From the IMG/VR virus record IMGVR_UViG_3300045988_145635: a stretch of DNA of 64,000 nucleotides, one strand, 5' to 3'. Made by a program: the position numbers and the translations under genes. The notes under the pieces were generated by a model. It saw only the letters and a list, made by a program, of their open reading frames with translations, made no database searches and had not been told where the DNA came from. Shown here piece after piece: positions 1-64,000 of this stretch. Each line of letters begins with the position of its first letter. Within the stretch, counting starts at the first letter, position 1. The stretch is from a virus (lineage: Duplodnaviria; Heunggongvirae; Uroviricota; Caudoviricetes).

Positions 1-486
1 GGGTGTGTTGAGATTAATGATGAATTAAAAGTTCAACAGTCAAATGATAGCAACACAAATAAAAAAGCGCGTACTGCAAGAGGTCCTCGTTTTGCTCTAA
101 GTGATAAAGATGATGCGTTTTTCAATAAAGCGGGTTTAGAGAAAGATATTTTTTTAGACGCTTACGATAACGCGCCTGTCAAAGCAAAGGATAAGATATT
201 AAACCTTCTTAATTGGTTTAGCGGAGGTCCAGATATTAGTGTTTACACGGTAATTTCCATGAGACACCTTCTCACAGAAAAGAAGGCTACAAGTAATAGT
301 ATTAAGATTGCTTTAATGAGCAATCCAGAAAAACCGTATCCGCTTAACACTGCGTCAACTCAGGCTGGGCAAATGATGGCTGTATTTCCAGCGACAGGAA
401 TTGCCGTTAGAGACGGTGGAAATCTAACATTGAACGAAGAATCACCGATCGTTAAGAAGTTTGTCGCGGAGTACACTATTGGATGA
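1..486 (+). CDS. Hypothetical protein, 3' portion (gene begins upstream of window)
   Basis: Frame 1 is open from nt 1 to the stop at 484-486; no recognisable motif. Confidence 0.35.
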   Translation, partial: GCVEINDELKVQQSNDSNTNKKARTARGPRFALSDKDDAFFNKAGLEKDIFLDAYDNAPVKAKDKILNLLNWFSGGPDISVYTVISMRHLLTEKKATSNSIKIALMSNPEKPYPLNTASTQAGQMMAVFPATGIAVRDGGNLTLNEESPIVKKFVAEYTIG

Positions 487-669
487 CGTTCCCCTACTGA
501 AAATAAAGCCCATAGAGAGCTTTATAGTGCTGGGTAAGCCAATCACATACCCAGCACCACAAAAACGCGCCAGAGAGCTTCTCGTTTGCATTTCTGGCGC
601 GTTTTATTTGATTGCCAGACATAAAATCAAATGCAAAAATAGGTATTTACTTACCTATCGAGAAAGAAG

Positions 670-1263
670 ATGATTGCAGCCGAAAAAATCAAACAGCGAA
701 AGCGCGACAACTCTCTTCGTGACCTCTGGAGAACACCTGACTGGCTGTTTTCTGCCATTCAACGTTATCTTGGAGTGACATTTGATGTTGACGTTGCCTG
801 CAACAAGGACAATGCAAAGCTGCCTAATTTCATAGGCGTTGAGCGTGATGCTTTGAAATCTGAATGGGGACAGCCAGGTACAATTGCCTTCCTCAATCCA
901 CCCTACTCCAAAATCTCCCCCTGGATTGATGCGGCTATACGTGAGCAGGCTCGCGGAGTTACAACAGTGATGCTAATTCCTCAATCCCTAGATACAAAGT
1001 GGTATGAGCGTGCAACAGAGTGTGCGAATGAGACGATTATTCTGTCTGGTGGCCGCGTAGCGTTTGTCGAGCCTGACGTCAATCTGGGTCAGGTAGAAGT
1101 AAACATCAACCCAGGTGGCAGTATGCTCGTTGTTTTTCGAGGATTCTGTCAGGACGCTGGGCACTCTATAAGCAAGATCCCTTTGGACGTCATGAAAAGT
1201 CTGGGAGGGTATGATCCTGCGAATGTGATCAGGAAAAAAAGACCATCAAAGAAGGCTGCTTAG
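670..1263 (+). CDS. Phage-type DNA N6-adenine methyltransferase (Dam-like)
   Basis: 197 aa; motif IV-like FLNPPYS; layout typical of small phage Dam-family methylases. Confidence 0.7.
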   Translation: MIAAEKIKQRKRDNSLRDLWRTPDWLFSAIQRYLGVTFDVDVACNKDNAKLPNFIGVERDALKSEWGQPGTIAFLNPPYSKISPWIDAAIREQARGVTTVMLIPQSLDTKWYERATECANETIILSGGRVAFVEPDVNLGQVEVNINPGGSMLVVFRGFCQDAGHSISKIPLDVMKSLGGYDPANVIRKKRPSKKAA

Positions 1264-1285
1264 TTTGTTCTGGCGTCTGTAATTA

Positions 1286-1342
1286 GCCTGCTTCTGTATA
1301 TATAAATAACTACATATTAATTATTAATATACGGAAGCAGGC
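1286..1342. repeat. Long palindrome, copy A (17-bp arms GCCTGCTTCTGTATATA with AT-rich centre); likely factor-independent terminator
   Basis: Near-perfect inverted repeat gcctgcttctgtatata / tatatacggaagcaggc followed by TGTTTTGT; related copies at 32642-32696 and 63945-64000. Confidence 0.6.
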
Positions 1343-1448
1343 TGTTTTGTATCAGAGACTCCAGACCTGAACATCACTACAGAATCCACTAGAACCCCTT
1401 CCCAGACGCTTTAAAATCGATTTTATGAACCACTTTAAGGAAACCAAC

Positions 1449-1676
1449 ATGTCATACCCGACTAATGTCGTTGCGCTCGTAGAGAGCGATTTTCTGGCCC
1501 AGGCTCGTGAAATGATGAAAGATCGTGAGCAGGCTTTCAACTTGTACGAATGGGCAATTAAGTGCTTGCATCTTGGCGAGCATCGCGAACTTGTTGAACA
1601 GCTTTTAGGTGAGTTGATCAATGAGGTGTTTGCCTTGAATGTTCAACTACATGGTAGAGAAAATAATCAATCATAA
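1449..1676 (+). CDS. Hypothetical small protein
   Basis: ORF with AAGGAAACC spacer before ATG at 1449; no motif recognised. Confidence 0.4.
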   Translation: MSYPTNVVALVESDFLAQAREMMKDREQAFNLYEWAIKCLHLGEHRELVEQLLGELINEVFALNVQLHGRENNQS

Positions 1677-2264
1677 TGATAGATAAGTACAAACTATTCA
1701 TAAAGTGAATTGTAAGTGCTAAGATCTGATAGTTTCCAGTCGTAGACTGGAGACTCGACCTGATGGGTGGGGGTAAGCGTCACTGGCGTCAGGTTTAAAA
1801 AAAGCTCACTACCAGCGTAGAACTGGTGCCGTTTAGGTGTCGGGGAAGGGGGAACCAAAGTGAGCGGAGACAAGGGTCACTTTATGATTGTCGAGTCTGG
1901 GGTGTTTCGAGAGGTTGAATCCAGTACTCCCCTTCATAAAGTGTGGGAAGATCTCGGTTCTGGGGTGCTGTCATCCATAACTTCCCAAGTCTAAGCTGGC
2001 AGTAGACTTAGACCATAACTTTTCAGGTTATGAAACGACCAGGTTGGTGAGGGATTTTTATACTCACCTCCCTGGGAGAGTATTACCTGAAAAGACAACC
2101 TCTCACTTCGTTCGAGGTGAACTTCACTCACTTCGTTCGTTCAGTTCAGGTTTATAAAAACCTGTTCTGGGAAGTAATTTGTTTATTTTAATAATTATTA
2201 ACACGCACGCGTGTGCGCACGCGCGAGGAAAAAAATCGGCGCGGCGCTTGATTCAGGAGTTTAT

Positions 2265-2858
2265 ATGACGACGAAGACACCAGCCCGATCGCAAGAAAAA
2301 ACTCGCAAAAAAGCCAAAAACAAAAATTCTCCCCGCACCAATTCCACAACGCCTGTCGTAGAGTTCAATCCCCAGCTTAAAACCGTGAAAATCTTCAGTG
2401 ATGGCTCTTGCCTTAAAAATCCGGGTGGCCCGGGCGGTTACGGTATAGTTCTCCAGTATCGTGGTGAGGAACGCGAGTTCTCAGATGGTTTTCATAGCAC
2501 CACCAATAACCGCATGGAGATGATGGGGGCACTTATCGGGCTGGAGCGTTTGAAATATCCATGCAACGTTATTTTGCACTCTGATAGCCAGTATCTGAAA
2601 AACGGCATGACACAGTGGATGAAATGGTGGAAACGCAATGGATGGATGACTTCTGACAAAAAACCGGTAAAGAATGTTGATCTGTGGAAGCGTCTGGATG
2701 AGGCCGCAAGTCGACATAATGTTCGCTGGAAGTGGGTTAAAGGTCACGCCGGGCATCGTGAAAATGAAATATGTGATCGACTCGCGAAGATCGCAGCTTT
2801 TTCCGCAGCAGATATGCCTCACAAGAAAGATATTGGTTTTGTTTACAACAAGCAGTAA
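2265..2858 (+). CDS. rnhA: Ribonuclease HI homologue
   Basis: [59 protein letters not shown] match RNase HI active-site regions; AGGAG RBS before ATG 2265. Confidence 0.8.
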
Positions 2859-3003
2859 GTAAGTGTTTACCTATCATTTTAAATCATGTATCTTATCGGC
2901 GTCAGGATGACAATGTGTCGGTAAGACACAGTTCCAGGATGGAACGAGAAAGGCGGCTGGCAATCGCCAGCCGCAACTCTTTCTGACACTGGATGGAGTC
3001 CAC

Positions 3004-3498
3004 ATGGCACGTCAAACCTATTTCACTTCTGCAACTAAACGTCCTCGTTCACTACGTCAAATTTTGGCCGAATTATTTAGCGGTCGTGTTCTGTCACGTC
3101 TTGATGAACTAGAGACTGCCGTTCGGTTGCTGAATGAACGTTTAGATAAGCAAGCGTCAGTTGTTGCGAACGTGGGGGCGATTGTTACCTCTGGTTCTTC
3201 ACGCGAAGCGAAAAGTACACGGCCTTTAGTGAAGGAGAAAAACAACAAGGACAGTTCGAATGGAAAATTTTCAAAGAAAGAGGCTGAAACCAATGGCCTA
3301 CGTTCTCATTATAGTTTCACTGGCGACGGTAGCCGTTCCAGCCGGCCAGAGCCTTTTGATGCCGGGTTCATCCATCACCACACCTCCGTCGACGACAATT
3401 ACCACCACTCCAGTAGAGCGTCCTGTCACTCTGGATGGGATGACGGTGGATGCGATACCTCAAGTTCATCCAGTTACTCAGGATCATGCTGTGACTAA
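3004..3498 (+). CDS. Hypothetical protein (Ser-rich low-complexity C-terminus)
   Basis: ORF with GGATGGAG upstream; an overlapping alternative frame encodes a hydrophobic peptide so the true frame is uncertain. Confidence 0.3.
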   Translation: MARQTYFTSATKRPRSLRQILAELFSGRVLSRLDELETAVRLLNERLDKQASVVANVGAIVTSGSSREAKSTRPLVKEKNNKDSSNGKFSKKEAETNGLRSHYSFTGDGSRSSRPEPFDAGFIHHHTSVDDNYHHSSRASCHSGWDDGGCDTSSSSSYSGSCCD

Positions 3499-3507
3499 GG
3501 CGGTTGT

Positions 3508-3705
3508 ATGAACTGGTTTTCAAATCACTTTGGAAAAACTTGGCTGGCGATTCTGGCTTTCATAGCTCTCATGGCCGCCGGTTGGGTATCGAACATTGTA
3601 AAACTCGTTTGCTCTGGTGATCTCCAGTTTCAGGCTGGTATGACCTTGGCTCGTGTTGTTGGGATTTTTGTTTTTCCAGTCGGTTCGGTACTTGGTTATT
3701 TCTGA
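3508..3705 (+). CDS. Small membrane protein (2 predicted TM segments)
   Basis: 65 aa, hydrophobic stretches LAILAFIALMAAGWV and VVGIFVFPVGSVLGYF. Confidence 0.4.
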   Translation: MNWFSNHFGKTWLAILAFIALMAAGWVSNIVKLVCSGDLQFQAGMTLARVVGIFVFPVGSVLGYF

Positions 3706-3798
3706 CGGTTGTTAGTGCATATGCATTGACCGTCTTTTCGTAAGCAATTCATGTAACTAGAAAACAACTTGTTTTAACAAATAACAAAAGGAAAGCAC

Positions 3799-4224
3799 AT
3801 GTTAGGTTTATTCAAAAAGAAAACTCGTAAAGCTGTTATCGAGGTCAAAAAAATGGAGAACCGAGATGCGGTTGAAGCCACCGTGTGGGGCGCGTACATG
3901 ATCTCCTATGCCGATGGCACATGCGACGCAAAGGAAATTTCCATTCTTGAGAAAACAATTGCAGCTCTGCCTGCGTTTTCTCCGTTTGCTGGTGAGATTG
4001 CCCAAATGAGCGCCAATATCCGTGCTCAATACGAAGCCTCACCGCGCCGCGCTAATGCCCAGGCTTTACGTGAGCTGGCTGATGTGGCCGGGACTAATGA
4101 TGCAGTAGATGTACTGTGTCTGTGCCTTGATATTGCCGACCAAGACGGTATTGGCGAACAAGAAGAGCTGGCCCTGAAAAAGATCGCACAGGCGCTTCAG
4201 TTGTCACTGGATGCTTATCTCTAA
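3799..4224 (+). CDS. TerB-like domain protein
   Basis: Two DG-x-x-D/E-x-x-E-x-x-x-L segments (YADGTCDAKEISILEKTIAAL; DIADQDGIGEQEELALKKIAQAL) as in TerB-family proteins; operator motif A upstream. Confidence 0.55.
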   Translation: MLGLFKKKTRKAVIEVKKMENRDAVEATVWGAYMISYADGTCDAKEISILEKTIAALPAFSPFAGEIAQMSANIRAQYEASPRRANAQALRELADVAGTNDAVDVLCLCLDIADQDGIGEQEELALKKIAQALQLSLDAYL

Positions 4225-4382
4225 TGCTTGAGAGATTCCGGCTTGTGACCGTCATTGCTCTTCTGGTGATGGCGGTGTTGGTGGATTTTACGGGAAAGAT
4301 GATGTCTGTCATTTCTGATGGCGTCCTCATTGGTCTGGCGATCTACTTCGCTTATCCGCTAGTCCGTAAAGCAACGTGTTAA
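4224..4382 (+). CDS. Small hydrophobic protein (52 aa), translationally coupled to TerB-like gene
   Basis: ATG overlaps the TAA of the upstream gene (TAATG); MLERFRLVTVIALLVMAVLV... two hydrophobic segments; below the ORF-track length cutoff. Confidence 0.4.
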   Translation: MLERFRLVTVIALLVMAVLVDFTGKMMSVISDGVLIGLAIYFAYPLVRKATC

Positions 4383-4521
4383 TGACAAGGGCCAAATGGC
4401 CCTTGTGTTTCGTTGACCGAAATAGAGAGTTTGCACCTTTACGTTTAGCTTGCTCCCCTTTTATGCCACATCACAATAAAGCCAATAAGAAAACAACTTG
4501 TTTAAGCATTAGGAAAAACAC

Positions 4522-5091
4522 ATGTGCAAGAAATGCAAAGCGATAGCTGATGAACAAAACGCCTTATTCGAAGAAATGGATGCTAATGAACTGGTCAAAA
4601 TGTTAGCCATTCTTCGAGGAATAGAAGACGTTTCCATATTTGAGAGAGTGGTTACAGCACTTAATTTTGAGTCCACCTTTGAAGAGCCAACTCAGGTTGT
4701 AGCTTTAGCACATCATTTCGGTGTTCATTATCTTGCTGAAAAAGAGCGCGCTGATAAGTTGCAGGCGACTTTGGATATGGTGAGCGAGACTCAACGAACT
4801 GATGACACTAACAAGAGTGAGGCGATTATTGCCAGCAAAGATCGTGAAATTGCTGGGCTTAAATCCTCTCTAACGATGTTGATGTCTGCGTTCAATCTTA
4901 TGTCTTCTCAGGCGGGTTATAAAATGCCATCACTAAACAGCGATGATCCGATGGCCGTTCGTCAGCTTTTGGGAGCAATGGCCGACCAACTCGACGACAC
5001 AAAGAGTCGGCTTGAAGACATGATGCGTGAGTTAAGCCATCGACATAACCTCGCAACACAGCCACACAAAGCCTTTCAAAGCTCTAATTGA
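4522..5091 (+). CDS. Hypothetical protein
   Basis: 189-aa ORF preceded by operator motif A (4488-4504). Confidence 0.5.
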   Translation: MCKKCKAIADEQNALFEEMDANELVKMLAILRGIEDVSIFERVVTALNFESTFEEPTQVVALAHHFGVHYLAEKERADKLQATLDMVSETQRTDDTNKSEAIIASKDREIAGLKSSLTMLMSAFNLMSSQAGYKMPSLNSDDPMAVRQLLGAMADQLDDTKSRLEDMMRELSHRHNLATQPHKAFQSSN

Positions 5092-5146
5092 TCTGATATG
5101 GCCGCATGATCGGCCATATTGTGTTGATAAAAAACAAGGATGAAAA

Positions 5147-5428
5147 ATGGCATACGGTACAGGGATTTACAACAATAAAGGAATTAACGTTACTGGCTTC
5201 CTTACTCCTATTTTTTTTCTTGATCGATTTACTGCGTCATCAGGCTCTAAGACGTACTCCAATCCGCCACCGGGTAAATCGCTACATGCCGTGTGGTCAT
5301 TGATGCCTCTTAACAACGACAACTACATTAATTTACCTGTTCCAACAGTTACTATTAATGGAAATACGGTTAGTTGGTCAAATTTATATACGGGGCTTGG
5401 TTCTTACATATACACATACTGGGGATAA
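5147..5428 (+). CDS. Hypothetical protein (AT-rich gene)
   Basis: ORF with AAGGATG RBS; low GC relative to neighbours. Confidence 0.4.
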   Translation: MAYGTGIYNNKGINVTGFLTPIFFLDRFTASSGSKTYSNPPPGKSLHAVWSLMPLNNDNYINLPVPTVTINGNTVSWSNLYTGLGSYIYTYWG

Positions 5429-5430
5429 TT

Positions 5431-6045
5431 ATGTTCGGGATGTCAATTACTCAATCAGATGGAAGTTTGTGGATGAGTCCAGAATTTACTCCGCAAAATC
5501 TGATTAATAAAGGGACAATGTCTACATCTAAAGGTTCTGTTTTTCAAACATCAATCCCATCAAACAAATCATGCTTTTTCTTCATAAAAAGCAGTAATAA
5601 GGCGAACATGATGTTTATTCATGAGCATAGTAACGGATACAATGCTCTCAGATTGCATCAGGTAAATGGTAGCCCCGGAACAATAACAGTTTATGCTTTT
5701 TCTGATATGGTGTTACCACATTCTGGCTATGGCATTGCCATGTATAACAGCGCAGGCGCAATGGTGTATCACGGTGAGATGATGCCCCTTGATGCGAAAC
5801 TTATCACTATTTCGGACCCTCAATTTACCATAGATGTGGGGTATCCGTGTGCGGTAATGCCTGCTATGGTTGGGGTTTATAACTATAGACGAACCGATTA
5901 CGACAGACCTGTCTATGTAACTATGACCGGTGCAACTGGAAACCAAGTATATAACGGTCAATGGTATTCCGGTAATGTCACATGGGATATTAAGAAGATT
6001 TATACAAACAAAATCCTGGTTATAAATACCTCAAAGTATGATTAG
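5431..6045 (+). CDS. Hypothetical Tyr/Gly/Asn-rich protein
   Basis: ORF immediately after the previous gene; AT-rich; no motif recognised. Confidence 0.45.
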   Translation: MFGMSITQSDGSLWMSPEFTPQNLINKGTMSTSKGSVFQTSIPSNKSCFFFIKSSNKANMMFIHEHSNGYNALRLHQVNGSPGTITVYAFSDMVLPHSGYGIAMYNSAGAMVYHGEMMPLDAKLITISDPQFTIDVGYPCAVMPAMVGVYNYRRTDYDRPVYVTMTGATGNQVYNGQWYSGNVTWDIKKIYTNKILVINTSKYD

Positions 6046-6148
6046 CAAATACCTTTATTTAAAGGATTGCCTGTTAATTTCTATTTAGCACCTTTTCATT
6101 TTTGAAATAATTGCACCATTAAACAAATCTTTTCTTAATGGTGCAATT

Positions 6149-7834
6149 ATGAATACAGCTCTTTCCATCATCGACGATGCCAACTCAAACACTGCTATCG
6201 ATTATCGTCAGGAAATGAACGTCATCCACGAAATTGTGGCCGAGTGCGAGAAGGAGATCGCCTTCATGTATCAGGTTCACGACTTCGTTTATGGAGACGA
6301 ACGCCACAACATGATTAATCGCCTGCTGCAACTGAACCACCGACCAGATGAAGAACGCTCACGTTTGAATCGAGCTTGGCTGGATAAAGTCGATCTGGAA
6401 TGGGTGAAACAGAATATTTGGGCCGAGTACTGGAGGAAGGTCACGGATATGACTAACGTTCTGCTGATCATGCCAGCTTCCCGTCGCGACGAGTGGCGTG
6501 AGCAGTTTATCGAGGGTAAGCAGGAAGTCATCAAAACTGACAGAACCGGCTATCAGATGAAGGTAAAAGAGTTCGTTGGTGTACCGGAGTTCAAAGCAGA
6601 AACGGTCATACCCACGATGCTTAATTTGCTGAATGACAGGCACAAATATCTCTCTGAGCGCGTGTATGGCTTGTTTAAGGCGCTGAGTCCTGCGCACAAG
6701 ACAAATAAGACAAACGGTTTCAGCGAACGTCTGATAATCGCTGACTGCATTTCTGATTTCTGGCGGGACAGCGTTAGTGTGAACTATCGCAAAGAGGACT
6801 ATATCGACGATCTGCGTGTCTTGCTTCATTTCTTCGCGCACAAAGAATTTATTACCATCAACCGCACTGCTGAGGTGCTATCAGCTGCGTATCGGGCAAA
6901 CGACTGCCAGACCGGTGACTGGATGAACGTCGATGGAAATCTGATGCGCGTGAAGATGTTCAAGAACGGCAACGTTCACTTTGAAATACATCCTGACGTG
7001 GCCTGGAAGTTGAATGAGGTGCTGGCTTACAGTATGCCTGCTGCAATCCCCGCGCCATGTCGCACCGCGCCAAAAACACGGGCACCAAAGCAGTTCGGGT
7101 TAATCCAGAAGACGATCTCCGTGCCGGTTCGCACTGCGCTTCGTGACGGGCGATTGAGCAAAGACAAAGGCGTATGGTACTTCTCTGATTCAGCTCTCCA
7201 GAAGTCGCAGGTGGAAGAGCTTGAGCGCACACTGAGCTTCATTGGCGGCGTGCAGGAGAAAAAGCACTGGCAGTTCCCGTATGACATCGTCCATACGCTA
7301 AATACGATTGTGGCTACCGGTTTAATACCGGATACAAAATCACACCAGTTCTACCCTACCCCACGCTTGATTGCTGAGTACGTTGCCAGAGCCACTGAAT
7401 TGAAGCCTGGTGAGAAGCTGCTGGAGCCTCAAGCCGGACGTGGGGATCTTCTGGCCTATATTAACGCCGATCTGGAAGATGTTACCTGCATAGAAATCGC
7501 ACCTCTCTTCGCTGATATCCTGCGTGGAAAAGGGTATACGAACACGATTTGCTGCGACTTCATAAAGTGGTCTGAGGACAACGTAGGTTATCAGTTCGAC
7601 AAAATCGTTATGAACCCGCCGTATTCGCTTGGTCGTCATAGAGAGCACACGCTGGCTGCGCTGGGGCATCTGAAAGTCGGCGGGCGTCTTGTAGCAGTAT
7701 TGCCGGGCACTGCGCCAATACTGGACTGGATGACGATGGATAATTACGTTTATGCCAGAGGGAAGTCGTTTACCAACGAGTTTGAAGACACAGGGATCAC
7801 AGTCAGCGTATACGTTTTCAAACGCGTTAAATGA
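6149..7834 (+). CDS. DNA methyltransferase, gamma-class N6-adenine type, with ~340-aa N-terminal domain of unknown function
   Basis: C-terminal motifs in gamma order: FYPTP (motif X), LEPQAGRGDLL (motif I), IVMNPPYS (motif IV). Confidence 0.7.
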   Translation: MNTALSIIDDANSNTAIDYRQEMNVIHEIVAECEKEIAFMYQVHDFVYGDERHNMINRLLQLNHRPDEERSRLNRAWLDKVDLEWVKQNIWAEYWRKVTDMTNVLLIMPASRRDEWREQFIEGKQEVIKTDRTGYQMKVKEFVGVPEFKAETVIPTMLNLLNDRHKYLSERVYGLFKALSPAHKTNKTNGFSERLIIADCISDFWRDSVSVNYRKEDYIDDLRVLLHFFAHKEFITINRTAEVLSAAYRANDCQTGDWMNVDGNLMRVKMFKNGNVHFEIHPDVAWKLNEVLAYSMPAAIPAPCRTAPKTRAPKQFGLIQKTISVPVRTALRDGRLSKDKGVWYFSDSALQKSQVEELERTLSFIGGVQEKKHWQFPYDIVHTLNTIVATGLIPDTKSHQFYPTPRLIAEYVARATELKPGEKLLEPQAGRGDLLAYINADLEDVTCIEIAPLFADILRGKGYTNTICCDFIKWSEDNVGYQFDKIVMNPPYSLGRHREHTLAALGHLKVGGRLVAVLPGTAPILDWMTMDNYVYARGKSFTNEFEDTGITVSVYVFKRVK

Positions 7835-7895
7835 TAGGTAAATACTTACCTAATTTGTGTAAGAATGTAGTTACTAAACGATAAGAGAAAAACAC

Positions 7896-8600
7896 ATGAA
7901 CAACCTCCAGTTAGAGCATTTTAACGTCACAGGCCATTCTGATTTTCCTTTCAAGTTTACATTGAAAGGTTATGCAGAGGATGCGGTAGGCCAGATCATT
8001 ATTGATAAAGGCATCGTTAAGTTTGAGGGGGATTTTGATGAATCCGCGAAAACATTCATAGACTTCGTTGCCAAACGTTGGAGCGAGCAATGGAAAAACC
8101 TGGAAAAGCGCGCCAATGAGTTTGATCGGTTCATGGATGCAATGGATACAGCAAAAGAGGCTCTTGATGCCGGGACTCCGTTAGATCTGGAGTCACTTTT
8201 CAACGGCGAAGTGGCCTCTGCGATGTTTGCCACCATGTTCGCGGGTGAGTTCGTCCGCAGCGGTGCCAAAAACTACCTTGAGCTGGATTACAACGTCCCT
8301 GCAATTGGCGATTTCGTCGTTACCATCCAACGCAAAGAAGGTAAGACGCCAGGTGAACGCGTCGCAGAGCTTGAGGCCGTTGTGGATCAGCGTAACGGAG
8401 AGTGTGACCGTTTGATCAACGAGCTTCATGCACTTCGGGAAGAAAGAATATGCGCGGGTAGTAATACACGTAATGCAGCGGATATCTACTTCCAGTTAGT
8501 TGAGGAATGCCAGATTCCACCAGGTGGCTCTCTTGTCGATTACGTAAGACATTTAATGGCGGAAGTTAGCTCCAGCCATAAAGATGGTGAGGTGCGCTGA
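7896..8600 (+). CDS. Hypothetical protein
   Basis: 234-aa ORF; motif B site upstream (7833-7854). Confidence 0.5.
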   Translation: MNNLQLEHFNVTGHSDFPFKFTLKGYAEDAVGQIIIDKGIVKFEGDFDESAKTFIDFVAKRWSEQWKNLEKRANEFDRFMDAMDTAKEALDAGTPLDLESLFNGEVASAMFATMFAGEFVRSGAKNYLELDYNVPAIGDFVVTIQRKEGKTPGERVAELEAVVDQRNGECDRLINELHALREERICAGSNTRNAADIYFQLVEECQIPPGGSLVDYVRHLMAEVSSSHKDGEVR

Positions 8601-8980
8601 TGTTTGGCATTGACGCACAGCGTATAGCCGCTTTTGCAAAAAGCCCTCTTGATAATCCCTTGTCTCGTAGTGAGCAAATGGAGCTGGCAAGGCTTTTTCT
8701 TCACATTCAAAAACAGGCAGACATTTTCAATAACATGCCTAATCAACCTATTCTGGATGGTCACATCCAGATGGTCATTAACAGTCATGAGAAAGGCTGG
8801 GCTGCAATCGTCCCCAGCACAATTACATACAAGTTGGCGAAAGAGGTTCAAGAGTTTCGAAAAGCCAGTGTCGAATCTGAGTCTACCAAAGCCGCAATAA
8901 ACACTCTTATTCGCATGGGATTCACATGGAACGGTGGAGCCTACTGGCAAGCACCTCACCCCATTTTATCCGGCAATTAG
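8600..8980 (+). CDS. Hypothetical protein
   Basis: Start overlaps upstream stop (TGATG); 126 aa. Confidence 0.5.
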   Translation: MFGIDAQRIAAFAKSPLDNPLSRSEQMELARLFLHIQKQADIFNNMPNQPILDGHIQMVINSHEKGWAAIVPSTITYKLAKEVQEFRKASVESESTKAAINTLIRMGFTWNGGAYWQAPHPILSGN

Positions 8981-9035
8981 ACGCTACAAATCCTTCTGCG
9001 TGAATAAATAAAGGCCATAAGTTGTGGCCTTAAAT

Positions 9036-9091
9036 AAATTGTTTTCTGCCTTTTCTTATTTGTGAAAATAACCACAACTAGAAAACAACGG
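9036..9091 (+). promoter_or_regulatory. Conserved promoter/operator module (TTGTTTTCTGCC ... GAAAACAA half-sites)
   Basis: ~45-bp module shared with 17143-17210 and 21217-21262, lying directly upstream of a start codon. Confidence 0.5.
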
Positions 9092-9099
9092 AGTTAAGA

Positions 9100-9741
9100 A
9101 TGTCTAGTATTTCCGAAGCACATATGTTCGCCGCTGGCGCTCATGGTGGCGTTGGTCAGAAAAGAAAATATACCGGCGAAAACTACATCAACCACCCGGT
9201 TGCTGTCCGAGAGATTGTTGCATTGCATGACGGAACCGTGGAGATGCAAATCGCGGCGCTTCTGCATGATGTGGTCGAAGACACCCATGTAACCATAGAG
9301 ATGGTTCGTGATCACTTCGGTGAGCGCGTAGCTGAAATGGTTCAGGCTCTGACCAACATTGCAAGGCCAGAAGACGGCAATCGAATACAGCGTTTCATCA
9401 TCAATGTCCGGGAGCTGGAGCAAAATCTCGACATGCAGACGCGCATGATCAAGCTGGCTGACCTGCTCGACAATACCTCTTCTATCGTGAGTCGCGATCC
9501 TGAGTTTTCAGCTATCTACCTTGCAGAGAAAGAGCTGATGCTGGACGTACTTTTTAACGGGAAGGAGATTGGTGCCAACGCTGATGTTGTCGAGTACATG
9601 GAGAGGATAGGTATAGAACACCCGTTGTTATTAAGCGCAAAGGCGAAAGTCACTGAAGGTATTGCGCTTCTGAAACCGGTACACATCAAACGTTATGAAA
9701 AACACAAATCGCTGATCTGGAGCGCGTGGGAGGCTGCATGA
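9100..9741 (+). CDS. HD-domain small alarmone hydrolase-like protein (RelA/SpoT hydrolase fold)
   Basis: HPVAVREIV ... AALLHDVVEDT matches the (p)ppGpp-hydrolase HD signature; 213 aa single-domain size. Confidence 0.65.
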   Translation: MSSISEAHMFAAGAHGGVGQKRKYTGENYINHPVAVREIVALHDGTVEMQIAALLHDVVEDTHVTIEMVRDHFGERVAEMVQALTNIARPEDGNRIQRFIINVRELEQNLDMQTRMIKLADLLDNTSSIVSRDPEFSAIYLAEKELMLDVLFNGKEIGANADVVEYMERIGIEHPLLLSAKAKVTEGIALLKPVHIKRYEKHKSLIWSAWEAA

Positions 9742-10280
9742 AGGTCGAAAAAATAGATGTTCTTTCCTTTGTGCTGACGGATCTGGAACGCCTCGATCCG
9801 GTTCGAGTGATGATTGAAAACTACGAACCTGGTAAGGGAAGAATCACCATCACCTGCTACGGAAAAGCGTGGACTGCGGCTTGGTTTGCTATGGGCGGTG
9901 ATGATGTGCAGACGTTCATTAAGCGAGTTAGCAACGATTATCTAATCGACAATTTCGACCCTCAACTGCTAAGCACGGTCGACGATGACAACGATGCAAA
10001 TCTGCTTTTCGTAAAGTCAGAAATCATAAAGTTACGAAGAGAGAGAGAAATAGACGCCGTACTGGCTCGCGAAATGTGGGACGAGGCGGAAAACGCCGAT
10101 GACGTAAAAGAAAGCTGCTGTTGTTTCGGCGTCGGTAACAAACTGCTGAATCTCTTTGGTGATGATCCGTGGTATGCCGACTGGCCAACGGTACCAAACC
10201 CGAAATACCAGTATCTGGAACGCATTGTGAACGCGGTACGTGAAGGGCTGAAAGAGTTAGATAAGTTAGAGGCATCGTAA
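9738..10280 (+). CDS. Hypothetical protein
   Basis: ATGA overlap with upstream gene, GGAGG RBS. Confidence 0.5.
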   Translation: MKVEKIDVLSFVLTDLERLDPVRVMIENYEPGKGRITITCYGKAWTAAWFAMGGDDVQTFIKRVSNDYLIDNFDPQLLSTVDDDNDANLLFVKSEIIKLRREREIDAVLAREMWDEAENADDVKESCCCFGVGNKLLNLFGDDPWYADWPTVPNPKYQYLERIVNAVREGLKELDKLEAS

Positions 10281-10723
10281 TGAGAGAGAAAATCAAGAAC
10301 CCGGTCGTCGTATTGTATAAACGGGAAACCAGCGATTCTTATGCGGTATCCATCACTGATGGAAGCCAGAACATGCACGATGGTCTGCTAATGGCCTCCG
10401 TATCTCCTGATGATTCTGACTACCCTTTCGCCACTTTCGCTATGGTTGGTTACTACATGGCTGCCGAAATTGAGAAGTTGCGTGTTGAGCTGGAGACCGT
10501 TAAACAGCGGGAAAAGGATCTGTTTATGGAAAATGTTCGACTTAAGTCAGGTATAGCAGGTCTGATACACCTCGGTATTCGATATGCGGATGTCGAAGTC
10601 ATGAAAATAGCTGGAGATGCCCAGCTTTCTACTCCCTGTACTGACAGCATCATAAACAGTATTGCATCAGGCGTTTTCACCAAAGAGGGTCAGCATGATG
10701 AGAACAGTAGAAGTTCGCGCTGA
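10280..10723 (+). CDS. Hypothetical protein
   Basis: TAATG overlap with upstream gene. Confidence 0.5.
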   Translation: MREKIKNPVVVLYKRETSDSYAVSITDGSQNMHDGLLMASVSPDDSDYPFATFAMVGYYMAAEIEKLRVELETVKQREKDLFMENVRLKSGIAGLIHLGIRYADVEVMKIAGDAQLSTPCTDSIINSIASGVFTKEGQHDENSRSSR

Positions 10724-10883
10724 AGATGTAATCCCAGGTGATGTGGTCATAACATCTAAAGGCAAACGATGTGCGGTTAAATCTTTCTGGATGGAAGGTG
10801 ACAAAGTGACTCTGTTCGGTACAGATGGTTCCGAAACGGATTATGACTACGACGAATTGCTTGTTGTTGAGAGAGCTATCTAA
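10695..10883 (+). CDS. Hypothetical small protein
   Basis: AGAGGG RBS before ATGATG; overlaps the end of the upstream gene. Confidence 0.4.
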   Translation: MMRTVEVRAEDVIPGDVVITSKGKRCAVKSFWMEGDKVTLFGTDGSETDYDYDELLVVERAI

Positions 10884-11536
10884 TGACCACCGTTAACAAT
10901 AAGAAATGCTACCCAAGCGAGAAATATCTTAATGAGCTGATCACCAACATTGAGTTTGCTGCAAGGGCACCAGTTGAAGTCGTGAGAGCGATTGCAGCAG
11001 AGCTACAGAAGCACCGTAAGGCCTATGCCAATACAGCAGCAACTAAGGATGGTTGGATAAGCTGTAGTGAGCGAATGCCTGTAATTGGCGAGCTAAATTG
11101 GAGAACTAGTTTTCCTTTACTGGTTACGTGTGAGATCGGCGTTATACCTGCTTATTACGGCTTTGTGAGCGTTAATGGTGATAGGCATTATGGCTTTATG
11201 GAGAGTCTTAAATACGGAGACGATAACGGCAACCATCCTCAAACTAATGAATATGGTCTGATTAGCAATGTCACACACTGGATGCCACTACCAGAACGCC
11301 GCAGGAGTCGAACAGTGAATAAAGCAGAGTTATTTCAGAAAATATCGGCTCTCGCGACTGAATGCCACGCTATAGCATCTGAGCTTGATGTTGGCGATGA
11401 ACGAACCGAGATGTTCGAAATATACAGTGTGCTGCGCAATCTCTGTCGGCGTGGCTACGCCACTCAAGTAGGGCGAATGACTAACCCACTACTCTCATCC
11501 TGTGATGAGGATGACTCGGATGAGGATGACGAATGA
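10883..11536 (+). CDS. DUF551-like phage protein with acidic C-terminal tail
   Basis: WISCSERMP ... THWMPLPE resembles the DUF551 signature as I recall it; TAATG coupling. Confidence 0.45.
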   Translation: MTTVNNKKCYPSEKYLNELITNIEFAARAPVEVVRAIAAELQKHRKAYANTAATKDGWISCSERMPVIGELNWRTSFPLLVTCEIGVIPAYYGFVSVNGDRHYGFMESLKYGDDNGNHPQTNEYGLISNVTHWMPLPERRRSRTVNKAELFQKISALATECHAIASELDVGDERTEMFEIYSVLRNLCRRGYATQVGRMTNPLLSSCDEDDSDEDDE

Positions 11537-11916
11537 TGCATAAATCAGTAGCCGGTGAGTTTCAGAAGGAAGTCGATAATACCACTGATCTATTGGACGA
11601 TATTTTAAGCATTCTCGCGCTGCTTGAGGCTGGCGATTGGTCAGAACATTGCACTAAAACAGAGCTAGGCGGTCGGCTTGAAAGAGAGATTACACGACTG
11701 ATTAGCGATGCCCAAAATGATTTGTCACCTGAGCATCTCCCCTGCGATGTAGTTCTTGTGCCAGGGATGAGGATACACGAAGGCGTCAGAACGAAAACAT
11801 TATTAACCGCATTACAGAGAAGAGCCGAACTAAGCTCGCGGATAAAGTTGATGCCATCCAAAATATTTGATGTCGTCAAATTTATGCCATCGCAACATAC
11901 TGAGAGAGATAAATGA
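11533..11916 (+). CDS. Hypothetical protein
   Basis: ATGA overlap with upstream gene. Confidence 0.5.
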   Translation: MMHKSVAGEFQKEVDNTTDLLDDILSILALLEAGDWSEHCTKTELGGRLEREITRLISDAQNDLSPEHLPCDVVLVPGMRIHEGVRTKTLLTALQRRAELSSRIKLMPSKIFDVVKFMPSQHTERDK

Positions 11917-12539
11917 GCACGGTAGCGAAAGATCTCACAGAAGATATTCTCAATGAAATTATTGCTGGTGCAAATACCTCGCTTGAGCAACTTCTTGCGT
12001 TAGCACTGAGAGCCGAACGTCGAGACAGAAATCGTTTTTATGAGCGATTACCAGGGAAGCGACCAGATAGATCGGATGAAGAAGGTTGCGATATAGACTA
12101 CATGGAGCCTTCAGAGATTTATCAACTTGGTAAAGATGACGGCTGGAACGCTTATCACGATGCTGTGATGAAGTTGGATGAAAAAGTTAAACCTCTTTCT
12201 CGACCGGTAGATCACGGTTTCCGCGATAACTGCGAATGCTCTAGTTGCCAGACCACGGCCCGTATTTGTTCCGAATTGACAGATAAGTCCAGCCTAATCT
12301 ACGAAGTTAATGTAGGCGGTAATACATGGGTCGAATGCACAAGAGCTGCATACGTAAGAGCAAAAGACAAGGGTGAATTAACCAGAGTTGTTACCAATCA
12401 CCCAAATAATGAGCTTAAAGATCACCAGATTCGAGAACTGGTGAACGAGTTGAGAGATATTGCGGTTCAGTACCACGGAACGCAGCAATTGCGGGAGAAG
12501 ATTGCCAGAGCAGTGAACAACTCAGTCCGTAAAAAATAA
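11913..12539 (+). CDS. Hypothetical protein
   Basis: ATGA overlap with upstream gene; followed by a hairpin terminator. Confidence 0.5.
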   Translation: MSTVAKDLTEDILNEIIAGANTSLEQLLALALRAERRDRNRFYERLPGKRPDRSDEEGCDIDYMEPSEIYQLGKDDGWNAYHDAVMKLDEKVKPLSRPVDHGFRDNCECSSCQTTARICSELTDKSSLIYEVNVGGNTWVECTRAAYVRAKDKGELTRVVTNHPNNELKDHQIRELVNELRDIAVQYHGTQQLREKIARAVNNSVRKK

Positions 12540-12556
12540 GCAATAGTACGATAAAG

Positions 12557-12583
12557 AGGCCCCATGCTCTTGATGGGGCCTGT
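12557..12583 (+). terminator. Factor-independent terminator closing the left-arm operon
   Basis: AGGCCCCA-loop-TGGGGCCT stem followed by a T. Confidence 0.5.
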
Positions 12584-13304
12584 AGCAACTAGCGTTATGG
12601 ACGCTGGTTTACGTACTCAATGATCGCTTTGATAATCGCGAACATCGGCGGCACGATTTTGAACAGTAAGTTAACCATAACAGGCCTCACTTAGTTTTAT
12701 CGCGCCTAGCTGCAAATACCTTTGGGCTTGCCTTTGCAGTTGCAATATCTGTAGTCGCCAGATACTTACGGCACGATTTCGAGTTAAGGTAAGGTTTTAG
12801 AGTCACCAAAAACCTGGACTTAAATCTTCTTTGAGAACAACGATGTTTAGTAAATGGTCATTATTACCTGGTATGACCACTCAACGTTTCTTGATGAATC
12901 CAGTACATTCGGTTAATCTTAATTCAGTCGCCAGATACTTATGGCTCAGGAACAGAGCCGCAAACTCTGTTTCCTTTTAAAAAGCCCAGCCTAGTCAACT
13001 GGGCTTTTTAATGTCTATTTTTAACCCAATGAACCTTCAATACCGCAACATCAGTGTCTTGCGAATTAAGATAGTGTGTATAGGTTATGCATGCAAGTGC
13101 ATAACTCTGTGGATAACTCAGGAAGGAAAAAGTAGCTTCCGCGCAATTTAGGCCAGACAAGGCTTTCGCAAAAGTCAACAGAGAGAAAAAATTTGTTAAA
13201 AATAACGTTTGTTGGAATTGTATATATTTATGCCTTTCAATAGTTAGCATCTTATTAACATCTTTTTTAAGAGATAGAGTTCAAAAATATATAGCTTCAA
13301 CATA

Positions 13305-13324
13305 TACTGTATGTGTATACAGTA
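13305..13324 (+). promoter_or_regulatory. LexA (SOS) box
   Basis: TACTGTATGTGTATACAGTA fits CTGT-N8-ACAG; 17 nt upstream of the UmuD-prime-like start. Confidence 0.65.
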
Positions 13325-13340
13325 TTAAGAGGCGAGTATT

Positions 13341-13730
13341 ATGGGCTTCCCTTCTCCTGCGGCGGATTATGCTGAGAGCCGTATTTCTCTTGATCAGCAG
13401 ATAATTAGACATCCTTCAGCGACCTACTTCATGAGGGCAGCTGATAGTCATCATCGTGAGGGAATATTGCAGGGCGCATTGCTGGTGGTCGATTCCTCAC
13501 TTACCCCGGTTGATGGTTCTCTGCTTGTATGCGCTCTGGATGGGGAATATCGCGTAAAAAGATACCGGAAGTATCCACGTCAGCATCTGGAGGATTTAAG
13601 AACTGGTAAGAAGGAAGCATTGCCAAAGGATGACGATGGATGCACGGGCAGCAATGCCGTGTTTGGTGTGATCACTCACATTATCAACGACGCAAGAAGT
13701 GGCGAGTTTGATGATTGTCCTGTGATGTAG
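13341..13730 (+). CDS. UmuD-prime-like S24 peptidase-family protein (HumD-like, pre-truncated UmuD mimic)
   Basis: Begins MGFPSPAADY, i.e. at the position of the UmuD self-cleavage site; conserved Ser (ADS) and Lys (VKRYRK) positions; SOS box upstream. Confidence 0.7.
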   Translation: MGFPSPAADYAESRISLDQQIIRHPSATYFMRAADSHHREGILQGALLVVDSSLTPVDGSLLVCALDGEYRVKRYRKYPRQHLEDLRTGKKEALPKDDDGCTGSNAVFGVITHIINDARSGEFDDCPVM

Positions 13731-13767
13731 GAGAACTGTTTAGGTGGTGCAATGCACCACCTTTTTA

Positions 13768-14868
13768 TCACACTGCGCGGAATGCGATTTCGCCAGGTAT
13801 TACTTCACCTTGCCAATACATTTGGGCAGCAACGCGATCTGCGAGGTCACGATAAATAGCCGTAAATTCGCTATCTGGACGACTAATAACGGTTGGTGTT
13901 CCGTTATCCAGATCTTCACGAAGAGAGATATGAAGTGGCATTTGGCCTAACAACTGCGTGTTGTATTTCTCGGCCAGTTTCTGTGCGCCACCGGTGCCAA
14001 AAATTGGCTCGTGATGACCGCAGTTACTGCAAATATGCACACTCATGTTTTCGACGATACCCAGTACCGGCACTTCGACTTTTTCGAACATCACAATGCC
14101 TTTCTTCGCATCGATCAGCGCGATGTCTTGCGGCGTAGTTACCACAACCGCACCAGTTACAGGAATGTTCTGCGCCAGCGTCAACTGAATATCACCAGTG
14201 CCCGGCGGCATATCGAGAACGAGATAGTCCAGATCAGGCCATAGAGTTTCCTGCAACATCTGCATCAGCGCCTTGCTGGCCATCGGTCCACGCCACACCA
14301 TTGCATTGTCGTCGGTGACCAGATAACCAATAGAGTTGGTTGCCAGGCCATGAGACATGATAGGTGCCATGTGAGTACCGTCCGGTGAGGTTGGACGTTG
14401 GTTTTCCGCGCCCAGCATGGTTGGAATTGATGGACCATAGATATCGGCATCCAAAATACCAACTTTCGCACCTTCAGCAGCCAACGCCAGTGCCAGATTT
14501 ACCGCCGTGGAGGATTTACCTACGCCGCCCTTGCCTGAGCTGACGGCGATAATGTTCTTAACGCCATTAATGCCTGGTTGGTTTTTGACGCGCTTAAGCG
14601 TGGCAATGTTGTACGACAGCTTCCAGTCAATAGCCTTTGCGCCAGTGATACGGAGCAGATCACCACTACATTGCTCTTTCAGGTCTTCAAAAGGCTTATT
14701 CCACACGAAAGGCATGATTAGTTCGACATGCAGTGTGTCATCCATCAACGCAACATGGTGTAACGCTTTAAGCGTAGTCAGGTTGTGTTTCAGGGTTGGG
14801 TGCTGAAAATTAGCCAGCGTACCGGCTACCATTGCTCTCAGGGCATCCGGCGATTTGGACTCGCTCAT
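13768..14868 (-). CDS. apbC: Fe-S cluster carrier ATPase ApbC (Mrp)
   Basis: 366 aa; Walker A SSGKGGVGKSS, CxxC (CSNCGH); near-identical over its length to enterobacterial Mrp as I recall it. Confidence 0.93.
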   Translation of the reverse strand: MSESKSPDALRAMVAGTLANFQHPTLKHNLTTLKALHHVALMDDTLHVELIMPFVWNKPFEDLKEQCSGDLLRITGAKAIDWKLSYNIATLKRVKNQPGINGVKNIIAVSSGKGGVGKSSTAVNLALALAAEGAKVGILDADIYGPSIPTMLGAENQRPTSPDGTHMAPIMSHGLATNSIGYLVTDDNAMVWRGPMASKALMQMLQETLWPDLDYLVLDMPPGTGDIQLTLAQNIPVTGAVVVTTPQDIALIDAKKGIVMFEKVEVPVLGIVENMSVHICSNCGHHEPIFGTGGAQKLAEKYNTQLLGQMPLHISLREDLDNGTPTVISRPDSEFTAIYRDLADRVAAQMYWQGEVIPGEIAFRAV

Positions 14869-15025
14869 CCCGTCTCCTTTATTTTAATTTGCGCAATTGT
14901 CGCCTTGTAGTGTACTCCAGCTACGACATTTAATCATTTATGAGAAATGCTGTTATCACATGGCAGACATAAGGCCATTTTGTTACTATCAAGCCCCTTT
15001 TCACTACAAAGAAGTAATGCCTACT

Positions 15026-17059
15026 ATGACCCAAGTCGCGAAGAAAATTCTGGTGACGTGCGCGCTGCCGTACGCTAACGGCTCAATCCACCTCGGCCAT
15101 ATGCTGGAGCACATCCAGGCTGATGTCTGGGTTCGTTACCAGCGAATGCGCGGCCACGAGGTTAATTTCATCTGTGCCGACGATGCCCACGGTACGCCGA
15201 TCATGCTGAAAGCGCAGCAGCTTGGTATCACACCGGAGCAGATGATTGGCGAAATGAGTCAGGAACACCAGACTGATTTCGCAGGCTTTAACATCAGCTA
15301 TGACAACTATCACTCGACGCACAGCGAAGAGAACCGTCAGTTGTCTGAGCTTATCTATACTCGCCTGAAAGAGAACGGTTTTATTAAAAACCGCACTATC
15401 TCTCAGTTGTACGACCCGGAAAAAGGCATGTTCCTGCCGGATCGTTTTGTAAAAGGCACCTGCCCGAAATGTAAAGCGCCAGATCAATACGGCGATAACT
15501 GTGAAGTCTGCGGCGCAACATATAGCCCGACTGAATTGATCGAGCCGAAATCGGTGGTTTCTGGCGCTACCCCGGTAATGCGTGATTCCGAACACTTCTT
15601 CTTTGATCTGCCTTCTTTCAGCGAAATGTTGCAGGCATGGACCCGCAGCGGCGCGTTGCAGGAGCAGGTGGCGAACAAAATGCAGGAATGGTTTGAATCC
15701 GGCCTGCAACAGTGGGATATCTCCCGCGATGCGCCTTACTTCGGTTTTGAAATTCCGGACGCGCCGGGCAAATATTTCTACGTCTGGCTGGACGCGCCGA
15801 TTGGCTACATGGGTTCCTTCAAGAATCTGTGCGACAAGCGCGGCGATACCACCAGCTTCGATGAATACTGGAAGAAAGACTCCACCGCCGAGCTGTACCA
15901 CTTCATCGGTAAAGATATTGTTTACTTCCACAGCCTGTTCTGGCCTGCCATGCTGGAAGGCAGCAACTTCCGCAAGCCGACCAACCTGTTTGTTCACGGC
16001 TATGTGACAGTGAACGGCGCGAAGATGTCCAAGTCTCGCGGTACCTTTATTAAAGCCAGCACCTGGCTGAATCATTTTGACGCCGACAGCCTGCGTTACT
16101 ACTACACTGCGAAACTCTCTTCGCGCATTGATGATATCGATCTCAACCTGGAGGATTTCGTTCAGCGCGTGAATGCCGATATCGTGAACAAAGTGGTTAA
16201 CCTGGCCTCCCGTAATGCAGGCTTTATCAACAAGCGTTTTGACGGCGTGCTGGCAAGCGAACTGGCTGACCCGCAACTGTACAAAACCTTTACTGATGCC
16301 GCTGAAGTGATTGGCGAAGCATGGGAAAGCCGCGAATTTGGTAAAGCTATCCGTGAAATCATGGCATTGGCTGACCTGGCTAACCGCTATGTCGATGAAC
16401 AGGCTCCGTGGGTGGTGGCGAAGCAGGAAGGGCGCGATGCCGATCTGCAGGCGATTTGCTCTATGGGCATTAACCTGTTCCGCGTGCTGATGACGTACCT
16501 GAAACCGGTACTGCCGAAACTGACTGAACGTGCAGAAGCATTCCTGAATACAGAACTGACCTGGGATGGTATCCAGCAACCGCTGCTGGGCCATAAAGTG
16601 AATCCGTTCAAGGCACTGTATAACCGTATCGATATGAAACAGGTGGAAGCACTGGTGGAAGCATCCAAAGAAGAAGTGAAAGCCACAGCCGCACCGGTAA
16701 CTGGCCCACTGGCTGACGACCCGATTCAGGAAACCATCACCTTTGACGACTTCGCCAAAGTTGACCTGCGTGTGGCGCTGATTGAAAACGCGGAGTTTGT
16801 TGAAGGCTCTGACAAACTGCTGCGTCTGACACTGGATCTCGGTGGGGAAAAGCGTAATGTCTTCTCAGGCATCCGTTCTGCTTATCCCGACCCACAGGCA
16901 TTGATTGGTCGTCACACCATTATGGTGGCTAACCTGGCTCCGCGTAAAATGCGCTTCGGTATCTCCGAAGGCATGGTGATGGCTGCTGGCCCCGGCGGGA
17001 AAGATATCTTCCTGTTAAGCCCGGATGCTGGTGCTAAACCTGGCCACCAGGTTAAGTAA
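15026..17059 (+). CDS. metG: Methionine--tRNA ligase
   Basis: HIGH motif (ANGSIHLGH), KMSKS motif, zinc knuckles CPKC/CEVC, C-terminal tRNA-binding domain; start chosen at [11 protein letters not shown] (the ORF-track start at 14897 is an upstream extension). Confidence 0.96.
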
Positions 17060-17079
17060 TTAAACAACCTCTGTTCGCA

Positions 17080-17106
17080 ATGCCCGGCAACACGCTGGGC
17101 ATTTTC
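17080..17106 (+). terminator. metG terminator
   Basis: ATGCCC-loop-GGGCAT hairpin followed by TTTT. Confidence 0.5.
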
Positions 17107-17142
17107 ATATAGACACAATCCCTTCTGATTTACGCATACCCT

Positions 17143-17210
17143 AAAACAATTTGTTTTCTGCCTTTTGTTAATTGAGATAATAAGCCACATAAGAAAACAA
17201 ATTGTTTCGG
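17143..17210 (+). promoter_or_regulatory. Paired operator motif A sites (AAAACAATTTGTTTT and AAGAAAACAAATTGTTT) flanking a GATAAT -10-like hexamer
   Basis: Two palindromes 48 bp apart immediately upstream of the 17221 start. Confidence 0.55.
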
Positions 17211-17220
17211 AGTGGTTGAA

Positions 17221-17520
17221 ATGTTGAACATTACCCAAGCCTACCAGGTGGCATTGATCAGTTCATCTCATACATCAGAGGAAGATGCTCGTCGATTCAT
17301 GATCGCAAGCAATGAGCTGGATTGGGTTTCGCAAATTGACGGCGGTTGTATTGTCCACGCCGGGTTACAGGATGATGTCTGGAAAGACGACTTGCGTCGA
17401 TATGGTATATCCGAAGGCGCGATTGCTAACATTCAGAAAGTACTTGATGTAGGCTTTGACTCTGTACATTTTGATTGTGGTGCGCCGGTCGTTGAAGGGC
17501 TTGAGTGCTGGAACTGGTAA
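17221..17520 (+). CDS. Hypothetical protein
   Basis: ATG with GGAGTGG spacer; first cassette of right arm. Confidence 0.5.
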   Translation: MLNITQAYQVALISSSHTSEEDARRFMIASNELDWVSQIDGGCIVHAGLQDDVWKDDLRRYGISEGAIANIQKVLDVGFDSVHFDCGAPVVEGLECWNW

Positions 17521-17565
17521 CAGATATTAAAGCATTGGTAGTTTGTTTTTAGGATTATCAAAGAA

Positions 17566-18300
17566 ATGAAAAAGTTGAAAAGTTTAGAAATCCCTGGGAC
17601 TGGTTATAAATTCTTTATGGACAACGCGGAGTGTGCACCTAACGCGTTGGAAAAAATACAAAGTCTTATCAACAGCCTTACTGAAGAAGCGAAAGAACTG
17701 AAGAGCGAGGCGACAAAGGACAATACAGCTAAAATCCAATGCTTAAATCTCGTTTCTTATTGTTTATATCAAGTGTCCAAGACACTGATTAAAGGCAATA
17801 TCTATTACGACGATGAAGACACCTCGACACCTGAAGAAAAAGATAGCGATGAAGAACTCTATGAAGATATCTCTACTAGTGCGGGTCACGCTGCCTTCGA
17901 TGCTATGGGTAAATCGTCAGGCATCAGATCATTTGTTGAACAGAACAATTCGACAATAATGATTGAGTACTGTGAACAAACAAGCTCCAAGGCCATACAT
18001 GTTCTTCACGATGTTGCTGCAGGGGTTCGCTGTGAGGCTGAAGCGGTCAGAAAAGATGTATTTGGTGCAGACAGTAATACCGTGAAAGCGTTCATCAACA
18101 GTGCTCTGCTAAATTCTTACTCAAACCTTATCGTCAATGCGGCACTATGCGCAAATTCTGGTGAAGAACACATTGTCATAACCGAAACCAAATATGAGCA
18201 TCAACAGTCACCAACCATAGAAGAGGTAACTGCATTGGCTATCAAACAGGCGAGTGAAATTAGTGATGAAATTCTCTCTCTGCTAAACAAAACTAAGTAA
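17566..18300 (+). CDS. Hypothetical protein
   Basis: 244-aa ORF; no motif recognised. Confidence 0.5.
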   Translation: MKKLKSLEIPGTGYKFFMDNAECAPNALEKIQSLINSLTEEAKELKSEATKDNTAKIQCLNLVSYCLYQVSKTLIKGNIYYDDEDTSTPEEKDSDEELYEDISTSAGHAAFDAMGKSSGIRSFVEQNNSTIMIEYCEQTSSKAIHVLHDVAAGVRCEAEAVRKDVFGADSNTVKAFINSALLNSYSNLIVNAALCANSGEEHIVITETKYEHQQSPTIEEVTALAIKQASEISDEILSLLNKTK

Positions 18301-18379
18301 AACATTGATAATGGCGGTCACAATTTGATTCTTTTCTATAAGAATCCGTTGATCGCCACTACTCCCCTTCCATGCCTGG

Positions 18380-19200
18380 AATCACATCCTTAAATATCAA
18401 TAGGTTACAGTTGTTTATACCAATAAGAAAACAACTGAATAACAGATCAACGAAACATCAACGCTTTCACCCGATTTGGTCTAAAAAATTGACGTTTTCA
18501 CACATCACTGCTTATACCCGTAATTCTACGCAGCAGACAGCGCCACAGCGTCCAATTTTCACCACAGACGACCCAACACACTACCAACAAAAACACACGC
18601 TCAAAATCGTTCCCGTTGCGTTACATAACCATATAAACAACTTATTTTCAGGAATAACAAAACAACTAAATAACACATATGCCATTCCCAAAACAACCAA
18701 CCTCTTTATGGCAGGCTACCGAAAAGACCCACCTCTTCTTCCCAGGCTACCGGACAACCAACCTAACTTTCACAGGCAATCCGAAAACATTCATACGCGC
18801 GATACCCACGACACGCCATTACCCAAACAACGAAGAAACACCTGAACCACTGAAACCCCAACGAAGCCTGTTACCGCAAGGATTCTCTCAATCCCAAAAG
18901 ACACGAAACATAACAATCACGGGAAACGCCATTACCCAATACACGAATAACTACAAAAGCCCTTCACACACTCCAGACAAACAACTCAAACACAATAACG
19001 AAAGGAATCGCCCACCTGCCATTACTCCATACACGGAGAAGAACAATCACCAAAACGACGAGAACACCCCATAGAAGAACCACCGCAAAACGAACGAAAC
19101 CACATACACCGACAGAGAGAACAACACACCCAATTCACCAACAGAAATAGTCGCCGTATAGAACGTTCTGGAAGGAGTGAGCATTAACGCCTATAGAGAG
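18380..19200 (+). other. ORF-poor, strongly strand-asymmetric A+C-rich tract (G- and T-poor on the plus strand)
   Basis: ~0.8 kb dominated by A and C; contains short repeated CAGGCTACCG-like and CCACCTCTT motifs; six-frame ORFs here translate to low-complexity sequence. Confidence 0.55.
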
Positions 19201-19360
19201 GTTGAAACAGATAAAACACGAAGAAAACACAACATGTATAGCGAAGAAGCCAGGTATGTATAAGTGGGGAGGGAAGGAGGGGTGTCGCCTCCTTTTTCGT
19301 ATTTATTCAACTCCTGATTTTATCCCCCGTAACACCCCTACGGTCAGCCTTCGGTCCATA

Positions 19361-19497
19361 CAGGGAAAAGGTTGCATCCCGCTACAGAAACGGCTGGGTT
19401 GCCTTCGGGGAACGGCTGGGGATTTTCAGGGAAACGGTCGAGTTGCCTGTGTGGATTTCGGGAAAAGGCTCGATGCCGGTTCAGGAACGGTGGCGTA
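19361..19497 (+). repeat. Iteron-like array: six ~22-bp-spaced degenerate repeats (GGGAAA[A/C]GG core)
   Basis: Cores at about 19363, 19386, 19408, 19429, 19460, 19483. Confidence 0.6.
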
Positions 19498-19854
19498 CCG
19501 GTATAGCGTGAGGGAGAGTTGCGGCTGTCCACCTGTAATGTGCGGGAAGAAGAGAGGCGCTCACGTGCAGGCGAACTTACTTACCGTTGGACTCCCTCTG
19601 AATGCCCAGCTACAGCGTAATTGTGCCAGACAGTCAGCGGGTCACAATCGATTTCAGTAGGTTTTCGGGGAGAGGATTATTCTGCCCACCAGCCACCTTC
19701 GGCCACTAAATCAGAATAATGTAAAAAGTGTACTCGGTACTGAACCTGAAAACTCACTGCCAAAACCACATTCACCGGAATAAAATCCTTTTTCGCCTGT
19801 GCGTTATTGCGATAATAACACCAACAAGAAAACATGTTGTTTAAGGATTGCTTT

Positions 19855-20184
19855 ATGTTTGCAAATATCGACATCAACCAAATCAAGAAATTAACTCAAA
19901 AAGAGTTTGATCAGTTTTATGAGTTAGAAGGTTGGTCTTCCACTCTGATCAATTCGCGGTGGGTGCTTGAGCTGATGACTCGTGATGACGCACCTGCTTT
20001 GATGATTTGCGACATGGGTGAAGATGCTGACTTTATGGATATGAGCGAATTTTGTGTGGACACATACAACCGCAGCCAGAAGTACTACTTCACATGCGAT
20101 AGCGAAAATGACGTGATTTCTAAGGTCTATCTTCACCTCGTCCAGCATTGGGACGTTCAGGAGTTTCTTGAAGTATTCGAGTAA
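19855..20184 (+). CDS. Hypothetical protein
   Basis: AAGGA RBS; operator motif A at 19825-19846; own terminator at 20193-20213. Confidence 0.5.
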   Translation: MFANIDINQIKKLTQKEFDQFYELEGWSSTLINSRWVLELMTRDDAPALMICDMGEDADFMDMSEFCVDTYNRSQKYYFTCDSENDVISKVYLHLVQHWDVQEFLEVFE

Positions 20185-20338
20185 CCCCAACCAAAGCCAG
20201 CATTGCTGGCTTAACTTAATCTGTAGCCGCAGGGAAGAACCTGCATATCGCCCATGCACCTGATCAATATGCTTTGTAGCCGTTTTCTTACTGGTATTAT
20301 TTACGCCATTGAGAAAACAAGTTGTTTACGGAGTTGTG

Positions 20339-20650
20339 ATGAAAAAATCATTGGTTCTTGGTCTGGACAAAGACCAGAAGAGAAAAGAGAAGCCTGCGCT
20401 GGTTGCTCAATTAACTTTGCTGGACATCGTTGCCAATGGAACCTCTATTCGTCTGTTCCGTGAAACGGCGGTGTCTTTCGATAAAAACACCTTTACTCGT
20501 TATGTAATGAATGTTCGTCGCCAGCGTGGAAAAGGCTGGGTGGCATTTCAAAGAATGTGGCCGGAACATCAGCTCGAACTGGCTTTGATGGAAGTTAACC
20601 GCGTGGCCCAGCAAGAAATTCAGAGAGCATCAGTGATGGCAATAGCCTGA
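20339..20650 (+). CDS. Hypothetical protein
   Basis: ACGGAG RBS; operator motif A at 20307-20333. Confidence 0.5.
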   Translation: MKKSLVLGLDKDQKRKEKPALVAQLTLLDIVANGTSIRLFRETAVSFDKNTFTRYVMNVRRQRGKGWVAFQRMWPEHQLELALMEVNRVAQQEIQRASVMAIA

Positions 20651-20777
20651 TAATGTGCAAGTGGTAATTAGTCGACAGTACGACAGCCCCGCCATCCTTA
20701 CGGGGCTTTTTTTGTATTGTAAGTACATACTTACGATCATAGAATATAAAAATAACCAAAACACTACGGAGAGTGAA

Positions 20778-21173
20778 ATGACCGTTAAACGCGAAAAACT
20801 GACAGTTGATGTTTACTATGCCTCTGAAACCGCCGAAGGTAAGAATGTGGCAAAAATCACCGTTGTTACGTACAACACCGAAACTGGCGCCGAAGTCCAG
20901 GCCAGTACGATCGTGCGTAAAGGTGATGCCTCCGGCGGCGAGTACGAGACTCAATACCAGTCTATTTTCGATGCAACTGACCCGCTGCTGCTGAAAATCG
21001 AGAACTACTTCCGCCAGGTTGATGAAGAGGTGTTTGAAACCATGATGAATATGGTTAACACCGTATTCGCCTCCAGCCTGAATACCAGCACCACCTGGAT
21101 TGGCCAGTACGGTCTGCGCATTACCTCTGGCATTCCTGCCGACACCTTAATCCCTGAAAGCGTATTCGCTTAA
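20778..21173 (+). CDS. Hypothetical protein
   Basis: ACGGAGAGTG spacer before ATG; terminator hairpin upstream (20683-20712) and downstream. Confidence 0.5.
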   Translation: MTVKREKLTVDVYYASETAEGKNVAKITVVTYNTETGAEVQASTIVRKGDASGGEYETQYQSIFDATDPLLLKIENYFRQVDEEVFETMMNMVNTVFASSLNTSTTWIGQYGLRITSGIPADTLIPESVFA

Positions 21174-21290
21174 TCCTCTTTAAATGGCGCGTAAACCGCG
21201 CCATTTTCTTATACCCGATAACAATTTGTTTTCTGCCTTATCTGATTTGTGAAAATGATTTCACTGAAGCAACTTAATAAGGAAACCATC

Positions 21291-21665
21291 ATGGGACTTG
21301 ATATCTATATCGAGACACAGCCTAAAAACGATCTGAATAACGAGGCATCCAGAAAGCGGGTTGCTTACTTCTGTAAGTTCAATGCGCTCGTTGGGTGGAT
21401 GGAGCGCAACGTAGGTGAAGTCGAAAATTGTGAGCTTTTAGAATTAACGATGAATGACATTTGTCTTCTGAAAGCTCATTTGATGCACATAAACGAAAGT
21501 AATTGCGAAGAGTACTTGCCTACTCGGGAAGGTTTTTTCTTCGGCAGTCAGGAGTACGATGAAGGTTACTGGCATGATGTGGGGGAGTTGAAAGAGCTTG
21601 TGGAAGATCTGATTAAGAACCACGACTTTCACAATAACAGACTGACCTTCTGCGCCTGGTGGTAA
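21291..21665 (+). CDS. Hypothetical protein
   Basis: AAGGAAACC RBS; conserved promoter module upstream (21217-21262). Confidence 0.5.
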   Translation: MGLDIYIETQPKNDLNNEASRKRVAYFCKFNALVGWMERNVGEVENCELLELTMNDICLLKAHLMHINESNCEEYLPTREGFFFGSQEYDEGYWHDVGELKELVEDLIKNHDFHNNRLTFCAWW

Positions 21666-21666
21666 A

Positions 21667-21810
21667 TATGGGCGATTTCAAGAAACGCCTGAAGGAAAGA
21701 GCCGAGATGGTCAGAAAGCAAAACGCCTCTTCTGTCATCAGATACGCAAGGCAGTTTAGTCGCAACAACAAATCAGTTGAGGAAAAGATCCTTAGCGTAA
21801 TCGTGCGATA
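21667..21810 (+). CDS. Hypothetical small basic protein (47 aa)
   Basis: ATG 2 nt after the upstream stop; followed by AAGGCCACC-loop-GGTGGCCTT terminator. Confidence 0.3.
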
Positions 21811-22014
21811 ATTATTAAGGCCACCAGCATTGGTGGCCTTAAATGACCATCCTGTTTCCCGCAGGCTAAAACACCAACCTCTTACCTCCAGGCAACCGAC
21901 AAACCCACCTGTTCCCGTCCGGCTACCGCAACTTTCCACTTTGACGCCTTATTCGTACAACGATAATTAACACCAACAAGAAAACAATTTGTTATTTACG
22001 ATAAGGAATTAATC

Positions 22015-22497
22015 ATGAATTTTATCGCTACTGTAAACGCACCCGCACATGGCAATATCGCTGTAACGTTCTCTGACATTGAAAAACGAGTACTTGGTGC
22101 ATGGCGCGACAATGAGACGGTAGAACTGTCAGCACAAGAAAAATGCATTATTGCACGCGACATCATTGGCAATCGTCGTTACTCGCGGGTATTTGAGAAA
22201 GCGTATGTGGTAAATTCTGGATTCGGAACGTTCGTCTTTCCGGTGCGCTCCGGGCGATTCTGCCAGTCCAAGTTGATTGAGTTCGCTACGCAGATTTCTG
22301 TCTGGATTAAAACTCAATCGTCGTTCAAATTTTCCGACGATGAAGCAGTATCGCAGGGGATGCGGATCGCCAACAATGCAATTAAATGCAAAAACATTAC
22401 GTATACCGCTGGCGTTGATACATGGAAACTGTTTTGCGCTAACTTTATGCTGAATGTATACGCAAGCAACCGCATCCACATCCTTGATGGCGTGTAA
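22015..22497 (+). CDS. Hypothetical protein
   Basis: Operator motif A at 21977-21997; terminator hairpin at 22505-22528. Confidence 0.5.
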   Translation: MNFIATVNAPAHGNIAVTFSDIEKRVLGAWRDNETVELSAQEKCIIARDIIGNRRYSRVFEKAYVVNSGFGTFVFPVRSGRFCQSKLIEFATQISVWIKTQSSFKFSDDEAVSQGMRIANNAIKCKNITYTAGVDTWKLFCANFMLNVYASNRIHILDGV

Positions 22498-22546
22498 CTG
22501 AGAAGAGGGCCAGAAACGGCCCTTTCTCTATAGCCACCAGCTGCCG

Positions 22547-22626
22547 CAGGGAAATTTTCAGAAACGGCAAGGAACGCATTCATGAGCCGACGGGAAACGG
22601 CCAGGATTTTTTCGGGAAACGGCTGC
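22547..22626 (+). repeat. Second iteron-like cluster (GGGAAACGG / CAGAAACGG cores)
   Basis: Three to four repeats of the same core as 19361-19497; palindromes TAATCACATACGTGATTA and TGTGATTATGTGAAAAATCACG follow at 22760-22830. Confidence 0.5.
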
Positions 22627-23114
22627 ATTCGCCTTTGTGTAGAAAAAAACATCGGGAAGCTGGTGGAATCCAACCAGCGGTTGTCGGACAGGTGAGCGGG
22701 GAAAATTATGATGACTTTCGTCGCCTGAGACATCCAGATTTCTTTCGTAGCATAATCACATACGTGATTAAGTGGTGTGATTATGTGAAAAATCACGCGC
22801 ACATAATACGCGAGCGGATACGGAACAAAACAAAATGCCGATCCGCGCCGACAAATAAACGCGGATCATAAAGCAAGACTAAAAGCCAATGATTAACCAT
22901 ACACCATAACGCAATATAACGCGTTTTAAGCGCGTTAATGCGCTAAGTAATGGGTATATACTGGTAAGGATATAAAAGCTCGTCTGTGGCGTTATTTTGG
23001 CGCTTATTTTTATGTTGTTGGAGTGAGTCAAAGACAATAAAAAAAGCGCCATCATTGGCGCGTTATGGTGGAAGTATTGGAAACGAAAAAAGCGCCCATA
23101 GTGGGCGCTCGATT

Positions 23115-23351
23115 TTATTTATGTAAACTGATTTCAAATCCCATTTCTACAAACGCTTTTAACATTAAAAATATATCAGCGTCATTCACGTCTGCTTTTT
23201 TTCGCTCCTGGTCGCTCAATAAGTCAATTTTGCGCGTCGTTTCATCTATAAGCTCGACTGCGCGCCCAGCGTAACCAGCGATCCCAGCGATGCGATTAAC
23301 ATAATATTCGTTATGGACGTTAACGCCAGCGATAAGAACAAACATGATCAA
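23115..23351 (-). CDS. Hypothetical small protein
   Basis: ORF bracketed by GCGCCCATAGTGGGCGC hairpins. Confidence 0.4.
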   Translation of the reverse strand: MIMFVLIAGVNVHNEYYVNRIAGIAGYAGRAVELIDETTRKIDLLSDQERKKADVNDADIFLMLKAFVEMGFEISLHK

Positions 23352-23365
23352 GCTCCTTAAAAAAA

Positions 23366-23569
23366 TTAAATAGAATTTTGAAGTTTTCCGATTAATGCGC
23401 TTAAACGTAAGTATTCACGTTTGCGCTTGCAATCTCGCTTGCTGTTAAGCAAATCAGAAAACGTAAAATTTAATTGGTCGCGTTGCGCGATCAAATCATC
23501 GATTAATTCCAGTTTATAAGCGCGATACTTTGCGCGATATTCCGCGCGGATCTTGTCATAGCTGACCAT
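23366..23569 (-). CDS. Hypothetical small basic protein
   Basis: 67-aa ORF, AT-rich. Confidence 0.4.
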   Translation of the reverse strand: MVSYDKIRAEYRAKYRAYKLELIDDLIAQRDQLNFTFSDLLNSKRDCKRKREYLRLSALIGKLQNSI

Positions 23570-23616
23570 TTTAAAGCTCCTTTAAAGCGCCCATAGTGGG
23601 CGCTTGATTCCATTAA

Positions 23617-24267
23617 TTACGCTTTGAAAGCATCAGCTAGATAATTGTAGAAATCATTCTTGATAAAGCGATATTGCTGCGTACCAGCTTTCGCGCTCCC
23701 AGCTCCTTTGACTTTTTCAACAAGTCCAAGACGTTCGCAAAGATTGATCAACTGGTTGGCTTGAGTATAGCCAGCGTCCAATTTAATCTCGCACGCTTTT
23801 TTCGCTTCATTCATTAAATCGAAAACAGCGCCATTGGTGAACGTGTCGATCTCGTCGTTAATCATATCGATTAAAGCGAATACACGAGATCCTGACATAT
23901 CAGCGACGGAATAAACACATTTACCAGCTTTAATGGATTTAACCAGATAAACCAGTTTTTCCAGTGAATAACTATTAGTCATTGCATCACGGAAAAATAC
24001 TTCTGGCGCTTGTTTACTTGCTTTGATCGCATAGTAGAAAACAGAGCATAATTTTTCGTCTTCTACTGCGTTTACGACGTTGTTGATGAAGTAAGCAAGT
24101 TTAGTGGTAGCAGCTTGCATATTTGCTTTGTCTGCTTTGGTGTGCGTACCATTTTTATAATGTTCATTATATGTTTGAGTTGCCAGATCTGCTTTTTCGC
24201 GCAGCTCGTCGGATACAATGGATGCAGCTTCAATGATGGATTTTTTAGAAATGATAATGTTAGCCAT
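23617..24267 (-). CDS. Hypothetical protein
   Basis: 216-aa ORF with its own upstream AT-rich leader. Confidence 0.5.
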   Translation of the reverse strand: MANIIISKKSIIEAASIVSDELREKADLATQTYNEHYKNGTHTKADKANMQAATTKLAYFINNVVNAVEDEKLCSVFYYAIKASKQAPEVFFRDAMTNSYSLEKLVYLVKSIKAGKCVYSVADMSGSRVFALIDMINDEIDTFTNGAVFDLMNEAKKACEIKLDAGYTQANQLINLCERLGLVEKVKGAGSAKAGTQQYRFIKNDFYNYLADAFKA

Positions 24268-24548
24268 GATTTCAATCCTTAGTATAAAATTTAATTGTCG
24301 TTAGCGATTTCGCTTTCGATGAGTCCAATTATCGATATGAGAAAAAAGATTGCAAGCGTTTTTTAATTTTTTTTTGCAGGGCGAAAGTCCTAGAAATAAA
24401 TACGAGATCGTCGAAGGTGTTCCCTAAATAAATAATCGATTCCGGCTTTAGACCTTATATATTTATACGGGGTAGAATTGAAAGAGTATAAAATGAATGG
24501 CGTGTAAAATAATAACCGGACTTAGCCGGTTATTACCCTTATAGGAAT

Positions 24549-24848
24549 TTACATCTTTTTTGCATAGTTCCTGATTTCTTTTATTATATATTCCTGAAAA
24601 CGCTCCGAGTTTTCGCATTTGTCTTTTGAAGACTCATCAAGTCCCAACTTGCATCCCGCAACGATCAGTCCATCTTGATATGCAGCGCCTAAAGCCATGC
24701 TTAGGTCTAACATGCACAAATCGTAGTCTTCCGCCTTTGAACACAACTCTGTAGAGACACGTTGCACTCGTTCAATGCTATTTTCTTGAGAAAATGCGGA
24801 AGAGCTAAAAATGAAAGTTAAGAATGTGAATGCTGCTACAGTTTTCAT
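24549..24848 (-). CDS. Small secreted Cys-containing protein (signal peptide)
   Basis: MKTVAAFTFLTFIFSSSAFSQE signal-like N-terminus; 4 Cys; terminator hairpin downstream (24505-24528). Confidence 0.5.
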   Translation of the reverse strand: MKTVAAFTFLTFIFSSSAFSQENSIERVQRVSTELCSKAEDYDLCMLDLSMALGAAYQDGLIVAGCKLGLDESSKDKCENSERFQEYIIKEIRNYAKKM

Positions 24849-24864
24849 ATCAATATCCTAAAAC

Positions 24865-24916
24865 GGTAAAATTCGGTCAACCAAATCGAAGAAAACAAGA
24901 ATTTTTCTGCCGTCTT
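24865..24916 (-). repeat. Promoter/leader direct repeat, copy 1 (also carries a remnant 3' gene end)
   Basis: ~52 bp near-identical to 25231-25282. Confidence 0.6.
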
Positions 24917-24923
24917 CATACAT

Positions 24924-25220
24924 TTATCGGACTGACTCTACAGCCTTACGATTGGTGTCAAAAAGCGCATCAACGAACAGCAATGAAGAGTTGTTCAATT
25001 CACATGGTTCATAATTTTCCACCTGTTCACATAGTTGAGCGGTCTTACCTATGTTTATCCCTAGTTTTACTGCTGCTGAAAGTTGAAACATGCAAACTGG
25101 AATATTCTGAGACGTTGAGCATACGTCATGCATCAGCGACTTAATAATTGCAATATCATCCTTTGCATTGGCTGAAATTGAGTAAACTAAAAATAATGAT
25201 GTCAATAGTATCGATTTCAT
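24924..25220 (-). CDS. Small secreted Cys-containing protein (signal peptide), same architecture as 24549-24848
   Basis: MKSILLTSLFLVYSISANA signal-like N-terminus; 4-5 Cys. Confidence 0.5.
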   Translation of the reverse strand: MKSILLTSLFLVYSISANAKDDIAIIKSLMHDVCSTSQNIPVCMFQLSAAVKLGINIGKTAQLCEQVENYEPCELNNSSLLFVDALFDTNRKAVESVR

Positions 25221-25223
25221 AAC

Positions 25224-25748
25224 TCAAAAAGGTAAAATTCGTTCAACCCAATCGAAGAAAACAAGAATTTTTCTGCCGTCTTTCAACTTAAGTGTGACTA
25301 GGCAGGCATCAACGCCATCTGACGTTCCCTCAATTTCGCGGCCGTCTGCCATGTAGACCCTTATAGATTGGCCGTTTTGATAAGCCTTGCGACATATCTT
25401 AAAAAAATCACGACGTGATGGCTGGTTGTCTACATAGTCAGGGTGTATTGTTAGTCTCCCTTTGAAATCGTAATCAATGCCATCAATTACGCCTGATTCA
25501 ATTGTGCTAATGCGCTCAAGTGGGAGCCTTATACGATTTTCTTTGTCAAATGGAGTTGGACAAAGGTCAACTTTGTTACGAGATGACATGAGACCATAAA
25601 CGTACATGCAAAACACTTGGCCGTCTTCGAGAGTGACTCTTACAGGAAATTTAGCCCTCCGCCAGAAGAGCAAGGTGCGTTCAGCATGTTCGTAGTCTCG
25701 CGGCCATACTTCAGCCGGTATGCCGTAGGTGATATCTTTCGTCGTCAT
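25224..25748 (-). CDS. Hypothetical protein
   Basis: Start placed at the internal Met so the gene abuts the upstream lipoprotein gene. Confidence 0.5.
   Translation of the reverse strand: MTTKDITYGIPAEVWPRDYEHAERTLLFWRRAKFPVRVTLEDGQVFCMYVYGLMSSRNKVDLCPTPFDKENRIRLPLERISTIESGVIDGIDYDFKGRLTIHPDYVDNQPSRRDFFKICRKAYQNGQSIRVYMADGREIEGTSDGVDACLVTLKLKDGRKILVFFDWVERILPF
25231..25282 (-). repeat. Promoter/leader direct repeat, copy 2 (overlaps the 3' end of gene 25224-25748)
   Basis: ~52 bp near-identical to 24865-24916. Confidence 0.6.
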
Positions 25749-25752
25749 ATCA

Positions 25753-26172
25753 TTATAAAGTGGTTGGCAATATGTCCATTGTACCATCCCAGGTAGTGAA
25801 AACCCGATATGTTTTCGAATCGCCCTGCTTTAGCTTTATTTCTCGTTCCATCCTGGAGGGGTTAAATGCGCAAAGACCTGAACTTTCAATTGATGTCCCA
25901 ACGATCCACTCTCCTTCGTTAAGGTAGAAAGTTGCTTTTTCACCAGGTTCTAGCTTTGCAGCCGTTTCTCCATTGATGAAAATGGAAGCGTTACATGCAG
26001 AACCAACCAGCCCTTTGTCTCGAACTATTGTTAGACTAGACTCATGTGGTGTTTGATATTTAAATATTCTGCTTTGAGGTGCATCCTTTGCCTTTGAAAT
26101 AGATATAGACGAAGACGAACACCCAATTAGTGACGTGGTTAGCATTAGAATCATTAAGTTTTTTGCTTTCAT
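25753..26172 (-). CDS. Lipoprotein (candidate superinfection-exclusion type)
   Basis: Signal peptide with lipobox LIGC; function inferred only from being a prophage-encoded lipoprotein. Confidence 0.5.
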   Translation of the reverse strand: MKAKNLMILMLTTSLIGCSSSSISISKAKDAPQSRIFKYQTPHESSLTIVRDKGLVGSACNASIFINGETAAKLEPGEKATFYLNEGEWIVGTSIESSGLCAFNPSRMEREIKLKQGDSKTYRVFTTWDGTMDILPTTL

Positions 26173-26199
26173 ATTTGATTGACTATGATTAGTGAGTGG

Positions 26200-26748
26200 C
26201 TACATGCTATTCTGAGTTCTGTTGTAAATATCTTTTAAGAGGTCATCTCTTTTTATGTTTTTACAGACTTTGTCGAAACTTAATTCACCTGATGATATGC
26301 AGTTGTTGTATTTTTCGATAAAATTTTTTAATGCCAGATGATTTTTGAAAAGAAAAGAAAAACCATAGGGTGACGTGCTATCTCTTATCCATTTCCGAGC
26401 ACTGGGATAAGTGTATAAATTTGAATGCAACTCCAATTTTCCAGGGGCCACGCCATCACAGGAGTCCATAATAGCGAACATTTTTGATATATCAAAAGGA
26501 TAAAAGACTACTCCGCAATTTGTCCTGGTGCCTTCAATATCTTTCACGTATATATAGTGTTCATAACGATCTTTACGTGAAGTCTTTAACCTGTATTGTA
26601 TTAGTTTGTGCTCTTCTTTTTGAGAAGAAGTTAGGTGTCTAGGGTTTTCTAAGCAAGATTTCTGTTTATTTTTTTTATGATAAAAATCCACACAGTCCTT
26701 TATTTCCTTTGCACTTAAAAATCTCTTATCAAAAGGTAAGTGACCCAT
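26200..26748 (-). CDS. Hypothetical protein (AT-rich)
   Basis: 182-aa ORF; no motif recognised. Confidence 0.45.
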   Translation of the reverse strand: MGHLPFDKRFLSAKEIKDCVDFYHKKNKQKSCLENPRHLTSSQKEEHKLIQYRLKTSRKDRYEHYIYVKDIEGTRTNCGVVFYPFDISKMFAIMDSCDGVAPGKLELHSNLYTYPSARKWIRDSTSPYGFSFLFKNHLALKNFIEKYNNCISSGELSFDKVCKNIKRDDLLKDIYNRTQNSM

Positions 26749-26888
26749 TCATGCCTCCGGTTCTAAACATAGGTAAGCCTACAAATATCGTTCAGCCAAT
26801 CAAGATCTTTTTTCAGCCGGAGGTATATGTTTCAAAAAACGTGACGAATGTCACATGCAGGTGCTCTCATACACCTGCATGTAGACTA

Positions 26889-27455
26889 TTAATCATTCAA
26901 TAATCTATATTTTCTTTTGATTAAATCTTCACCTTTTTTGGTGAACACAAAACCAAATTGCGATTTTTTGTTCAGCCTAAGGACTCTGTTATCCAACGCA
27001 TCGGTTGATGGAATCAATGTTTGATCATCTATCCAATTTAGTAGCGTAAGAAAGTTCAGCAGCCTCAACGTTGTTGTGCGAAGCTCTTTCGATATATTTT
27101 CAATGCTGGCAATTCGTCTTTCTTTTTTCTCAGGTGGTACAGATAATTGTTCTTGAGGTTTCGTGGATAGATAATCAATTTCGTTTGCAGCATCGAATGA
27201 TATATGTGGCGTAATTTTGCTAAAAAAGCCTTTCGCTGACTCACTTGATAATAAACCAGACCTATTCATATCGTTTGTTATTCTGTACAGGAGTGGACTG
27301 TGTTTCATTTCAGGATAACGTTGATAAAAGTTAAGCAATTCAAAAGCAGCATTAGCGCCAACAAGAAAATCAGAAGGATCGCTGACTTTCCAGAAAGAAT
27401 GATTTTTCTTAGCGCCAGTGGTGTCAACAAATGATAATTCTTTTAACCAACTCAT
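26889..27455 (-). CDS. Hypothetical protein (AT-rich)
   Basis: Start at the Met with AAGGAG RBS. Confidence 0.45.
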   Translation of the reverse strand: MSWLKELSFVDTTGAKKNHSFWKVSDPSDFLVGANAAFELLNFYQRYPEMKHSPLLYRITNDMNRSGLLSSESAKGFFSKITPHISFDAANEIDYLSTKPQEQLSVPPEKKERRIASIENISKELRTTTLRLLNFLTLLNWIDDQTLIPSTDALDNRVLRLNKKSQFGFVFTKKGEDLIKRKYRLLND

Positions 27456-27520
27456 GATGTGCTCCTTTCTAACAAGTGAGCACATCATAGAATTAGTAGA
27501 TAGGGGGTAAATATGAAATG

Positions 27521-27799
27521 TTACGGCAACCTGCTCAGTATTTCCTCTAAATCTTTTTTTGTCATATTGGAGTTTTCATAGATGCGCATGATTTTCTCAC
27601 GCGTCTTAGCGGAAACCCCAACAGCAGATGTGACTTTGTCAAATTCAGCCATAGTCATCGTCTCCAGAATGGCATTGATAACTTCAGCCTTAGACATCTT
27701 AATTTTTTTCTCTTTGAGTTTTATTTGAAATTTTCCAAGTTTTTCATTGGCCTTATCAGACAATGCCACTTGGCAATAAGTTGTTTTTTTTTCGCTCAT
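27521..27799 (-). CDS. Small Lys-rich protein, translationally coupled to the helicase
   Basis: ATG 2 nt after the helicase stop. Confidence 0.45.
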   Translation of the reverse strand: MSEKKTTYCQVALSDKANEKLGKFQIKLKEKKIKMSKAEVINAILETMTMAEFDKVTSAVGVSAKTREKIMRIYENSNMTKKDLEEILSRLP

Positions 27800-27801
27800 A
27801 A

Positions 27802-29361
27802 CTAATCTCGTTTCAGAATTCCAAAATCGAATGCGCCATCAATAGGCAATACACCTTCCGCAAAGCCAGGTGTGGTGTCGATGATGTGTTTTCGCTCATA
27901 AGAGTGAGACAACAGGTATTTGTTGCTAGTGTCAATGAAATCAGTGATAAAACACACGTTTGCCTGATTCTTCTTGGCTCGTAAGCCACGACCGACACGC
28001 TGTCTCATTTCAACTTCTGCTTTCCCACCACCAGCAAGAATGACCGCACCAACGCTTGGCACATCAACACCAACATCCAGAATAGTCGAGCCTATTAAAA
28101 CATCTATTTCACCAGACGCTAAACTGTTCAGCTTTGCTTGCCTTGTCGACTGGTTCGATTCCCCATAAATGAAGTCAACTCTAAGGCCGGACTCTTTCAT
28201 CATTTCCATCAGGATTTGCCCGTGGCGTTTAAGACGAACCAGAGTCATACAATTGAGAGAATGTTGCTTATAGAGCAATGCTTCGCGAACAATGGCCTCA
28301 TTACGTCCCAAATTATACACGATCCCCAACTGATAAGCCTTTTGGTAGGCAGTGCTCATACCTACTCTAAAATTGAGGTGTTTGTTGGCAAGTTCTGCCT
28401 TGATTCTGGCCTCGTCCGGCTTGTAGGCAACTTTATGATAAAGGAAGTATGGTTTTGCCAGAATGCCTCGATCAATCAGGTACTTTTCTGTGACTTTAAT
28501 TTCAATTCGCCCGGCCACAGCCATCAGACGCATGTTGGCTTCTGTAGAATCCTTCATGAACGGCGTGGCCGTAAGCGCCAGACGATAGTCTGCGTTCACA
28601 CATAATCTGGCAATGTCATAGAAATTAGAGCCTGAAGACTCATGCGCTTCTTCCAGAATAAGCAGAGACACACTTGAAAGGAAGCGTTTCACTAGCTCCC
28701 GACGTTTGAGGTGGTAGCTCTTTTTATCTGGTGTTGCATCGCGTGGTGGTTCTTCAAGGAAACTTGCCAGAGTTTGAACTGTAGCGACGTTGATATGTCG
28801 TGATACCTGGAACTCACCCGAGCCAATGACTCCAACCTTTTGGCCCTTTAACCACGGTTCGCCATTTTCGGCGCGGTAGTCGATGGATCTCTGGAAGTTT
28901 TCGGCCATTTGAAACATCAGAACAGAGCGGGTTGTTAAAAATAATGTCATTCGACCGATACGTGCAGCTGCTTTGCAGGCAACATTAGATTTCCCGCCAC
29001 CAGTAGCGATCTGCGCAATCATCATTCCCTCTCGAACCAGTGTTTCCACAGTCTGATCCTGATACGCATAATCAGGATTGTATGGGAATGGGTTAACCGC
29101 CGGATTTGGTTTTCCAAGCGCCGGGGCTTTGTCTTTGCGGATATGAACACATTTGATGCCCGCCTTGTTCAAGTTCGCCGCTACAGGCTTGGCAAAGCCA
29201 GCAGGGAACGAGTTTTTACTCCAGTTGAACATCGTGCTTGTGCCCTTCCAGTCGCCAGTCTCGACTTCGTAGCTCAACATCTGTTGCACCAGTTGCTTTA
29301 CCTTGTCATCTGCGCCAGAAATAAGCGCATTAACTGCGTTAGATACAATCCGAACAGTCAT
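27802..29361 (-). CDS. Superfamily-2 helicase (DEAD/DEAH-box-like)
   Basis: Motif I ATGGGKS, motif II LILEEAH, motif III LTATP, arginine-finger-like QRVGRGLR. Confidence 0.7.
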   Translation of the reverse strand: MTVRIVSNAVNALISGADDKVKQLVQQMLSYEVETGDWKGTSTMFNWSKNSFPAGFAKPVAANLNKAGIKCVHIRKDKAPALGKPNPAVNPFPYNPDYAYQDQTVETLVREGMMIAQIATGGGKSNVACKAAARIGRMTLFLTTRSVLMFQMAENFQRSIDYRAENGEPWLKGQKVGVIGSGEFQVSRHINVATVQTLASFLEEPPRDATPDKKSYHLKRRELVKRFLSSVSLLILEEAHESSGSNFYDIARLCVNADYRLALTATPFMKDSTEANMRLMAVAGRIEIKVTEKYLIDRGILAKPYFLYHKVAYKPDEARIKAELANKHLNFRVGMSTAYQKAYQLGIVYNLGRNEAIVREALLYKQHSLNCMTLVRLKRHGQILMEMMKESGLRVDFIYGESNQSTRQAKLNSLASGEIDVLIGSTILDVGVDVPSVGAVILAGGGKAEVEMRQRVGRGLRAKKNQANVCFITDFIDTSNKYLLSHSYERKHIIDTTPGFAEGVLPIDGAFDFGILKRD

Positions 29362-29443
29362 AAACCTCTTTCCTTAGTGCCTTTTGTATGTTATTTGGCT
29401 ATTATAATAAGTAAGTGATTACTTAGTGGATTGTAGCAATAAA

Positions 29444-30124
29444 ATGGATGTAAAAATCACGATTTTGCAGGTTGATGTTGCCAACCTTCGCCCGAATACC
29501 TGGAACACCAATTCGGTTGGTGCGCAGAATTTTGAAAAACTGAAAGGTTCTATCGAAAAATTGGGCTTTTTTAAGCCAATTTTGGCTCGTGAACTTGAAG
29601 ATGGATTTTTTGAAATCCTCGGCGGCGAACATCGCTGGCGTGCCGCTATTGAGCAAGGAATTTCAACGGTTCCAGTGCTTTCTGTGGGCAAAATTAGCGA
29701 TGTCGTAGCTAAACAGATGTCACTGGTGGACAACGAGCGATACGGTGAAGACGACCAAATCGCATTGCAACGCTTCATTGAAGAAATTCAGTCAGAACTT
29801 GACTATCAACTGTCTGAAATCGCCCCGTATGACGACGAAATCTCGATGGTTTTAGCAAAAGAGGCGGCAATCGACCTTGAAGCACTGGAGGCGTTGTCTC
29901 GTGGTAGTGATGGGCCTGTCGATACCGACAAACGAGAGAAAACCGAACGTGTGGGGGCGGAACATCAGACCATGCGCTTCAAAGTAACTTTCGATGCGTC
30001 AGATCGTGTTGCAGAAACCATAAAAAACATCATCAAAGAGCAGGCTATTAACACCGGTAATGAAATGGAGAACGCTGGTGAGGCTCTGGTGTGGCTGGTC
30101 GACTACTACAAGGAGCGTATGTAA
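29444..30124 (+). CDS. ParB/Srx-fold (ParB-like nuclease domain) protein 1
   Basis: LRPNTWN and ILGGEHRWRAAIEQG match ParB N-domain boxes; motif B site upstream. Confidence 0.6.
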   Translation: MDVKITILQVDVANLRPNTWNTNSVGAQNFEKLKGSIEKLGFFKPILARELEDGFFEILGGEHRWRAAIEQGISTVPVLSVGKISDVVAKQMSLVDNERYGEDDQIALQRFIEEIQSELDYQLSEIAPYDDEISMVLAKEAAIDLEALEALSRGSDGPVDTDKREKTERVGAEHQTMRFKVTFDASDRVAETIKNIIKEQAINTGNEMENAGEALVWLVDYYKERM

Positions 30125-30792
30125 TGACCAAAAAGTTTGAAATCGTATATCGCGACCCGGCAGATCTTATTCCCTATGAGATGAATGCCAAAAAGCATGA
30201 TGAACAGCAGATCCGAGATCTGGCCGCAGCCATTAAAAAGCGCGGATTTGACCAGCCAATTACGGTCGATAAGAACGACGTAATTATTACTGGCCACGGC
30301 CGCCGTGAGGCTGCAATTTTTGCTGGACTTGAGCGCGTGCCGGTTATTGTTCGCGATGATCTGAGTGATGACGAGGTACGTGCAAAGCGCCTTGAAGATA
30401 ACCGACTTGCCAGCATTGATTACGATGCAATTAAGCTACAGAAAGAGCTTGAGTCGCTTGTTCTGGACGATATCGAGGTTTTCGGCTTCGAAGAGCGTGA
30501 GTTGAATGTTCTCGTTGGCAGTATGACAGAAGAAATGGACACCGACTCGCTAGTTATCGATCTTGGCGAAGAAACTAAACGACAGAAGGATGAACACACC
30601 GAGATCAGTCGTGAAGTTGCAGCGGAAGAAGTACGTGTTGTCGACGTATTGGGCTTTAAAACGCTCCCTGCTGGCTCTGCCATTGTTGTTGGTGATTTGC
30701 TTGCCCATATGGAAGAAATGACGGGAGAAAGCGGGGTAGACGCATTTGTGGCATATGCGGAGAAGATCTCTTCCGGGGAGATGGCTGCATGA
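30124..30792 (+). CDS. ParB/Srx-fold protein 2
   Basis: IITGHGRREAAIFAGLERVPVIV; TAATG coupling to the upstream gene. Confidence 0.6.
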   Translation: MTKKFEIVYRDPADLIPYEMNAKKHDEQQIRDLAAAIKKRGFDQPITVDKNDVIITGHGRREAAIFAGLERVPVIVRDDLSDDEVRAKRLEDNRLASIDYDAIKLQKELESLVLDDIEVFGFEERELNVLVGSMTEEMDTDSLVIDLGEETKRQKDEHTEISREVAAEEVRVVDVLGFKTLPAGSAIVVGDLLAHMEEMTGESGVDAFVAYAEKISSGEMAA

Positions 30793-31454
30793 GCAAATAC
30801 ATCATCAACGTATCGTTTCAGACACGCGTAAATAAAACCACGCGCACGTTGGAAATCGCTGAGTCGTTCGGGCTTGGCCTGGACGAAAAAGAGTGGACGC
30901 TTTACGACAATCTGGAGCTGGAAGTGAAGCAGGGCGATGTGGTGTACATCACCGGCCAATCCGGTTCCGGCAAATCCGTTGTGCTGCGCGAGTTGCAACG
31001 ACAGATGAAGGATGAAGGGCTGTCTGTAGCCTCCATCGATGATTTTACCTTCGATAATGAGGTTAACGTCATCGATCAGTTGGGCAAAACGACCAGCGAT
31101 GCGCTTGGGTTGTTATCTATGGCTGGTCTGAACGATGCATATCTGTTTGTTCGCAAGCCTTCTGAAATGTCAGACGGCCAGAAATATCGTCTCAAGATTG
31201 CCAAACTGATTGAGTCAGGCGCTAAAGTGTGGGCTGCTGACGAGTTCGGCGCTGTTCTCGACCGTGTAACCGCTCAGGTTGTGGCGTCTAACCTCCAGCG
31301 TGCCGCTCGAAAGGTTGGTGCGACGGTAATGGTGGCGACGACTCACGAAGACCTGAAGAACGCGCTGCGCCCGGATATGCAGATCACCAAGCACTACAAA
31401 GAACGCGTGAAGGTGGAATATCACAATGGTAGTCATGATGAGGTTCATTTATGA
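30789..31454 (+). CDS. Minimal ABC-type ATPase
   Basis: Walker A GQSGSGKS, signature-like MSDGQKYRLKIAKL, Walker B VWAADEFGAVLD, H-loop-like ATTHE; ATGA coupling. Confidence 0.6.
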   Translation: MSKYIINVSFQTRVNKTTRTLEIAESFGLGLDEKEWTLYDNLELEVKQGDVVYITGQSGSGKSVVLRELQRQMKDEGLSVASIDDFTFDNEVNVIDQLGKTTSDALGLLSMAGLNDAYLFVRKPSEMSDGQKYRLKIAKLIESGAKVWAADEFGAVLDRVTAQVVASNLQRAARKVGATVMVATTHEDLKNALRPDMQITKHYKERVKVEYHNGSHDEVHL

Positions 31455-32341
31455 CGGACATCATCATTAAACGCTACCGCCCTGAAGAGTTTCCGCGTCA
31501 TCTGGATTTTCTGGAGCGAATGACTGTCACAAAGGGAACTGTAGAGGACTGGCACGCTCTTAAGTCGCTTCACTACAAAACAGACGGCAAACCTTTCGCG
31601 CCAACTTACTATCGCTGCGAACTTGATGACCGTCTGGTGGGCGTCGTGGTTATGGCTTACCCGAAACTACTGTTGGCACCTCGCCACCGCATGTTTCCTA
31701 AGTTGAAACCAACCACTAATACCACCGTGGCTAACCAGTACTGGGGTCGGTACGTGAATAACAACTTTGCGGTGATCAGTCGCTCAGTTGTGGATACTCA
31801 GTATCGTGGCGTAGGCGTCTCTTATCGAATGATTAACCTGGTTAGCAGGATGCATGACCGGCCAATCATTGAGATCCAGTCCTCGATGAGCAAATACAAT
31901 CCCTTCGCCATGAAAGCAGGGTTTAAGTTCATCCGCCCTGAGCGACCGAAGAGCTATGAAAGTGCACTGCGTGTATTCCAGCGCCATTTCCGTTCCGACC
32001 CGGGTGATAACGAGGCGATCGTCAAAGAGTTGTTCGCAATGAGCGAGTCTCGTCGTCGCCGTGCACTGCGTGATCTGGTGGCGGACTACCACAAGAACAG
32101 TTCCCTGGCAAAAGCTGGGCGGAATCGTGGCACGACGATTCAGGACATTGCCGACAGTCTGGTGGACGAGGCCAGCATTGTGAAGCTGCTCAAGGACATT
32201 CACAACCTGAGCTTTACGTCTCCGTTGTATGGTGTGTACCGAAACCCTGACTTTGGTCGTCGACTGCCTGACACGCTGCCACTGCTGGCATTCGACAAAC
32301 AACCTTTGGATAAACCGTTAGAAATTGCTTTACCGGCATAA
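31451..32341 (+). CDS. GNAT-fold acetyltransferase-like protein with C-terminal extension
   Basis: VGVVVMAYP ... TQYRGVGVS ... NPFAMKAGFK resembles the GNAT acetyl-CoA-binding core; ATGA coupling. Confidence 0.45.
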   Translation: MTDIIIKRYRPEEFPRHLDFLERMTVTKGTVEDWHALKSLHYKTDGKPFAPTYYRCELDDRLVGVVVMAYPKLLLAPRHRMFPKLKPTTNTTVANQYWGRYVNNNFAVISRSVVDTQYRGVGVSYRMINLVSRMHDRPIIEIQSSMSKYNPFAMKAGFKFIRPERPKSYESALRVFQRHFRSDPGDNEAIVKELFAMSESRRRRALRDLVADYHKNSSLAKAGRNRGTTIQDIADSLVDEASIVKLLKDIHNLSFTSPLYGVYRNPDFGRRLPDTLPLLAFDKQPLDKPLEIALPA

Positions 32342-32350
32342 GGATTTGCC

Positions 32351-32617
32351 ATGACGTTAACCGATAAACAAAAGGACATCATCAAAACGCTCAATCTCGG
32401 TTATGAGCGAGGTCATTTACTTGATCTGGACGAATTGCTTGAAGTTTTGCCGTACAAGACAACCAAGCAAAGTATCCAGTTCTCAATTCGCGCTCTGATA
32501 AAAAAGGGGCTGGTGGAGAAAGGGCATACGCGCCAACGCAGTGACAATCGCTATCACCGCCGGACTCTTGGGTTAACCACTTTAGGTCGAGCCAAAGCGA
32601 AGTTACTGGTGATGTAA
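32351..32617 (+). CDS. Small winged-helix-like DNA-binding protein
   Basis: 88 aa, basic C-terminus; last gene before the large palindrome. Confidence 0.4.
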   Translation: MTLTDKQKDIIKTLNLGYERGHLLDLDELLEVLPYKTTKQSIQFSIRALIKKGLVEKGHTRQRSDNRYHRRTLGLTTLGRAKAKLLVM

Positions 32618-32621
32618 TCGG

Positions 32622-32719
32622 TCTGGGAGCTTATTTAAAGACCTGCTTCTGTATATATAAATAATAAGTAACTTATTAAATATATACGGAAGCAGGCTTA
32701 GTAAGACATGCCCAGACCT
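32622..32719. repeat. Long palindrome, copy B (core 32642-32696) with outer inverted repeat GGTCTGGG / CCCAGACC
   Basis: cctgcttctgtatatataaataataagtaacttattaaatatatacggaagcagg; lies just upstream of the terminase genes. Confidence 0.65.
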
Positions 32720-32813
32720 AATTAAACACCCCAGAAAACAAGTTGGTTAGCATATGCAGTAAACAAGTTGTTTTAGAGCGCATGGACGCGCTCTGTGTGT
32801 TTTAGAGGGATCT

Positions 32814-33446
32814 ATGACGGTCGAAAAAGACGAGGTAAAAACTCGCCTGACACCAGCGGAGTGGGCCGAAGCTGAAGCCAAATGGACGTCAGGCGAATAT
32901 ACACTCTCAAAGCTGGAGGAAGAGTACGGCATTCGTCGTGAAACACTCTCCAGACATTTCAAAAAGCGAGGATTAGAGAAAGGCGCGGACTCTGTTGGGA
33001 AGATGGTTCGTGAGTCTCTTAAATCTGACGCAGAGCTTCGCGCTAAAGCCCGTGCGGAAAAGATAGAAGAACGTCGTACACGTTATGACGGCTGGGCGTA
33101 TGCGTTGGGGCAGATGGTGATGGTCGAAGTCACTACGGCCAAACGTGAGGGTAAGCCTTTAGGGGCGATTGAGGATTCTCTCAAGAGCTTACAGAGAGCC
33201 AGTAATACCCTTGCAAAATGCTTTGAAGTTTCGTCCAAAGCATTGGGCATGGATCATGCGGAAAATGACGAGGAAGAAATTCCGAACCTGGTATTTGGTG
33301 AGCTTACGCCTTCCCAGGTGGCGAAATTACGTCAGGAAGACGACGAGCCTGAAATCATCGATGACGAATTGCTTGAGACGTTGGAAGAAGAAGCTCTAAG
33401 CGAATTTGATGCGACAGATGATGGAAGTGAAGGGGAGGACGAATAA
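32814..33446 (+). CDS. Terminase small subunit (putative)
   Basis: HTH-like N-terminus (LSKLEEEYGIRRETLSRHFKKRG), acidic tail, directly upstream of and TAATG-coupled to the large subunit. Confidence 0.6.
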   Translation: MTVEKDEVKTRLTPAEWAEAEAKWTSGEYTLSKLEEEYGIRRETLSRHFKKRGLEKGADSVGKMVRESLKSDAELRAKARAEKIEERRTRYDGWAYALGQMVMVEVTTAKREGKPLGAIEDSLKSLQRASNTLAKCFEVSSKALGMDHAENDEEEIPNLVFGELTPSQVAKLRQEDDEPEIIDDELLETLEEEALSEFDATDDGSEGEDE

Positions 33447-34702
33447 TGGCAATCCCGTCCTCGCTCAGTCTTGTGCAACTGCATTCTGGACAGATGAAAG
33501 TCTTCCAGTCTCCGCATCGATTTAAAGTTGTTTGTGCTGGTCGACGCTGGGGAAAATCCCGGTTGTCGATCTCCACTATTATTCGTGCGGCGGCAAAGGA
33601 AAAAAAGCAAAGGGTCTGGTATGTCGCTCCTACTTACCAGATGGCTCGTCAGATTTTGTGGGACGATCTACAGGAAGTTCTGCCCCGTAAGTGGGTTAGG
33701 AAAAAGAACGACACCACGATGACAATCGTGTTGAAGAACGGTTCGGAGATCGCCCTCAAAGGTGCTGATAAACCTGACACTCTGCGCGGCGTAGCGTTGC
33801 ATTTTGTAGTGCTTGATGAATTTCAGGATATGAAGGCTGACACCTGGTACAAGGTGTTACGACCTACTCTTTCATCGACACGCGGCGGTGCACTGATCAT
33901 TGGTACGCCAAAAGGCTTCTCGGAATTTCACAAACTGTGGACTATAGGCCAGAACGTAGAGCTGCAAAGAAAGGGACAGTGGAAGAGCTGGCAGTTTGTA
34001 ACTGCTGATTCGCCGTTTGTGCCTACGGCGGAAATTGAAGCTGCTAAGAACGATATGGACCCTAAATCGTTCGCTCAGGAGTACCTGGCCAGCTTTGAAA
34101 ATATGTCCGGGCGCGTTTACTACCCGTTCGATCGAAACGTGCATGTTAAACCGCTTCAGTTCAACCCTCGGTTGCCTATATGGGTAGGACAGGACTTCAA
34201 CATTGACCCGATGTCTTCCGTAATTTTGCAACCTCAGCCAAATGGTGAGCTATGGGCAATTGATGAATTGGTGCTCTTTTCCTCTAACACGGCAGAGGTT
34301 TGTGATGAGCTTGAGAGACGCTTCTGGCGCTGGAAATCACAGATAACGGTATTTCCAGATCCGGCAGGTGCTTATCGCCAACATGCTCGCGGGGAGTCTG
34401 ACGTCGACATATTCAAAGAGAAGGGATTCTTACGTGTCGATTATTCGAAAAAGCACCCGCCAATTGCGGATCGTGTTAATGCTGTTAACCGAATGCTGAT
34501 GACCGCATCTGGAGATATCCGGCTGTATATCGATCCGAAGTGCAAGCATTTGATTGATTCATTGGAAAAAGTCATCTACAAGCCTGGAACACGAGATATG
34601 GATAAGACAGGTGGCATTGAGCATAGTGCAGACGCATTGGGCTATCCAGTACATCGTAGGTATCCAGTCAAAAACCGTGTTATTCTTGGTGGCTCTCGAT
34701 AG
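33446..34702 (+). CDS. Terminase large subunit
   Basis: Walker A VVCAGRRWGKS, Walker B HFVVLDEF, C-terminal nuclease-like region; position before the portal. Confidence 0.75.
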   Translation: MAIPSSLSLVQLHSGQMKVFQSPHRFKVVCAGRRWGKSRLSISTIIRAAAKEKKQRVWYVAPTYQMARQILWDDLQEVLPRKWVRKKNDTTMTIVLKNGSEIALKGADKPDTLRGVALHFVVLDEFQDMKADTWYKVLRPTLSSTRGGALIIGTPKGFSEFHKLWTIGQNVELQRKGQWKSWQFVTADSPFVPTAEIEAAKNDMDPKSFAQEYLASFENMSGRVYYPFDRNVHVKPLQFNPRLPIWVGQDFNIDPMSSVILQPQPNGELWAIDELVLFSSNTAEVCDELERRFWRWKSQITVFPDPAGAYRQHARGESDVDIFKEKGFLRVDYSKKHPPIADRVNAVNRMLMTASGDIRLYIDPKCKHLIDSLEKVIYKPGTRDMDKTGGIEHSADALGYPVHRRYPVKNRVILGGSR

Positions 34703-34728
34703 GTAAGTAATTATCTAAGGTTATTCAA

Positions 34729-36303
34729 ATGGAATTGAACGACAAACAAATTAAGGATCTGGTGGTGCGACGCCACCCGGAATACGAAAAGAAAAAAGAA
34801 CATTGGGACTTCCTCGCCAGCACTTACGCTGGCGGGCGTGGTTGGTTTACAGACAATATCTTTCGTTACTTTAAAGAGGGAGATCAGGAGTTTAAGGAGC
34901 GAGTTGAGCGTGCTTATCGCTTCAACCACACTCGTGAGGTGGTAAACCTCATCAACAAATATCTCTTTAAAGAAGACATTCATAGAAATATCGAAGAGGC
35001 ACCAGAGCAGATCCGCAATTTCTGGAAACGTGCGACTCGCCAGAATGCCTCTATTGACTCATTTATGGCCGCTATTGATTTGCAGTCGTCTATTTACGGT
35101 CGCATATGGGTTGTTGTCGATAGCACGATGAGTGGTGATGTTGAGTCAGTAGCTGACGAGAAAAAGAAAGATGCTCGCGCCTACGCCTACTGGATTTCAC
35201 CTCAGCAAATGCTGGATGTGGCATGGGACGACGACGGGAATATGTTATGGGCGTTAATTGTGGAAGTCGCTCGCGATGACGCAGATCCTTTTACTTCTAC
35301 AGGTCAGGAATACCAACGTTATCGTCTGTGGACACAAAACGAGTGGTATCTGTTCCGTGAGGAAGTGAAGAAGGGGGCTGGTGGAGCAGGTCGTCGTCAG
35401 GCAAAAGTTATTTTAGAGGACAGCGGCGCGCATAATCTCGGCGTAGTTCCTGTGTTTCCTGTTGATTGTATTGGAGAAAGTGAATCACCGTATTTCAGCC
35501 CATCGTTGATCGATGATATCGCTTATCTTGATCGTGCGGTTGCAAACTATCTGTCAAACCTTGATGCCATTATTCAGGATCAGACATTTAGCCAGTTGGC
35601 TATACCGGTACAGTCGCTTTTACCTGGTGATGAAAACCACACTAAAGTGCTTGAAATGGGCACAAAGCGAGTCTTCACCTACGATTCTGAAGGTGGAAAC
35701 CAGCCGTTTTATCTGTCACCAGACCCGAAACAAGCTCAGATGATCATCACTACGATTAAGACGGTGATTAACGAAATCTACCATTCAGTTGGTGTAGCTG
35801 GTGAGCGAACGAAGCAGGACAACGCACAGGGAATCGATAATTCATCTGGTGCCGCAAAAATGTATGACTTCCAGCGTGTAAATAGCTTGCTTGTCACAAA
35901 AGCAGAGCGTCTGGAAAGGGCTGAACGCCAAATCATGCTACTGGTTGCGAAATGGATGGGGGTAGATCTGGACGAAGACCACTCTTTAATTGCGTATCCA
36001 GAAAGTTTCGATATTCGTGGCCTTACTGATGAATTTTCTGTTGCCGAGAAACTGTCATTACTTCAGGCACCGGACTCTGTACGTCGTCACCAGATGGAAA
36101 TGCTTATTGAGAAGATTTTCCCGAACATTACTGAGGCGATGAAAAAGGAATTTGATAAAGATCTCTTGAATTTTCCTCCAAAAAATGATCTAAATACCCT
36201 TGAAAATAAGTCAGTACTTACTTATGATCGTGGTGCAGCCCAAGAAAGCGGGCAAGATCAACCCCGAGGGAATGGGGACTCATCTACTCAAGAGAACGAG
36301 TGA
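34729..36303 (+). CDS. Portal protein
   Basis: 524 aa, position between terminase and scaffold; motif B site upstream. Confidence 0.7.
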   Translation: MELNDKQIKDLVVRRHPEYEKKKEHWDFLASTYAGGRGWFTDNIFRYFKEGDQEFKERVERAYRFNHTREVVNLINKYLFKEDIHRNIEEAPEQIRNFWKRATRQNASIDSFMAAIDLQSSIYGRIWVVVDSTMSGDVESVADEKKKDARAYAYWISPQQMLDVAWDDDGNMLWALIVEVARDDADPFTSTGQEYQRYRLWTQNEWYLFREEVKKGAGGAGRRQAKVILEDSGAHNLGVVPVFPVDCIGESESPYFSPSLIDDIAYLDRAVANYLSNLDAIIQDQTFSQLAIPVQSLLPGDENHTKVLEMGTKRVFTYDSEGGNQPFYLSPDPKQAQMIITTIKTVINEIYHSVGVAGERTKQDNAQGIDNSSGAAKMYDFQRVNSLLVTKAERLERAERQIMLLVAKWMGVDLDEDHSLIAYPESFDIRGLTDEFSVAEKLSLLQAPDSVRRHQMEMLIEKIFPNITEAMKKEFDKDLLNFPPKNDLNTLENKSVLTYDRGAAQESGQDQPRGNGDSSTQENE

Positions 36304-36324
36304 TAAGTAACAAAAGGAATTTTT

Positions 36325-37212
36325 ATGAATCTGTGGCAAATGCTTTTGGCCCGTCGTGGTCTGATGGATGTCGCTGAAGCGCATGAGCGTGGAGGCGCTG
36401 GCGGTGTAGCTGCTGATAATGAGCAGAGTACACAAGATCCTGACAAACAGGGTGAACAAAAAGAGCAGCCGAAGGGCGATGACGAATACGCTGGCATGAC
36501 TCAGGAAGAGTTACTGGCCGAGCTTCGTAAAACCAAGAAAGCTGGTGCTGAACTGCTGAAGGAGAACATGAAGCGCAAAGAGAAAGAGCGCACATTGGCC
36601 GATCAGCTTGCTCAGTACGGTGATATCGATCCGGCTCGTGCTCGCCAGCTTTTAGAAGCTGAACAGGCCGCAGAAAACGCACGTCGTGAGGCGGAGCAAG
36701 CTGAACTGGAGCGTCGTGGTGAGTTCGATGCTGTTAAAAAACAGATGATCGAAGCACACCAGGCAGAGCTAGCACAGCGTGACGAACGTTATGCAGCACT
36801 GGAAAGTGAAAACGCATCACTGAAATCTCAATTAGTCGAGATGACCGTGGGCGCTTCCTTCAGTAACTCTCTCTTCCTACGTGACAAAGTTCTGATGACC
36901 CCGGCAAAAGCCCGCGTGATCTACGGTTCTCATTTTGAAGTGGGTGAAGACGGTAGCGTAGTGGGTTATGACAAACCGGCAGGTCACAAAGAACGAGCTG
37001 TTCTGGTTGACGGTGAAGGTAAGCCGTTGCCGTTTGAATCCGCGATTGAACGCATTGTGCGGGCAGATCCGGAAGCTGACGCATTGATGCGTAGCGAAGC
37101 CAAGCAGGGTGTAGGCTCACATTCCAAATCGACCTACACAATATCCCAACCGAAGAACAAGTCGACTATGGATAAGTTGGCCTCCGGTCTGGGGAAAATT
37201 GGACTTAAGTAA
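36325..37212 (+). CDS. Scaffolding protein (coiled-coil)
   Basis: Ala/Glu/Arg-rich coiled-coil composition; between portal and capsid genes. Confidence 0.55.
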   Translation: MNLWQMLLARRGLMDVAEAHERGGAGGVAADNEQSTQDPDKQGEQKEQPKGDDEYAGMTQEELLAELRKTKKAGAELLKENMKRKEKERTLADQLAQYGDIDPARARQLLEAEQAAENARREAEQAELERRGEFDAVKKQMIEAHQAELAQRDERYAALESENASLKSQLVEMTVGASFSNSLFLRDKVLMTPAKARVIYGSHFEVGEDGSVVGYDKPAGHKERAVLVDGEGKPLPFESAIERIVRADPEADALMRSEAKQGVGSHSKSTYTISQPKNKSTMDKLASGLGKIGLK

Positions 37213-37237
37213 CATCTAAATCAAAGGGAATTGATAG

Positions 37238-38113
37238 ATGCCATTACTGCGTGAAGAAGCTGAAAAGCTGTCTAACAACGAACTTGAACAGGGTGTGATC
37301 GAAACTATCATCGATCGCGATGACCTGTTTGCCATCCTGCCTTTTATGAAAATTAATTCAAAGGCATATCTGTACAACCGTGAAAAAACGCTGAGTGAAG
37401 CTACCTTCATCGACGTTAACGACACCATCCCTGAAGGTGCAGCAACCTTCGAAGAATGCGTTGCGAAACTGCGTATTCTGGCTGGTGACGTAGACGTTGA
37501 TAAATTCCTGGCGACCACTATGGCCGACACCAACAACCAGTTGGCTATTCAGGTTCGTCAGAAAGTTAAAGGTCTGGCTCGTGCGTTCCGTCGCAACCTG
37601 ATTTTGGGTGACTCCAGCTCCAACAACAAGGCGTTTGACGGCATTCCACGCCTGATGCACGCAGATCAGAAGATCGATATCGCCGGTGCATCTATGACTT
37701 TCTCTATGTTCGACGAACTGGTCGATGCGGTGAAAGATCTTGGTGCTGACTGCATCATGATGCGTTCAGAGCACCTGCGTGCTTACCGTGCGCTGCTGCG
37801 TACAGTAAACGTAGGTCCGTCTGAAATCATGATGGAGAACTTCGGTCGTCCGATGCTGTGTCATAACGGCGTTCCGTTCATCATCAACGACTTCATCCCG
37901 ACCGATGCTGGCAAAGCAAGCATCTACTGCCTGCATCTGTCAGAAGAGAACGGCGTTACTGGTCTGTATGGCGGCGATAACGCAGGTATCGTTGTTGAAA
38001 ACATTGGTACTGTACAGAACAAAGACGCAGTACGTACCCGTGTGAAGTGGTACTGCTCTCTGGCGAATAAGCACGATAAGGCTATCGCTGCACTGACCAA
38101 TGTAAAAATTTAA
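37238..38113 (+). CDS. Major capsid protein
   Basis: Position and size (291 aa); followed by a strong terminator. Confidence 0.6.
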   Translation: MPLLREEAEKLSNNELEQGVIETIIDRDDLFAILPFMKINSKAYLYNREKTLSEATFIDVNDTIPEGAATFEECVAKLRILAGDVDVDKFLATTMADTNNQLAIQVRQKVKGLARAFRRNLILGDSSSNNKAFDGIPRLMHADQKIDIAGASMTFSMFDELVDAVKDLGADCIMMRSEHLRAYRALLRTVNVGPSEIMMENFGRPMLCHNGVPFIINDFIPTDAGKASIYCLHLSEENGVTGLYGGDNAGIVVENIGTVQNKDAVRTRVKWYCSLANKHDKAIAALTNVKI

Positions 38114-38147
38114 TCAGTGTGGTAGATAAGCAATTATCTATGTTTAA

Positions 38148-38173
38148 GGGTGGGCTATACGCCCACCCTTTTT
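38148..38173 (+). terminator. Terminator after the capsid gene
   Basis: GGGTGGGC-TATA-GCCCACCC followed by TTTTT. Confidence 0.6.
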
Positions 38174-38186
38174 GTAGGAGCGAGAA

Positions 38187-39107
38187 ATGCCAGAACAAAA
38201 GATGAAGATTACGGAAGAGGCATTTTCGGATTTTACGGGGCATATGTGCCGCGCCGGATTTACCAATTCTATCTCCGATGAACCTTTAACCGAGCGGCAA
38301 CAAAGTCAGCTATCTGCTTGTTTGCAGGCGGTTCCCCTCTCCCAATCCGTAAACATAACCCCGGCTTCACCGTCAGTTTTGGTTGGGAAAACTGTTCAAC
38401 TTAGTGCAGGTATTAGTATGGGTAAGAGTGCCAGTTCATTCACCTGGAAGTCAGCGAATGATCAAATTGCAACCGTTAACGGCACTGGATTAGTAACTGG
38501 TGTAGCACCAGGCAAAGTAAAAATTACTGCAACTGATCAGGAAACCCAGCTTTCCGCTTCAGTGGAAGTCACCGTAAATCCGGTAGCCGTTCAATCCGTA
38601 ACGGTAACGCCAGACTCAACCTCTGTTGAGAAAGGGAAATCAGTCAGTCTGAAAGCGAATGTTCAGCCGTCAAATGCGACGAATAAGGCTGTTACCTGGT
38701 CTTCCAAAAATGAAGATAAGGCAACGGTAGACCAGAGCGGGAACGTTACTGGTGTAGAAGTTGGCACTGCGACGATTGAGATCGTTTCCCAAGATGGCAG
38801 CAAAAAGGCAACTGCAACGGTGGAAGTAACTGCGCCTGTTGTAGCTGTTACCGGCGTCGAAATCGACCCAAATAGCACAACCGTTGAGGCAAACAAAACT
38901 GTTCAGCTGACCGCAAATGTCGAGCCGGCAGGAGCAACAAATAAAACCGTTACTTGGGAATCCAAAAATACCGAGTTTGCAACGGTGGATAGCGAAACCG
39001 GTGTTGTAACTGGCGTTGCGGCTGGTACTGCCACAATCGAGGTTACTACCCAAGATGGTAGCCACAAAGCGACAGCGACCGTAGAAGTCACTGCTGCACA
39101 GGAATAA
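38187..39107 (+). CDS. Ig-like (Big_2) repeat protein, probable capsid decoration protein
   Basis: Three tandem ~85-aa Ig-like repeats (VTVTP/VTGVE ... ATVD ... GTATIE). Confidence 0.6.
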   Translation: MPEQKMKITEEAFSDFTGHMCRAGFTNSISDEPLTERQQSQLSACLQAVPLSQSVNITPASPSVLVGKTVQLSAGISMGKSASSFTWKSANDQIATVNGTGLVTGVAPGKVKITATDQETQLSASVEVTVNPVAVQSVTVTPDSTSVEKGKSVSLKANVQPSNATNKAVTWSSKNEDKATVDQSGNVTGVEVGTATIEIVSQDGSKKATATVEVTAPVVAVTGVEIDPNSTTVEANKTVQLTANVEPAGATNKTVTWESKNTEFATVDSETGVVTGVAAGTATIEVTTQDGSHKATATVEVTAAQE

Positions 39108-39151
39108 TCAATATTGGGCGGCGAAAGCCGCCCAAGTGGAGAGAAAGCGTT

Positions 39152-39586
39152 ATGAAACCAGCAAAAATTGTTTTATTAGAACCGCAATTTTCCGGTTATT
39201 CGGGAATGCTGTGTGGCGTTCAGTTCGAGAACGGGGTGTCCGTAGCGGAGTTGCCTTTTATCGATCAGCAAAGGATTTGTGCCTCAATGCGAGCATCAAC
39301 AGTCGAGGGCAAAAATGTTTCTCCGTCTGCCGCATACAGTGATCGTGGCGAGTTGACCGCAGACCTGATTACCGAGCCAGCAGCACCTGACATTGTGCCA
39401 ATGAAACGTGGGACACCAGATGAACCGGCCAAACAGATCCAAACTTTCACACGAGAAGAGTTGGAGTCAATTGCAGACAATGAAGGCATTGCCGGTCTAC
39501 GTGTGATTGGTAATCAGGTTGGTGTCAAAGCGAAAGGAATTGTCGAGATGATTGAAGGCATCCTGAAAGCACAAGGCGGTGAGTAA
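39152..39586 (+). CDS. Virion morphogenesis protein, function unknown
   Basis: Position in the head-tail joining block. Confidence 0.45.
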   Translation: MKPAKIVLLEPQFSGYSGMLCGVQFENGVSVAELPFIDQQRICASMRASTVEGKNVSPSAAYSDRGELTADLITEPAAPDIVPMKRGTPDEPAKQIQTFTREELESIADNEGIAGLRVIGNQVGVKAKGIVEMIEGILKAQGGE

Positions 39587-40419
39587 TGGCGCAGATCGAC
39601 TCGTATCGTAGCGGTGAAGCTGTTTCCCTTTCATTTGCCTTCAACGTGCTGGATATCGAATCTGCTACCTACACAGTAAAGGACAGCACCGGGGCTATTC
39701 TCGTTGATGGCGAGCCGCTAGAAATTACCAGCGGTCAAATGTCGATTCCGGTTGTCGTGTCGGCTGAATATAACCAGCTCTCTGAGAAAGAACGCGATCT
39801 GCGGTACGTCATTGTGAAGGCTGTTGCATCGGGTCTGACGCATGAAGAGCGGCAAATGTATGTTCTGCTGAATAGTTTTGAACTGTCGATACCAGAACAG
39901 TCGTTTGCAACTGTCGCTGATGCTCAAATGCAGGCGATCGATATGCTGAATGGGGACACTTTGCTGTCGGATGGTGAAGGCTTAATGCGCAAGCGTCTCA
40001 TTGAGGCTACCAGACGAATTAAAACTTTACCGTTCTCAATCCGCAAAATTCTACGTATCGACTTTGACCGATACGATCGCCCTCAAAATATGCTGAATGT
40101 GTATGACATTCCGTGGGGAGCAGATGGAGCGTACCGGCATGATTTAGTCGATTGGGAAAAGATGACGCAGGAGAAGTTTGAAGAGTTCCCTGACTACTTC
40201 AAAGAAGCGTTGATGCTTGCCGTTGTCAACGAAGCGTGTGAGATCGCAAATGGCAATGATGTTGCCGCAGCACGAGAGGATGGCATTTTGTCAGAGTCCA
40301 TCGGTGAAACAACCAACATGTACCGTACCGGTAAAGCCGCAAGCGTGCATGTGGCTCGCAGTACCTGGCGCTTGCTGGTCAGTTACATCAACAACCGTAT
40401 GATTGTTCGCCGTGCGTAA
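39586..40419 (+). CDS. Virion morphogenesis protein (head-tail connector region)
   Basis: Position; start overlaps the upstream stop. Confidence 0.45.
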   Translation: MAQIDSYRSGEAVSLSFAFNVLDIESATYTVKDSTGAILVDGEPLEITSGQMSIPVVVSAEYNQLSEKERDLRYVIVKAVASGLTHEERQMYVLLNSFELSIPEQSFATVADAQMQAIDMLNGDTLLSDGEGLMRKRLIEATRRIKTLPFSIRKILRIDFDRYDRPQNMLNVYDIPWGADGAYRHDLVDWEKMTQEKFEEFPDYFKEALMLAVVNEACEIANGNDVAAAREDGILSESIGETTNMYRTGKAASVHVARSTWRLLVSYINNRMIVRRA

Positions 40420-40498
40420 CGCCAGTCGCATTATTTACTTTTGGTCTAAAGGGTTTTTGGCCAGTAATGAGAGCGACCGACAACAACAGGGAGAGAGC

Positions 40499-40843
40499 AT
40501 GAATATTTCATGGCAAACAGAAATTGCGATCTACCGCTTTGGCGCAAAGAACGTTTACGGTGAGGCGCAATTACAATTCGTCAGGAAGACGAATGTCGGC
40601 GTGGTTAAGTTCGAACAGAGTAATGAGAAATCGTCAGTTCGTGCTGATAGCTCTGGTAGTCGTGGTAAGGCGAGTCTGGAGCTGTTTGATGCTGTGTTAG
40701 TTGTCCCTTTAGAAGCGGCTGTACAACTTGATGATGTACTGATCCTTGAAGGTCAAAAATTAAAGGTGTCCAGTGTTCATCGCCGCTGGGGGCTACGAGG
40801 AAGACCTGGGCATCTTGAAGTAGGGGCGAATATATGGGTCTGA
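40499..40843 (+). CDS. Head-tail joining protein (putative)
   Basis: AGGGAGAGAG RBS; position. Confidence 0.4.
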   Translation: MNISWQTEIAIYRFGAKNVYGEAQLQFVRKTNVGVVKFEQSNEKSSVRADSSGSRGKASLELFDAVLVVPLEAAVQLDDVLILEGQKLKVSSVHRRWGLRGRPGHLEVGANIWV

Positions 40844-41307
40844 AATACGATGCGCATCAGTTCAAACGTGCGGGGAATCGACTCAACAACAGCCAGAAAG
40901 CATTTAAGCGATATCTTATTCGGGACATGGAAAAGCTGGCGCGTTTGGTTGAGCGTCTCAGCCGTGCAATGGCCCCGCTGGAAACCGGATCTCTGGAGAC
41001 AGCCATCTTTGCCAGGGTGATTAAAGAAGGTTATTCAGGGCTGCGTATTGAGCTTTCTGTGTCTGGAGCAAAACCACGTCAGGGGCATCCGGGCGTAGAA
41101 GTCGGTGACTATGCTAAGTACATGGAGCTGGGTAAATACCGACTCGGTTATCTTTCTCGAATGAAGAGCGTGACAAACCCACCAATTGCCGGTGTTAAAC
41201 CTCGTGTTGGGCCACACTTTCTGGAAAGAGCGGTGGAAATTAGCGAGAAGCAGTTCTCAGAAGCGATTCTTGAGGCTGCCAGAAAAGCCGGTTTTACGAG
41301 AGGTTAA
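40834..41307 (+). CDS. Tail completion / head-tail joining protein (putative)
   Basis: Position. Confidence 0.4.
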   Translation: MGLKYDAHQFKRAGNRLNNSQKAFKRYLIRDMEKLARLVERLSRAMAPLETGSLETAIFARVIKEGYSGLRIELSVSGAKPRQGHPGVEVGDYAKYMELGKYRLGYLSRMKSVTNPPIAGVKPRVGPHFLERAVEISEKQFSEAILEAARKAGFTRG

Positions 41308-41308
41308 T

Positions 41309-41692
41309 GTGTTTATTGAAGCGTTTGCAAGTTTGATGCAGAAGGCAAAGATTGGCACGGTCGGGACTGACATTTTCTGTCACTACTTGCCTGCCAATGT
41401 GAAATCTGGCGTCCTGCTTATTAACCCAAATACCGGTATCAGCATCGATCATGAGCTACAGGGCTTTTATCACGAATCATTCACAATCATTGTGCGTGGT
41501 TCGTCAATTACTACGACGGTTGAGAAAGCCAATAAAATCATTGAGATGTTTCCAGTAGAGGAAACGGAATCTGGTGGTGTTTATTTTCGACTGGTACGAC
41601 CGATGGCGATGCCAATCATTTATCCCAAAAATGATGGGGCATTAATAGAAGCAGGCATTCCTGTTGAATTTGCTGGCTATTTATTGAATTAA
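41309..41692 (+). CDS. Tail terminator-like protein (putative, GTG start)
   Basis: GAGAGG RBS then GTG; position immediately before the tube gene. Confidence 0.4.
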   Translation: MFIEAFASLMQKAKIGTVGTDIFCHYLPANVKSGVLLINPNTGISIDHELQGFYHESFTIIVRGSSITTTVEKANKIIEMFPVEETESGGVYFRLVRPMAMPIIYPKNDGALIEAGIPVEFAGYLLN

Positions 41693-41766
41693 GTTAATCG
41701 GTAAGTATATACTTACTATTAGCGCAATGAATGCGTAGAATTAACGGAAAAAGGAGTTTTCCATCA

Positions 41767-42513
41767 ATGTCTAATACCCATGTAAAAAACATCAAACTTG
41801 GTGCCTGTAAGGTGTCGTTTGGTGGTGTGGATTTGGGTTACACCAAAGGTGGTGTTCAGGTTGAAGTAGCCACTGAAACGCTGAAAGTCACCGTCGATCA
41901 GTTGGGGCAGACCGTAATTTCCGAATTAGTTCAGGGGCGCAACATTACCATCACCGCGCCTCTGGCTGAGTCTGTACTCCAAAACATGGTTGACCTGATG
42001 CCTGGTTCTACTCTGAGCGAAGATGACAACTCTGTCACGATCACATCTGCACAGGGCGTTAACCTGATTGATGTGGCGAAGGAGCTGGTTCTGACTCCGC
42101 AGGACACCACCGACTATGTGTTGACCATCCCGAAAGCGGCAACCGCGGGCAACTTCACTATGACCTACCAGTCTGATGATGTTCGTGTGTTCTCTGTTCA
42201 GTTCAGCGCATACCCGGATGATGAAGGCGTTCTGGGCAAAATGAGCGGCCCTAAACCGGTAAAAACTGTGTCGATCTCACCGGAATCTCCAACCGTAAAA
42301 GCTGGAGAAACTGTGCAACTGACAGCCGAAATCACTCCAGCTGATGCCGCAGACAAAACCGGTGTTTGGGAATCCGAAGACCAGGAAAAGGCCACGGTAG
42401 ATCAAACGGGTCTGGTACGTGGTGTGGCGCAGGGTTCTACAAATATTTCCTTCACCAGCAATAGCGGTGGTAAGAAGGCAACTAAGTCAGTAACGATTAA
42501 CCCCGCAGATTAA
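41767..42513 (+). CDS. Major tail tube protein with C-terminal Ig-like (Big_2) domain
   Basis: AAGGAG RBS; C-terminal VSISPESPTVKAGETVQLTAEI ... ATVDQTG Ig-like repeat (lambda gpV-like layout); terminator after. Confidence 0.65.
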   Translation: MSNTHVKNIKLGACKVSFGGVDLGYTKGGVQVEVATETLKVTVDQLGQTVISELVQGRNITITAPLAESVLQNMVDLMPGSTLSEDDNSVTITSAQGVNLIDVAKELVLTPQDTTDYVLTIPKAATAGNFTMTYQSDDVRVFSVQFSAYPDDEGVLGKMSGPKPVKTVSISPESPTVKAGETVQLTAEITPADAADKTGVWESEDQEKATVDQTGLVRGVAQGSTNISFTSNSGGKKATKSVTINPAD

Positions 42514-42568
42514 TCAGTAATTAAGCAGAGGCTCAGGATGGGCCTCTCTTTTAAAAGGATTTTAACCA

Positions 42569-42886
42569 ATGACCAAATTACTCGATCTCGATTCCATTCT
42601 GCCTCCGAAGAAAAGCATCAAATTTGGCGGTCAGGAATATCCCATCGTTGAAATGACGGTAGGTCTGTTCGTTTCCATCAAGCAGATGGAAGGCAAAGAT
42701 CTCATGAACATGTCTCCTGTTGAGCAAGTGACAGCTTATGCAGATCTGGTTCGTAAGGTTATCCCTTCAGTACCTGACGAAGTTCTTGAAAAACTGACTG
42801 TTCCGCAACTCCAGCAGATCTTCACCTTCGCTATGGAAGTGATTGATGAAGAAAACGAAAAAGCGGCTGGCGAAGGGGCAAAGTAA
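42569..42886 (+). CDS. Tail assembly chaperone (gpG-like)
   Basis: Position before the tape measure; a downstream -1 frame stays open to 43236. Confidence 0.6.
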   Translation: MTKLLDLDSILPPKKSIKFGGQEYPIVEMTVGLFVSIKQMEGKDLMNMSPVEQVTAYADLVRKVIPSVPDEVLEKLTVPQLQQIFTFAMEVIDEENEKAAGEGAK

Positions 42887-43236
42887 TTTCCCGCGATGAA
42901 TCCGGGACAAGGACCGTCTCAATAGATCTCGGATTCTATTTCAGTCGTGTAGTTGCTCACTACGCCGTGTCGCCATTAGAGCTACTGAACGTTCCTCTCA
43001 CGATGTTCTGGATGCTCAGTCGCAATATAGACCGTCTGCGTGCGGAAGAGGATGTCCGCAACTTACAAGTCGCTCGTGCGTCCCAGGCGGATGGCGAGGC
43101 TGTGAAGGCGTTCATGGAGGGTTTGCAACTCAGGATTGGAAGACCAGTCGTAACAGATAAAGTCTACGATCCAAGCCAGGATAAGGCAGACCCTGACGCC
43201 AAAGAGCAACTGATGCAAATATTTGGCAGAGGATGA
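42862..43236 (+). CDS. gpT-like extension (putative -1 frameshift product GT)
   Basis: Frame -1 relative to G is open from 42850; A-run GAAAAAG at 42857-42863 is a candidate slip site. Confidence 0.4.
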   Translation, partial: SGWRRGKVISRDESGTRTVSIDLGFYFSRVVAHYAVSPLELLNVPLTMFWMLSRNIDRLRAEEDVRNLQVARASQADGEAVKAFMEGLQLRIGRPVVTDKVYDPSQDKADPDAKEQLMQIFGRG

Positions 43237-43243
43237 CAAGGGA

Positions 43244-46200
43244 ATGTCACAAAACGTAGAGTTTATCCTGTCGCTGGAAGACAAACAGTTTACAGCGTCA
43301 ATCGATCGTGCGGGGAAACTGCTTACTCGATTTGGTGAGCAGGTAACAAAGCCTGCTCAAAAAATCCAAACCTTTGAACGCTCTTTGGGTTCGGTCGCCC
43401 GTATCATTGGCGTTCTGGAAAGCAAGCTCGATTCTACGGCAGATAAACTACAGGATGTAGCTGCCGGTTTTGAGCTTGCTTCAGATGCTACGCGTAAAAT
43501 GCGTGGCAACATCACCAGCCTCAATTCTGGTCTTAAAGCCCTGATTGAGCGCGTCGATACGACAACTTCTTCAGTAGATAAACTCACCGCGTCATTACGT
43601 AAAGTGCAATCAGAGCTAAATGATTTCTCTGATTGGGCGACCTATGCAAGCAAAAGCGCAAGCCGCTTTGGTACGGAGGTCAAAGAAGCCTCTGTGTCCG
43701 TGAGTGGCATGAATACGCGCCTTAATACCACGACGAAGCGACTCAGTAATTGGGGTGTCACAACGAGTCAGGCTGCCGAGGGACTGAAAAAGGTTCGTGA
43801 GCAGATGGACGAAGTTATCGGACGTCAGCAACTGATTAGCAAGCCGGTACGCGTTCGTACATCTGGAAGTGGCGATGGTGGTAGCGGGCGGCGTAGCGGC
43901 GCTTCTGGCCATAGCGGTAAAAGTAACGAAGGAGGTATGTTCTCTGGCCTTCGTGGCAACATTTTCCTGCTTGGCGAGATCGGAGATGCAGCCAGAACGG
44001 TTACTGACATCATGTTTGGGTGGCAGAAGCCTATTGTTGAAGCTGCGGCCGAAATGGAACGTATGCGGGTGATGCTTCGAGGGTTGAATAAGGAGAAGTC
44101 CAACCCGGGCCAGGCTGCCGCTGATGATATGAAGTACATCGTAGACATGGCTCAAAATGCGCCGTTCGCGATGCAGGCGTTAACAGACTCCTTCGTGAAG
44201 TTTCGTTCTGCTGGCTTAGATCCAACCGATGGTTCTCTGAAGGCGCTGGTGGACTCCGTTGCTCGTTTTGGTGGTGATAGTGAGCTGTTGAAACGTGCGG
44301 CTGTGGCCGTTCAGCAGATGTCCGGTAAGGGCGTTGTGTCAATGGAAGAGCTACGTCAGCAATTAGGTGAAGCCGTTCCTAACGCGATGCAGGCAATGGC
44401 AGACGCCGCAGGCATCACTATGGGGGAACTGACTAAAGCCGTTGCCAGCGGTACGGTTGAGGCAAAACAGGCGTTGTCTCTGATGTTTGTTGGTCTGCGT
44501 GCGGAGAATGAGAACGCAGCGAAAGACATGATGCAAACCTACACAGGTGCGCTGGCGCAACTTCAGACGTCATTCACGTTATTTGCTGATCGGGTTGGTC
44601 AGGCCGGATATCTGGATTCTCTATCGAAGGGGATGAAAGAACTGGCTTCAATCATGAATAGCGCCGAAGGGATTTCGTTTGCCAATTCTTTAGGTTCGGG
44701 GTTAACAACGGCAATCGATGGGTTGCGTCAGCTTGCTCAATGGTTAGCAAAGAACCAAGAGCTGGTAATTAATCTCGGTAAGGTCGTGGCCGCGATGGTT
44801 GCGTTCAAACTGATGCGAGCAGGGATCATGGGGGTAGTTGGCGCTGGGAGCCAGATGGTTAGCACCTTTGCCACTATGGCGACCGCCATACAGACTCCAT
44901 TTAACCTCGGCGCTACAGCAGTAACTCGATTCAATCGTGCGGCACGTATGGGGCTGGCTCCGATCCCCTCTCTTATTTTCGCCATCCGTGGGGCGATTAC
45001 GGGGCTTAAAGGCGCTTTTGCTGGCTTGACTGCGTTTATTGCGGCGAATCCGATAGGTTTTGTTTTCACTGCTGCAATGACCGCTGTTGCTGGCTTAATC
45101 ACGTATATGACCATGCTTCGTAGCGAAACTTCAAAGGTCGTTGACGAGATTAGGAAAATACCAGAAGCGATGACGGCGGCCAAACGTGCACAGATGGCGG
45201 AGTATAAAGCGCGTCTCGAGCAACAAATCACGCAAAAGGAACAACAGTTAAAATCTGGCGAAAAGGTGGTTTATGGGCCGGGTATGGCCGGAACCACAGT
45301 AAAGATTGATCAGGATGAACGGAAGCGAATAGAAACTGGGCTAAATGATCTTCGTAAGGAACTCGATAAAACTACTGGGGCTATTGAACGTGGAGACACA
45401 GCTGTTGCAAAACGTCTTGCAAAAGATGCGGCAGAATCACAGATAGAGAAAATACTCGAAGAGAATAAAGACTTTGCGGCAACATTCGTTAAATCTCGTC
45501 AGGAGGCTCTGGAGAAGATTCAGAAAATCAAGGATGACGGTTCACTTTCAGATGACGAAAAGAACAAGCTATTGGCACCGTTACGTGAAACGGTAAACAA
45601 AAGCTATCTGAAACCAGCGCAAGAATTGGTTGATTCACTTTCTTCTCGTAAGAATGCTGTCGAGGGGCAAATAGCCACTCTTAATGATCAGCTTGAAAAA
45701 GCGAAAAAGGAAGGAAACACCGAGCAGATCAAGAAACTGCAAGGCAGTATTCGTGGTTATCAGGAGAATTTGGAAGTCGTCGCTCAGGAACTGACTCAGG
45801 CAGAGTTTAAGAGGGATAACGCGGCCAAAAGTGGTAATGGCTTAATGTCAGTCAATGGAGATGTTCTTGGGTTAGGTACAACTGATAAAGCTGCTCAGAA
45901 GGCGCTGGCGCAATATATGCGAAACCAGATGGATTCTGCGACTTATCAACGTACTTTGCCTGACGGCACTCCGATGATGGACTTCGAAGGTAAGCCGATT
46001 ATTGGGCCTAAACAACTCAAGACGCAGCTTAATTTGCAGAAAGCATCCAGTGCCAGCTCTCTGGAGAAAATGAGCGATGAAGAGCGTGCCGCAGCCATTG
46101 CCGCACTGACTAAAGCTCGTGAACAGGATGCAGCAGCAGCCGAGAAAGCAGCCCAACGATCAGCTAACGCCTCGCAGCGTGCGGCCAAGAAGGAACAGGC

Positions 46201-47821
46201 AGCGCAACAGAAACTGGCAGCCGGATACCAGAAGGCTCTGGACAAAGCCGATCAGCTTATGGGGCAAATGGGTGAAAGCTCTAAGGCTACGGTATCGTTT
46301 GATCAGTCTCTTCGCGATACAACGAAATCGCTGACAGATTTGGCTAATGCGGTTCCTAACGAGTTCATCACTCAAGAGATGATCGACAAGGCGAAAAAAC
46401 GTCTTGAAGACCTCAAAAATGCGACACCTGAATATCGCGAGATGTTTAATCGCCGCAATGTTGAGCAGATGATCTCCACTTGGGCACCGGAGGCGGATTC
46501 CATTATTAGTGCTGGCTATACGCCGTCTCGCGAAGAGAAAGTTGCTGATTTCGAAGACACCTACAACCGCAATCTCAAAGCGTTGATAGAACTTCGTGAT
46601 AAGGCGTCTGATCCTAAAGTCGTGGCGCTTTATACAAAGAAAATCAATCAACTTATTGCTGCTGGCAATACCGCGCTCATTAAAGAGACAGGGACTGCGA
46701 CGCAGAAGTTGGCACTGGAATACGAAAACCTGGCAGAGCAGATCGAAAGCACCTGGACTGATTTGTTTAGTGGCTTAACGGATGTCCTGACTGATTTCGT
46801 TATTAACGGGAAGATGAGCTTCTCCAGCCTGTCTCAGTCCATTTTGAAAGATATCACCAATATGGTCGTGAAGTCGCAGATCACGCTGCCTCTAATGAAC
46901 ATGTTGGGGATGGGAACCACCGCAGCTGGTAGTTCACAGAGTGGTAATTTGCTCACCGGGGTTGCTTCCGCCGTTGCCAATCAAGGGGTACGAATGGGCA
47001 ACACTGTTAACGGCGACAAGTCGGTAGGAGAAGCCACGAAGGAGACGTCCAGTTCGGTAACTGGATTGGGGCAAACGACACAGCAGACCACCAGCGCAAT
47101 TGGCACAGCAACAAATGCGATTGGTAGCTGGGTATCAGGGCTATTTGATAGCACCGAAGCCAAAGATGCTGAGACAAAAGCAGTGAAGGATTCCATCTTC
47201 TCGATGCAGAACCTCAGCTCTGTTACCGGCGCTCTGTCTGCCGCGTTTGCAATGCTTGGAGCTAATGCTTCCGGCTCTGGTAATAAGTGGTTGAATTTCG
47301 GCGCGACAGTTGCATCTGGTTTGGTTTCAGTATGGGCTGGTGGTGGATTCGATGGATTGATGTCCGGTTCTTCTGGCTCAACTTCCGGGTTCAACAATCT
47401 GACCAGTTCTGCTGCCGATGGCACGAATGGTATTCCTGCAATTCCGAAGTTTGCAAATGGTGGCATATTCGGAAAAGACGGCGTGATCCCGCTCCGGGCA
47501 TACCAGAAAGGCGGTATCGCCAACTCACCTCAATTGGCGTTGTTTGGGGAAGGCGATATGAATGAGGCGTATGTTCCATTGCCTGATGGTCGAACAATCC
47601 CTGTAACGCTCAGTACCGATGGTATGAGTGGAGGAGGAAATGTTCTTTCTCCTGTATCAATTGAGATCAACGTCCATAGTGACGGTAGCACAACTGAATC
47701 CGGCGATACAGAAAGCATATGGAACAATGCCGCTCAACGGATGAAAGCAATCGCGCTTGAGACTATCGCTCAAGAGAAACGCCCTGGCGGATCACTCAAC
47801 CCAAACACTCAACGTAACTAA
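43244..47821 (+). CDS. Tail tape measure protein
   Basis: ~1525 aa, coiled-coil-rich, Gly-rich C-terminal region; terminator after. Confidence 0.8.
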   Translation: MSQNVEFILSLEDKQFTASIDRAGKLLTRFGEQVTKPAQKIQTFERSLGSVARIIGVLESKLDSTADKLQDVAAGFELASDATRKMRGNITSLNSGLKALIERVDTTTSSVDKLTASLRKVQSELNDFSDWATYASKSASRFGTEVKEASVSVSGMNTRLNTTTKRLSNWGVTTSQAAEGLKKVREQMDEVIGRQQLISKPVRVRTSGSGDGGSGRRSGASGHSGKSNEGGMFSGLRGNIFLLGEIGDAARTVTDIMFGWQKPIVEAAAEMERMRVMLRGLNKEKSNPGQAAADDMKYIVDMAQNAPFAMQALTDSFVKFRSAGLDPTDGSLKALVDSVARFGGDSELLKRAAVAVQQMSGKGVVSMEELRQQLGEAVPNAMQAMADAAGITMGELTKAVASGTVEAKQALSLMFVGLRAENENAAKDMMQTYTGALAQLQTSFTLFADRVGQAGYLDSLSKGMKELASIMNSAEGISFANSLGSGLTTAIDGLRQLAQWLAKNQELVINLGKVVAAMVAFKLMRAGIMGVVGAGSQMVSTFATMATAIQTPFNLGATAVTRFNRAARMGLAPIPSLIFAIRGAITGLKGAFAGLTAFIAANPIGFVFTAAMTAVAGLITYMTMLRSETSKVVDEIRKIPEAMTAAKRAQMAEYKARLEQQITQKEQQLKSGEKVVYGPGMAGTTVKIDQDERKRIETGLNDLRKELDKTTGAIERGDTAVAKRLAKDAAESQIEKILEENKDFAATFVKSRQEALEKIQKIKDDGSLSDDEKNKLLAPLRETVNKSYLKPAQELVDSLSSRKNAVEGQIATLNDQLEKAKKEGNTEQIKKLQGSIRGYQENLEVVAQELTQAEFKRDNAAKSGNGLMSVNGDVLGLGTTDKAAQKALAQYMRNQMDSATYQRTLPDGTPMMDFEGKPIIGPKQLKTQLNLQKASSASSLEKMSDEERAAAIAALTKAREQDAAAAEKAAQRSANASQRAAKKEQAAQQKLAAGYQKALDKADQLMGQMGESSKATVSFDQSLRDTTKSLTDLANAVPNEFITQEMIDKAKKRLEDLKNATPEYREMFNRRNVEQMISTWAPEADSIISAGYTPSREEKVADFEDTYNRNLKALIELRDKASDPKVVALYTKKINQLIAAGNTALIKETGTATQKLALEYENLAEQIESTWTDLFSGLTDVLTDFVINGKMSFSSLSQSILKDITNMVVKSQITLPLMNMLGMGTTAAGSSQSGNLLTGVASAVANQGVRMGNTVNGDKSVGEATKETSSSVTGLGQTTQQTTSAIGTATNAIGSWVSGLFDSTEAKDAETKAVKDSIFSMQNLSSVTGALSAAFAMLGANASGSGNKWLNFGATVASGLVSVWAGGGFDGLMSGSSGSTSGFNNLTSSAADGTNGIPAIPKFANGGIFGKDGVIPLRAYQKGGIANSPQLALFGEGDMNEAYVPLPDGRTIPVTLSTDGMSGGGNVLSPVSIEINVHSDGSTTESGDTESIWNNAAQRMKAIALETIAQEKRPGGSLNPNTQRN

Positions 47822-47863
47822 CTATCGACTGCCCCCGACGGGGCAGTCTTACAAGGATGTGAG

Positions 47864-48199
47864 ATGGAAAGACAGACGTTTAATTGGTATCCAGATTACG
47901 AATCTGAGAAAAGCGTAAAACCGAATGTAACGGTACTTAATTTTGGTGATGACTACGAGCAACGACAGGCTCAAGGTCTTAATCGTATTAAAGAAGAATG
48001 GTCGCTAACCTTTACCAGACCATACAACGAAATTAATGCAATCGATGACTTCCTGACTGAGCGAGCAGGCGTTGAGTCGTTCTATTGGGTTAATCCAAGA
48101 GGAAAACGGATTGTAGTTGTATGTGACAGTCATACGGTCAAGCGATATCAGGGGTACTGTGTCTTAACTGCTACATTCAGACAAGTATTTGAGGCTTAA
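47864..48199 (+). CDS. Minor tail protein, lambda gpM-like
   Basis: 111 aa; FGDDYEQR and WVNPRG motifs reminiscent of lambda M; position. Confidence 0.65.
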   Translation: MERQTFNWYPDYESEKSVKPNVTVLNFGDDYEQRQAQGLNRIKEEWSLTFTRPYNEINAIDDFLTERAGVESFYWVNPRGKRIVVVCDSHTVKRYQGYCVLTATFRQVFEA

Positions 48200-48281
48200 G
48201 TATCTGGATAAGTAAGTACTAATTTACTATCATTGTGGCGCTGACAGGATGTTAGCGCCTACTTATTTCAAGGATGAAACA

Positions 48282-48980
48282 ATGGGAATTAAAGCTGATA
48301 TTCAGAGCTTATCTCCCTCTGCACTCATTGAGTTGTTCGTACTGGATATGTCGAACACAACTTCAGGGGGGAAGCTATTCTTCCACGCCGGAACAAACGA
48401 ACTGATGCAACCGGTCGTCTGGCAAGGAGTGACATACGAGCCGTGGCCAATCAAAGCATCAGGCTTTGACAAAACTGGCCAGGGAACGTTGCCACGTCCA
48501 AAAATTCAGGTATCGAACTTTGCCGGAACTGTCTCTGCGGAAGTTCAGGCAAACGACGATCTTGTTGGCTGCCGCATTATTCGCAAGATGACACTGGCTC
48601 GCTTCCTCGATGCCGTTAATTTTAAAGACGGCAACCCAACAGCAGATCCAAACCAACATTTCCCGGATGAAATGTGGTTTATCGAACAGAAAACTCTCGA
48701 AACTCATCAGGTTGTCGAGTTTGAATTGTCCAGTGTGTTCGATTTGATGGGGGTGCAACTGCCGTATCGTCAGATCATTAAAAACACCTGCCCGTGGAAA
48801 TACCGAGGGCCAGAATGCGGCTATACCGGTCCATATATCGACAAAAATAACCAGCAGACGTCTATGTCTGGTGCGGATTACTGCACAAAACGTTATGACG
48901 CCTGTAATGCGCGTCGGAATTATTTTGTCGACGGTGTGATCCATTTTGGCGGATTTATTGGAGCTACGCGGTATGGGTAA
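48282..48980 (+). CDS. Minor tail protein, lambda gpL-like
   Basis: ARFLDAVNF and Cys cluster CPWKYRGPECGY ... C..C as in lambda L. Confidence 0.75.
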   Translation: MGIKADIQSLSPSALIELFVLDMSNTTSGGKLFFHAGTNELMQPVVWQGVTYEPWPIKASGFDKTGQGTLPRPKIQVSNFAGTVSAEVQANDDLVGCRIIRKMTLARFLDAVNFKDGNPTADPNQHFPDEMWFIEQKTLETHQVVEFELSSVFDLMGVQLPYRQIIKNTCPWKYRGPECGYTGPYIDKNNQQTSMSGADYCTKRYDACNARRNYFVDGVIHFGGFIGATRYG

Positions 48981-49770
48981 TAAAGCAATCCCTGAGCTTG
49001 GCTCTGACGTTATGCAGCAAATCTATCTCTGCGCCATAAATCGCTACCCTAATGAAGCGTGTGGCTTTCTGGTTAGAACTAATGGCGACAAATATCGCTT
49101 TATGGAAGCGCGGAATGTTTCAGAGAACCCGCAGAACACTTTTGTAATGCACGTTGACGACATTATGGCGGCAGAGGATGCAGGTGACGTAATCGCAATC
49201 TGGCATTCACATACTGATGAATCAGCAGAAGCATCTGATGCCGATCGTGCAGGCTGTGAAGCGACGGAAGTTCCGTGGATGATTCTGGCTATTCGCAAGA
49301 ATGTTGAGGGAGATGCCCCTTTCCATTTTAGCGAGATGAATGTGATCACACCTGATGGTTTCGAAATGCCATACCTGGGCAGACCGTATGTATTTGGCGT
49401 ATTCGATTGCTGGATGTTGTGTCGGGACTATTTGAAGCGTGAGTTTAACGTCGAACTAAACCCGAACGCACACCTGCATATTCCATCGTGGTACACCGGC
49501 GATAACGACATTCTCGACCAGAACTACCGAAACGAAGGATTGGTACGGCTTGCGCCCGGAACAGAACCTCAACGTGGGGACGTCTTCTTTATCCAATACG
49601 GAAAAATGCCTGACCACTGTGCGGTTTATATCGGCGATGGAATGATTCTTCATCACCAGATCGACCGTCTTAGTTGTCGTGCTTATTACGGCGGGATGTA
49701 TCAGAAACATACGACGCATCACTTGCGTCACAGAGACTTGCTCAAGGGAGATGAGACGTGTCTGAGTTAG
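48973..49770 (+). CDS. Tail assembly protein, lambda gpK-like (JAB/MPN + NlpC/P60)
   Basis: JAMM-like HSHTDESAEASDADR; second domain with conserved Cys/His (FDCWMLCRDY ... HCAVYIG). Confidence 0.7.
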   Translation: MGNKAIPELGSDVMQQIYLCAINRYPNEACGFLVRTNGDKYRFMEARNVSENPQNTFVMHVDDIMAAEDAGDVIAIWHSHTDESAEASDADRAGCEATEVPWMILAIRKNVEGDAPFHFSEMNVITPDGFEMPYLGRPYVFGVFDCWMLCRDYLKREFNVELNPNAHLHIPSWYTGDNDILDQNYRNEGLVRLAPGTEPQRGDVFFIQYGKMPDHCAVYIGDGMILHHQIDRLSCRAYYGGMYQKHTTHHLRHRDLLKGDETCLS

Positions 49771-50351
49771 TTCATGTGCAGCTTGGCGGCCCTATGGCCA
49801 AACATTTTGGCCGCCACTGGCATCTAAAGGTGCGCAATACAAAACAGGCTCTGGATTTAATTGAGGCCAACAAGCCTGGGTTTAAAGCATGGATGAAGCG
49901 CAATATCAAAACCTATGACCGTTACCACATCCAGATCACCAATAAACAGGGCCACAAGTGGTCTGTGGACGAGAGTGAATATCAGATGATGGGGCAGTCT
50001 GACAACATTGCAAAAATCCGCATTACCCCTGTTCCGCGAGGGAGCGGCGGATCTGCTTTTGGGTGGTTTCAGACGGTAGTAGGCGCCGCTTTGTTGGTTG
50101 TATCGGCGGTAATGATGCCTGCTTTAGCACCTCTCGGTTTGTCACTGATGATGGGTGGTATATCACAAATCATATCGCCGCAAGCCACTAACGAAAGTGT
50201 GAGGCAAGCGGATAATTCGAACTCATATTATTTCGACGGCCCTCAAAATACAGAAAACCAGGGAAACCCAGTACAACTTATCTACGGCGAGGAAATTCTG
50301 GTTGGCTCACAGGTTGTGAGTTCTTCAATCACGATTGACCAGCTAATGTAA
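49758..50351 (+). CDS. Tail assembly protein, lambda gpI-like
   Basis: Position; hydrophobic C-terminal segment; GTG start overlapping K. Confidence 0.6.
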   Translation: MSELVHVQLGGPMAKHFGRHWHLKVRNTKQALDLIEANKPGFKAWMKRNIKTYDRYHIQITNKQGHKWSVDESEYQMMGQSDNIAKIRITPVPRGSGGSAFGWFQTVVGAALLVVSAVMMPALAPLGLSLMMGGISQIISPQATNESVRQADNSNSYYFDGPQNTENQGNPVQLIYGEEILVGSQVVSSSITIDQLM

Positions 50352-50369
50352 ACAAGGATTTTTTTGAAC

Positions 50370-53300
50370 ATGGAACAGTTCAAGAAGAAAAAGTTACCGC
50401 TGTTTATTGCAGGTGCGGGTGGTAAAAAAAGCAGCAAAAGCTCCAGCCGTACACCGGTTGAAGCCGACGATACCGTAAATTCTCGTGCAATGGCCGCTAT
50501 CCTCGATCTTCTTGGGGAAGGGGTAATTGGCGGCTTAGTAAATGGCGCAAGATCTATTTTTATCGACGATCTGCCGATTGTAAATGAAGACGGTTCCTCC
50601 AACTTCAGCGGAATCACATGGGATTTTCGCGACGGTTCACAAGACCAGACTCCAATGTCTGGCTTTGATTTCGTTGAAACGCCTAAATCCGTCAATATCC
50701 AGTTAAAAAAAACACATTATGTAACGGTTTCAATCGATAACGATGAAGCTGATCGGGTTCGTGTCATCATGAAGTTTCCTTCTTTGCGAAGCATAGATAA
50801 AAAAACTGGTGACACGAACGGTACGACTGTTGAGTACAAGTTCCAGATAGCAAATGGCGACTCAACATTTGTAGATGTGGTCGCTGAAGGTGAAAAAAGC
50901 GTTGGCATTAAGCTAACAGCAAAGAAGACCGGCGTTTATTACCGTAGCTATGAGCTGAAGCTGCCTAAGCCTGGACGAGCATACAAGGTTCGTGTGGTCC
51001 GTATTACCGATGATAACAGTAGCCAGTATCTCTATAACGATACATGGGTGGATTCAATCGGGGAAATTGTCGATACACCGATGAACTATCCAAACTCTGT
51101 TTTGGTTGGATTGAAGGTAAACTCTGAGCAATTCGGCAGCACCATGCCATCTCGCTCTTATCTGGTGCGTGGCCTAAAAATTCGAGTACCTTCAAACTAT
51201 AACGAGTCCAGTAACACTTACGCTGGGGTATGGGATGGCACTTTTAAGCTGTTGTCTTCTTCGAACCCCGCGTGGATTCTCTTTGATTTGCTGACCAATG
51301 CTCGATATGGCCTTGGTCAGTATGTGTCGGAATCTATGATTGACCTTGGCCAGTTGTACCAGATTGGTCGATATTGTGACGAAGAGGTCGATGATGGCTT
51401 TGGTGGCAAAGAGAAACGCTTTGCAATCAATACGCAGATCACCAGTCGACAGGACGCATACCGGCTAATTCAGGATATTGCTGGAGCATTCCGCGGCATG
51501 GTGTTTTGGGCTGGTGGGATGGTTAACATCATGCAGGATAGCCCATCAGATCCGGTAATGATGTTTACCAACTCTAACGTCAAAGATGGATTGTTTACCT
51601 ATAAAGGTTCTGCGCGTAAAGATCGCCCATCCGTTGCGCTCGTAACCTACAACAACAAGGAGGACGGTTATAAGCAAAACATCGAGTACGTCGAAGATCA
51701 GGACGCAATGCGCCGTTATGGTGAGCGTAAAACAGAAGTCGTAGCATTTGGCTGTACAAGCCGAGGGCAGGCTCACCGAGTTGGTTTGTGGCTTTTATAT
51801 ACCGCCAGAATGGAGTCGGATGTAATTACATTTACTGCCGGCTTAGACGCGTCATTTCTGATGCCTGGTGAAACCGTTCTGATTCAGAACAAATATCGCG
51901 CAGGCAAACGTAACTCAGGTCGAATTGTGGCGTTTACCAAAAACAGCGTCACACTCGATGCGCCTGTGTCGTTAGCCAAAGGCGGCTGCTTTATTCGAAT
52001 ACTGAATCAGGAAGGCAAAATCGTTGAACGCGATGTTCTTGAAACTGGCGAAAATATAACAAAAGTTACGTTTTCAAAAGCCCTGTCTTCGGCTGAAACG
52101 CCTGTTTTGAACGGCGTCTGGACTATTACAGAACCAGACCTCGAACCTATGCGCGTTCGCATCGTTAACATCGCGCAGGGGGAAACGCCGGGTAGCTTTG
52201 ACATCACCGCTGTTGAGAACAATCCGTCTAAATATGAGGCAATCGACAATGGTGCAACGCTGATCCCGCAGAATACGACGGTATTGGACCCAACTTACTC
52301 CAAGCCATCTAATCTGCAAATCACTGAAGGGACTTATCTCTCAAGCCCGGGCAACCTGTCAGTAAAACTGACTGCAACATGGGAAGGGAAATCTCCAGAG
52401 TATTGGATCAGTTGGCGACGTTCTGATGAAAACAATGTATCGAACTGGCAATCGGCGCGTGTAACCGAAGAGCAATACGAAATCGTTAATGTCGCGGAGA
52501 ATGGACGCTACGACTTCCAGCTGTATGCGGTTTCATTCAACGGTAAAAAAACAGAGATTATCAGTGCCGTTTATCAGGTGTTGGGCACAATGACACCGCC
52601 GGATTCCCCAACGTCATTAACGGCCGTTGGAGACTATCGTAATGTGATACTGAATTGGGTTAATCCAGATTCGGTAGACCTTGATCACATTAATGTTTAC
52701 GCATCCCAGACCAACAATCTGGATACGGCGAAACTGATCGCAGAGTCTGCAAGCACCACCTTTACACATGCTGGTCTTGGGGATAGCGAAACGTGGTATT
52801 ACTGGGTTCGAGCATCGAACAAGCGAGGTATGTTAAGTCCTCCGAACTCAAACTTGGGTACAGAGGCGACAACTCGCGATGTACTGTCGTTCCTGACTGG
52901 CAAAATTACATCTTCCGAGCTTGGTCAGGCTCTGCTTGAGGACATCAACAGCAAAGCCTCTCAAGAAGCAGTTGACGAGTTAAATGAGCATATCAACCAG
53001 AGCGTCGAATCTTTGGAGGGGGCGGTAAACGACGTTAAGGAAGATATAGCTGAATTAGATAAGCAGTTCAGCGATAACCTCGCGGATTTTGAAATAAAAT
53101 TCAACGAGCGTAGCGATGCTTTGGAGAACGCACAAACCGAGCTTAAAGGTGAGGTTTCGGCAACGATCGACAAGGTCAATGAAGCGTTTGAAAAAATTGA
53201 TGCTACTGATGCTGCAATTGTTGAAATCGAAAACACCGTATCTGAACACGATAAAGCTCTCGCTAATACAGTCGAGGCAATAAAGGCTGCAAGAGATGAA

Positions 53301-55097
53301 GCGGCGGCTCTTATTGCTAAGGAAAGCGAGGCTCGTGTTGAAGGCGATGCTGCAAACGCTAAACAACTGGAAGTGTTGCAGTCAACGGTAGAGGAAAGCT
53401 CCGCTGCCGTTGAAGAAATGAAAAAGACGGTTGCAGAGGTCGATCGTGCCAGTGCAGAACTGACTACGAACATTGAGGCGTTAGCCAAAACAAATATTGA
53501 CCTGGCTCTTCGTCAAGATGAAGACCAGCACAAGCAGATGGTCAATAACGCGAAGATCGCAACAACACAGAAAACCTTTGCTGATGATATGTCTGCAATG
53601 GCCACGAAGGTTGAGGAAATTCGCGTAGAAATTGGCGAAGACATTAAGGCCAGTATTCTGGAAGAGTCCACCGCTCGTGCCGATGGCGATGAAGCGTTGG
53701 CAAAGCGTGTCACTCAGCTGCAATCTAAGTTTGAAGGAGATATCAGCGCGGCGATTAGTACAGAGCAGGAGGCTCGTACATCTGCCGATGAAGCTCTGAC
53801 GACACAGATCACTCAGCTTGAGTCGAAAGTAAGCAACGATATCGTCGCAGCTATTAAGGAAGAGCAAGAAGCCCGAGCAACGGAAGATTCGGCTCTGGCA
53901 AGCCAGATCACCCAACTTCAGGCAAAGGTTGATGATGATATTTCTGCTGCAATACGTAGTGAGCAGGAGGCCCGAGCAAGCGGGGACTCTGCGTTAGCCA
54001 AACAAATAAACCAGCTTCAGTCAAAGGTTGACGGTGATATATCCGCGGCCATCACTCAGGAGCAGGAGGCCAGAGCAAGTGCTGACCAGGCGCTCTCACG
54101 AGAAATTAACAGCCTGCGAGCACAAACCGGAACTGATATTGCCGCAGCGGTTGCTGTAGAGACAAAAGCAAGGACTGATGCCGATAGTGCATTGTCTACC
54201 CAGATTACGTCTCTTACAGCAAAAGCTAATGATCTCGAGGCGTCTCTTGCCAGAGAAACAACGGCTCGTGCAGATGGTGATACCGCTTTAACAAAAGAGG
54301 TTTCAAGTTTAAAAGCACAGACAGCGAAAGATATTAGTGCGGCCGTTGCAGTTGAAACGCAGGCTCGAACTGATGCTGACTCGGCGTTGTCGTCTCAGAT
54401 CACCAAGCTGACCTCTCAATACAAAGAGGATATTAAAGCGGCTGTAGCAACCGAAACGAAAACGCGTACAGAGCAAGATGCTGCATTGGCGACTCAAATC
54501 ACAAACTTAGAGTCTCAAACAGCAGCCAACATTTCTGCGGCGGTCACAACTGAAACGACAGCGAGAACGCAGGCAGATAATGCTCTGAGTGGGCGAATCG
54601 ATACTCTGAAAGCAGAGGTGGATGGAAATACCGCGACAATTCAACAGCAGGCAACAGCTATTGCTGATACCAACAAAAAAGTATCAACCGCGTGGACGTT
54701 GAAAATGGAGACTTCAACGAGCGGAGGGCAGAAGTATGTTGCCGGTATTGCGCTTGGTATTGACACCACTGGGCTATCTCAGTTTTTGGTTCAGGCGGAC
54801 AGGTTTGGTTTGGTCAACTCTGTTAACGGGAAGATCACAACGCCATTTGTTATCGAAAACAGTATCGCCTATATGAATGGAGCGTATATCAAGGATGGCA
54901 CAATCACCAATGCAAAAGTAGGCGATCTGCAATCTACCAATTTTGTTAGCGGTAGATCTGGATGGCGGTTCGGCAAAAATGGAACGCTTGAGATCAACGG
55001 TAATAGCGGCGGCAATGGGAGATTGGTTATAAATGGTCAGCGGATTGACGTTTATGACGATAACAACGTCCTACGAGTAAGAATTGGCCGTCTGTGA
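50370..55097 (+). CDS. Central tail fibre / host specificity protein (lambda gpJ-like) with internal tandem repeats
   Basis: ~1575 aa following M-L-K-I; fibronectin-like middle; ~11 tandem 28-aa repeats. Confidence 0.8.
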   Translation: MEQFKKKKLPLFIAGAGGKKSSKSSSRTPVEADDTVNSRAMAAILDLLGEGVIGGLVNGARSIFIDDLPIVNEDGSSNFSGITWDFRDGSQDQTPMSGFDFVETPKSVNIQLKKTHYVTVSIDNDEADRVRVIMKFPSLRSIDKKTGDTNGTTVEYKFQIANGDSTFVDVVAEGEKSVGIKLTAKKTGVYYRSYELKLPKPGRAYKVRVVRITDDNSSQYLYNDTWVDSIGEIVDTPMNYPNSVLVGLKVNSEQFGSTMPSRSYLVRGLKIRVPSNYNESSNTYAGVWDGTFKLLSSSNPAWILFDLLTNARYGLGQYVSESMIDLGQLYQIGRYCDEEVDDGFGGKEKRFAINTQITSRQDAYRLIQDIAGAFRGMVFWAGGMVNIMQDSPSDPVMMFTNSNVKDGLFTYKGSARKDRPSVALVTYNNKEDGYKQNIEYVEDQDAMRRYGERKTEVVAFGCTSRGQAHRVGLWLLYTARMESDVITFTAGLDASFLMPGETVLIQNKYRAGKRNSGRIVAFTKNSVTLDAPVSLAKGGCFIRILNQEGKIVERDVLETGENITKVTFSKALSSAETPVLNGVWTITEPDLEPMRVRIVNIAQGETPGSFDITAVENNPSKYEAIDNGATLIPQNTTVLDPTYSKPSNLQITEGTYLSSPGNLSVKLTATWEGKSPEYWISWRRSDENNVSNWQSARVTEEQYEIVNVAENGRYDFQLYAVSFNGKKTEIISAVYQVLGTMTPPDSPTSLTAVGDYRNVILNWVNPDSVDLDHINVYASQTNNLDTAKLIAESASTTFTHAGLGDSETWYYWVRASNKRGMLSPPNSNLGTEATTRDVLSFLTGKITSSELGQALLEDINSKASQEAVDELNEHINQSVESLEGAVNDVKEDIAELDKQFSDNLADFEIKFNERSDALENAQTELKGEVSATIDKVNEAFEKIDATDAAIVEIENTVSEHDKALANTVEAIKAARDEAAALIAKESEARVEGDAANAKQLEVLQSTVEESSAAVEEMKKTVAEVDRASAELTTNIEALAKTNIDLALRQDEDQHKQMVNNAKIATTQKTFADDMSAMATKVEEIRVEIGEDIKASILEESTARADGDEALAKRVTQLQSKFEGDISAAISTEQEARTSADEALTTQITQLESKVSNDIVAAIKEEQEARATEDSALASQITQLQAKVDDDISAAIRSEQEARASGDSALAKQINQLQSKVDGDISAAITQEQEARASADQALSREINSLRAQTGTDIAAAVAVETKARTDADSALSTQITSLTAKANDLEASLARETTARADGDTALTKEVSSLKAQTAKDISAAVAVETQARTDADSALSSQITKLTSQYKEDIKAAVATETKTRTEQDAALATQITNLESQTAANISAAVTTETTARTQADNALSGRIDTLKAEVDGNTATIQQQATAIADTNKKVSTAWTLKMETSTSGGQKYVAGIALGIDTTGLSQFLVQADRFGLVNSVNGKITTPFVIENSIAYMNGAYIKDGTITNAKVGDLQSTNFVSGRSGWRFGKNGTLEINGNSGGNGRLVINGQRIDVYDDNNVLRVRIGRL

Positions 55098-55190
55098 TGG
55101 TGGAAAAAAAATTTTATATCGGTAAAAATAGGTAAGTATTTACTTAATGGCGGGCAAGGATAACCCGCCAAATCAAGGAGCATATTCAAC

Positions 55191-58100
55191 ATGTGGTACA
55201 GGGAAGGTACTATCACATTTACACAGGGTAGCAATACTCTGGTTGGGGCAGGGACAGCCTGGAACGTAACAGCTAATGGTGTGTTGCCGGGGATGATCGT
55301 CATTGGCCCCGACAATAAGCTGTATGAGATCAAGCGCGTAATAAGCGATACGAATATTGTTCTCTCAGAACCTTATACCGGCGAAACTCAGTCTGAGGTT
55401 CCGTGCCGAATCATTACGACCTATGAAGGCGACTTAACACAGTTTAGCGCGCGCTTTACAGCACTAATGTCGCGTATGTCGGCTGATTCCAAGTCTATGC
55501 GCAGTTGGTTGACTGCTCTGGATGAGGTGACAATCGAGCGTGAAGACGGTACAGAAGTAACCGTTAAGCCGCTAATGCAGATCGTCAACGAGCACAACGA
55601 AAACGTTGAGTGGTATAAAAATAACACTGACGCGATTGATGCTGCTGGCGACAAAGCTCGTGAGGCAGCGGCCAGTGCTGCCGCAGCAGCAGAAAGCGCC
55701 AATACCGCTGGAGAAAAAGCCTCTCAAGCGTCTCAAAGTGCATCCGCTGCGGCATCCTCACAAAGTGCCGCAAGTGCGAGTGCAACTGCTGCGAAAAAAT
55801 CTGAAACGAATGCCGCAGCGTCACAACAATCAGCAGCCACTTCTGCATCCACCGCGACCACGAAAGCGTCAGAAGCTGCCACCTCAGCCCGGGATGCGGC
55901 GGCCTCAAAAGAGGCAGCGAAATCATCAGAAACGAGCGCAGCCTCGAGCGCCAGTAATGCCGCTTCCTCGGCAACGGCGGCAGGAAATTCCGCGAAGGCG
56001 GCAAAAACGTCCGAGACGAACGCCAGGTCTTCTGAAACGGCAGCGGGACAGAGCGCCTCGGCTGCGGCAGGCTCAAAAACAGCGGCTGCGTCGTCTGCCA
56101 GTGCCGCGTCAACAAGTGCCGGGCAGGCCTCAGCCAGTGCCACCGCCGCCGGAAAATCGGCAGAAAGTGCCGCATCGTCTGCTTCAACAGCCACAACGAA
56201 GGCTGGCGAAGCCACTGAACAGGCCAGCGCAGCAGCGAGGTCTGCTTCCGCAGCGAAGACATCCGAAACGAACGCGAAAGCGTCGGAAACCCGTGCAGAA
56301 TCCTCAAAAACGGCAGCCGCATCGTCCGCCAGTTCGGCAGCGTCATCGGCATCATCTGCGTCTGCTTCAAAAGATGAGGCGACCAGACAGGCGTCAGCAG
56401 CGAAGGGCAGCGCCACGACGGCATACACGAAAGCAACAGAGGCGGCAGGCAGTGCGACGGCAGCATCTCAGAGCAAAACTGCTGCTGAATCCGCTGCGAC
56501 CCGTGCGGAAGCTGCTGCTGATCGTGCTGAAGAGATTGCCGGTGCAGTTGCGATGGAAGACGCAAGCCTTACAACTAAAGGTGTTGTGAAACTTAGCAGT
56601 GCTGTCGACAGCACCAGTGAATCGCTGGCCGCAACGCCAAAAGCAGTTAAAGTAGTCAATGACAATGCGAACAGCAGGGTGCCATCTAACCGAAAAATTA
56701 ACGGGAAAGCACTGACTGCGGATATCACATTAACGCCGAAAGATATTGGTACTTTAAATTCAATAACGATGTCTTTCTCTGGCGGGGCCGGGTGGTTCAA
56801 ACTGGCTACTGTTACAATGCCACAAGCGAGTTCCATCGTTTACATCGCATTGATTGGTGGCGCTGGTTACAACGTCGGCTCCCCACATCAGGCAGGCATT
56901 TCAGAACTGGTTCTACGAGCAGGCAATGGAAACCCCAAAGGGATTACAGGTGCTTTGTGGAAGCGTACAGCTGTCGGATTAACGAATTTCGCCTGGATCA
57001 ACACATCCGGCGATACATATGATATTTACGTTGAGATTGGCAATTATGCGACTCGTGTAAATATCCATTGGGATTGTACTGCAAATGCGACAGTTTCTAT
57101 TTATACATCGCCAACATATTCAGCTAGTAAGCCTTCCAGCGTTACCGATGGTGTTGTTTATACGATGTATAGCACACATCAGAAACCGACGCCGTTAGAT
57201 ATTGGAGCACTGCCAACAACCGGAGGAACAGTTTCAGGTCCGTTGTCTGTTACTGGTGGGATCACCGGAACATTAAATGGTAATGCAAGTACAGCAACGA
57301 AATTGCAGACGGCAAGATCTATCGGTGGAGTTGGTTTCGACGGTTCTGCAAATATCAACCTTCCAGGTGTAAATACTACGGGTAATCAGAACACCACTGG
57401 TAATGCTGCAACTGCTACAAAACTTCAGACGGCAAGAACTATCGGCGGCGTGAGCTTTGATGGTACTGCGAATATTAATTTGCCAGGTGTTAATACGACT
57501 GGTAATCAGAATACAACGGGCAACGCGGCTACTGCTACGAAGTTGCAGACTGCGCGTACTATCAATGGGGTGTCGTTTGACGGCTCGGCAAATATTTCCT
57601 TGTCGCCAACAAATATAGGTTGCCCGGCATCTCCTACTGGTTGGTTAACTACAGGAAGTAATGGCGGAGCAATAACAACAGCACAGTTAGTGACGTTATT
57701 GCAAAATAATGGTGCTTTTAATGCAAAGGCATGGATAGCGCGTTGTGCTTGGGCGTATGCAAATAGTGCATCCATACCAGACAGCGAAACAGGATGCGGC
57801 ATTATTCCACTGGCTGGCGCAGTTATTGAGGTATTTAATAACGGTAGTAGCTCAAACAATTATACGATCCGCATAACAACGGCCACAACGACAAGTGTTT
57901 CCGGTGCTCTCACTAATGCGGAGTTTATCTATGTATTTAACGGGACGAGCTATTCACCAGGATGGCGCAGAGCGTATAACACTAAAAACAAGCCTACTGC
58001 GGCTGATGTCGGAGCTTTACCACTATCTGGAGGAGCGTTAACTGGCGGATTAACGTCTTCTGGTGAGATCGTTTCAAAATATGCAAATGGTTTCCGCATT

Positions 58101-59216
58101 GCTTACGGTAGCTTTGGGTTCTTTATCCGTAATGATGGATCGAACACATATTTCATGCTAACAGCATCAGGAAACACATTAGGTTCATGGAACGGTTTGC
58201 GACCTATTACAATTAATAATACCAGCGGTGCTGTGTCCATTGGTAATGGACTAAATGTTACTGGTGGCGTAAATGGTAGTTTGAACGGTAATGCTTCAAC
58301 AGCTACGAAGTTGCAAACTGCTAGAAAAATAAGCGGCGTGTCTTTTGATGGTTCTGCTGATATAACACTAACAGCTGCAAATGTATCTGCTTTTGCTCGA
58401 CGCGCTACTGGAACTTATGCCGATACTAGTGGTGCGGTCCCGTGGAATGCCGAATCAGGTGCGTATAATGTTACACGCTCCAGGGATTCTTATATCGTTG
58501 CAAATTTTTATATAGGCGTAGGTAGTTGTCGGACTCTCCAAATCCGAGCGCATTATAAAAATGGTGGATTGTATTACCGTTCATCACGTGATGGCTATGG
58601 GTTCGAAGAGGACTGGACTCAGATATATACTAAAAAAGACAGCATCCCAGGTGTGAATGCAGATGGGAACCAGAACACTACTGGTAATGCTGCCACCGCC
58701 ACAAAATTGCAGACAGCAAGGAAAATTGCTGGTGTGGCGTTTGATGGCTCTGCCGATATTACTTTGACTGCGGCTAACCTTAATGCTTATACGAAAACAG
58801 AGGTAACGAATCTTCTAAGTTCCTATGTGAAGAGCAGTGCTCTTCCAAGCATGACTGTGCGAACTTCCTCTATTTCAGGTGGGGATATGGGCATGAGTTT
58901 GTCCACATTCATTAGCCACCTTAAATCAAATGGGGCGTTTAGCAAAAGATATTGGATTGGCTTTGGCGATGCTATGGGATTCAATGCTGGCAGTATCAAC
59001 AATATAACGGGATTTGGTGCTGTAGAATTAGCAGAATCTATAATCGAAGTTTTTAATCTACCTAACGGTGATTATACAATTCGTTTAACAACGTCACATA
59101 AAGCTGATTACGGTGGAGTGACAAACGCAATCCTCGTTTATCACTACCGCAGTAATAGAAGTCCGTCAGGTCAATGGCTGAAATTTGCCGGTACTGTTGG
59201 GGCAACAAGTAACTGA
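55191..59216 (+). CDS. Side tail fibre protein
   Basis: Ala/Ser-rich low-complexity region followed by repeated GNASTATKLQTAR.IGGV.FDGSANI phage-fibre repeats. Confidence 0.75.
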   Translation: MWYREGTITFTQGSNTLVGAGTAWNVTANGVLPGMIVIGPDNKLYEIKRVISDTNIVLSEPYTGETQSEVPCRIITTYEGDLTQFSARFTALMSRMSADSKSMRSWLTALDEVTIEREDGTEVTVKPLMQIVNEHNENVEWYKNNTDAIDAAGDKAREAAASAAAAAESANTAGEKASQASQSASAAASSQSAASASATAAKKSETNAAASQQSAATSASTATTKASEAATSARDAAASKEAAKSSETSAASSASNAASSATAAGNSAKAAKTSETNARSSETAAGQSASAAAGSKTAAASSASAASTSAGQASASATAAGKSAESAASSASTATTKAGEATEQASAAARSASAAKTSETNAKASETRAESSKTAAASSASSAASSASSASASKDEATRQASAAKGSATTAYTKATEAAGSATAASQSKTAAESAATRAEAAADRAEEIAGAVAMEDASLTTKGVVKLSSAVDSTSESLAATPKAVKVVNDNANSRVPSNRKINGKALTADITLTPKDIGTLNSITMSFSGGAGWFKLATVTMPQASSIVYIALIGGAGYNVGSPHQAGISELVLRAGNGNPKGITGALWKRTAVGLTNFAWINTSGDTYDIYVEIGNYATRVNIHWDCTANATVSIYTSPTYSASKPSSVTDGVVYTMYSTHQKPTPLDIGALPTTGGTVSGPLSVTGGITGTLNGNASTATKLQTARSIGGVGFDGSANINLPGVNTTGNQNTTGNAATATKLQTARTIGGVSFDGTANINLPGVNTTGNQNTTGNAATATKLQTARTINGVSFDGSANISLSPTNIGCPASPTGWLTTGSNGGAITTAQLVTLLQNNGAFNAKAWIARCAWAYANSASIPDSETGCGIIPLAGAVIEVFNNGSSSNNYTIRITTATTTSVSGALTNAEFIYVFNGTSYSPGWRRAYNTKNKPTAADVGALPLSGGALTGGLTSSGEIVSKYANGFRIAYGSFGFFIRNDGSNTYFMLTASGNTLGSWNGLRPITINNTSGAVSIGNGLNVTGGVNGSLNGNASTATKLQTARKISGVSFDGSADITLTAANVSAFARRATGTYADTSGAVPWNAESGAYNVTRSRDSYIVANFYIGVGSCRTLQIRAHYKNGGLYYRSSRDGYGFEEDWTQIYTKKDSIPGVNADGNQNTTGNAATATKLQTARKIAGVAFDGSADITLTAANLNAYTKTEVTNLLSSYVKSSALPSMTVRTSSISGGDMGMSLSTFISHLKSNGAFSKRYWIGFGDAMGFNAGSINNITGFGAVELAESIIEVFNLPNGDYTIRLTTSHKADYGGVTNAILVYHYRSNRSPSGQWLKFAGTVGATSN

Positions 59217-59418
59217 TTTAGACATTATTTATATGGCTGTGAGGTTTAAAATGCGATCTCACAGCCGCAATCATAGGGATATATTAGTGAGTTACTAGAT
59301 ACGAATTTGAACAGCCGTTAAACGGTATATACATAGATAGGTAAGTACACACCTACAACAAAAGGGTGAAATGTGATATAAATCCGCCATCCCGATTTGA
59401 CTTTTCATGGAGGAAAAC

Positions 59419-59742
59419 ATGTCGAACGAGATGGCGGGCGTTACAACAGAGCAAGTTGAGCGTATTGCCGCGATCGTTGCTCGGGAGGTTGTTGGTAAAT
59501 TAGGTAAAGAGCTACGTGAAGAAATTGGCCAGGAGGTCAATGATCAGCTGAAAACCTACTTTGGTGATATGACCCCGGCGCAACATAGTATTCAACACTC
59601 CAATCTGGACAAACTCCTTAACCGGTTAGATTCCATCTCCAGTGGGTTCTTTGGCGGCATTGTTTCTAAAATAACGTCGTTCATTATTACTGCACTGCTT
59701 TTGGGGTTAGCCGCGTATGGCGTAAAAAATGGACTGCAATAA
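59419..59742 (+). CDS. Holin-like protein (single C-terminal TM segment)
   Basis: GGAGG RBS; C-terminal ITSFIITALLLGLAAYGV; first gene of the lysis block. Confidence 0.45.
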   Translation: MSNEMAGVTTEQVERIAAIVAREVVGKLGKELREEIGQEVNDQLKTYFGDMTPAQHSIQHSNLDKLLNRLDSISSGFFGGIVSKITSFIITALLLGLAAYGVKNGLQ

Positions 59743-59755
59743 CAGGAGATCAAGG

Positions 59756-60448
59756 ATGAAGACTCCGAGAGGCATTCGTAATAATAACCCCGGTAATCTT
59801 GATAAAGGATCACCGTGGCAAGGTCTGGTTGCGAATCCAGACGAACCGCGCTTTTGCACGTTTAAAGACCCTGTTTGGGGGATTCGTGCGCTGGCGGTGA
59901 CTCTAATTACCTACCACGACAAACGTCGCGCAAAAGACGGCTCAAGTATCGATACCATTCGTGAAGTTATTGAACGCTGGGCACCGCCGAATGAAAATAA
60001 TACTGACGCCTACATTAATGAGGTGTCTAAAGCCGTTGGTGTAACCGCAGACATGATCATCGATCTGCATGATTACGACATCCTTCGACCTTTGGTTGAG
60101 GCAATCATTCGCCACGAGAATGGCCGAGGCCCGCTAAAAACGCTGAACACCTGGTATGCGGCAGAAGTTATTGAGGAAGGTCTGCGTCGAGCTGGCGTTG
60201 TTAAGCCGGTGAAAACCGTGAAGGCTGTTCCTGTAACTAAAGAAACCGCAGGCGCAACTGTTACAGCAGGTATTGGTCTGGCGCAGCTGGCCGATGTTAT
60301 GCCGCAGGTTTCCGCTGCTATGGATAAAGCACAAGGTCATATCTCTAGCGGGGATACAGTACGCATCATCTTCGGCATTGCCACTATTTTTGTGGCCGGA
60401 TTCATTGCCTGGTCGCAGGTAAGAAGACACCAGAAAGGGATGGTCTAA
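59756..60448 (+). CDS. Putative endolysin / cell-wall hydrolase-like protein with C-terminal TM anchor
   Basis: Position between holin-like and spanin genes; AGGAG RBS; catalytic family not recognised (RNNNPGNL motif). Confidence 0.4.
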   Translation: MKTPRGIRNNNPGNLDKGSPWQGLVANPDEPRFCTFKDPVWGIRALAVTLITYHDKRRAKDGSSIDTIREVIERWAPPNENNTDAYINEVSKAVGVTADMIIDLHDYDILRPLVEAIIRHENGRGPLKTLNTWYAAEVIEEGLRRAGVVKPVKTVKAVPVTKETAGATVTAGIGLAQLADVMPQVSAAMDKAQGHISSGDTVRIIFGIATIFVAGFIAWSQVRRHQKGMV

Positions 60449-60449
60449 T

Positions 60450-60701
60450 ATGCTAGGCAGCCTGATGACAAAGCTAAAAGTTGCTTTGATTACGCTGGCT
60501 GCCGTTCTTTTCGTTCTGGTCGGCGCTTACACGATGGGCGGAAATGCGGCGCGACGAGCAATGGAAGAGAAGGCAAAACAGGAAGACAGAAAACGACTTC
60601 AAAACACAGTGAAAGTGGTGAATGAGACGAGCAGTAAAATACGTCAGAAAGATGCTTCTGCCGTTCATCGTGAGTTGTATGATAAGTGGGTGCGTCATTA
60701 A
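60450..60701 (+). CDS. i-spanin (Rz-like)
   Basis: N-terminal TM (VALITLAAVLFVLVGAY) plus charged periplasmic region; typical size. Confidence 0.65.
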   Translation: MLGSLMTKLKVALITLAAVLFVLVGAYTMGGNAARRAMEEKAKQEDRKRLQNTVKVVNETSSKIRQKDASAVHRELYDKWVRH

Positions 60702-60837
60702 ACCACAAACAGCCAGCGTGTTGTTCTGCGATGGGGCTGAGCCTATCTATATCAGCAATAATGATGTAATGACTGAAGAAACCGAACGCCAAATCCTTTT
60801 TCACAATACGATGGGAGAGAGGGTTTGTGGTTGGTGA
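60652..60837 (+). CDS. o-spanin (Rz1-like lipoprotein), overlapping the i-spanin gene in the +1 frame
   Basis: MLLPFIVSCMISGC lipobox; starts inside the Rz-like gene. Confidence 0.55.
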   Translation: MLLPFIVSCMISGCVIKPQTASVLFCDGAEPIYISNNDVMTEETERQILFHNTMGERVCGW

Positions 60838-60869
60838 TGTCGAAGTTCCCCTCAAATGAGGGGAACACA

Positions 60870-61391
60870 TTATTCTTCGAACAATTTTTCGATAGATTTT
60901 GTAGGATAGAACAAAGAACGCTCGTTGTTACCAACCAGCTGGATAAAGCCTAAACTTTTATAAAACGCCTTGGCTTTGTCATTTAACGCCTCAACGAAAA
61001 GTCCATGAATGCCTACAGCAAGAGATGCATTGTACACAACGCGCATTGCATGTGTTACAAGCATTGAGCCAAATCCTTGACCTTGAAGGGACTTGTCCAA
61101 AGCCAGCCTACCCAAAGTAACACTTGGAACATTCCGATAAGGAACCTTCTTTTGTTTGCTTCTTGAAGGTAAGGACTCCTTTTCAAAACAACTACCTGAC
61201 AAAGTGTAATATCCTAACACTTTTGGCCTTTCTTCTTGAGTGCAAAGCACATAAGCACGAAGAATTTTTCCCTCATGCTGCCTTTTTAAGTGGTTGGCTA
61301 AAAAGGCGTTTAGTGACTCTTCGCCGCAATCAAAACCGTTTAGATCATAATCTTTCTCTCCAGAGAAAATCTCTATCGTTGTATTGCTCAC
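60870..61391 (-). CDS. GNAT-family acetyltransferase toxin (TacT/AtaT/ItaT-like)
   Basis: 173 aa; GNAT core (QGQGFGSMLV); paired with an upstream DUF1778-type gene. Confidence 0.7.
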   Translation of the reverse strand: MSNTTIEIFSGEKDYDLNGFDCGEESLNAFLANHLKRQHEGKILRAYVLCTQEERPKVLGYYTLSGSCFEKESLPSRSKQKKVPYRNVPSVTLGRLALDKSLQGQGFGSMLVTHAMRVVYNASLAVGIHGLFVEALNDKAKAFYKSLGFIQLVGNNERSLFYPTKSIEKLFEE

Positions 61392-61398
61392 GAGTAAA

Positions 61399-61668
61399 CT
61401 ACTCCATGCTTTTCAGACGATCAGCAGCTCGTTTCAGCTTGTCGTTCGGTGCCGGAGGATTGCTTATAGCGTCCATAACCAGATTCCAGGACTCTTCACT
61501 CAGAACCAGTCTTCGATGTTGCTCTATAACTTTCACGGCACGTTCAGATGCACTGCTAACCATAAACTGAGTAATGCTCTGGTTAGACATTGCGGCAGCT
61601 TCCTCGATGATGCTTTTATCGTCATCGGTTAATCTCAAATCGATGCGCTGCTTTTTTAGTGCTGACAT
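61399..61668 (-). CDS. DUF1778-type RHH antitoxin (TacA-like)
   Basis: ~89 aa from the AGGAGG-preceded ATG; immediately upstream of the GNAT gene on the same strand. Confidence 0.65.
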   Translation of the reverse strand: MSALKKQRIDLRLTDDDKSIIEEAAAMSNQSITQFMVSSASERAVKVIEQHRRLVLSEESWNLVMDAISNPPAPNDKLKRAADRLKSME

Positions 61669-61934
61669 GTATTCCTCCTGATGGCCGTGATGTAGGAAGG
61701 CCATCAATCTCCTCTGTTCAAACTGAGTTTTCGACTCAAAAATTACTTTAAAAGGCTATAGCCCATTACGTGTGCATTATCAAATTGTGTACGGCATATC
61801 ACCGTACTTGTAATATAGAGGTCATTGTTACTTTTTTCAACAGACAAATACAAGCTATGATTGCCAATTGTTAATCACAACCTACCATTTAACCTTTACA
61901 CCGCAGCCGTAGGCATTTAGGCTATATCACATAT

Positions 61935-61954
61935 AAGAAAACAAGTTGTTTCAG
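61935..61954 (+). promoter_or_regulatory. Operator motif A site upstream of the ParA-like gene
   Basis: AAGAAAACAAGTTGTTTCAG palindrome 33 nt before the start. Confidence 0.5.
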
Positions 61955-61986
61955 ACGATAATTATATACGCAAAGGGAACTCTCCA

Positions 61987-62655
61987 ATGACCAAGATCTT
62001 TGTGGTTGGCGGCACAAAGGGCGGGCCTGGCAAATCCACCGTTGCCCAGCAAATTGCCGTTTGCCTTAAAGTCAAAAAGAAGAAGAAGGTTTATATCACT
62101 GATATAGATATTCAGCGCACGACAACAAGCTGGTGTGAAGACCGTCGACAGAACGAAGACCTTGAGCTGATTCCTTTTGCATACGTTCAGGATGACATCA
62201 TTAAGCACCTAAAATCGCTTCAGGGTAGAGCTGAGTATGTAGTGGTAGATGCTGGTGGCTTTGACTCCGAAATTCAGCGACAAGCGATGCTGATGGCCGA
62301 CGTTATCATTATCCCGCTTCGTCCTAAGCGTCGTGATTTGAAATCTCTGCGTGACATTGATCCTATTATCGACAATGTTCGTAATGTAAACGATAAAGTG
62401 AAGGTCCGCGCGGTCATGAACCAGTGCCCGGCTTTGCCATCACAAGTGTCTCGCATTCTGGCGGCTAAAGAGATTGTTGAGACGTTTGGCATCGAGTCTG
62501 CGCCAGTCAATCTATATAACCGCAACGTCTATGATGATGCGGAAGAGTCTGGTCGTTCTATCTTTGAAATGACCGGTAGCGAGCGCGACAAAAAGGCGGA
62601 AGCCGAGTTTGAAGAATTTGTAGATTATCTGTTGAGTCTGGAGGAAAAAGAATAA
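61987..62655 (+). CDS. ParA/ParF-type partition ATPase
   Basis: Deviant Walker A GGTKGGPGKST; 222 aa. Confidence 0.8.
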   Translation: MTKIFVVGGTKGGPGKSTVAQQIAVCLKVKKKKKVYITDIDIQRTTTSWCEDRRQNEDLELIPFAYVQDDIIKHLKSLQGRAEYVVVDAGGFDSEIQRQAMLMADVIIIPLRPKRRDLKSLRDIDPIIDNVRNVNDKVKVRAVMNQCPALPSQVSRILAAKEIVETFGIESAPVNLYNRNVYDDAEESGRSIFEMTGSERDKKAEAEFEEFVDYLLSLEEKE

Positions 62656-63014
62656 TGTCCATGAAAATGGGTGACCTAGCAAAGCGCAAAGAGCCTGATG
62701 CACCGGCTAAGAACACAACTCCTTTGCGCCAACCAGTCAGACCACAGGGACGCCCGACTCGTGGCAAAGAGAAAATTAAAAGCCGCACAATGTCACTGGA
62801 GGACGAATACTTCGAACTGCTGGAGATGATGAAGTTCATCCCTCGCTTCGAGAAGTTCACTCGTTCTGACGTGATTCGTGCTGCTATTTTCCATCTTGCG
62901 GAGAAGACACCGCAGGAAATCGAGGACATCGTGAAACTTAACGAGGCGATCACCGCTGCCGATGTCACGATGCGTACCGATGAAATCAAACGAGAGTTGA
63001 TGAAGAAAGGTTAA
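62655..63014 (+). CDS. Small RHH-type centromere-binding protein (ParG-like)
   Basis: TAATG-coupled to the ParA-like gene; basic N-terminal tail plus C-terminal beta-alpha-alpha pattern. Confidence 0.55.
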   Translation: MSMKMGDLAKRKEPDAPAKNTTPLRQPVRPQGRPTRGKEKIKSRTMSLEDEYFELLEMMKFIPRFEKFTRSDVIRAAIFHLAEKTPQEIEDIVKLNEAITAADVTMRTDEIKRELMKKG

Positions 63015-63018
63015 AAAT

Positions 63019-63051
63019 CATGCATTGGCGCGTACATTGCGCCAATGCATG
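63019..63051. terminator. Bidirectional hairpin terminator between convergent genes
   Basis: 13-bp perfect stem CATGCATTGGCGC / GCGCCAATGCATG. Confidence 0.55.
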
Positions 63052-63066
63052 AGTACAATGTCAGTT

Positions 63067-63834
63067 TTATGCCGCGCTAACACTATGTTCAGTCCTAACC
63101 ACCCCAACCTTCACAAAAGGGCTACCGTAGCTTGGTGGCTTCTTGATTAATTTGCCTACATACAGTTTTCTAATATGCTCATCGGCTATTCTGCCAACAA
63201 ATTCATAACGTTTTGTGTCGGGGCCAAGAGCTATATCCCTTGTAAAGTACTGCTGAGAACCGGCTTTGACCCAGCATTCAATCTGATAAACTTCCATTAT
63301 CAGCCCACCATATGTAGCGTAGGCATATTTGAGATTCTCGTCTCTTGGAACCTTTGCCCATACGCCACGCGTAGCTTCATATAATGCCAGAGCGGACATT
63401 CCTGACTTGTAGGTGCTGTTTAGCAGGAAGGCAAGACCGGCGTGCTCAGGAGCAATTTCAGTTTCCTCTTGCAGCACTAAGTGATGGTAGGCGTCCAGTG
63501 ATATTCTGCCCATCATGGAACCACTTCCTCGTACCTTATTCGTAAGCTCTCCGACCCCCATAAGGTCGATGCATGTCGCCTCAACAAGTTTGGCTGTGGT
63601 TTCATCCATACCATGACGAAGTATATCTATGCCTAATTTTTTATTAGCCAAAAGTTCTTTGATCCGCATGGATTTGGGAGAGTCATCGGGATACTTGATG
63701 TGATCGAGACAACGAGTCGATTTGCCTTTTCCTATGTAAAACGGTCTTTTCATCTTGTCTTCTGTATCATAGAGACAGTAAACATAGTATTTAGCCTTAT
63801 CCAATGATCTCGCGTATACCGATAAATCGTCCAT
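63067..63834 (-). CDS. GIY-YIG nuclease-domain protein with uncharacterised C-terminal domain
   Basis: N-terminal YYVYCLYD ... PFYIGKGKSTRCLDH fits the GIY / YIG / R / H pattern. Confidence 0.55.
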   Translation of the reverse strand: MDDLSVYARSLDKAKYYVYCLYDTEDKMKRPFYIGKGKSTRCLDHIKYPDDSPKSMRIKELLANKKLGIDILRHGMDETTAKLVEATCIDLMGVGELTNKVRGSGSMMGRISLDAYHHLVLQEETEIAPEHAGLAFLLNSTYKSGMSALALYEATRGVWAKVPRDENLKYAYATYGGLIMEVYQIECWVKAGSQQYFTRDIALGPDTKRYEFVGRIADEHIRKLYVGKLIKKPPSYGSPFVKVGVVRTEHSVSAA

Positions 63835-63944
63835 TATTGCATCTCTTTGCTACTGACTAATGCGTTCTATTTTACACATAAGTTTTTAATCAATTTAACA
63901 GGCTCAAAGTGTAGAGCTTCTGGGCGTCTAAGACGACAAGTTAT

Positions 63945-64000
63945 GCCTGCTTCTGTATATATAAATAATAAGTAACTTATTAAATATATACGGAAGCAGG
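63945..64000. repeat. Long palindrome, copy C (truncated by window end)
   Basis: Identical to copy B over the visible length; left flank TTCTGGGCGTCT resembles copy A flank TTCTGGCGTCT. Confidence 0.6.

Follow-up and report, generated by a model that had tools for sequence, protein, structure and literature searches.

Accessory arrays of small, overlapping genes have long been known from lambda-like phages. The nin region of lambdoid phages, located between P and Q, was reportedly described by Kroger and Hobom in 1982 as a series of genes interlinked through ATGA junctions. The exo-xis or 'ea' region of lambda (ea22, ea8.5, orf61, orf63, and orf60a) likewise consists of small, nonessential, mosaic genes that overlap each other, and the P22/HK140-type early-left region, with its Ead, EaA, Eae, and Ea22-like genes, counts among the closest systems to the one described here. 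The exo-xis genes undergo early transcription and influence lysogenization (PMC8614690, PMC7093339, PMC10834534), modulating the lysis/lysogeny decision (PMC8614690, PMC7093339). A further prophage accessory cluster, yfdQ-yfdR-yfdS-yfdT of CPS-53, encodes the HD protein YfdR followed by the DUF551 protein YfdS, and overexpression of this cluster inhibits DnaA-dependent replication initiation (PMC4776307). Phage accessory regions as a class are enriched in host-modifying and anti-defense genes (10.1101/2023.04.06.535777).

The window, that is, the whole 64,000-nucleotide stretch of viral DNA analyzed here, carries such an array on the plus strand at positions 9100 to 12539, which encode an HD-domain protein (HD) and the products of genes A to F. 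The SSU5 group is delimited by near full-length nucleotide similarity to known phage-plasmids of about 100 to 110 kb. Judged from the array region, which is what the comparison covers, the window is an SSU5-like phage-plasmid of E. coli: positions 9000 to 12650 show 99.8% identity to the 108.5-kb E. coli plasmid pEND_Eco14033-3 and, where compared, 95% identity to the phage-plasmids CMS-2020a and Cyrano, and SSU5 is 87% identical across HD and A. The array is flanked by a DUF4942 methyltransferase on one side and HumD/apbC/metG on the other, and its neighborhood contains two orphan DNA methyltransferases in addition to the SAH-like hydrolase. Together with the two upstream genes (7896 to 8980), it quite probably represents a hypervariable accessory region of an SSU5-like phage-plasmid, built from shuffled modules.

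This assignment draws on a set of 11 relatives (cited by name, such as Cyrano, or by label, such as L002). The flanks (DUF4942 methyltransferase, up1, and up2 on one side and HumD/apbC on the other) are 96 to 99% identical, and the HumD/apbC flank is kept in 9 of the 10 E. coli relatives, L010 being different downstream. Interior gene content differs in 7 of the 11 relatives. By this comparison, the array has the kept flanks and variable content that define a phage accessory region. HD and A form a single insertion/deletion module (9075 to 10279), with both genes present in SSU5 and both absent from Cyrano and PhiR41_1. They are the sole part of the array common to SSU5 and the window; SSU5_099 and SSU5_100 are direct orthologues (87% protein identity), followed by unrelated genes. 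Conversely, CYRAN_91 to CYRAN_97 of Cyrano, which lacks HD and A, include direct orthologues of C (92%), D (97 to 100%), residues 1 to 61 of E (97%), and residues 83 to 208 of F (94%), with E and F combined in one 220-aa gene. The two halves of gene B lie in separate genes in L002, L003, L004, L009, and L011, with one to five extra genes between them (Ea22-like, ClpX zinc finger, and others in L002, L004, L009, and L011), and pECAZ162_2 has about five additional genes inside B. The segment from 11715 to 12203, which covers the C-terminal half of E and the N-terminal half of F, is absent from L003, L004, and L011; in these relatives, a single gene combines E(1-61) with F(83-208). Breakpoints recur at 9071 to 9074, 10280, 10482/10487, 11044 to 11048, 11714, 12204, and 12523, coinciding with gene junctions and short conserved motifs. 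The six genes that the earlier note described as obligatorily cotranslated do not make up a fixed unit: relatives 96 to 98% identical in the flanks lack HD and A, have one to five genes inserted in B, carry D either split or fused, or have E and F as a single gene.

The intergenic leader of the array (8981 to 9099, plus strand) contains a GC-rich hairpin at 9011 to 9031. It is kept up to about 9071 to 9074 in all relatives, including those without HD and A, and copies of 9008 to 9072 reappear 3' of the array in L004, L009, and L010. Another GC-rich hairpin (12557 to 12581) lies directly 3' of the F stop codon and has a T-run on the minus strand only. A promoter scan shows no sigma-70-like promoter on the plus strand ahead of HD, and neither of the hairpins at the array ends is followed by a plus-strand T-tract; a common transcription unit is, therefore, something that we infer. 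An Rfam scan of 8500 to 13800 gives no match, and a repeat scan detects no repeats within the array. Its base composition is unremarkable.

The first protein of the chain (HD; 9100 to 9741, plus strand; 213 aa; phrog_990) matches the Pfam domain HD_4 (E = 1.2e-18) and the N-terminal region of TIGR00691 (E = 1.2e-24). Its PDB matches (1e-13 to 1e-4) are SpoT, Rel, Mesh1, and SAH, and its alignment with the first three is confined to their hydrolase domain. The motifs LLHDVVEDT and IKLADLLDN correspond to the HDxxED and KLADxxxN signatures. By its domain and motifs, it is a predicted RelA/SpoT-type small alarmone hydrolase that has no synthetase domain, in keeping with the label of alarmone hydrolase that this gene had been given. 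Such a hydrolase at the head of the array sets it apart from the exo-xis region. The likeness to CPS-53 is also partial: YfdR is an HD protein of the YfbR-like 5'-nucleotidase type, whereas that of the window belongs to the RelA/SpoT-type HD_4 family; a homologue of DUF2303 (YfdQ) is missing from the window, and the gene order and intervening genes differ.

Gene A (9738 to 10280, plus strand; 180 aa) gives no match with the local Pfam copy. All 120 of its listed homologues (67 to 93% identity) carry precomputed matches to Phage_phiTE_072 (PF26211), and one orthologue bears the PGAP name 'phiTE_072 family'; we infer membership in PF26211 from this close homology. The dN/dS ratio of A is 0 to 0.4. 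Its AF2 model is confident (pLDDT 86.7) and matches no solved structure, and PDB sequence searches with the single sequence and with a profile return nothing significant. Members of this family are found in the exo-xis regions of Klebsiella prophages and, in a nin-like position, in a Pectobacterium prophage and phage EC.W1-9. Since HD and A are gained and lost together within the SSU5-like group, this pair at least could be a functional unit. A universal HD-A linkage was rejected, as A is found without an HD neighbor in the Klebsiella and Pectobacterium prophages.

Gene B (10280 to 10723, plus strand; 147 aa; phrog_492) is a recombinant that consists of an N-terminal module (10280 to 10482) and a coiled-coil C-terminal module (10487 to 10690), joined at a KLRVELET motif. 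Its last 10 codons, which overlap C, are the product of a 1-nt deletion at about 10686/10687. In BLASTP, its similarity to lambda Ea22 is confined to 18 residues of the KLRVELET-type coiled-coil motif (pairwise E = 0.009). Assignment to the Ead/Ea22-like family (PF13935) is not supported, as B has no Pfam match at E ≤ 0.1; what B and Ea22 have in common is this motif. Gene C (10698 to 10883, plus strand; 61 aa, or 62 aa from 10695) matches phrog_15283 over its full length (E = 4.8e-44). Its conserved start is 10698, the ATG at 10695 being peculiar to the window lineage. L006 and L007 have an annotated 61-aa gene C with an ATGA junction; in the window-type lineage, PGAP shortens it to 46 aa.

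Gene D (10883 to 11536, plus strand; 217 aa) consists of three modules: an N-terminal module (10883 to 11038), DUF551 (about 11051 to 11296), and a C-terminal module, D_C (11315 to 11536). The DUF551-like signature noticed earlier is confirmed by a match of residues 57 to 138 to Pfam PF04448 (E = 1.4e-9; 39.1 bits against a 22-bit gathering cutoff), and DUF551 DNA of HK140 gp32 is 98% identical to that of the window. At the start of DUF551, a 33-bp stretch (11047 to 11079, plus strand; KDGWISCSERMP) has nucleotide matches in lambdoid, Stx, and Salmonella phages; about 20 of the 60 records listed carry it with 100% identity. L004 and L008 have their breakpoints next to it, at 11044 to 11048, so that this stretch is likely a recombination joint. 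The acidic tail attributed to this gene is present (SSCDEDDSDEDDE), as part of D_C, a separate 73-aa helical module on the plus strand that matches positions 1 to 73 of the 79-position phrog_4220 profile and has its own AGGAG (11303 to 11307) and GTG start. PGAP annotates D_C as a separate 73-aa coding sequence, and in L004 and L008 it is a separate gene that overlaps the DUF551 gene by 8 nt, whereas in the window a 1-nt length difference at about 11297 fuses the two in frame. As D_C is a distinct module with its own Shine-Dalgarno sequence and start, the array comprises seven ancestral gene modules, not six. The fused 217-aa form is itself conserved (cluster P0242, with 196 member sequences from 87 contigs). 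DUF551 and D_C are also fused in proteins of 282 to 359 aa, which softens the suggestion of a recent, degenerative origin of the fusion. The pseudogene mark that PGAP gives to the DUF551 part is an artifact of partial family alignment. The AF2 model of D is poor (pLDDT 44.6) and unusable for a fold search.

Gene E (11533 to 11916, plus strand; 127 aa; phrog_19524) shares its N-terminal 61 residues with single-gene variants of 220 to 284 aa. Gene F (11913 to 12539, plus strand; 208 aa; phrog_21749) contains a Cys motif (residues 94 to 130; nucleotides 12192 to 12302) and a C-terminal helix module (residues 168 to 201; nucleotides 12414 to 12515) that elsewhere forms the N terminus of many DUF551 proteins. 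PDB sequence searches with B, C, D, E, and F return nothing significant. Each array gene matches a PHROG family, and scans of all genes against Pfam, NCBIfam, PHROGs, and PADLOC provide a functional name only for HD and DUF551. The earlier statement that these genes have no recognizable function thus stands for A to F, which have neither a known function nor a solved relative. Among the PADLOC models, neither HD nor any of A to F has a match; the upstream methyltransferase alone does, to MTase models. Pfam scans of the window genes also show no NinB, NinG, or other Nin families, and none of the lambda exo-xis proteins has a full-length homologue in the array.

All six junctions had been described as ATGA or TAATG overlaps. 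Five are true 4-nt or 1-nt overlaps on the plus strand: HD/A (ATGA, 9738 to 9741), A/B (TAATG, 10278 to 10282), C/D (TAATG, 10881 to 10885), D/E (ATGA, 11533 to 11536), and E/F (ATGA, 11913 to 11916). They are far beyond chance, since in every case a long open frame has to follow an ATG placed at a fixed offset. The site at 10695 is not a stop/start overlap: the letters ATGATGA exist there, yet the B frame closes at 10721 to 10723, so that B and C overlap by 26 to 29 nt. Alignment with L006 and L002 reveals that the window lineage has lost 1 nt from a G-run at about 10686/10687; this deletion destroyed an ancestral junction that is a true ATGA in relatives. Such overlaps are nothing out of the ordinary in this genome: roughly 10 further junctions between same-strand genes of the window overlap by 1 or 4 nt, giving roughly 1 in 6 against 5 of 6 in the array; the count is approximate, the crude gene caller having mis-picked antisense ORFs at 8540 to 8959 and 11562 to 11990. 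The same style is found wherever the array gene families turn up in other phages, including Klebsiella prophage exo-xis regions, the Pectobacterium nin region, the HK140 early-left operon, and phage EC.W1-9. Long runs of dispensable, mosaic small ORFs linked by ATGA or TAATG are common to the nin region and the array, which differ in genomic position and flanking functions; the lambda exo-xis array extends from exo to xis/int, whereas that of the window lies elsewhere, on a 108-kb phage-plasmid. Stop/start overlaps across the array and its relatives measure 1, 4, 8, or 29 nt, and single-base indels at these junctions either fuse overlapping gene pairs or lengthen one gene into its neighbor. 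Each start lies behind a purine-rich Shine-Dalgarno-like stretch, clear for HD, A, B, C, D_C, and E and weak (GAGAG) for D and F, which counts against strict dependence on upstream translation.

The ORFs, tightly packed and in a common orientation, are real genes, as proposed earlier, and evolve under purifying selection. They are intact in 10 relatives, with no internal stop codons, and their dN/dS ratios are mostly 0.0 to 0.5 where substitutions suffice. Of the two findings that the earlier note said would speak against its reading, disruption in relatives takes the form of deletion, fusion, and recombination rather than stop codons, and absence of expression has a counterpart in one lysogen transcriptome, that of Cyrano, where homologues are near background: CYRAN_93 to CYRAN_96 have fpkm values of 5.5 to 14, compared with 96 for the repressor (PMC9928086, S1 table). 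Near-silence in a lysogen is the pattern that early lytic genes would give.

The array is probably an ordinary mosaic accessory region of the lytic phase. It would have been assembled head to tail from shuffled modules of 30 to 90 aa (phiTE_072, the Ea22-type coiled-coil motif, DUF551, the acidic-tailed helical module, and the Cys motif) drawn from a pool that phage-plasmids appear to share with the early-left (exo-xis, 'ea') and nin regions of lambdoid phages. It might be transcribed as a single unit, repressed in the plasmid (lysogenic) state and active soon after induction or infection. Translational coupling through the tight overlaps would help equalize expression without being obligatory. 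Together with the conserved motifs, these overlaps may serve as in-frame recombination joints, permitting cassette swaps that do not break the operon. The products could be nonenzymatic binding or adaptor proteins, each acting alone on host or phage targets, with the likely role of tuning host physiology and the lytic/lysogenic decision, as is reported for lambda Ea22, other exo-xis proteins, and YfdQRST of CPS-53.

It is improbable that the array products make up a single six-subunit machine. A row of five true 1- or 4-nt overlaps, at a density above that of the rest of the window, would suit the earlier idea of six obligatorily cotranslated proteins, taken here to act as one complex or pathway. 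However, this idea is largely refuted by near-identical relatives that differ in gene content, by a Shine-Dalgarno-like stretch at each start, by a B/C junction that is not a stop/start overlap, and by single families that occur alone in unrelated phage contexts, leaving it extremely improbable. Hardly more credible is a decaying, functionally neutral cargo in which the frameshifts, fusions, and PGAP pseudogene calls represent erosion: single-base indels do change gene ends at two junctions, DUF551 bears the pseudogene mark, and lysogen expression is near background, but the indels leave both partners open, the 217-aa D is conserved, the pseudogene call is artifactual, no relative has internal stop codons, and most modules have dN/dS ratios far below 1.

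An anti-defense island, with cassettes and perhaps HD and A neutralizing host immunity at entry or induction (the proposed targets being alarmone- or tRNA-pyrophosphorylating toxSAS systems, restriction, and retrons), is a less remote but still unlikely reading. It accords with the accessory-region signature of conserved flanks and highly variable content (10.1101/2023.04.06.535777), the nearby methyltransferases and SAH-like hydrolase, the acidic tail of D_C, and the joint gain and loss of HD and A; SAHs are known for neutralizing toxic alarmone synthetases (PMC7229694). PDB sequence and fold searches, however, reveal no likeness to characterized anti-defense proteins and no structure matches, A lacks an HD neighbor in the Klebsiella and Pectobacterium prophages, and a DefenseFinder survey of SSU5-group phage-plasmids lists the Rad anti-retron as the sole anti-defense system (10.1101/2025.09.12.675607). 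The narrower proposal that HD and A form a two-gene counter-defense module, gained and lost whole in SSU5-like phage-plasmids, is quite doubtful. In it, the hydrolase, targeted or regulated by A, would counter a host immune system based on alarmone or tRNA pyrophosphorylation, and the downstream cassettes, still swappable through in-frame junction motifs, would be further anti-defense factors acting individually.

Under the preferred reading of a mosaic accessory region, the main value of the analysis is a correction: the ATGA/TAATG chain reflects the way in which accessory regions of temperate phages generically pack and recombine their genes and is no evidence for a six-protein machine. Gene junctions and short conserved motifs appear to act as exchange points, and single-base indels at overlapping junctions yield gene-pair fusions. 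The phiTE_072, DUF551, phrog_4220, phrog_19524, and phrog_21749 families are common in Enterobacteriaceae prophages, and none has a known function. This makes the array a reasonable candidate source for accessory-gene screens, with no priority over hundreds of similar regions. Among 5426 complete E. coli genomes, only 23 have 80% or more of the stretch at a single place, whereas 1367 contain pieces of it, 1299 places being chromosomal.

The unknown genes A to F (9738-12539), which lie behind the upstream gene HD (9100-9741), form an ordinary mosaic accessory-gene array on a phage-plasmid, drawn from the lambdoid ea/nin module pool. Over the stretch 9000-12650, the window shares 99.8% identity with pEND_Eco14033-3, a 108.5-kb plasmid from an avian E. 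coli strain, and 96 to 98% with about 20 further E. coli plasmids of 104 to 115 kb. In phage collections, this stretch best matches the SSU5-like phage-plasmids CMS-2020a, Cyrano, and PhiR41_1, along with SSU5 itself. These plasmid identities and phage matches identify the window, at the sequence level, as an SSU5-type phage-plasmid, one of a group with more than 1,200 elements. Among 5,426 complete E. coli genomes, 1,367 contain parts of this stretch, for the most part within chromosomal prophages, and only 23 have 80% or more of it at a single location.

The ORFs of the chain are real genes. They stay open in ten relatives, each of them matches a PHROG family (several over the full length), and dN/dS is 0.0 to 0.5 wherever substitutions suffice. 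The values are 0.22 for HD and 0.17 for A in comparison with SSU5, about 0.34 for C, and about 0.3 for DUF551; E (11533-11916) has too few changes for a judgement. The 217-residue product of gene D (10883-11536), in which an earlier note had recognized a DUF551-like signature and an acidic tail, indeed contains both: the signature scores 39.1 bits (cut-off, 22 bits), and the tail belongs to a 73-residue module, D_C (11315-11536; phrog_4220), with its own AGGAG and GTG start. In RefSeq, PGAP labels the DUF551 part of D an incomplete pseudogene (11043-11297 in the relative L001, with equivalents in L002, L006, L007, L009, and L011) and recognizes just the last 73 codons as a gene. Since the 217-codon ORF is intact and conserved, this label seems to be an artefact of annotation. 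In the window-type lineage, PGAP further trims gene C to 46 residues.

The earlier note had further described six stop/start overlaps that would oblige six proteins to be co-translated. Reading of the sequence bears out five of these junctions, ATGA at 9738 (HD/A), 11533 (D/E), and 11913 (E/F) and TAATG at 10280 (A/B) and 10883 (C/D), but not the one at 10695. The letters ATGATGA are present there, yet gene B (10280-10723) is in a different frame and stops at 10721-10723, overlapping C (10698-10883) by 26 to 29 nt. In the aligned relatives L006 and L002, the site reads GAGGGGG...CACGATGA, and B and C share a true ATGA overlap there. One G at about 10686/10687 has been lost from the window, L001, and L010, which shifted the end of B and added ten new codons. 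The extra ATG at 10695 was created by a C-to-T change, the conserved start of C being 10698.

Each 1- or 4-nt overlap requires that an ATG at a fixed offset open a long reading frame, so these overlaps are not chance events. Nor are they special to the chain: about 10 more same-strand junctions in the window have identical overlaps, such as 3799/4224, 7896/8600, the run 29444/30124/30789/31451, 32814/33446, and 39152/39586. Their rate is about one in six junctions in the rest of the window versus five of six in the chain, the second, gene-caller-based count of window junctions being approximate. A purine-rich Shine-Dalgarno-like stretch precedes every start; those of D and F (11913-12539) have a weak one (GAGAG), and in HD, A, B, C, D_C, and E it is clear. 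The sequence therefore permits coupling without making it obligatory; these separate stretches, together with the varying content among relatives, speak against obligatory co-translation.

Relatives with the same conserved flanks differ in gene content, and these comparative data contradict a single six-protein unit. HD and A are both absent from Cyrano and PhiR41_1, and SSU5 has only HD and A in common with the array, followed by unrelated genes. In pECAZ162_2 and the 2013C-4991 plasmid, the matches to the N- and C-terminal halves of B are separated by four or five additional genes, among them one Ea22-like and one encoding a ClpX-type zinc finger, so that B of the window is a recombinant of two genes. 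Cyrano, PhiR41_1, and 2013C-4991 encode a single protein of 220 to 284 residues that corresponds to residues 1 to 61 of E and 83 to 208 of F. In PhiR41_1 and pG749_2, D_C is a separate gene with an 8-nt overlap (GTGAATAA) with the DUF551 gene; the two share one frame in the window lineage owing to a length difference of 1 nt at about 11297. The DUF551 and D_C fusion is also found in proteins of 282 to 359 residues with DUF550 or Ead_Ea22 N-terminal domains, so the event may have gone in either direction.

BLASTN breakpoints recur at identical window coordinates in several relatives (9071-9074, 10280, 10482/10487, 11044-11048, 11714, 12204, and 12523). The first two bound a block of HD and A (9075-10279) that ends precisely at the start codon of B. 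The joint at 10482/10487 falls at the coiled-coil motif KLRVELET, the sole stretch similar to lambda Ea22. The joint at 11044-11048 adjoins a 33-bp stretch (11047-11079) where the DUF551 domain begins. Many lambdoid, Stx-converting, and Salmonella phages (about 20 of 60 records listed) have this stretch with 100% identity amid divergent DNA; it is probably a recombination joint. The C-terminal helix module of F (residues 168 to 201) corresponds to the N terminus of DUF551 proteins, with 82% identity in one of them, P0140, where the Cys motif of F sits downstream of the helix module; the modules of F are permuted.

The modules are also found in other phages. Precomputed assignment places A in the Phage_phiTE_072 family (PF26211). 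In Klebsiella prophages its neighbours are an MT-A70 methyltransferase on one side and a DksA/TraR zinc finger, xis, and int on the other, which is the exo-xis position; in a Pectobacterium prophage it is flanked by the replication genes and Q, which is the nin position. An A homologue also occurs in phage EC.W1-9, surrounded by "eae" and "ea22" genes. In HK140, part of gp32, located in the early-left operon beside Ead/Ea22-like genes, is 98% identical to the DUF551 DNA. All of these arrays have the same run of ATGA-type junctions as the chain, and none has an HD gene adjoining A, so the HD-A linkage is local to the SSU5-like group.

None of the proteins encoded by the chain has a known function. 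Scans of these proteins with Pfam, NCBIfam, and PADLOC added none, PDB sequence searches with them gave no match, and the structure model of D (pLDDT 44.6) is unusable. The HD protein contains HDxxED and KLAD motifs without a synthetase domain and matches SpoT, Rel, Mesh1, and SAH in PDB; by these features it is a bona fide RelA/SpoT-type hydrolase-domain homologue. The sole expression data come from Cyrano in LF82 lysogens, where fpkm values are 5.5 to 14 for CYRAN_93-96, compared with 96 for the repressor and 7084 for a moron with high expression (PMC9928086, S1 table). In the plasmid state the array is therefore almost silent, which fits lytic-phase genes, not lysogenic-conversion genes.

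Among related systems, exo-xis genes are the earliest transcribed, are dispensable, and alter the lysis/lysogeny balance (PMC8614690, PMC7093339), and Ea22 variants are mosaic, one of them containing DUF551 (PMC10834534). The DUF551 protein YfdS adjoins the HD protein YfdR within a prophage cluster whose overexpression inhibits replication initiation (PMC4776307), and counter-defence and host-modifying genes are enriched in variable accessory regions (10.1101/2023.04.06.535777). By analogy, an anti-defence role of the array is plausible, the one noteworthy point being the clean HD and A block as a candidate counter-defence pair. Most likely, the array would be one lytic-phase transcript of closely packed ORFs with facultative coupling between them, the junctions and short conserved motifs would also serve as in-frame recombination joints, and the small non-enzymatic products would work individually on host or phage targets.

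The 5' end of the neighbourhood, ahead of a DUF4942 methyltransferase (6149-7834), encodes an N6-adenine methyltransferase, RNase HI, and a TerB-family protein (670-1263, 2266-2859, and 3799-4224). With the N6-adenine and DUF4942 enzymes as two orphan DNA methyltransferases, this stretch resembles an accessory or anti-restriction neighbourhood. The genes up1 (7896-8600) and up2 (8600-8980), located 5' of HD and linked by a TAATG overlap, are part of the same accessory array as the chain. The N terminus of up1 matches the N-terminal part of phrog_3451, the C-terminal part of which matches A; some phages therefore have a fusion of about 280 residues that joins the up1 N-terminal part to A. A hairpin-bearing intergenic cassette 5' of HD (9008-9072) is found again 3' of the array in three relatives (L004 7591-7634, L009 6055-6119, and L010 5559-5623; 82 to 86% identity) and behaves like a portable operon-boundary element. 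The chain is followed by an 800-bp gap (12540-13340) with no convincing ORF and no Rfam match, which is a 1-nt indel apart from the closest plasmid and contains 20-nt direct repeats, AGTCGCCAGATACTTAYGGC, at 12753 and 12926, as well as CGGCACGATTT at 12649 and 12769. Beyond it (13341-17059), a HumD/UmuD-like gene (13341-13730) adjoins full-length host-like apbC/mrp (13768-14868, minus strand) and metG (15026-17059). HumD and apbC are kept in nearly all fetched E. coli SSU5-like relatives, and the Cyrano lysogen expresses apbC (fpkm of about 92).

Follow-up and report, generated by a model that had tools for sequence, protein, structure and literature searches.

How two housekeeping genes, apbC (mrp) and metG, come to lie between two arms of phage-like DNA is the question raised by this locus, which sits within a 64,000-nt stretch of viral DNA (IMGVR_UViG_3300045988_145635; hereafter the window). 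A sequence-only reading had offered two answers, either a host segment captured as cargo by a phage-plasmid-like element, or a chromosomal locus flanked by two related elements or by parts of one rearranged element; inseparable from the window alone, these alternatives separate cleanly with reference sequences. Our analysis indicates that the window is very probably a contiguous part of one SSU5-supergroup phage-plasmid of Escherichia (Cyrano/pLF82, pWPMR2 type), carrying a captured 3.3-kb apbC-metG cargo (Table 1). It is unusual for a phage-plasmid to carry an essential translation enzyme, and the element is tied to antimicrobial survival in epidemic S. sonnei lineages, as summarised in PMC12452169.

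Table 1. Features of the window around and beyond the apbC-metG cargo.
Feature	Position	Strand	Description
Left arm	1-13340	plus	Early/accessory region: Dam-type methylase, RNase H, DUF4942 protein, lambdoid ea22/ead-like genes
LexA (SOS) box CTGT-N8-ACAG, TACTGTATGTGTATACAGTA	13307-13322	plus	Just upstream of the humD-like gene
humD-like S24 peptidase gene, P1-type	13341-13730	plus	Pfam Peptidase_S24; left neighbour of the cargo
GC-rich hairpin with T-run	13742-13762		Between humD and the apbC stop; from terminator scan
apbC/mrp	13768-14868	minus	366 aa, intact; Fe-S cluster carrier P-loop ATPase; captured host gene
Native apbC/metG divergent intergenic and promoter region	14869-15025		Last ~47 nt before the metG ATG Escherichia-like (89-91%)
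metG	15026-17059	plus	677 aa, intact; full-length dimeric methionyl-tRNA synthetase; captured host gene
Terminator-like hairpin 3' of metG	17081-17106	plus	Conserved across the window and the S. sonnei and Salmonella plasmids
Promoter/operator-like element, two copies of palindromic motif AAACAAnTTGTTT	17140-17209	plus	Right edge of the insertion
Right arm	17212-64000	plus	DUF5983 gene, small early genes, UvsW-like helicase, ParB-like genes, terminase, head, tail
Right arm, further content	within 17212-64000	plus	Tail fibre, lysis genes, AtaT-like toxin-antitoxin pair, ParA
AtaT-like GNAT toxin	60870-61391		Full-length; ~70% identical by eye to PDB 6GTS/6AJM

Identity of the surrounding element

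Positions 1-32679 of the window correspond to 76798-108379 of Cyrano, a 108-kb phage-plasmid, and positions 32680-63012 to Cyrano 1-30332, at 96-99% identity (about 98%), and this collinearity runs through the ends of Cyrano's packaged genome. The left arm matches Cyrano 76798-89310 at 96-98%, and partly SSU5, while the right arm follows Cyrano 93191-108379 and then 1-30332, with variable blocks at window positions 9074-10474, 11711-12204, 24544-26775 and beyond 63012. Cyrano (pLF82, OV696614; from E. coli LF82) encodes MetG and ApbC proteins identical to those of the window, its annotation labelling apbC as 'septum site-determining protein MinD'. The window also maps partly onto SSU5 at 67-87% identity, and its positions 12000-18000 are completely covered, at 97-99% identity, by circular 105-120-kb E. 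coli plasmids. The K-12 chromosome is matched only over 13772-17060, from the apbC stop codon through that of metG. The chromosomal neighbours of the two genes, yehE and yehF, are absent from the window, and neither arm turned out to be ordinary chromosomal DNA, the outcome that would have counted against the sequence-only reading; both are phage-plasmid DNA. Its proposal of a captured host segment is thus supported by the Cyrano collinearity, the circular plasmids and the limits of the K-12 homology.

The relatedness of repeats on the two arms also held up. The operator-like motif GAAAACAANTTGTTT has 22 matches (~13 sites) versus 1.45 expected, lying at 3760 to 9032 and at 17142 to 61937, whereby 9100-17140 holds none of them, and a ~55-nt palindrome occurs at 1287-1343, 32642-32698 and 63946-64000 versus 0.02 matches expected. 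Repeats of the same families on both sides, together with the lack of an integrase or att in the window, which had been correctly noticed, would suit an apbC-metG locus still in its chromosomal place, with a related prophage, or half of one rearranged element, on either side of it. However, a single 105-120-kb circular plasmid, and likewise Cyrano, carries left arm, cargo and right arm without a break, which refutes this arrangement; moreover, the chromosomal homology ends at two stop codons with yehE and yehF missing, and the plasmid-type metG allele is found at 0 of 5424 chromosomal metG places in complete E. coli genomes. We regard a prophage-flanked locus as next to impossible.

By gene names transferred from the Cyrano annotation, as for the right arm as a whole, window positions 32814-60701 correspond to the Cyrano genes for terminase, portal, capsid, tail, tail fibre, holin and endolysin, with ParB-like genes at 29426-30792 and ParA at 61987-62655, such that phage morphogenesis and lysis modules stand alongside plasmid partition genes, the combination that marks a phage-plasmid. 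Cyrano's RepA (60633-61688) and its annotated integrase-like gene both fall outside the part of its genome covered by the window. Near-identity to circular plasmids suggests that the present copy would likewise be extrachromosomal, a state that the window alone cannot show.

We propose that an SSU5-like element, a temperate siphovirus kept as a low-copy circular plasmid, would have taken up into its accessory region a 3.3-kb piece of an enterobacterial chromosome, cut almost exactly at the apbC and metG stop codons and keeping its native divergent promoter region. A lysogen would then gain extra, plasmid-copy-number-dependent doses of functional MetRS and ApbC, a step that draws partly on published work. 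Cyrano has been described as virion-forming and SOS-inducible, with ~5.5 copies per cell (PMC9928086).

The captured genes and their junctions

The two genes form a divergent pair separated by a 157-nt gap and are close to enterobacterial proteins, as had been read from the sequence: compared with E. coli K-12, the intact MetG is 98.7% identical in amino acids and 93.6% in nucleotides, and the intact ApbC 94.5% and 81.8%. MetG matches the Pfam families tRNA-synt_1g, Anticodon_3 and tRNA_bind, giving the full domain architecture, aligns with solved E. coli MetRS structures at E = 0, and has the same HLGH, KMSKS and four zinc cysteines (C-x2-C ... C-x2-C) as the K-12 enzyme, identifying it as a class I MetRS of the bacterial dimeric form. 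ApbC matches PF10609 (E = 2e-102) and contains both the deviant Walker A motif GKGGVGKS and the C-terminal CxxC cluster-binding motif CSNC, the hallmark of ApbC/Mrp/NBP35 proteins; its central ~200 residues are identical to K-12 Mrp. The K-12 chromosomal mrp(apbC)-metG locus (b2113-b2114) shares with the cargo the two genes, their divergent layout, motifs and protein lengths (ApbC 3 aa shorter), at 88% nucleotide identity overall, but its intergenic region is unlike in length and sequence, and the window lacks both its neighbours, yehE and yehF, and its chromosomal terminators. Upstream of its Escherichia-like end, the intergenic region of the cargo resembles a Citrobacter-type arrangement (77-79%).

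Plasmid-borne MetG lacks the laboratory tolerance alleles G263S/S264F, a deletion of residues 569-572 and a frameshift near 630. It looks like a normal enzyme, and its sequence gives no account of how an extra normal copy would confer tolerance.

The range first delimited around the locus, 12540-17210, does hold apbC and metG but is wider than the housekeeping segment, also taking in 800 nt of non-coding, partly P1-like DNA (12540-13340) and the humD-like gene. Plasmid annotations call this gene HumD family or S24 peptidase, and the P1 homology reaches 13720, the homologous region being annotated as LexA-regulated in P1 records. The hairpin between humD and apbC, which is not common to the chromosomes examined, is probably a bidirectional terminator, judging from its sequence, and the hairpin behind metG has no match in 80 enterobacterial chromosomal loci.

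The junctions of the cargo are the apbC stop codon and a point just past the metG stop. Positions 13768-17110 are not bracketed by any repeat of 18 nt or more, and no insertion sequence (IS), integrase, att or flanking direct repeat was found at the junctions, where the flanking open reading frames are humD-like and DUF5983; the window as a whole is devoid of tRNAs, integrases and att-like repeats. Since IS, integrase and att are absent from the junctions, the capture was probably a single illegitimate recombination. On the right-hand side, the promoter/operator-like element aligns with an element upstream of SSU5_104 in the cargo-free SSU5, whose SSU5_103/104 intergenic region lines up with the cargo junction.

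Relatives, selection and gene conversion

About 200 plasmids, 105-128 kb in size and hosted by E. coli, Shigella or E. albertii, have the cargo at this one site. We counted 220 plasmid copies in 5426 complete E. coli genomes (~4%), and 208 PLSDB records match, with coverage of the segment reaching at least 80% in 201 and a non-mobilizable prediction for 203. Among 50,697 phage records, 26 have any MetRS match, several of them only a few kb long; four E. coli SSU5-like elements among these records carry this MetRS, and a few unrelated large phages encode a MetRS too.

The S. sonnei plasmid p1538007_2 (CP104415.1), which belongs to the pWPMR2 clade (bioRxiv 10.1101/2025.09.12.675607), has the same humD-apbC-metG arrangement at 97.3% nucleotide identity over a 3.4-kb segment, with matching replicon type (rep_cluster_488), size (~107 kb) and non-mobilizable prediction, but its metG differs from that of the window by 71 nt and 9 aa, and different genes lie upstream of humD. 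SSU5, a Salmonella phage and the group's prototype, shows backbone synteny on either side of the cargo at 67-87% nucleotide identity and the same operator/promoter element at the right junction, but has neither apbC-metG nor humD at the site, and window positions 10254-18305 have no SSU5 counterpart. The SSU5-like Salmonella enterica plasmid CP053410.1 has apbC-metG at the backbone position seen in the window, with unchanged boundaries, and the terminator and operator element follow there as well; its left neighbour is not humD, and its cargo coding regions match a Salmonella chromosome at 97-100% identity but the window at only ~83%.

The two genes have diverged unequally. Compared with K-12, dN/dS is ~0.02 for both metG and apbC, dS being 0.33 for metG and ~1.6 for apbC, with an apbC GC3 of 0.52 versus 0.62; metG is much nearer to Escherichia than is apbC. 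In a search for the apbC donor, none of the chromosomes of 80 enterobacterial species was closer than 82.7% in nucleotides, and no protein cluster representative closer than 95% in amino acids. Copies of apbC among phage-plasmids differ by 22-30 nt but by only 0-1 aa, and strong purifying selection acts on both metG and apbC during their residence on the element.

Within metG of p1538007_2, nt 333-828 (a ~500-nt tract) carry K-12 alleles at 32 of the 34 sites that differ from the window. This K-12-like tract and the Salmonella-type alleles of CP053410.1 point to repeated gene conversion by the host copy, by which the host chromosome appears to re-tailor the cargo in each host genus. Recombination with the chromosomal copy, which clearly occurs, would also be expected if the cargo were a neutral hitchhiker that merely gives homology to the chromosome, offering RecA-mediated integration a landing pad or allowing the metG region to be transduced. 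Neutrality, however, does not fit a dN/dS of ~0.02 over a dS of 0.3-1.6, nor lineage copies in which 22-30 nt changes alter 0-1 aa, and 5426 complete genomes yielded no integrated copy, making such hitchhiking extremely unlikely. The unequal divergence, the conversion tracts, the host-matched Salmonella alleles and the constraint on apbC suggest continuing sequence exchange between the captured cargo and the host chromosome.

Expression and possible roles of the cargo

That a phage-plasmid carries apbC-metG as cargo, including the link between metG and antibiotic survival in Shigella, is already known; the unequal divergence of metG and apbC, the conversion tracts, the host-matched Salmonella alleles and the strong constraint on apbC are possibly new here. 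Tam et al. (medRxiv 10.1101/2024.10.27.24316207), as summarised in PMC12452169, reported that plasmid-borne metG drives antimicrobial survival in S. sonnei, where, according to the same summary, its expression leads to an antibiotic-surviving subpopulation. In stationary-phase RNA-seq of LF82, the Cyrano metG signal is low, at ~16 versus ~92 for apbC and ~148 for humD, and apbC transcription is ~9-fold over local background (PMC9928086). ApbC appears, beside MetRS, to be selected cargo expressed in lysogeny, and merits experimental attention beside metG.

A phage-centred explanation would take apbC and metG as auxiliary metabolic genes that mainly serve the phage during lytic growth, with MetRS making more Met-tRNA, both initiator and elongator, available and ApbC supplying Fe-S clusters, for more translation and enzyme maturation, much like the element's own tRNAs and nucleotide-metabolism genes. 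SSU5-like elements do carry host-like NrdAB, ThyX, DHFR and PolIII alpha as well as tRNAs, both cargo genes are under strong purifying selection, and MetRS is encoded by those few unrelated large phages; however, the two genes keep a host-type promoter and sit in an accessory region lacking the operator motif of the element, apbC is transcribed in lysogeny like a moron, and SSU5 and the Klebsiella relatives manage without the segment. We consider it unlikely that lytic growth is what the genes mainly serve. An auxiliary role is compatible with capture as cargo, the two being not exclusive.

The toxin encoded in the right arm raises a further possibility. AtaT, which we take to be the protein in PDB 6GTS/6AJM, acetylates charged initiator Met-tRNA. 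The extra MetRS might cooperate with the AtaT-like toxin, MetRS dose setting the strength of translation arrest and the pair acting as a persistence switch. Toxin and antitoxin are expressed 35- and 60-fold over background in LF82 (PMC9928086), and all phage records that contain the toxin are E. coli phage-plasmids bearing metG. Against this, the phage-plasmid-type toxin (at least 95% identity) is present in only ~96 plasmids versus ~200 with metG, 49 more copies (90-95% identity) lie in other records, among whose sampled rows are plasmids of much greater size, no toxin match is seen in the metG-bearing PhiR41_1, and co-occurrence is confounded by shared ancestry; we find this cooperation very unlikely. 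Quite improbable, too, is the wider version in which MetRS and toxin would act on the Met-tRNAfMet pool, with plasmid copy number setting the arrested fraction of cells. The gene conversion and ApbC-cargo readings are more modest but better supported.

Second aminoacyl-tRNA synthetase genes on mobile elements are known from plasmid-borne ileS2/mupA (mupirocin resistance), from jumbo phages and from giant viruses, in each of which, as here, an essential translation enzyme is duplicated on a mobile element. Unlike ileS2/mupA, the phage-plasmid MetRS is 98.7% identical to the host protein, and so is not a drug-insensitive variant, and it comes with its chromosomal neighbour and promoter.

The apbC-metG segment within an SSU5-like element

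By comparing window 1-20000 with phage records using megablast, we found that the Escherichia phages CMS-2020a and Cyrano match at 91-94% coverage and ~97% identity; Salmonella phage SSU5, the prototype of the group, is more distant and matches only in part. In E. coli LF82, Cyrano is known as plasmid pLF82; this SSU5-like phage-plasmid produces siphovirus particles, responds to ciprofloxacin with a 39-fold induction and is present at ~5.5 copies per cell (PMC9928086). Local BLAST against the full Cyrano record, which was pieced together from three parts, aligned Cyrano 76798-108379 with window 1-32679 and Cyrano 1-30332 with window 32680-63012; since these two matches join at 32679/32680, the window crosses the ends of the packaged Cyrano genome, as expected for the circular plasmid form. 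Circular E. coli plasmids of 105-120 kb likewise contain all of window 12000-18000, with 97-99% identity.

The sequence-only reading had offered two explanations for the divergent housekeeping genes apbC (also called mrp) and metG, which encodes methionyl-tRNA synthetase (MetRS): either two related or rearranged elements flank the locus, or a phage-plasmid-like element has captured a host segment. It had also noted repeats common to both arms, and these are indeed present: the motif GAAAACAANTTGTTT gives 22 matches, against 1.45 expected, on either side of the segment and not once between 9100 and 17140, and a palindrome of ~55 nt occurs three times. Such repeats flank the segment because all of them belong to a single element. 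Comparison with a reference chromosome, covering 16 kb around mrp-metG of K-12, showed that only window 13772-17060 is shared (88% identity) and that the window lacks yehE and yehF, the genes next to this locus on the chromosome, refuting the first explanation. Collinearity with Cyrano and the presence of the whole segment in circular plasmids bear out the second, that of captured cargo.

Similarity to every chromosome examined starts, on the left, at the apbC stop codon. The hairpin after metG is common to the phage-plasmid copies and was found in 0 of 80 enterobacterial chromosomal loci, and apbC-metG is absent from SSU5. Neither junction is marked by an IS element, an integrase, a tRNA or a flanking repeat, matching the earlier impression that integrase and att repeats were missing, and capture probably proceeded by illegitimate recombination.

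Features of the captured segment and of the surrounding element
Feature	Position	Strand	Remarks
Hairpin	left of apbC stop		followed by the humD-like gene
humD-like S24 peptidase gene, P1-type	13307-13730		range includes upstream near-consensus LexA box
apbC	13768-14868	minus	full domain architecture, every signature motif present
metG	15026-17059	plus	full domain architecture, every signature motif present
Terminator-like hairpin	directly past metG stop
Operator/promoter-like element	past the metG hairpin		aligns with sequence upstream of SSU5_104 in SSU5
Palindromic operator-like motif AAACAAnTTGTTT	3760, 4489, 9032, 17142, 17193, 18635, 19828, 20313, 21217, 21980, 32734, 32759, 61937		intergenic
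Near-perfect palindrome, ~55 nt (CCTGCTTCTGTATATAT...ATATACGGAAGCAGG)	1287-1343, 32642-32698, 63946-64000
GNAT toxin	60870-61391	minus	full-length, about 70% identity by eye to PDB 6GTS/6AJM
DUF1778-type antitoxin	61399-61707	minus	adjoins GNAT toxin

Unequal divergence of apbC and metG

Both genes are intact and, in line with the sequence-only reading, close to enterobacterial proteins, with 98.7% protein identity between the plasmid-borne MetG and K-12 MetG and 94.5% between ApbC and K-12 Mrp. Solved E. coli MetRS structures match the plasmid-borne MetG with E = 0, and it carries none of the laboratory persistence/tolerance alleles of metG listed in PMC11004401. Among 80 enterobacterial species, the closest metG was that of E. 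coli, at 93.6% nucleotide identity, and the best value for apbC was 82.7%; no protein cluster representative was >95% identical to the plasmid-borne ApbC.

A sliding-window comparison with Escherichia gave 89-97% identity across metG and only 75-89% across apbC, with the shift falling about 47 nt before the start of metG. The apbC/metG ratio of dS is 4.9 between the phage-plasmid and K-12, compared to about 2 between two Escherichia chromosomes, and GC3 of apbC is down to 0.52 from about 0.62, while that of metG is still at the chromosomal value. We considered a mosaic origin from two donor genera for this difference; however, neighbour-joining bootstrap analysis sets both genes beside Escherichia (metG 100%, apbC 77%, the apbC branch being much longer), and we therefore do not claim two donors. 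Unequal divergence combined with gene conversion is our preferred account.

Two related plasmids bear on conversion. In the S. sonnei phage-plasmid p1538007_2 (CP104415.1), metG nt 333-828 carries the K-12 allele at 32 of the 34 sites that differ from the window, and divergence from K-12 outside this tract equals that of the window copy. In the Salmonella enterica SSU5-like plasmid CP053410.1, apbC-metG (8001-11450) occupies the backbone position seen in the window, with identical boundaries and with the terminator and operator element of the window after it; the coding regions are of Salmonella type, 97-100% identical to a Salmonella chromosome. Independent capture would have had to reproduce identical boundaries at the same site, and allele replacement is much likelier. 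Because of the K-12-type tract and the Salmonella-type alleles at the same site, the simplest reading of these sequences is a long residence on the element, during which metG would have been repeatedly overwritten by the host copy. The intergenic region of CP053410.1 is nearer to Citrobacter than to the Salmonella reference; we considered whether it is a retained ancestral phage-plasmid region, but found no support for this, since identity between the intergenic regions of the two plasmids is only 62-70% and each is nearer to Citrobacter. Separately, the metG of CP170191.1, a chromosome record titled Enterobacter hormaechei strain B56, shows 0 synonymous and 0 non-synonymous differences from that of E. 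coli K-12; the record is probably mislabelled.

Relative to K-12, dN and dS are 0.0067 and 0.33 for metG, and 0.035 and about 1.6 for apbC, giving a dN/dS of about 0.02 for each gene. Phage-plasmid copies of apbC differ from one another by 16-30 nt (22-30 for more distant pairs) and 0-1 amino acids, those of Cyrano and p1444_3 being identical. Copies of metG differ by 19-77 nt, and the window MetG has 3 amino acid differences from that of p1444_3 and 9 from the S. sonnei copy. With so few amino acid changes per nucleotide change, both genes are therefore constrained while on the element.

Distribution, expression and possible benefit

A search for metG in 5426 complete E. coli genomes returned 5424 chromosomal matches at 90-95% identity and 220 on plasmids. 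Records at 95-99% identity number 218, in agreement with the plasmid count, so chromosomes appear to be without the plasmid-type allele. In PLSDB, 208 records matched, 201 of them over 80% or more of the segment. Almost all come from Escherichia (E. albertii included) or Shigella and are non-mobilizable, among them p1538007_2 (97.3% identity, humD-apbC-metG order conserved).

Phage-plasmid-borne apbC-metG is a known kind of cargo and a known case. p1538007_2 and pWPMR2 form one clade of the SSU5 supergroup, present too in E. coli CC131, CC23 and CC73 (2025 preprint, bioRxiv 10.1101/2025.09.12.675607). According to the summary of the pWPMR2 work (Tam et al., medRxiv 10.1101/2024.10.27.24316207) in a 2025 Microbial Genomics article (PMC12452169), this phage-plasmid carries metG in multiple, variable copies, and metG expression yields a subpopulation predisposed to acquire cephalosporin resistance. 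With this phenotype and clade placement in the literature, the core of the finding is already published; constraint on apbC, together with the conversion pattern, merits further study.

Transcription of apbC in LF82 exceeds the background of the element about 9-fold, and the gene is classed as a moron (PMC9928086). Published LF82 RNA-seq data show the humD-like gene as the most transcribed of this neighbourhood, above apbC and increasing under macrophage conditions, and a metG signal barely above background in stationary-phase LB. In a promoter scan of 12500-17300, sites were no more numerous than in shuffled sequence, and no consensus promoter turned up between apbC and metG.

The element carries copies of both MetRS and ApbC that look functional and come with their own promoter region, placed in an accessory region lacking the operator motif of the element. 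Gene dose would track plasmid copy number, and extra MetRS, ApbC or both could shift host physiology to the advantage of the lysogen, for which antibiotic survival is the published phenotype in the summarised work. MetRS dosage is a plausible lever because chromosomal metG is a repeated target of tolerance/persistence mutations, although the sequence leaves the direction of the effect unexplained. A gain for the phage during lytic growth is an alternative that could operate alongside this one.

Repeats, neighbouring genes and RNA candidates

The operator-like motif AAACAAnTTGTTT is often paired, bracketing a GATAAT-type -10 element (for example at 17140-17209), and its occurrence upstream of SSU5_104 is conserved; an element-encoded regulator probably binds it. 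Copies of the long palindrome lie about 31.3 kb apart, each at a module boundary: the first follows the Dam-type methylase gene, the second immediately precedes the small terminase gene and the third follows the partition region. The second is centred exactly on Cyrano coordinate 1, and SSU5 has a homologous copy.

The 800 nt at 12540-13340, which are 100% identical in Cyrano and missing from the S. sonnei plasmid, hold no convincing ORF; within them, 20 nt at 12753 recur in direct orientation at 12926, and a terminator lies at 12988-13005. Rfam gave no match at gathering thresholds across the whole window, and a search of 12400-15100 with relaxed cutoffs yielded nothing beyond sub-threshold antisense-RNA-like matches at 12923-13012 on the plus strand (AgrB at 27.6 bits, threshold 40; RNAI). 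This region, especially the plus strand of 12923-13012, may encode a small RNA.

The structures resembling the GNAT toxin are those of AtaT. At ≥95% identity the toxin occurs in about 96 plasmids, and another 49 copies at 90-95% lie in other records, which include much larger plasmids. Its linkage to metG is not tight.

Accessory hot spots of the element are marked by blocks at 9074-10474, 11711-12204, 24544-26775 and 63012-64000, which are divergent from or missing in Cyrano; around the first two are lambdoid ea22/ead-like genes that also match Stx-converting phages. Tandem repeats of about 31 nt, iteron-like in appearance, are found at 18691-18786 (three copies) and 21868-21932 (two copies), in a stretch of odd strand composition (AT skew up to 0.2, GC skew negative at 17-20 kb), much of which is unannotated in one plasmid record.

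Follow-up and report, generated by a model that had tools for sequence, protein, structure and literature searches.

The 64,000-nucleotide (64-kb) stretch of viral DNA analyzed here, hereafter the window, carries an ordinary and already catalogued copy of humD, a gene that encodes a UmuD' subunit of error-prone DNA polymerase V. The gene is known, has its own NCBI family model, and is nothing new by itself. With a probability of roughly 0.85, we read it as a LexA-repressed single-gene cassette whose product, a UmuD homologue made in the cleaved form, joins the UmuC protein of the host in a translesion polymerase resembling Pol V. In the undamaged cell, LexA bound to a box that overlaps the -10 region would keep transcription of humD low. 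Upon DNA damage RecA would be activated, LexA would cleave itself, and humD would be transcribed. HumD would then be translated directly in the 'cleaved' UmuD' form, presumably dimerize as UmuD' does, and assemble with host UmuC, which is also SOS-induced, into the polymerase. The slow RecA-dependent cleavage of UmuD to UmuD', the normal delay of mutagenic bypass, would be skipped, and a phage-plasmid of about 110 kb and its host could both benefit from lesion bypass and mutagenesis during SOS. That HumD partners with UmuC and makes activation through RecA unnecessary is inferred from P1 HumD and from the biochemistry of UmuD' and Pol V, and the function proposed for the window protein is transferred from P1 HumD, from which it differs at 11 of 129 residues.

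The humD gene and its closest relatives

The coding sequence (13341..13730, plus strand) specifies a protein of 129 aa that starts with MGFPSPAADY, as the first-pass annotation had read it, and ends with the C-terminal extension SGEFDDCPVM. In alignments with Escherichia coli UmuD, Met1 of HumD falls on Cys24 and Gly2 on Gly25, the two residues that flank the RecA-stimulated cleavage site of UmuD. The start had been placed at this very position before, and the alignments bear it out: HumD has neither the N-terminal arm nor the cleavage site, and its translation begins at the equivalent of UmuD Gly25. A longer gene extended upstream, which had been named as a competing reading, is excluded because an in-frame TAA lies at 13326, five codons 5' of the ATG, and there are no alternative starts in between. 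One tblastn alignment of UmuD reached 57 nt 5' of the ATG (to 13284); it crosses both the TAA stop and the LexA box, and was rejected as spurious and as evidence of a hidden N-terminal arm.

With the NCBIfam equivalog NF051876 ("HumD family translesion DNA polymerase") the protein aligns over residues 1-129 of 129 and scores 219.8 bits against a cut-off of 120. It scores 87 bits with the UmuD subfamily model NF007621, below the cut-off of 110, and 27 bits with the LexA model TIGR00498 (cut-off 111). It also matches Pfam PF00717 (Peptidase_S24). The protein is set apart from UmuD, the autoproteolytic Pol V subunit, by that lower score and by the absence of arm and cleavage site, and from repressors of the LexA/CI type by having the S24 core only, with no N-terminal DNA-binding domain. 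Its best solved relatives are UmuD' structures, with PDB 1UMU at E 6.7e-23. An AlphaFold2 model based on 98 aligned sequences could not be used (mean pLDDT 49.6, with tail and N-terminus under 50), and it is the sequence match to 1UMU that points to a fold homologous to UmuD'. CYRAN_98 of the phage-plasmid Cyrano (pLF82) is 100% identical to the window protein, the HumD proteins of P1-type phage-plasmids are about 91-93% identical, and RefSeq already lists the identical protein WP_000506720.1 under the name "HumD family translesion DNA polymerase". Many of 561 related 90%-identity clusters bear the HumD name.

HumD was reportedly characterized in P1 in 1999, and the title of the paper by McLenigan et al. 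of that year states that HumD facilitates SOS mutagenesis. The P1 protein (AAQ14181) has the same length as that of the window, and 118 of 129 residues are identical (91.5%). This identity and the NF051876 score uphold the proposal of the first-pass annotation that the gene encodes an already activated UmuD' form like that of P1. The two proteins share the MGFPSPAADY start and the C-terminal ARSGEFDDCPV(M/I), and both genes have a LexA box just 5' and no adjacent umuC. The central four bases of the P1 box are unlike those of the window box. P1 is a myovirus whereas the element in the window is an SSU5-like siphovirus phage-plasmid, and the P1 neighbors lxr, hot and phd-doc are replaced here by an ea-type region and apbC-metG. 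Nucleotide similarity to P1 runs from the LexA box to the humD stop codon with none beyond, so the box plus humD behaves as a mobile cassette. The P1 record notes that HumD "functionally complements E. coli UmuD'", and substitution for UmuD' in UmuC-dependent SOS mutagenesis is known for P1 HumD only (PMC7092418; P1 record note). In a CRISPRi screen P1 humD was dispensable for lytic growth (PMC10695390), which fits an accessory gene.

Compared with E. coli UmuD' (PDB 1UMU, 1I4V), HumD has a homologous core of the S24 fold with the same initial Gly, and Ser36 and Lys73 are the equivalents of the catalytic Ser60 and Lys97 of UmuD. The GDSM motif of UmuD is changed to ADSH, with a one-residue deletion before the Ser, and HumD has a 4-residue insertion and a 10-residue C-terminal extension. 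UmuD' arises by RecA-stimulated cleavage and HumD by direct translation; umuD forms an operon with umuC, whereas humD has no such operon. A checkpoint role is a property of uncleaved UmuD with its N-terminal arm. The earlier suggestion of a mutagenesis or checkpoint accessory therefore holds in its first half, a translesion role of the UmuD' type being expected, and lapses in its second, since HumD lacks the arm. Finally, the comparison of humD with its P1 counterpart gave a dN/dS of 0.052 (dS 0.80); the gene is consequently under strong purifying selection and is no decaying fragment.

Operator, promoter and expression

A LexA operator TACTGTATGTGTATACAGTA is predicted at 13305..13324 (plus strand). 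It matches the LexA consensus TACTGTATATATATACAGTA at 18 of 20 positions, with both mismatches in the variable center, and is the only match with three or fewer mismatches in the 64-kb window (none of 100 shuffles had any) as well as the only CTGT-N8-ACAG site. The near-perfect box described by the first-pass annotation is accordingly there and unique, and its distance to the humD ATG is 16 nt and not 17 as then counted. A predicted sigma-70 promoter (13280..13308, plus strand; TTCAAA, a 17-nt spacer, TATACT; 9/12 in a consensus scan) is the only promoter-like site near humD, and its -10 hexamer (13303-13308) is overlapped by the LexA box. The layout of this putative operator within the promoter region is as in the annotation of P1, where a "LexA binding site in the regulatory region of lxr and humD" lies 19 nt before the ATG. 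A Shine-Dalgarno sequence, AAGAGG (13328..13333, plus strand), read directly from the sequence, stands 7 nt before the ATG. Downstream, between humD and the convergent apbC, a terminator scan found an intrinsic terminator (13742..13762, plus strand), a hairpin with a 9-bp stem, 6 G-C pairs and a 3-nt loop that is followed by TTTTAT; the T-run is present on the plus strand only.

Expression of an identical locus has been published. Cyrano and the window are 100% identical in the 765 nt 5' of the LexA box, in the box and in the protein, which makes the LF82 RNA-seq (GSE154648), as reanalyzed in PMC9928086 (S1/S4 Tables; units of log2(fpkm+5)), directly relevant to humD of the window. In those data humD is co-induced with SOS genes (PMC9928086). 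CYRAN_98 stood at 7.44 / 6.94 in LB and rose in macrophages to 11.37 / 11.30 at 1 h and 12.12 / 12.31 at 6 h. Between LB and 6 h in macrophages, host umuD rose from about 5.4 to 8.9, umuC from about 3.4 to 6.4, sulA from about 7.2 to 9.9 and dinI from about 7.3 to 10.2. Of the flanking genes, CYRAN_97 went only from about 5.0 to 7.0, and CYRAN_99 and CYRAN_100 were slightly down (all PMC9928086). Because the host SOS genes rise in the same samples and the flanking genes do not follow, the data support an independent, SOS-linked induction of humD of about 30-fold inside macrophages, the link to SOS being correlative. The humD transcript reached about 10-fold the level of host umuD in macrophages (LF82, PMC9928086 data). 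In samples B1 and B6, however, humD was already 4- to 6-fold up (about 9-9.9) while host SOS genes were not, and basal expression in LB was appreciable, at 148 normalized reads (PMC9928086). These two observations indicate that LexA may not be the sole input to humD, or that its repression may be incomplete, the plasmid being present at about 5.5 copies.

The phage-plasmid and the neighborhood of humD

The window is an SSU5-like phage-plasmid of E. coli. This identity follows from synteny with plasmid pMB3825A_2 and with Cyrano, with which it shares thymidylate synthase, dihydrofolate reductase, terminase, a siphovirus tail module, ParB and a UvsW-like helicase, and from the description of Cyrano as an SSU5-like phage-plasmid (PMC9928086). 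In light of that synteny P1 itself was rejected as the element, as was a prophage lying beside the chromosomal apbC, given that the SSU5-like phage-plasmid itself carries apbC-metG.

No umuC partner was found, as the first-pass annotation had claimed. A tblastn search of the window with E. coli UmuC gave a best E of 0.27, the ORFs of at least 250 aa in the window contain no Y-family polymerase domain, and tblastn found no UmuC homologue in the complete Cyrano genome. If it acts like P1 HumD, the protein must therefore use the UmuC of the host.

On the 3' side the previously noted apbC does adjoin the gene (13768..14868, minus strand), converging on humD and lying 37 nt after its stop; it is paired with metG (about 15026..17059, plus strand), and the pair is complete and of host type. 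The apbC(mrp)-metG pair is 88% identical at the nucleotide level to E. coli K-12 over a span of exactly those two genes, with amino acid identities of 347/369 for ApbC and 668/677 for MetG. From these values the pair is a diverged, selected second copy, plasmid cargo and not host chromosome. The pair recurs in 4 SSU5-like phage records and, at 96-99% identity, in some 190 plasmids that measure 107-115 kb. The apbC gene of Cyrano is wrongly annotated as MinD and appears among the listed morons. A search of the literature for a connection of SSU5 phage-plasmids with metG or methionyl-tRNA synthetase returned nothing.

On the 5' side, the stretch of about 800 bp that precedes humD (12540..13304) has no annotated gene in either related record. 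Searches with tblastn for homologues of P1 Lxr, phiKO2 DinI and HK140 DinI found none in the window, so this gene-free stretch is no degraded lxr or dinI, and there was no Rfam match across the whole window. The stretch contains a terminator-like hairpin (12988-13005) and a DnaA box TTATCCACA (13108-13116, minus strand), the only perfect one of the window, at least one of which was also present in 38 of 100 shuffles. Its last part (13092-13304) matches the upf region of P7, and of some P1 variants, at 84% identity, and the annotation of the P1 counterpart notes a similarity to an E. coli region that has two DnaA boxes.

A segment of 2.8 kb (11047..13831), which comprises two ORFs of the ea region, the gene-free stretch and humD, has a 99.35% identical counterpart on the chromosome of E. 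coli SB0258h1 (L014 4148..6932), within a lambdoid/P22-like prophage integrated at tRNA-Thr/proA. The match extends 64 nt into the 3' end of apbC and stops there. The prophage consequently keeps an apbC remnant, which suggests a recent transfer of the humD module from plasmid to prophage.

Several features of the relatives deserve mention. In pMB3825A_2 (L003 1-5000), CTX-M-14 and IS903B are inserted beside the thymidylate synthase/dfrA51 region, so this lineage of phage-plasmids also spreads ESBL genes. Cyrano encodes a UvsY-like mediator, a gp32-like SSB and an unusually long RecA-like protein of 779 aa (L017 52241-57404), together with homologues of Pol III alpha and epsilon. Its genome has one other LexA-like box, TACTGTTTACTTATACAGTG (L016 41044-41063), with 4 mismatches, which lies 26 nt 5' of the 'integrase' CYRAN_44 and beside the putative repressor CYRAN_45. 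Cyrano is induced 39-fold by ciprofloxacin (PMC9928086), and this second box may relate to that induction.

A recurrent class of pre-truncated proteins and the roles open to it

We compared the start, upstream frame, operator and neighbor of the gene in eight other phages: P1, N15, phiKO2, HK639, HK140, yong1, Oslo and ENT39118. In the first six (yong1 being a Hafnia phage) the gene is an orphan that starts at the Gly25 equivalent, and in most of these a LexA box lies 14-19 nt 5'; the boxes upstream in N15, HK639 and yong1 are similar to that of the window. N15 gp26, phiKO2 gp23 and the UmuD-like proteins of HK639 and HK140 are pre-truncated, have 127-129 aa and the acidic tail of HumD, and are 64-71% identical to it, with Thr as the Ser60 equivalent. 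Most of their genes are LexA-boxed morons near the end of the late region or in the att/par region. The umuDC-type operons of Salmonella phage Oslo and Cronobacter phage ENT39118 are also LexA-boxed and encode proteins of the same superfamily, but these are full-length UmuD with the arm, a Cys/Ala-Gly site, their own umuC directly 3' and no acidic tail. Further umuDC-type operons borne by phages or plasmids are mucAB and rumAB. In an exhaustive search, 44 of the best 150 representatives at 50% identity started with the GFPSPA motif (42 of them exactly as M-GFPS), and the exact MG.PSPA start was present in 105 of 120 proteins of the close-homologue set. The pre-truncated form that lacks umuC is consequently a recurrent and well-populated class.

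The tail of HumD ends in ARSGEFDDCPVM (13698..13727, residues 120-129), a 10-residue extension absent from UmuD. E122 and D124 never vary in 98 close relatives, and F123, D125, C126, P127 and V128 are each kept in at least 90% of them. The pattern in pre-truncated proteins of the family is ND-A-R-x-G-E-F-D-D-C-P-V-M, more distant phage members end in EFDDNPCM or EWDDLPVI, and one representative at 50% identity has the C-terminus EFDDTPF. Of the complete representatives at 50% identity, 6 of the 12 truncated-type proteins had the tail, against none of the 18 that are N-extended (Fisher p 0.0016, the sequences being non-independent). Since this conserved tail has no counterpart in UmuD', HumD may act beyond surrogacy for UmuD'.

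One such action would make HumD mainly a modulator of RecA filaments or of the SOS response and not a polymerase subunit, with mutagenesis as a side effect; it could reduce recombination or prophage induction, or use the acidic tail to bind proteins that interact with SSB. The near invariance of EFDDCPVM and its confinement, among the proteins sampled, to those of truncated type agree with this proposal, as do the dinI homologue (a RecA-filament modulator) that adjoins the gene in phiKO2 and HK140, the annotated LexA site between that homologue and the umuD-like gene in phiKO2, and the RecA-like, gp32-like SSB and UvsY proteins that the SSU5-like element itself has. The tail also loosely resembles DDDIPF, the C-terminal tip of SSB (motif from PMC5872125), but the similarity is short and the Pro is one residue out of register. 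The P1 record, however, has HumD functionally complementing UmuD', the title of the 1999 paper has it facilitating SOS mutagenesis, the window is without homologues of dinI and lxr, and the idea was not found in the literature searched. We regard this role as unlikely. We hold it still more doubtful that the tail functionally mimics the acidic C-terminal tip of SSB (MDFDDDIPF), for which tail conservation and the short resemblance speak and on which no literature was found for HumD. If mimicry were real, the tail could tether a phage-made UmuD' surrogate to the SSB-binding pockets of replication or repair proteins, or compete with SSB for them, and HumD would then have a function, in recruitment or against the host, that is missing from UmuD'.

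That HumD works as an active S24 peptidase, or as a self-cleaving repressor like LexA or CI, is very improbable. The Pfam match, the retained Ser60 and Lys97 equivalents, and database names such as 'LexA-like peptidase S24' and 'LexA family transcriptional regulator' are compatible with it. Against it, the 129 residues span only the S24 catalytic-core fold and include neither a DNA-binding domain nor a cleavage-site region, the score with the LexA model is far below its cut-off, and G-D-S-M has become A-D-S-H. The pattern of the catalytic residues in the family bears on the same question. Position 36 is Ser or Thr and position 73 is Lys in close relatives, whereas in more distant truncated, orphan phage relatives the Ser site is occupied by Thr, Tyr or Gln and the Lys site by Met or Arg. 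As these do not keep it, the Ser-Lys dyad is probably dispensable in HumD-type proteins, and its loss is to be expected where a protein made in the cleaved form has no self-cleavage to perform. The first-pass annotation had proposed that absence of the catalytic Ser and Lys would speak against its identification. Both residues are present; their loss would in any case be no valid argument, to judge from the orphan relatives without the dyad and from the fact that a pre-cleaved protein needs no protease activity.

Lastly, a decaying remnant of a umuDC operon, truncated at its 5' end, to which the short length relative to UmuD and the missing umuC might point, is refuted by the low dN/dS, by a start conserved in most close homologues and recurrent among the best representatives, by the Shine-Dalgarno sequence, promoter, LexA box and terminator that humD has of its own, and by its strong transcription in LF82.

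What is useful about the finding is its epidemiological context. Sequenced SSU5-like phage-plasmids with this same cassette number about 200; they are 107-115 kb long and belong to E. coli, Shigella and E. albertii. Some of these phage-plasmids bear resistance genes such as CTX-M-14, and LF82, in which humD is induced about 30-fold inside macrophages, is a Crohn's-associated strain. If HumD removes the delay that RecA-dependent cleavage imposes on polymerase V, genotoxic stress could raise the mutation rate of carriers more than that of other cells, an idea that is not conceptually new.

Follow-up and report, generated by a model that had tools for sequence, protein, structure and literature searches.

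In bacteriophage P1, the operator of the C1 repressor is dispersed over the phage genome, and many units are silenced in the lysogen. The Cluster A mycobacteriophage L5 is alike in carrying more than 20 copies of one repressor site (operators and stoperators), with many units silenced in the lysogen (PMC9283540). The sites of L5 and P1 are asymmetric, being occupied by a monomer or in a single orientation, and stoperators block elongation in intergenic gaps, whereas the palindrome described here (family A) is a dyad with a free central base that keeps a fixed register to the -10 hexamer and has no canonical immunity repressor linked to it; the XRE/cro-like immunity region of the element contains no family A site. 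Assignment to the class of L5-type stoperators or P1 C1 operators was rejected because the family A dyad occurs in both orientations at one promoter.

Plasmid partition proteins provide a second set of precedents. Omega (an RHH ParB protein of pSM19035/Inc18) and ParG (of TP228) are small DNA-binding partners encoded directly after a small ParA gene, as is the case here, and their sites overlap promoters including their own, one protein serving both partition and the repression of several operons (PMC9499535, PMC3130281). Omega occupies arrays of 7-10 heptads at three promoters and ParG binds tetramer boxes, whereas family A is a 19-bp palindrome present singly or in pairs at about 20 promoters; its targets, unlike those of Omega and ParG, include phage late, replication and cargo genes, and the partner protein encoded here is an RHH candidate only. 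In the KorB/KorA regulon of the IncP plasmid RK2, a short palindromic operator is present in about a dozen copies on one replicon, and KorB, which is also a partition protein, silences operons for replication, transfer and maintenance (PMC11790492). A CTPase clamp of the ParB family, KorB is able to act at a distance and in cooperation with KorA, whereas the family A sites are promoter-locked and unrelated in sequence; the element's own ParB-like genes (29426-30792) are silent in the lysogen. The Sop system of the phage-plasmid N15 reportedly influences late gene expression. N15 also resembles the present element in having partition-protein sites scattered in its genome (PMC7205306), but it possesses a type Ia SopAB system with four 16-bp palindromes, in place of a small ParA, a small partner and about 20 promoter-locked sites. 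The family A system is thus similar in logic to those of P1 and L5, KorB and Omega, and N15, but is a member of none of them. The LexA (SOS) box, CTGT-N8-ACAG, was also rejected: its only good copy in the window is at 13307-13326, and none coincides with family A. No host regulator, of E. coli or otherwise, is known to have the family A site or consensus, and none of the host consensus sites for Cra, PurR, KdgR, DeoR, Fis, IHF, PhoP and others is known to fit it.

The window (the whole 64,000-nucleotide stretch analysed here) shares, by sequence comparison, about 98% identity with Escherichia phage Cyrano (OV696614), which is pLF82, an SSU5-like phage-plasmid carried by E. coli LF82 and induced 39-fold by ciprofloxacin (PMC9928086). 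Position 1 of Cyrano corresponds to position 32680 of the window. Besides a ParB-like operon, the parA operon and the complete structural and lysis operon, the window contains the accessory and early arm and a leftward regulatory island. A 2024 review contained nothing specific on the lysis-lysogeny control of SSU5/pHCM2-type phage-plasmids, and a literature search found no publication describing either the family A motif or SSU5-type regulation.

Abundance and promoter register of the palindrome

With at most one mismatch allowed, AAACAAnTTGTTT / AAACAANTTGTTT occurs 13 times in the 64-kb window against 0.54 expected from base composition, a count that none of 100 dinucleotide shuffles matched. 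An unbiased count of all palindromes of the form 6-gap-6 placed AAACAA-N1-TTGTTT first, with seven exact copies (block shuffles gave two at most), so that the motif noticed in an initial annotation is also the leading palindrome de novo; each of the plus-strand coordinates at which near-identical copies had been listed there does have one. The full palindrome is the 19-bp AGAAAACAAnTTGTTTTCT. A scan with a 21-nt matrix (PWM) made from the family A sites identified 12 strong sites in the window, with scores of 24.6-32.7, plus two left-arm-only sites and one weak site (Table 1). All 12 strong sites are intergenic according to the Cyrano annotation. What had been read as split half-sites at 9036-9091 consists of a complete inverted palindrome at 9029-9047 and a left arm alone at 9080-9088. 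Two supposed copies in the minus-strand island (24890-24908 and 25256-25274) are not members, because they score only 12 and are coding sequence or its remnant: the copy at 25256-25274 belongs to the 3' coding end of an FljA-like gene (...KDGRKILVFFDWVERILPF*), and that at 24890-24908 is a remnant of this segment left by its duplication.

The palindrome also has a fixed position within its promoter. When 25 non-redundant promoters from the window, Cyrano and SSU5 were aligned on the palindrome centre, position -20 was T in 25 of 25 (2.0 bits), this being the last base of an nnTAAT hexamer at -25 to -20 that is typically GATAAT and is preceded by TGn in about half of the promoters. The initial annotation had noted that several copies lie just downstream of GATAAT-like -10 hexamers; the association was borne out, but as an invariant spacing far tighter than that wording implied. 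Information content is 1.5-2.0 bits per position in the arms of the palindrome and 0.0 bits at its central base, with only moderate conservation at -19 to -11 (tA.aCcaA) and in a T-rich/GCCTTTT stretch further upstream. Between the palindrome centre and the annotated start codon there are anything from 11 to 47 nt, indicating that the promoter, and not the ribosome-binding site, sets the position of the palindrome. The module may be represented, in order, as (T-rich/GCCTTTT) - N9 - (TGn)nnTAAT - about 10 nt - operator - ribosome-binding site, and if transcription starts 6-8 nt past the hexamer, the 19-bp site would occupy roughly +4 to +22. A generic sigma-70 scan requiring a -35 match did not call the family A promoters, which are either extended -10 promoters or else promoters that need help.

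At several promoters the -35 region is covered by a second, oppositely oriented copy (AAACAAnTTGTTTTCTGCC), which lies 51 bp upstream and just past a terminator-like hairpin. This is seen for 17141-17159 with 17192-17210 (51 bp between centres), for 9029-9047 with the half-site at 9080, and for 21216-21234; inverted copies 51 bp upstream also occur in the SSU5 and Klebsiella elements.

It is very improbable that the palindrome functions at the RNA level, whether as a hairpin of the 5' leader or as a RegA-like translational operator, even though gene-proximal copies probably form part of the transcript and in many cases adjoin the Shine-Dalgarno sequence, and the element possesses T4-like replication and recombination genes (UvsW, UvsY and gp32-like). 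In five predicted leaders, folding was no stronger than in shuffled sequence (MFE -0.7 to -4.2 kcal/mol; z -0.12 to +0.92), spacing to the ATG is variable where that to the -10 hexamer is fixed, the inverted copies upstream of the -35 region fall outside the transcript, and Rfam returned 0 matches in the window, the stretch 12540-13340 included. The leader of terS does fold well (z -2.33), because of a separate GC hairpin and U-tract at 32775-32794.

This terS-leader structure (AGAGCGC-ATGGAC-GCGCTCT followed by GTGTGTTTT, the U-tract extending to about 32805) is located between the terS-promoter operators and the ATG at 32814, and its stem is kept in SSU5 and a Klebsiella phage with a variable loop. 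The appearance is that of a leader terminator, suggesting antitermination as a further control on the late operon.

Table 1. Family A sites, the par genes and a second family of palindromes in the window (start codons by window position; PWM, score with the 21-nt matrix; class A, gene-proximal)
Feature	Position	Strand	Remarks
Family A operator, gene-proximal orientation AGAAAACAACTTGTTTTAA	3759-3777	+	PWM 26.0; 22 nt 5' of ATG 3799 (TerB/TciA-like, Pfam TerB); orthologous Cyrano site at 80555
Family A operator	4488-4506	+	PWM 31.0; ATG 4522; -10-like CACAAT at 4472-4477; kept in SSU5 at 81751
Family A operator, inverted AAATAAATTGTTTTCTGCC	9029-9047	-	PWM 29.0; covers -35 region of gene 9100 promoter; directly 3' of terminator-like hairpin; SSU5 arrangement alike at 85608
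Extended -10 TGtGAAAAT (hexamer 9064-9069), then left arm only, AGAAAACAA (9080-9088)	9064-9088	+	ATG 9100 (HD-domain protein); half-site also kept in SSU5
Family A operator, inverted	17141-17159	-	PWM 32.7; centre at about -39 of 17221 promoter (predicted)
Extended -10 TGaGATAAT between two operators	17173-17181	+	Invariant T at -20 from operator centre
Family A operator AGAAAACAAATTGTTTCGG	17192-17210	+	PWM 29.8; about +4 to +22 (predicted); overlaps Shine-Dalgarno GGAG of DUF5983 gene (Pfam; ATG 17221; CYRAN_101)
Isolated left arm AGAAAACAA	18426-18434	+	After TTTATA -10-like hexamer; possibly a decayed module, membership uncertain
Weak family A-like site, uncertain member	18632-18650	.	PWM 10-12 only; ATG 18679
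Family A operator	19827-19845	+	PWM 30.2; after TGcGATAAT (hexamer 19811-19816); true start of gene likely ATG 19855
Family A operator	20312-20330	+	PWM 29.6; after TGgTATTAT; ATG 20339; orthologues at SSU5 92765 and Klebsiella phage 37774
Family A operator, inverted	21216-21234	-	PWM 28.8; upstream of TGtGAAAAT; downstream class A copy decayed
Family A operator	21979-21997	+	PWM 24.6; after CGATAAT; ATG 22015
Two tandem family A operators	32733-32751, 32758-32776	+	PWM 25.7, 30.2; 25 bp apart; terminase/late operon promoter (terS); both kept in Cyrano and SSU5
Family A operator, best class A site in window	61936-61954	+	PWM 32.2; parA promoter; between TTTACA-17-TAGGCT promoter and parA ATG 61987
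Small ParA, Walker-type ATPase, 222 aa	61987-62655	+	PHROG ParA-like partition protein; NCBIfam ParA_partition below cut-off
ParA partner, 119 aa	62655-63014	+	ATGA overlap with parA at 62655, translationally coupled; candidate family A binder
Second palindrome family	640-657, 2856-2873, 7835-7852, 20720-20733, 29408-29425		
Second palindrome family, continued	36207-36220, 41702-41715, 55129-55146, 59342-59355		

Conservation in relatives and silence in the lysogen

The complete Cyrano genome has about 22 strong sites, of which those beyond the window precede the genes for the replicative helicase, a cobT-like protein, CYRAN_58 and the beta subunit of ribonucleotide reductase (RNR beta). SSU5 of Salmonella has about 25 sites (26 matches against 0.54 expected in 50 kb), located at orthologous promoters (terS, with two, parA, helicase, cobT-like and RNR beta) and also ahead of genes annotated differently from any gene of Cyrano. 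A Klebsiella SSU5-like phage has an identical module architecture, and 16 sites were counted in 50 kb of CP027615.1, a more distant plasmid; each of these two has one site at the place matching the terS-promoter operators. The module recurs about 20 times per genome in relatives from Escherichia, Salmonella and Klebsiella, and the variation of its flanks while the arms stay fixed points to selection on the site, not recent copying. Where the ParA partner has diverged to 61% and 51% identity, contigs retain the sites of both parA and the helicase gene, and the parA-promoter site persists where the partner is only 61%, 51% or 48% identical, being present in every Enterobacteriaceae lineage examined. 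In 100 kb of a relative from Moellerella (Morganellaceae) whose gene order is the same, no copy is associated with a promoter: there are only three matrix hits of at least 15, all in coding sequence, and the sole intergenic motif-like half-sites are upstream of parA.

Expression in the Cyrano lysogen was taken from per-gene RNA-seq data (PMC9928086, S1 Table; background median 9.8). Thirteen of the 15 first genes behind motif promoters are at or near background (5.7-12.9), with readings of 7.1 for terS, 7.8 for CYRAN_47, 5.7 for CYRAN_58, 12.9 for CYRAN_70, 7.0 for CYRAN_85, 7.1 for CYRAN_87, 6.3 for CYRAN_93, 7.5 for CYRAN_101, 12.8 for CYRAN_105, 12.2 for CYRAN_106, 5.7 for CYRAN_108 and 6.7 for CYRAN_110; motif-led readings above background are those of the helicase gene (21.1), CYRAN_111 (25.5) and parA (49.8, its partner 89). 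Readings of 92-7084 were found for motif-free genes whose expression is expected in a plasmid prophage (toxin-antitoxin modules, repA, CYRAN_43, CYRAN_45, CYRAN_98, CYRAN_99 and CYRAN_117). Since most phage genes are off in a lysogen, such silence is permissive and not decisive, but the silence of promoters with a near-consensus extended -10 suggests repression.

The palindrome might instead be a positive-control site or an integral promoter element, the genes being silent in the lysogen only because a phage activator, which would bind the palindrome or its copy near -39, is not made. The promoters have no recognizable -35 and about half of them lack TGn, the inverted copies have their centres near -39, not far from where a class II activator binds, and two promoters keep just the left arm proximal to the -10 hexamer. 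This reading is nevertheless improbable, because the constant copy lies 3' of the -10 hexamer, at about +13, which is the position of a repressor; most promoters carry the downstream copy alone; many have a near-consensus extended -10 (TGnGATAAT) of a kind usually independent of activators; and the parA promoter combines a normal -35/-10 pair with the same site.

The interpretation we favour, to which we assign a probability of about 0.7, is that family A is a previously undescribed promoter-locked repressor operator by which about 20 promoters of SSU5-type phage-plasmids from Enterobacteriaceae are joined in one regulon. Control by one common regulator, probably dimeric, is well supported by the dyad with its free centre, the fixed register to the -10 hexamer, the conservation in diverged relatives and the coordinated silence in the lysogen. 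The initial annotation had allowed for either a dimeric repressor or an activator; the predicted location at about +4 to +22 and the optional second copies over the -35 region favour repression. It had also assigned the regulon to accessory cassettes; the proposed regulon extends beyond accessory genes to the late/terminase operon, parA, the helicase gene, RNR beta and the cobT-like gene. As a mechanism, we propose that AGAAAACAAnTTGTTT(TCT) is a DNA operator forming part of a conserved promoter module, that one element-encoded protein, as a dimer or a dimer of dimers, would occupy it at about +4 to +22 and, at some promoters, also the second, inverted copy centred near -39, and that this binding would block RNA polymerase and keep about 12 promoters of the window (about 20 per genome) off during the plasmid prophage state.

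Neighbouring regulatory sequences and cargo

The window contains a second family of dispersed palindromes, (GG)TAAGTAnnTACTTA(CC), each copy of which lies 2-3 nt after a -10-like hexamer. These are mostly at the starts of late-gene and other operons, such as those before the tail genes at 41731 and 55191 and the holin gene at 59407, and one is between the divergent UvsW-like and ParB-like operons. They resemble the GGTAAGTGCTTACC palindromes in the XRE/cro-like switch of Cyrano and are common to the window and the Moellerella relative, which is without family A. Either the XRE repressor or the conserved wHTH-like protein (32351-32617) could have its operators in this second family.

The LexA box at 13307-13326 (TACTGTATGTGTATACAGTA, 18/20, near-consensus) is 14 nt 5' of the start of a gene encoding an S24 peptidase domain alone (13341-13730, 129 aa; UmuD'/P1 HumD-like), which is on in the Cyrano lysogen. 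The only other good LexA box of the element (16/20) is outside the window (Cyrano 41046-41065), before an integrase gene whose 3' end convergently overlaps the XRE repressor gene CYRAN_45. This arrangement suggests SOS-driven antisense transcription into the repressor gene as a possible route of induction.

Among the cargo, a full-length methionyl-tRNA synthetase (14897-17059) and an adjoining Mrp/MinD-like ATPase (13768-14868, minus strand) are unusual for a phage-plasmid, and the ATPase gene is on in the Cyrano lysogen, with a reading of 92. The 800-bp stretch 12540-13340, without an annotated gene in Cyrano, contains AGTCGCCAGATACTTA repeated at about 12752 and 12927 and a terminator-like hairpin at about 12985. 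The minus-strand region 24549-25787 is unlike Cyrano: an FljA-like homologue of the repressor of phase-1 flagellin (25224-25787; Pfam Flag1_repress for the Cyrano orthologue) is followed by genes for two paralogous small signal-peptide proteins (24924-25220 and 24549-24848), and a duplication of roughly 65 bp within the region includes the 3' end of the fljA-like gene. Outside the window, CYRAN_43 (Cyrano 40268-40822) encodes a 184-aa protein whose sole family match is an unnamed PHROG and which is not in SSU5; it is by far the most highly expressed gene of the lysogen, at 7084, about 720 times background.

Candidate binding proteins and consequences for SSU5-type phage-plasmids

Three small proteins had been put forward as possible regulators in the initial annotation, and comparative evidence favours the product of 62655-63014 over the other two (32351-32617 and 27521-27799). 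Tentatively, this 119-aa protein, the partner of ParA, is the leading candidate for the binder of family A. Its core, RPQGRPTRGK..IKSRTMS.EDE..FTRSDVIRAAI, is invariant down to 48% overall identity, with no change in the IKSRT(M/V)S.EDE segment across all homologues, and its match to an RHH protein (aCcr1) is below threshold. The Cyrano record labels the gene a putative RelE/ParE toxin; its coupling to a small ParA, together with its sequence pattern, suggests a centromere-binding partition partner, so that the label is probably wrong. The layout is type Ib-like, with a small Walker ParA (222 aa), a small partner gene directly after it and a site upstream of parA. That site is the best of its class in the window (32.2), and the par operon is the main clearly expressed motif-led operon in the lysogen (49.8 and 89), as expected for autoregulation. 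As the binder, the partner would autoregulate its own operon through this site and so tie plasmid partition to phage-gene silencing. RHH ParB proteins are known to bind sites overlapping their own and other promoters (PMC9499535). In all, 797 plasmid records, with Klebsiella, Escherichia, Enterobacter and Salmonella among the genera, contain the partner gene.

Other candidates within the element are disfavoured. CYRAN_45, encoded outside the window and named as the XRE repressor by those who described Cyrano (PMC9928086), has a control region with GGTAAGTGCTTACC palindromes but without a family A site; SSU5 has the family A motif but lacks this repressor. The S24 peptidase (13341-13730) has no DNA-binding domain, and a canonical LexA box is upstream of its gene. 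The 88-aa wHTH-like protein (32351-32617) is silent in the lysogen and has the same recognition helix in the Moellerella relative that lacks the motif.

These observations also bear on the doubtful but serious possibility that the operator is real and is read by a protein other than the ParA partner, either another regulator of the element, for example the RHH-like 92-aa protein (27521-27799), or a host regulator of Enterobacteriaceae. The 92-aa protein is on in the lysogen (114) and aligns in register, if weakly, with CopG (E 0.078), but its predicted DNA-reading strand varies (TTYCQVAL, AIHCQVQL, SISCQVKL, VSCHLKLT) among lineages with an identical motif, and CYRAN_45 and the wHTH-like protein are opposed by the comparisons just given. 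The presence of the motif in Escherichia, Salmonella and Klebsiella elements and its absence from the Morganellaceae element would fit a host factor confined to Enterobacteriaceae.

A function of the sites in partition has been weighed in two forms. In the first, they are primarily dispersed, parS-like centromeres of the ParA system, with only an incidental effect on transcription. The best class A site is at parA with no other repeat upstream of it, and the phage-plasmid N15 has four separate centromere sites, IR1-4 (PMC7205306), but such a role would leave unexplained the invariant 20-nt register to the -10 hexamer at 25 promoters, the addition of sites before newly acquired cassettes, and the paired sites that bracket promoters, and is correspondingly quite unlikely. 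An array of at least four contiguous short repeats, as required of a centromere (PMC9499535), is not present at parA, which has a single palindrome and no cluster of half-sites nearby. In the second form, which is speculative and perhaps unlikely, the ParA partner would double as the master silencer of the phage, and the 19-bp sites at about 20 promoters would be dispersed centromeres and operators at once.

Phage-plasmids of the SSU5/pHCM2 type are common, in hundreds of clinical isolates of Escherichia, Klebsiella, Salmonella and Enterobacter, yet their lysis-lysogeny control is essentially unstudied. A single operator at about 20 promoters offers a direct handle on that control and defines a regulon; it also predicts which cargo genes are silent in carriers, and may serve as a simple bioinformatic marker for the lineage. 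The link to partition, if it holds, makes the operator clearly more interesting: if it is the partition protein that binds, phages would have in this system a counterpart of the global plasmid circuits of KorB and Omega, and the segregation of the plasmid and the maintenance of lysogeny would be run by one autoregulated protein.
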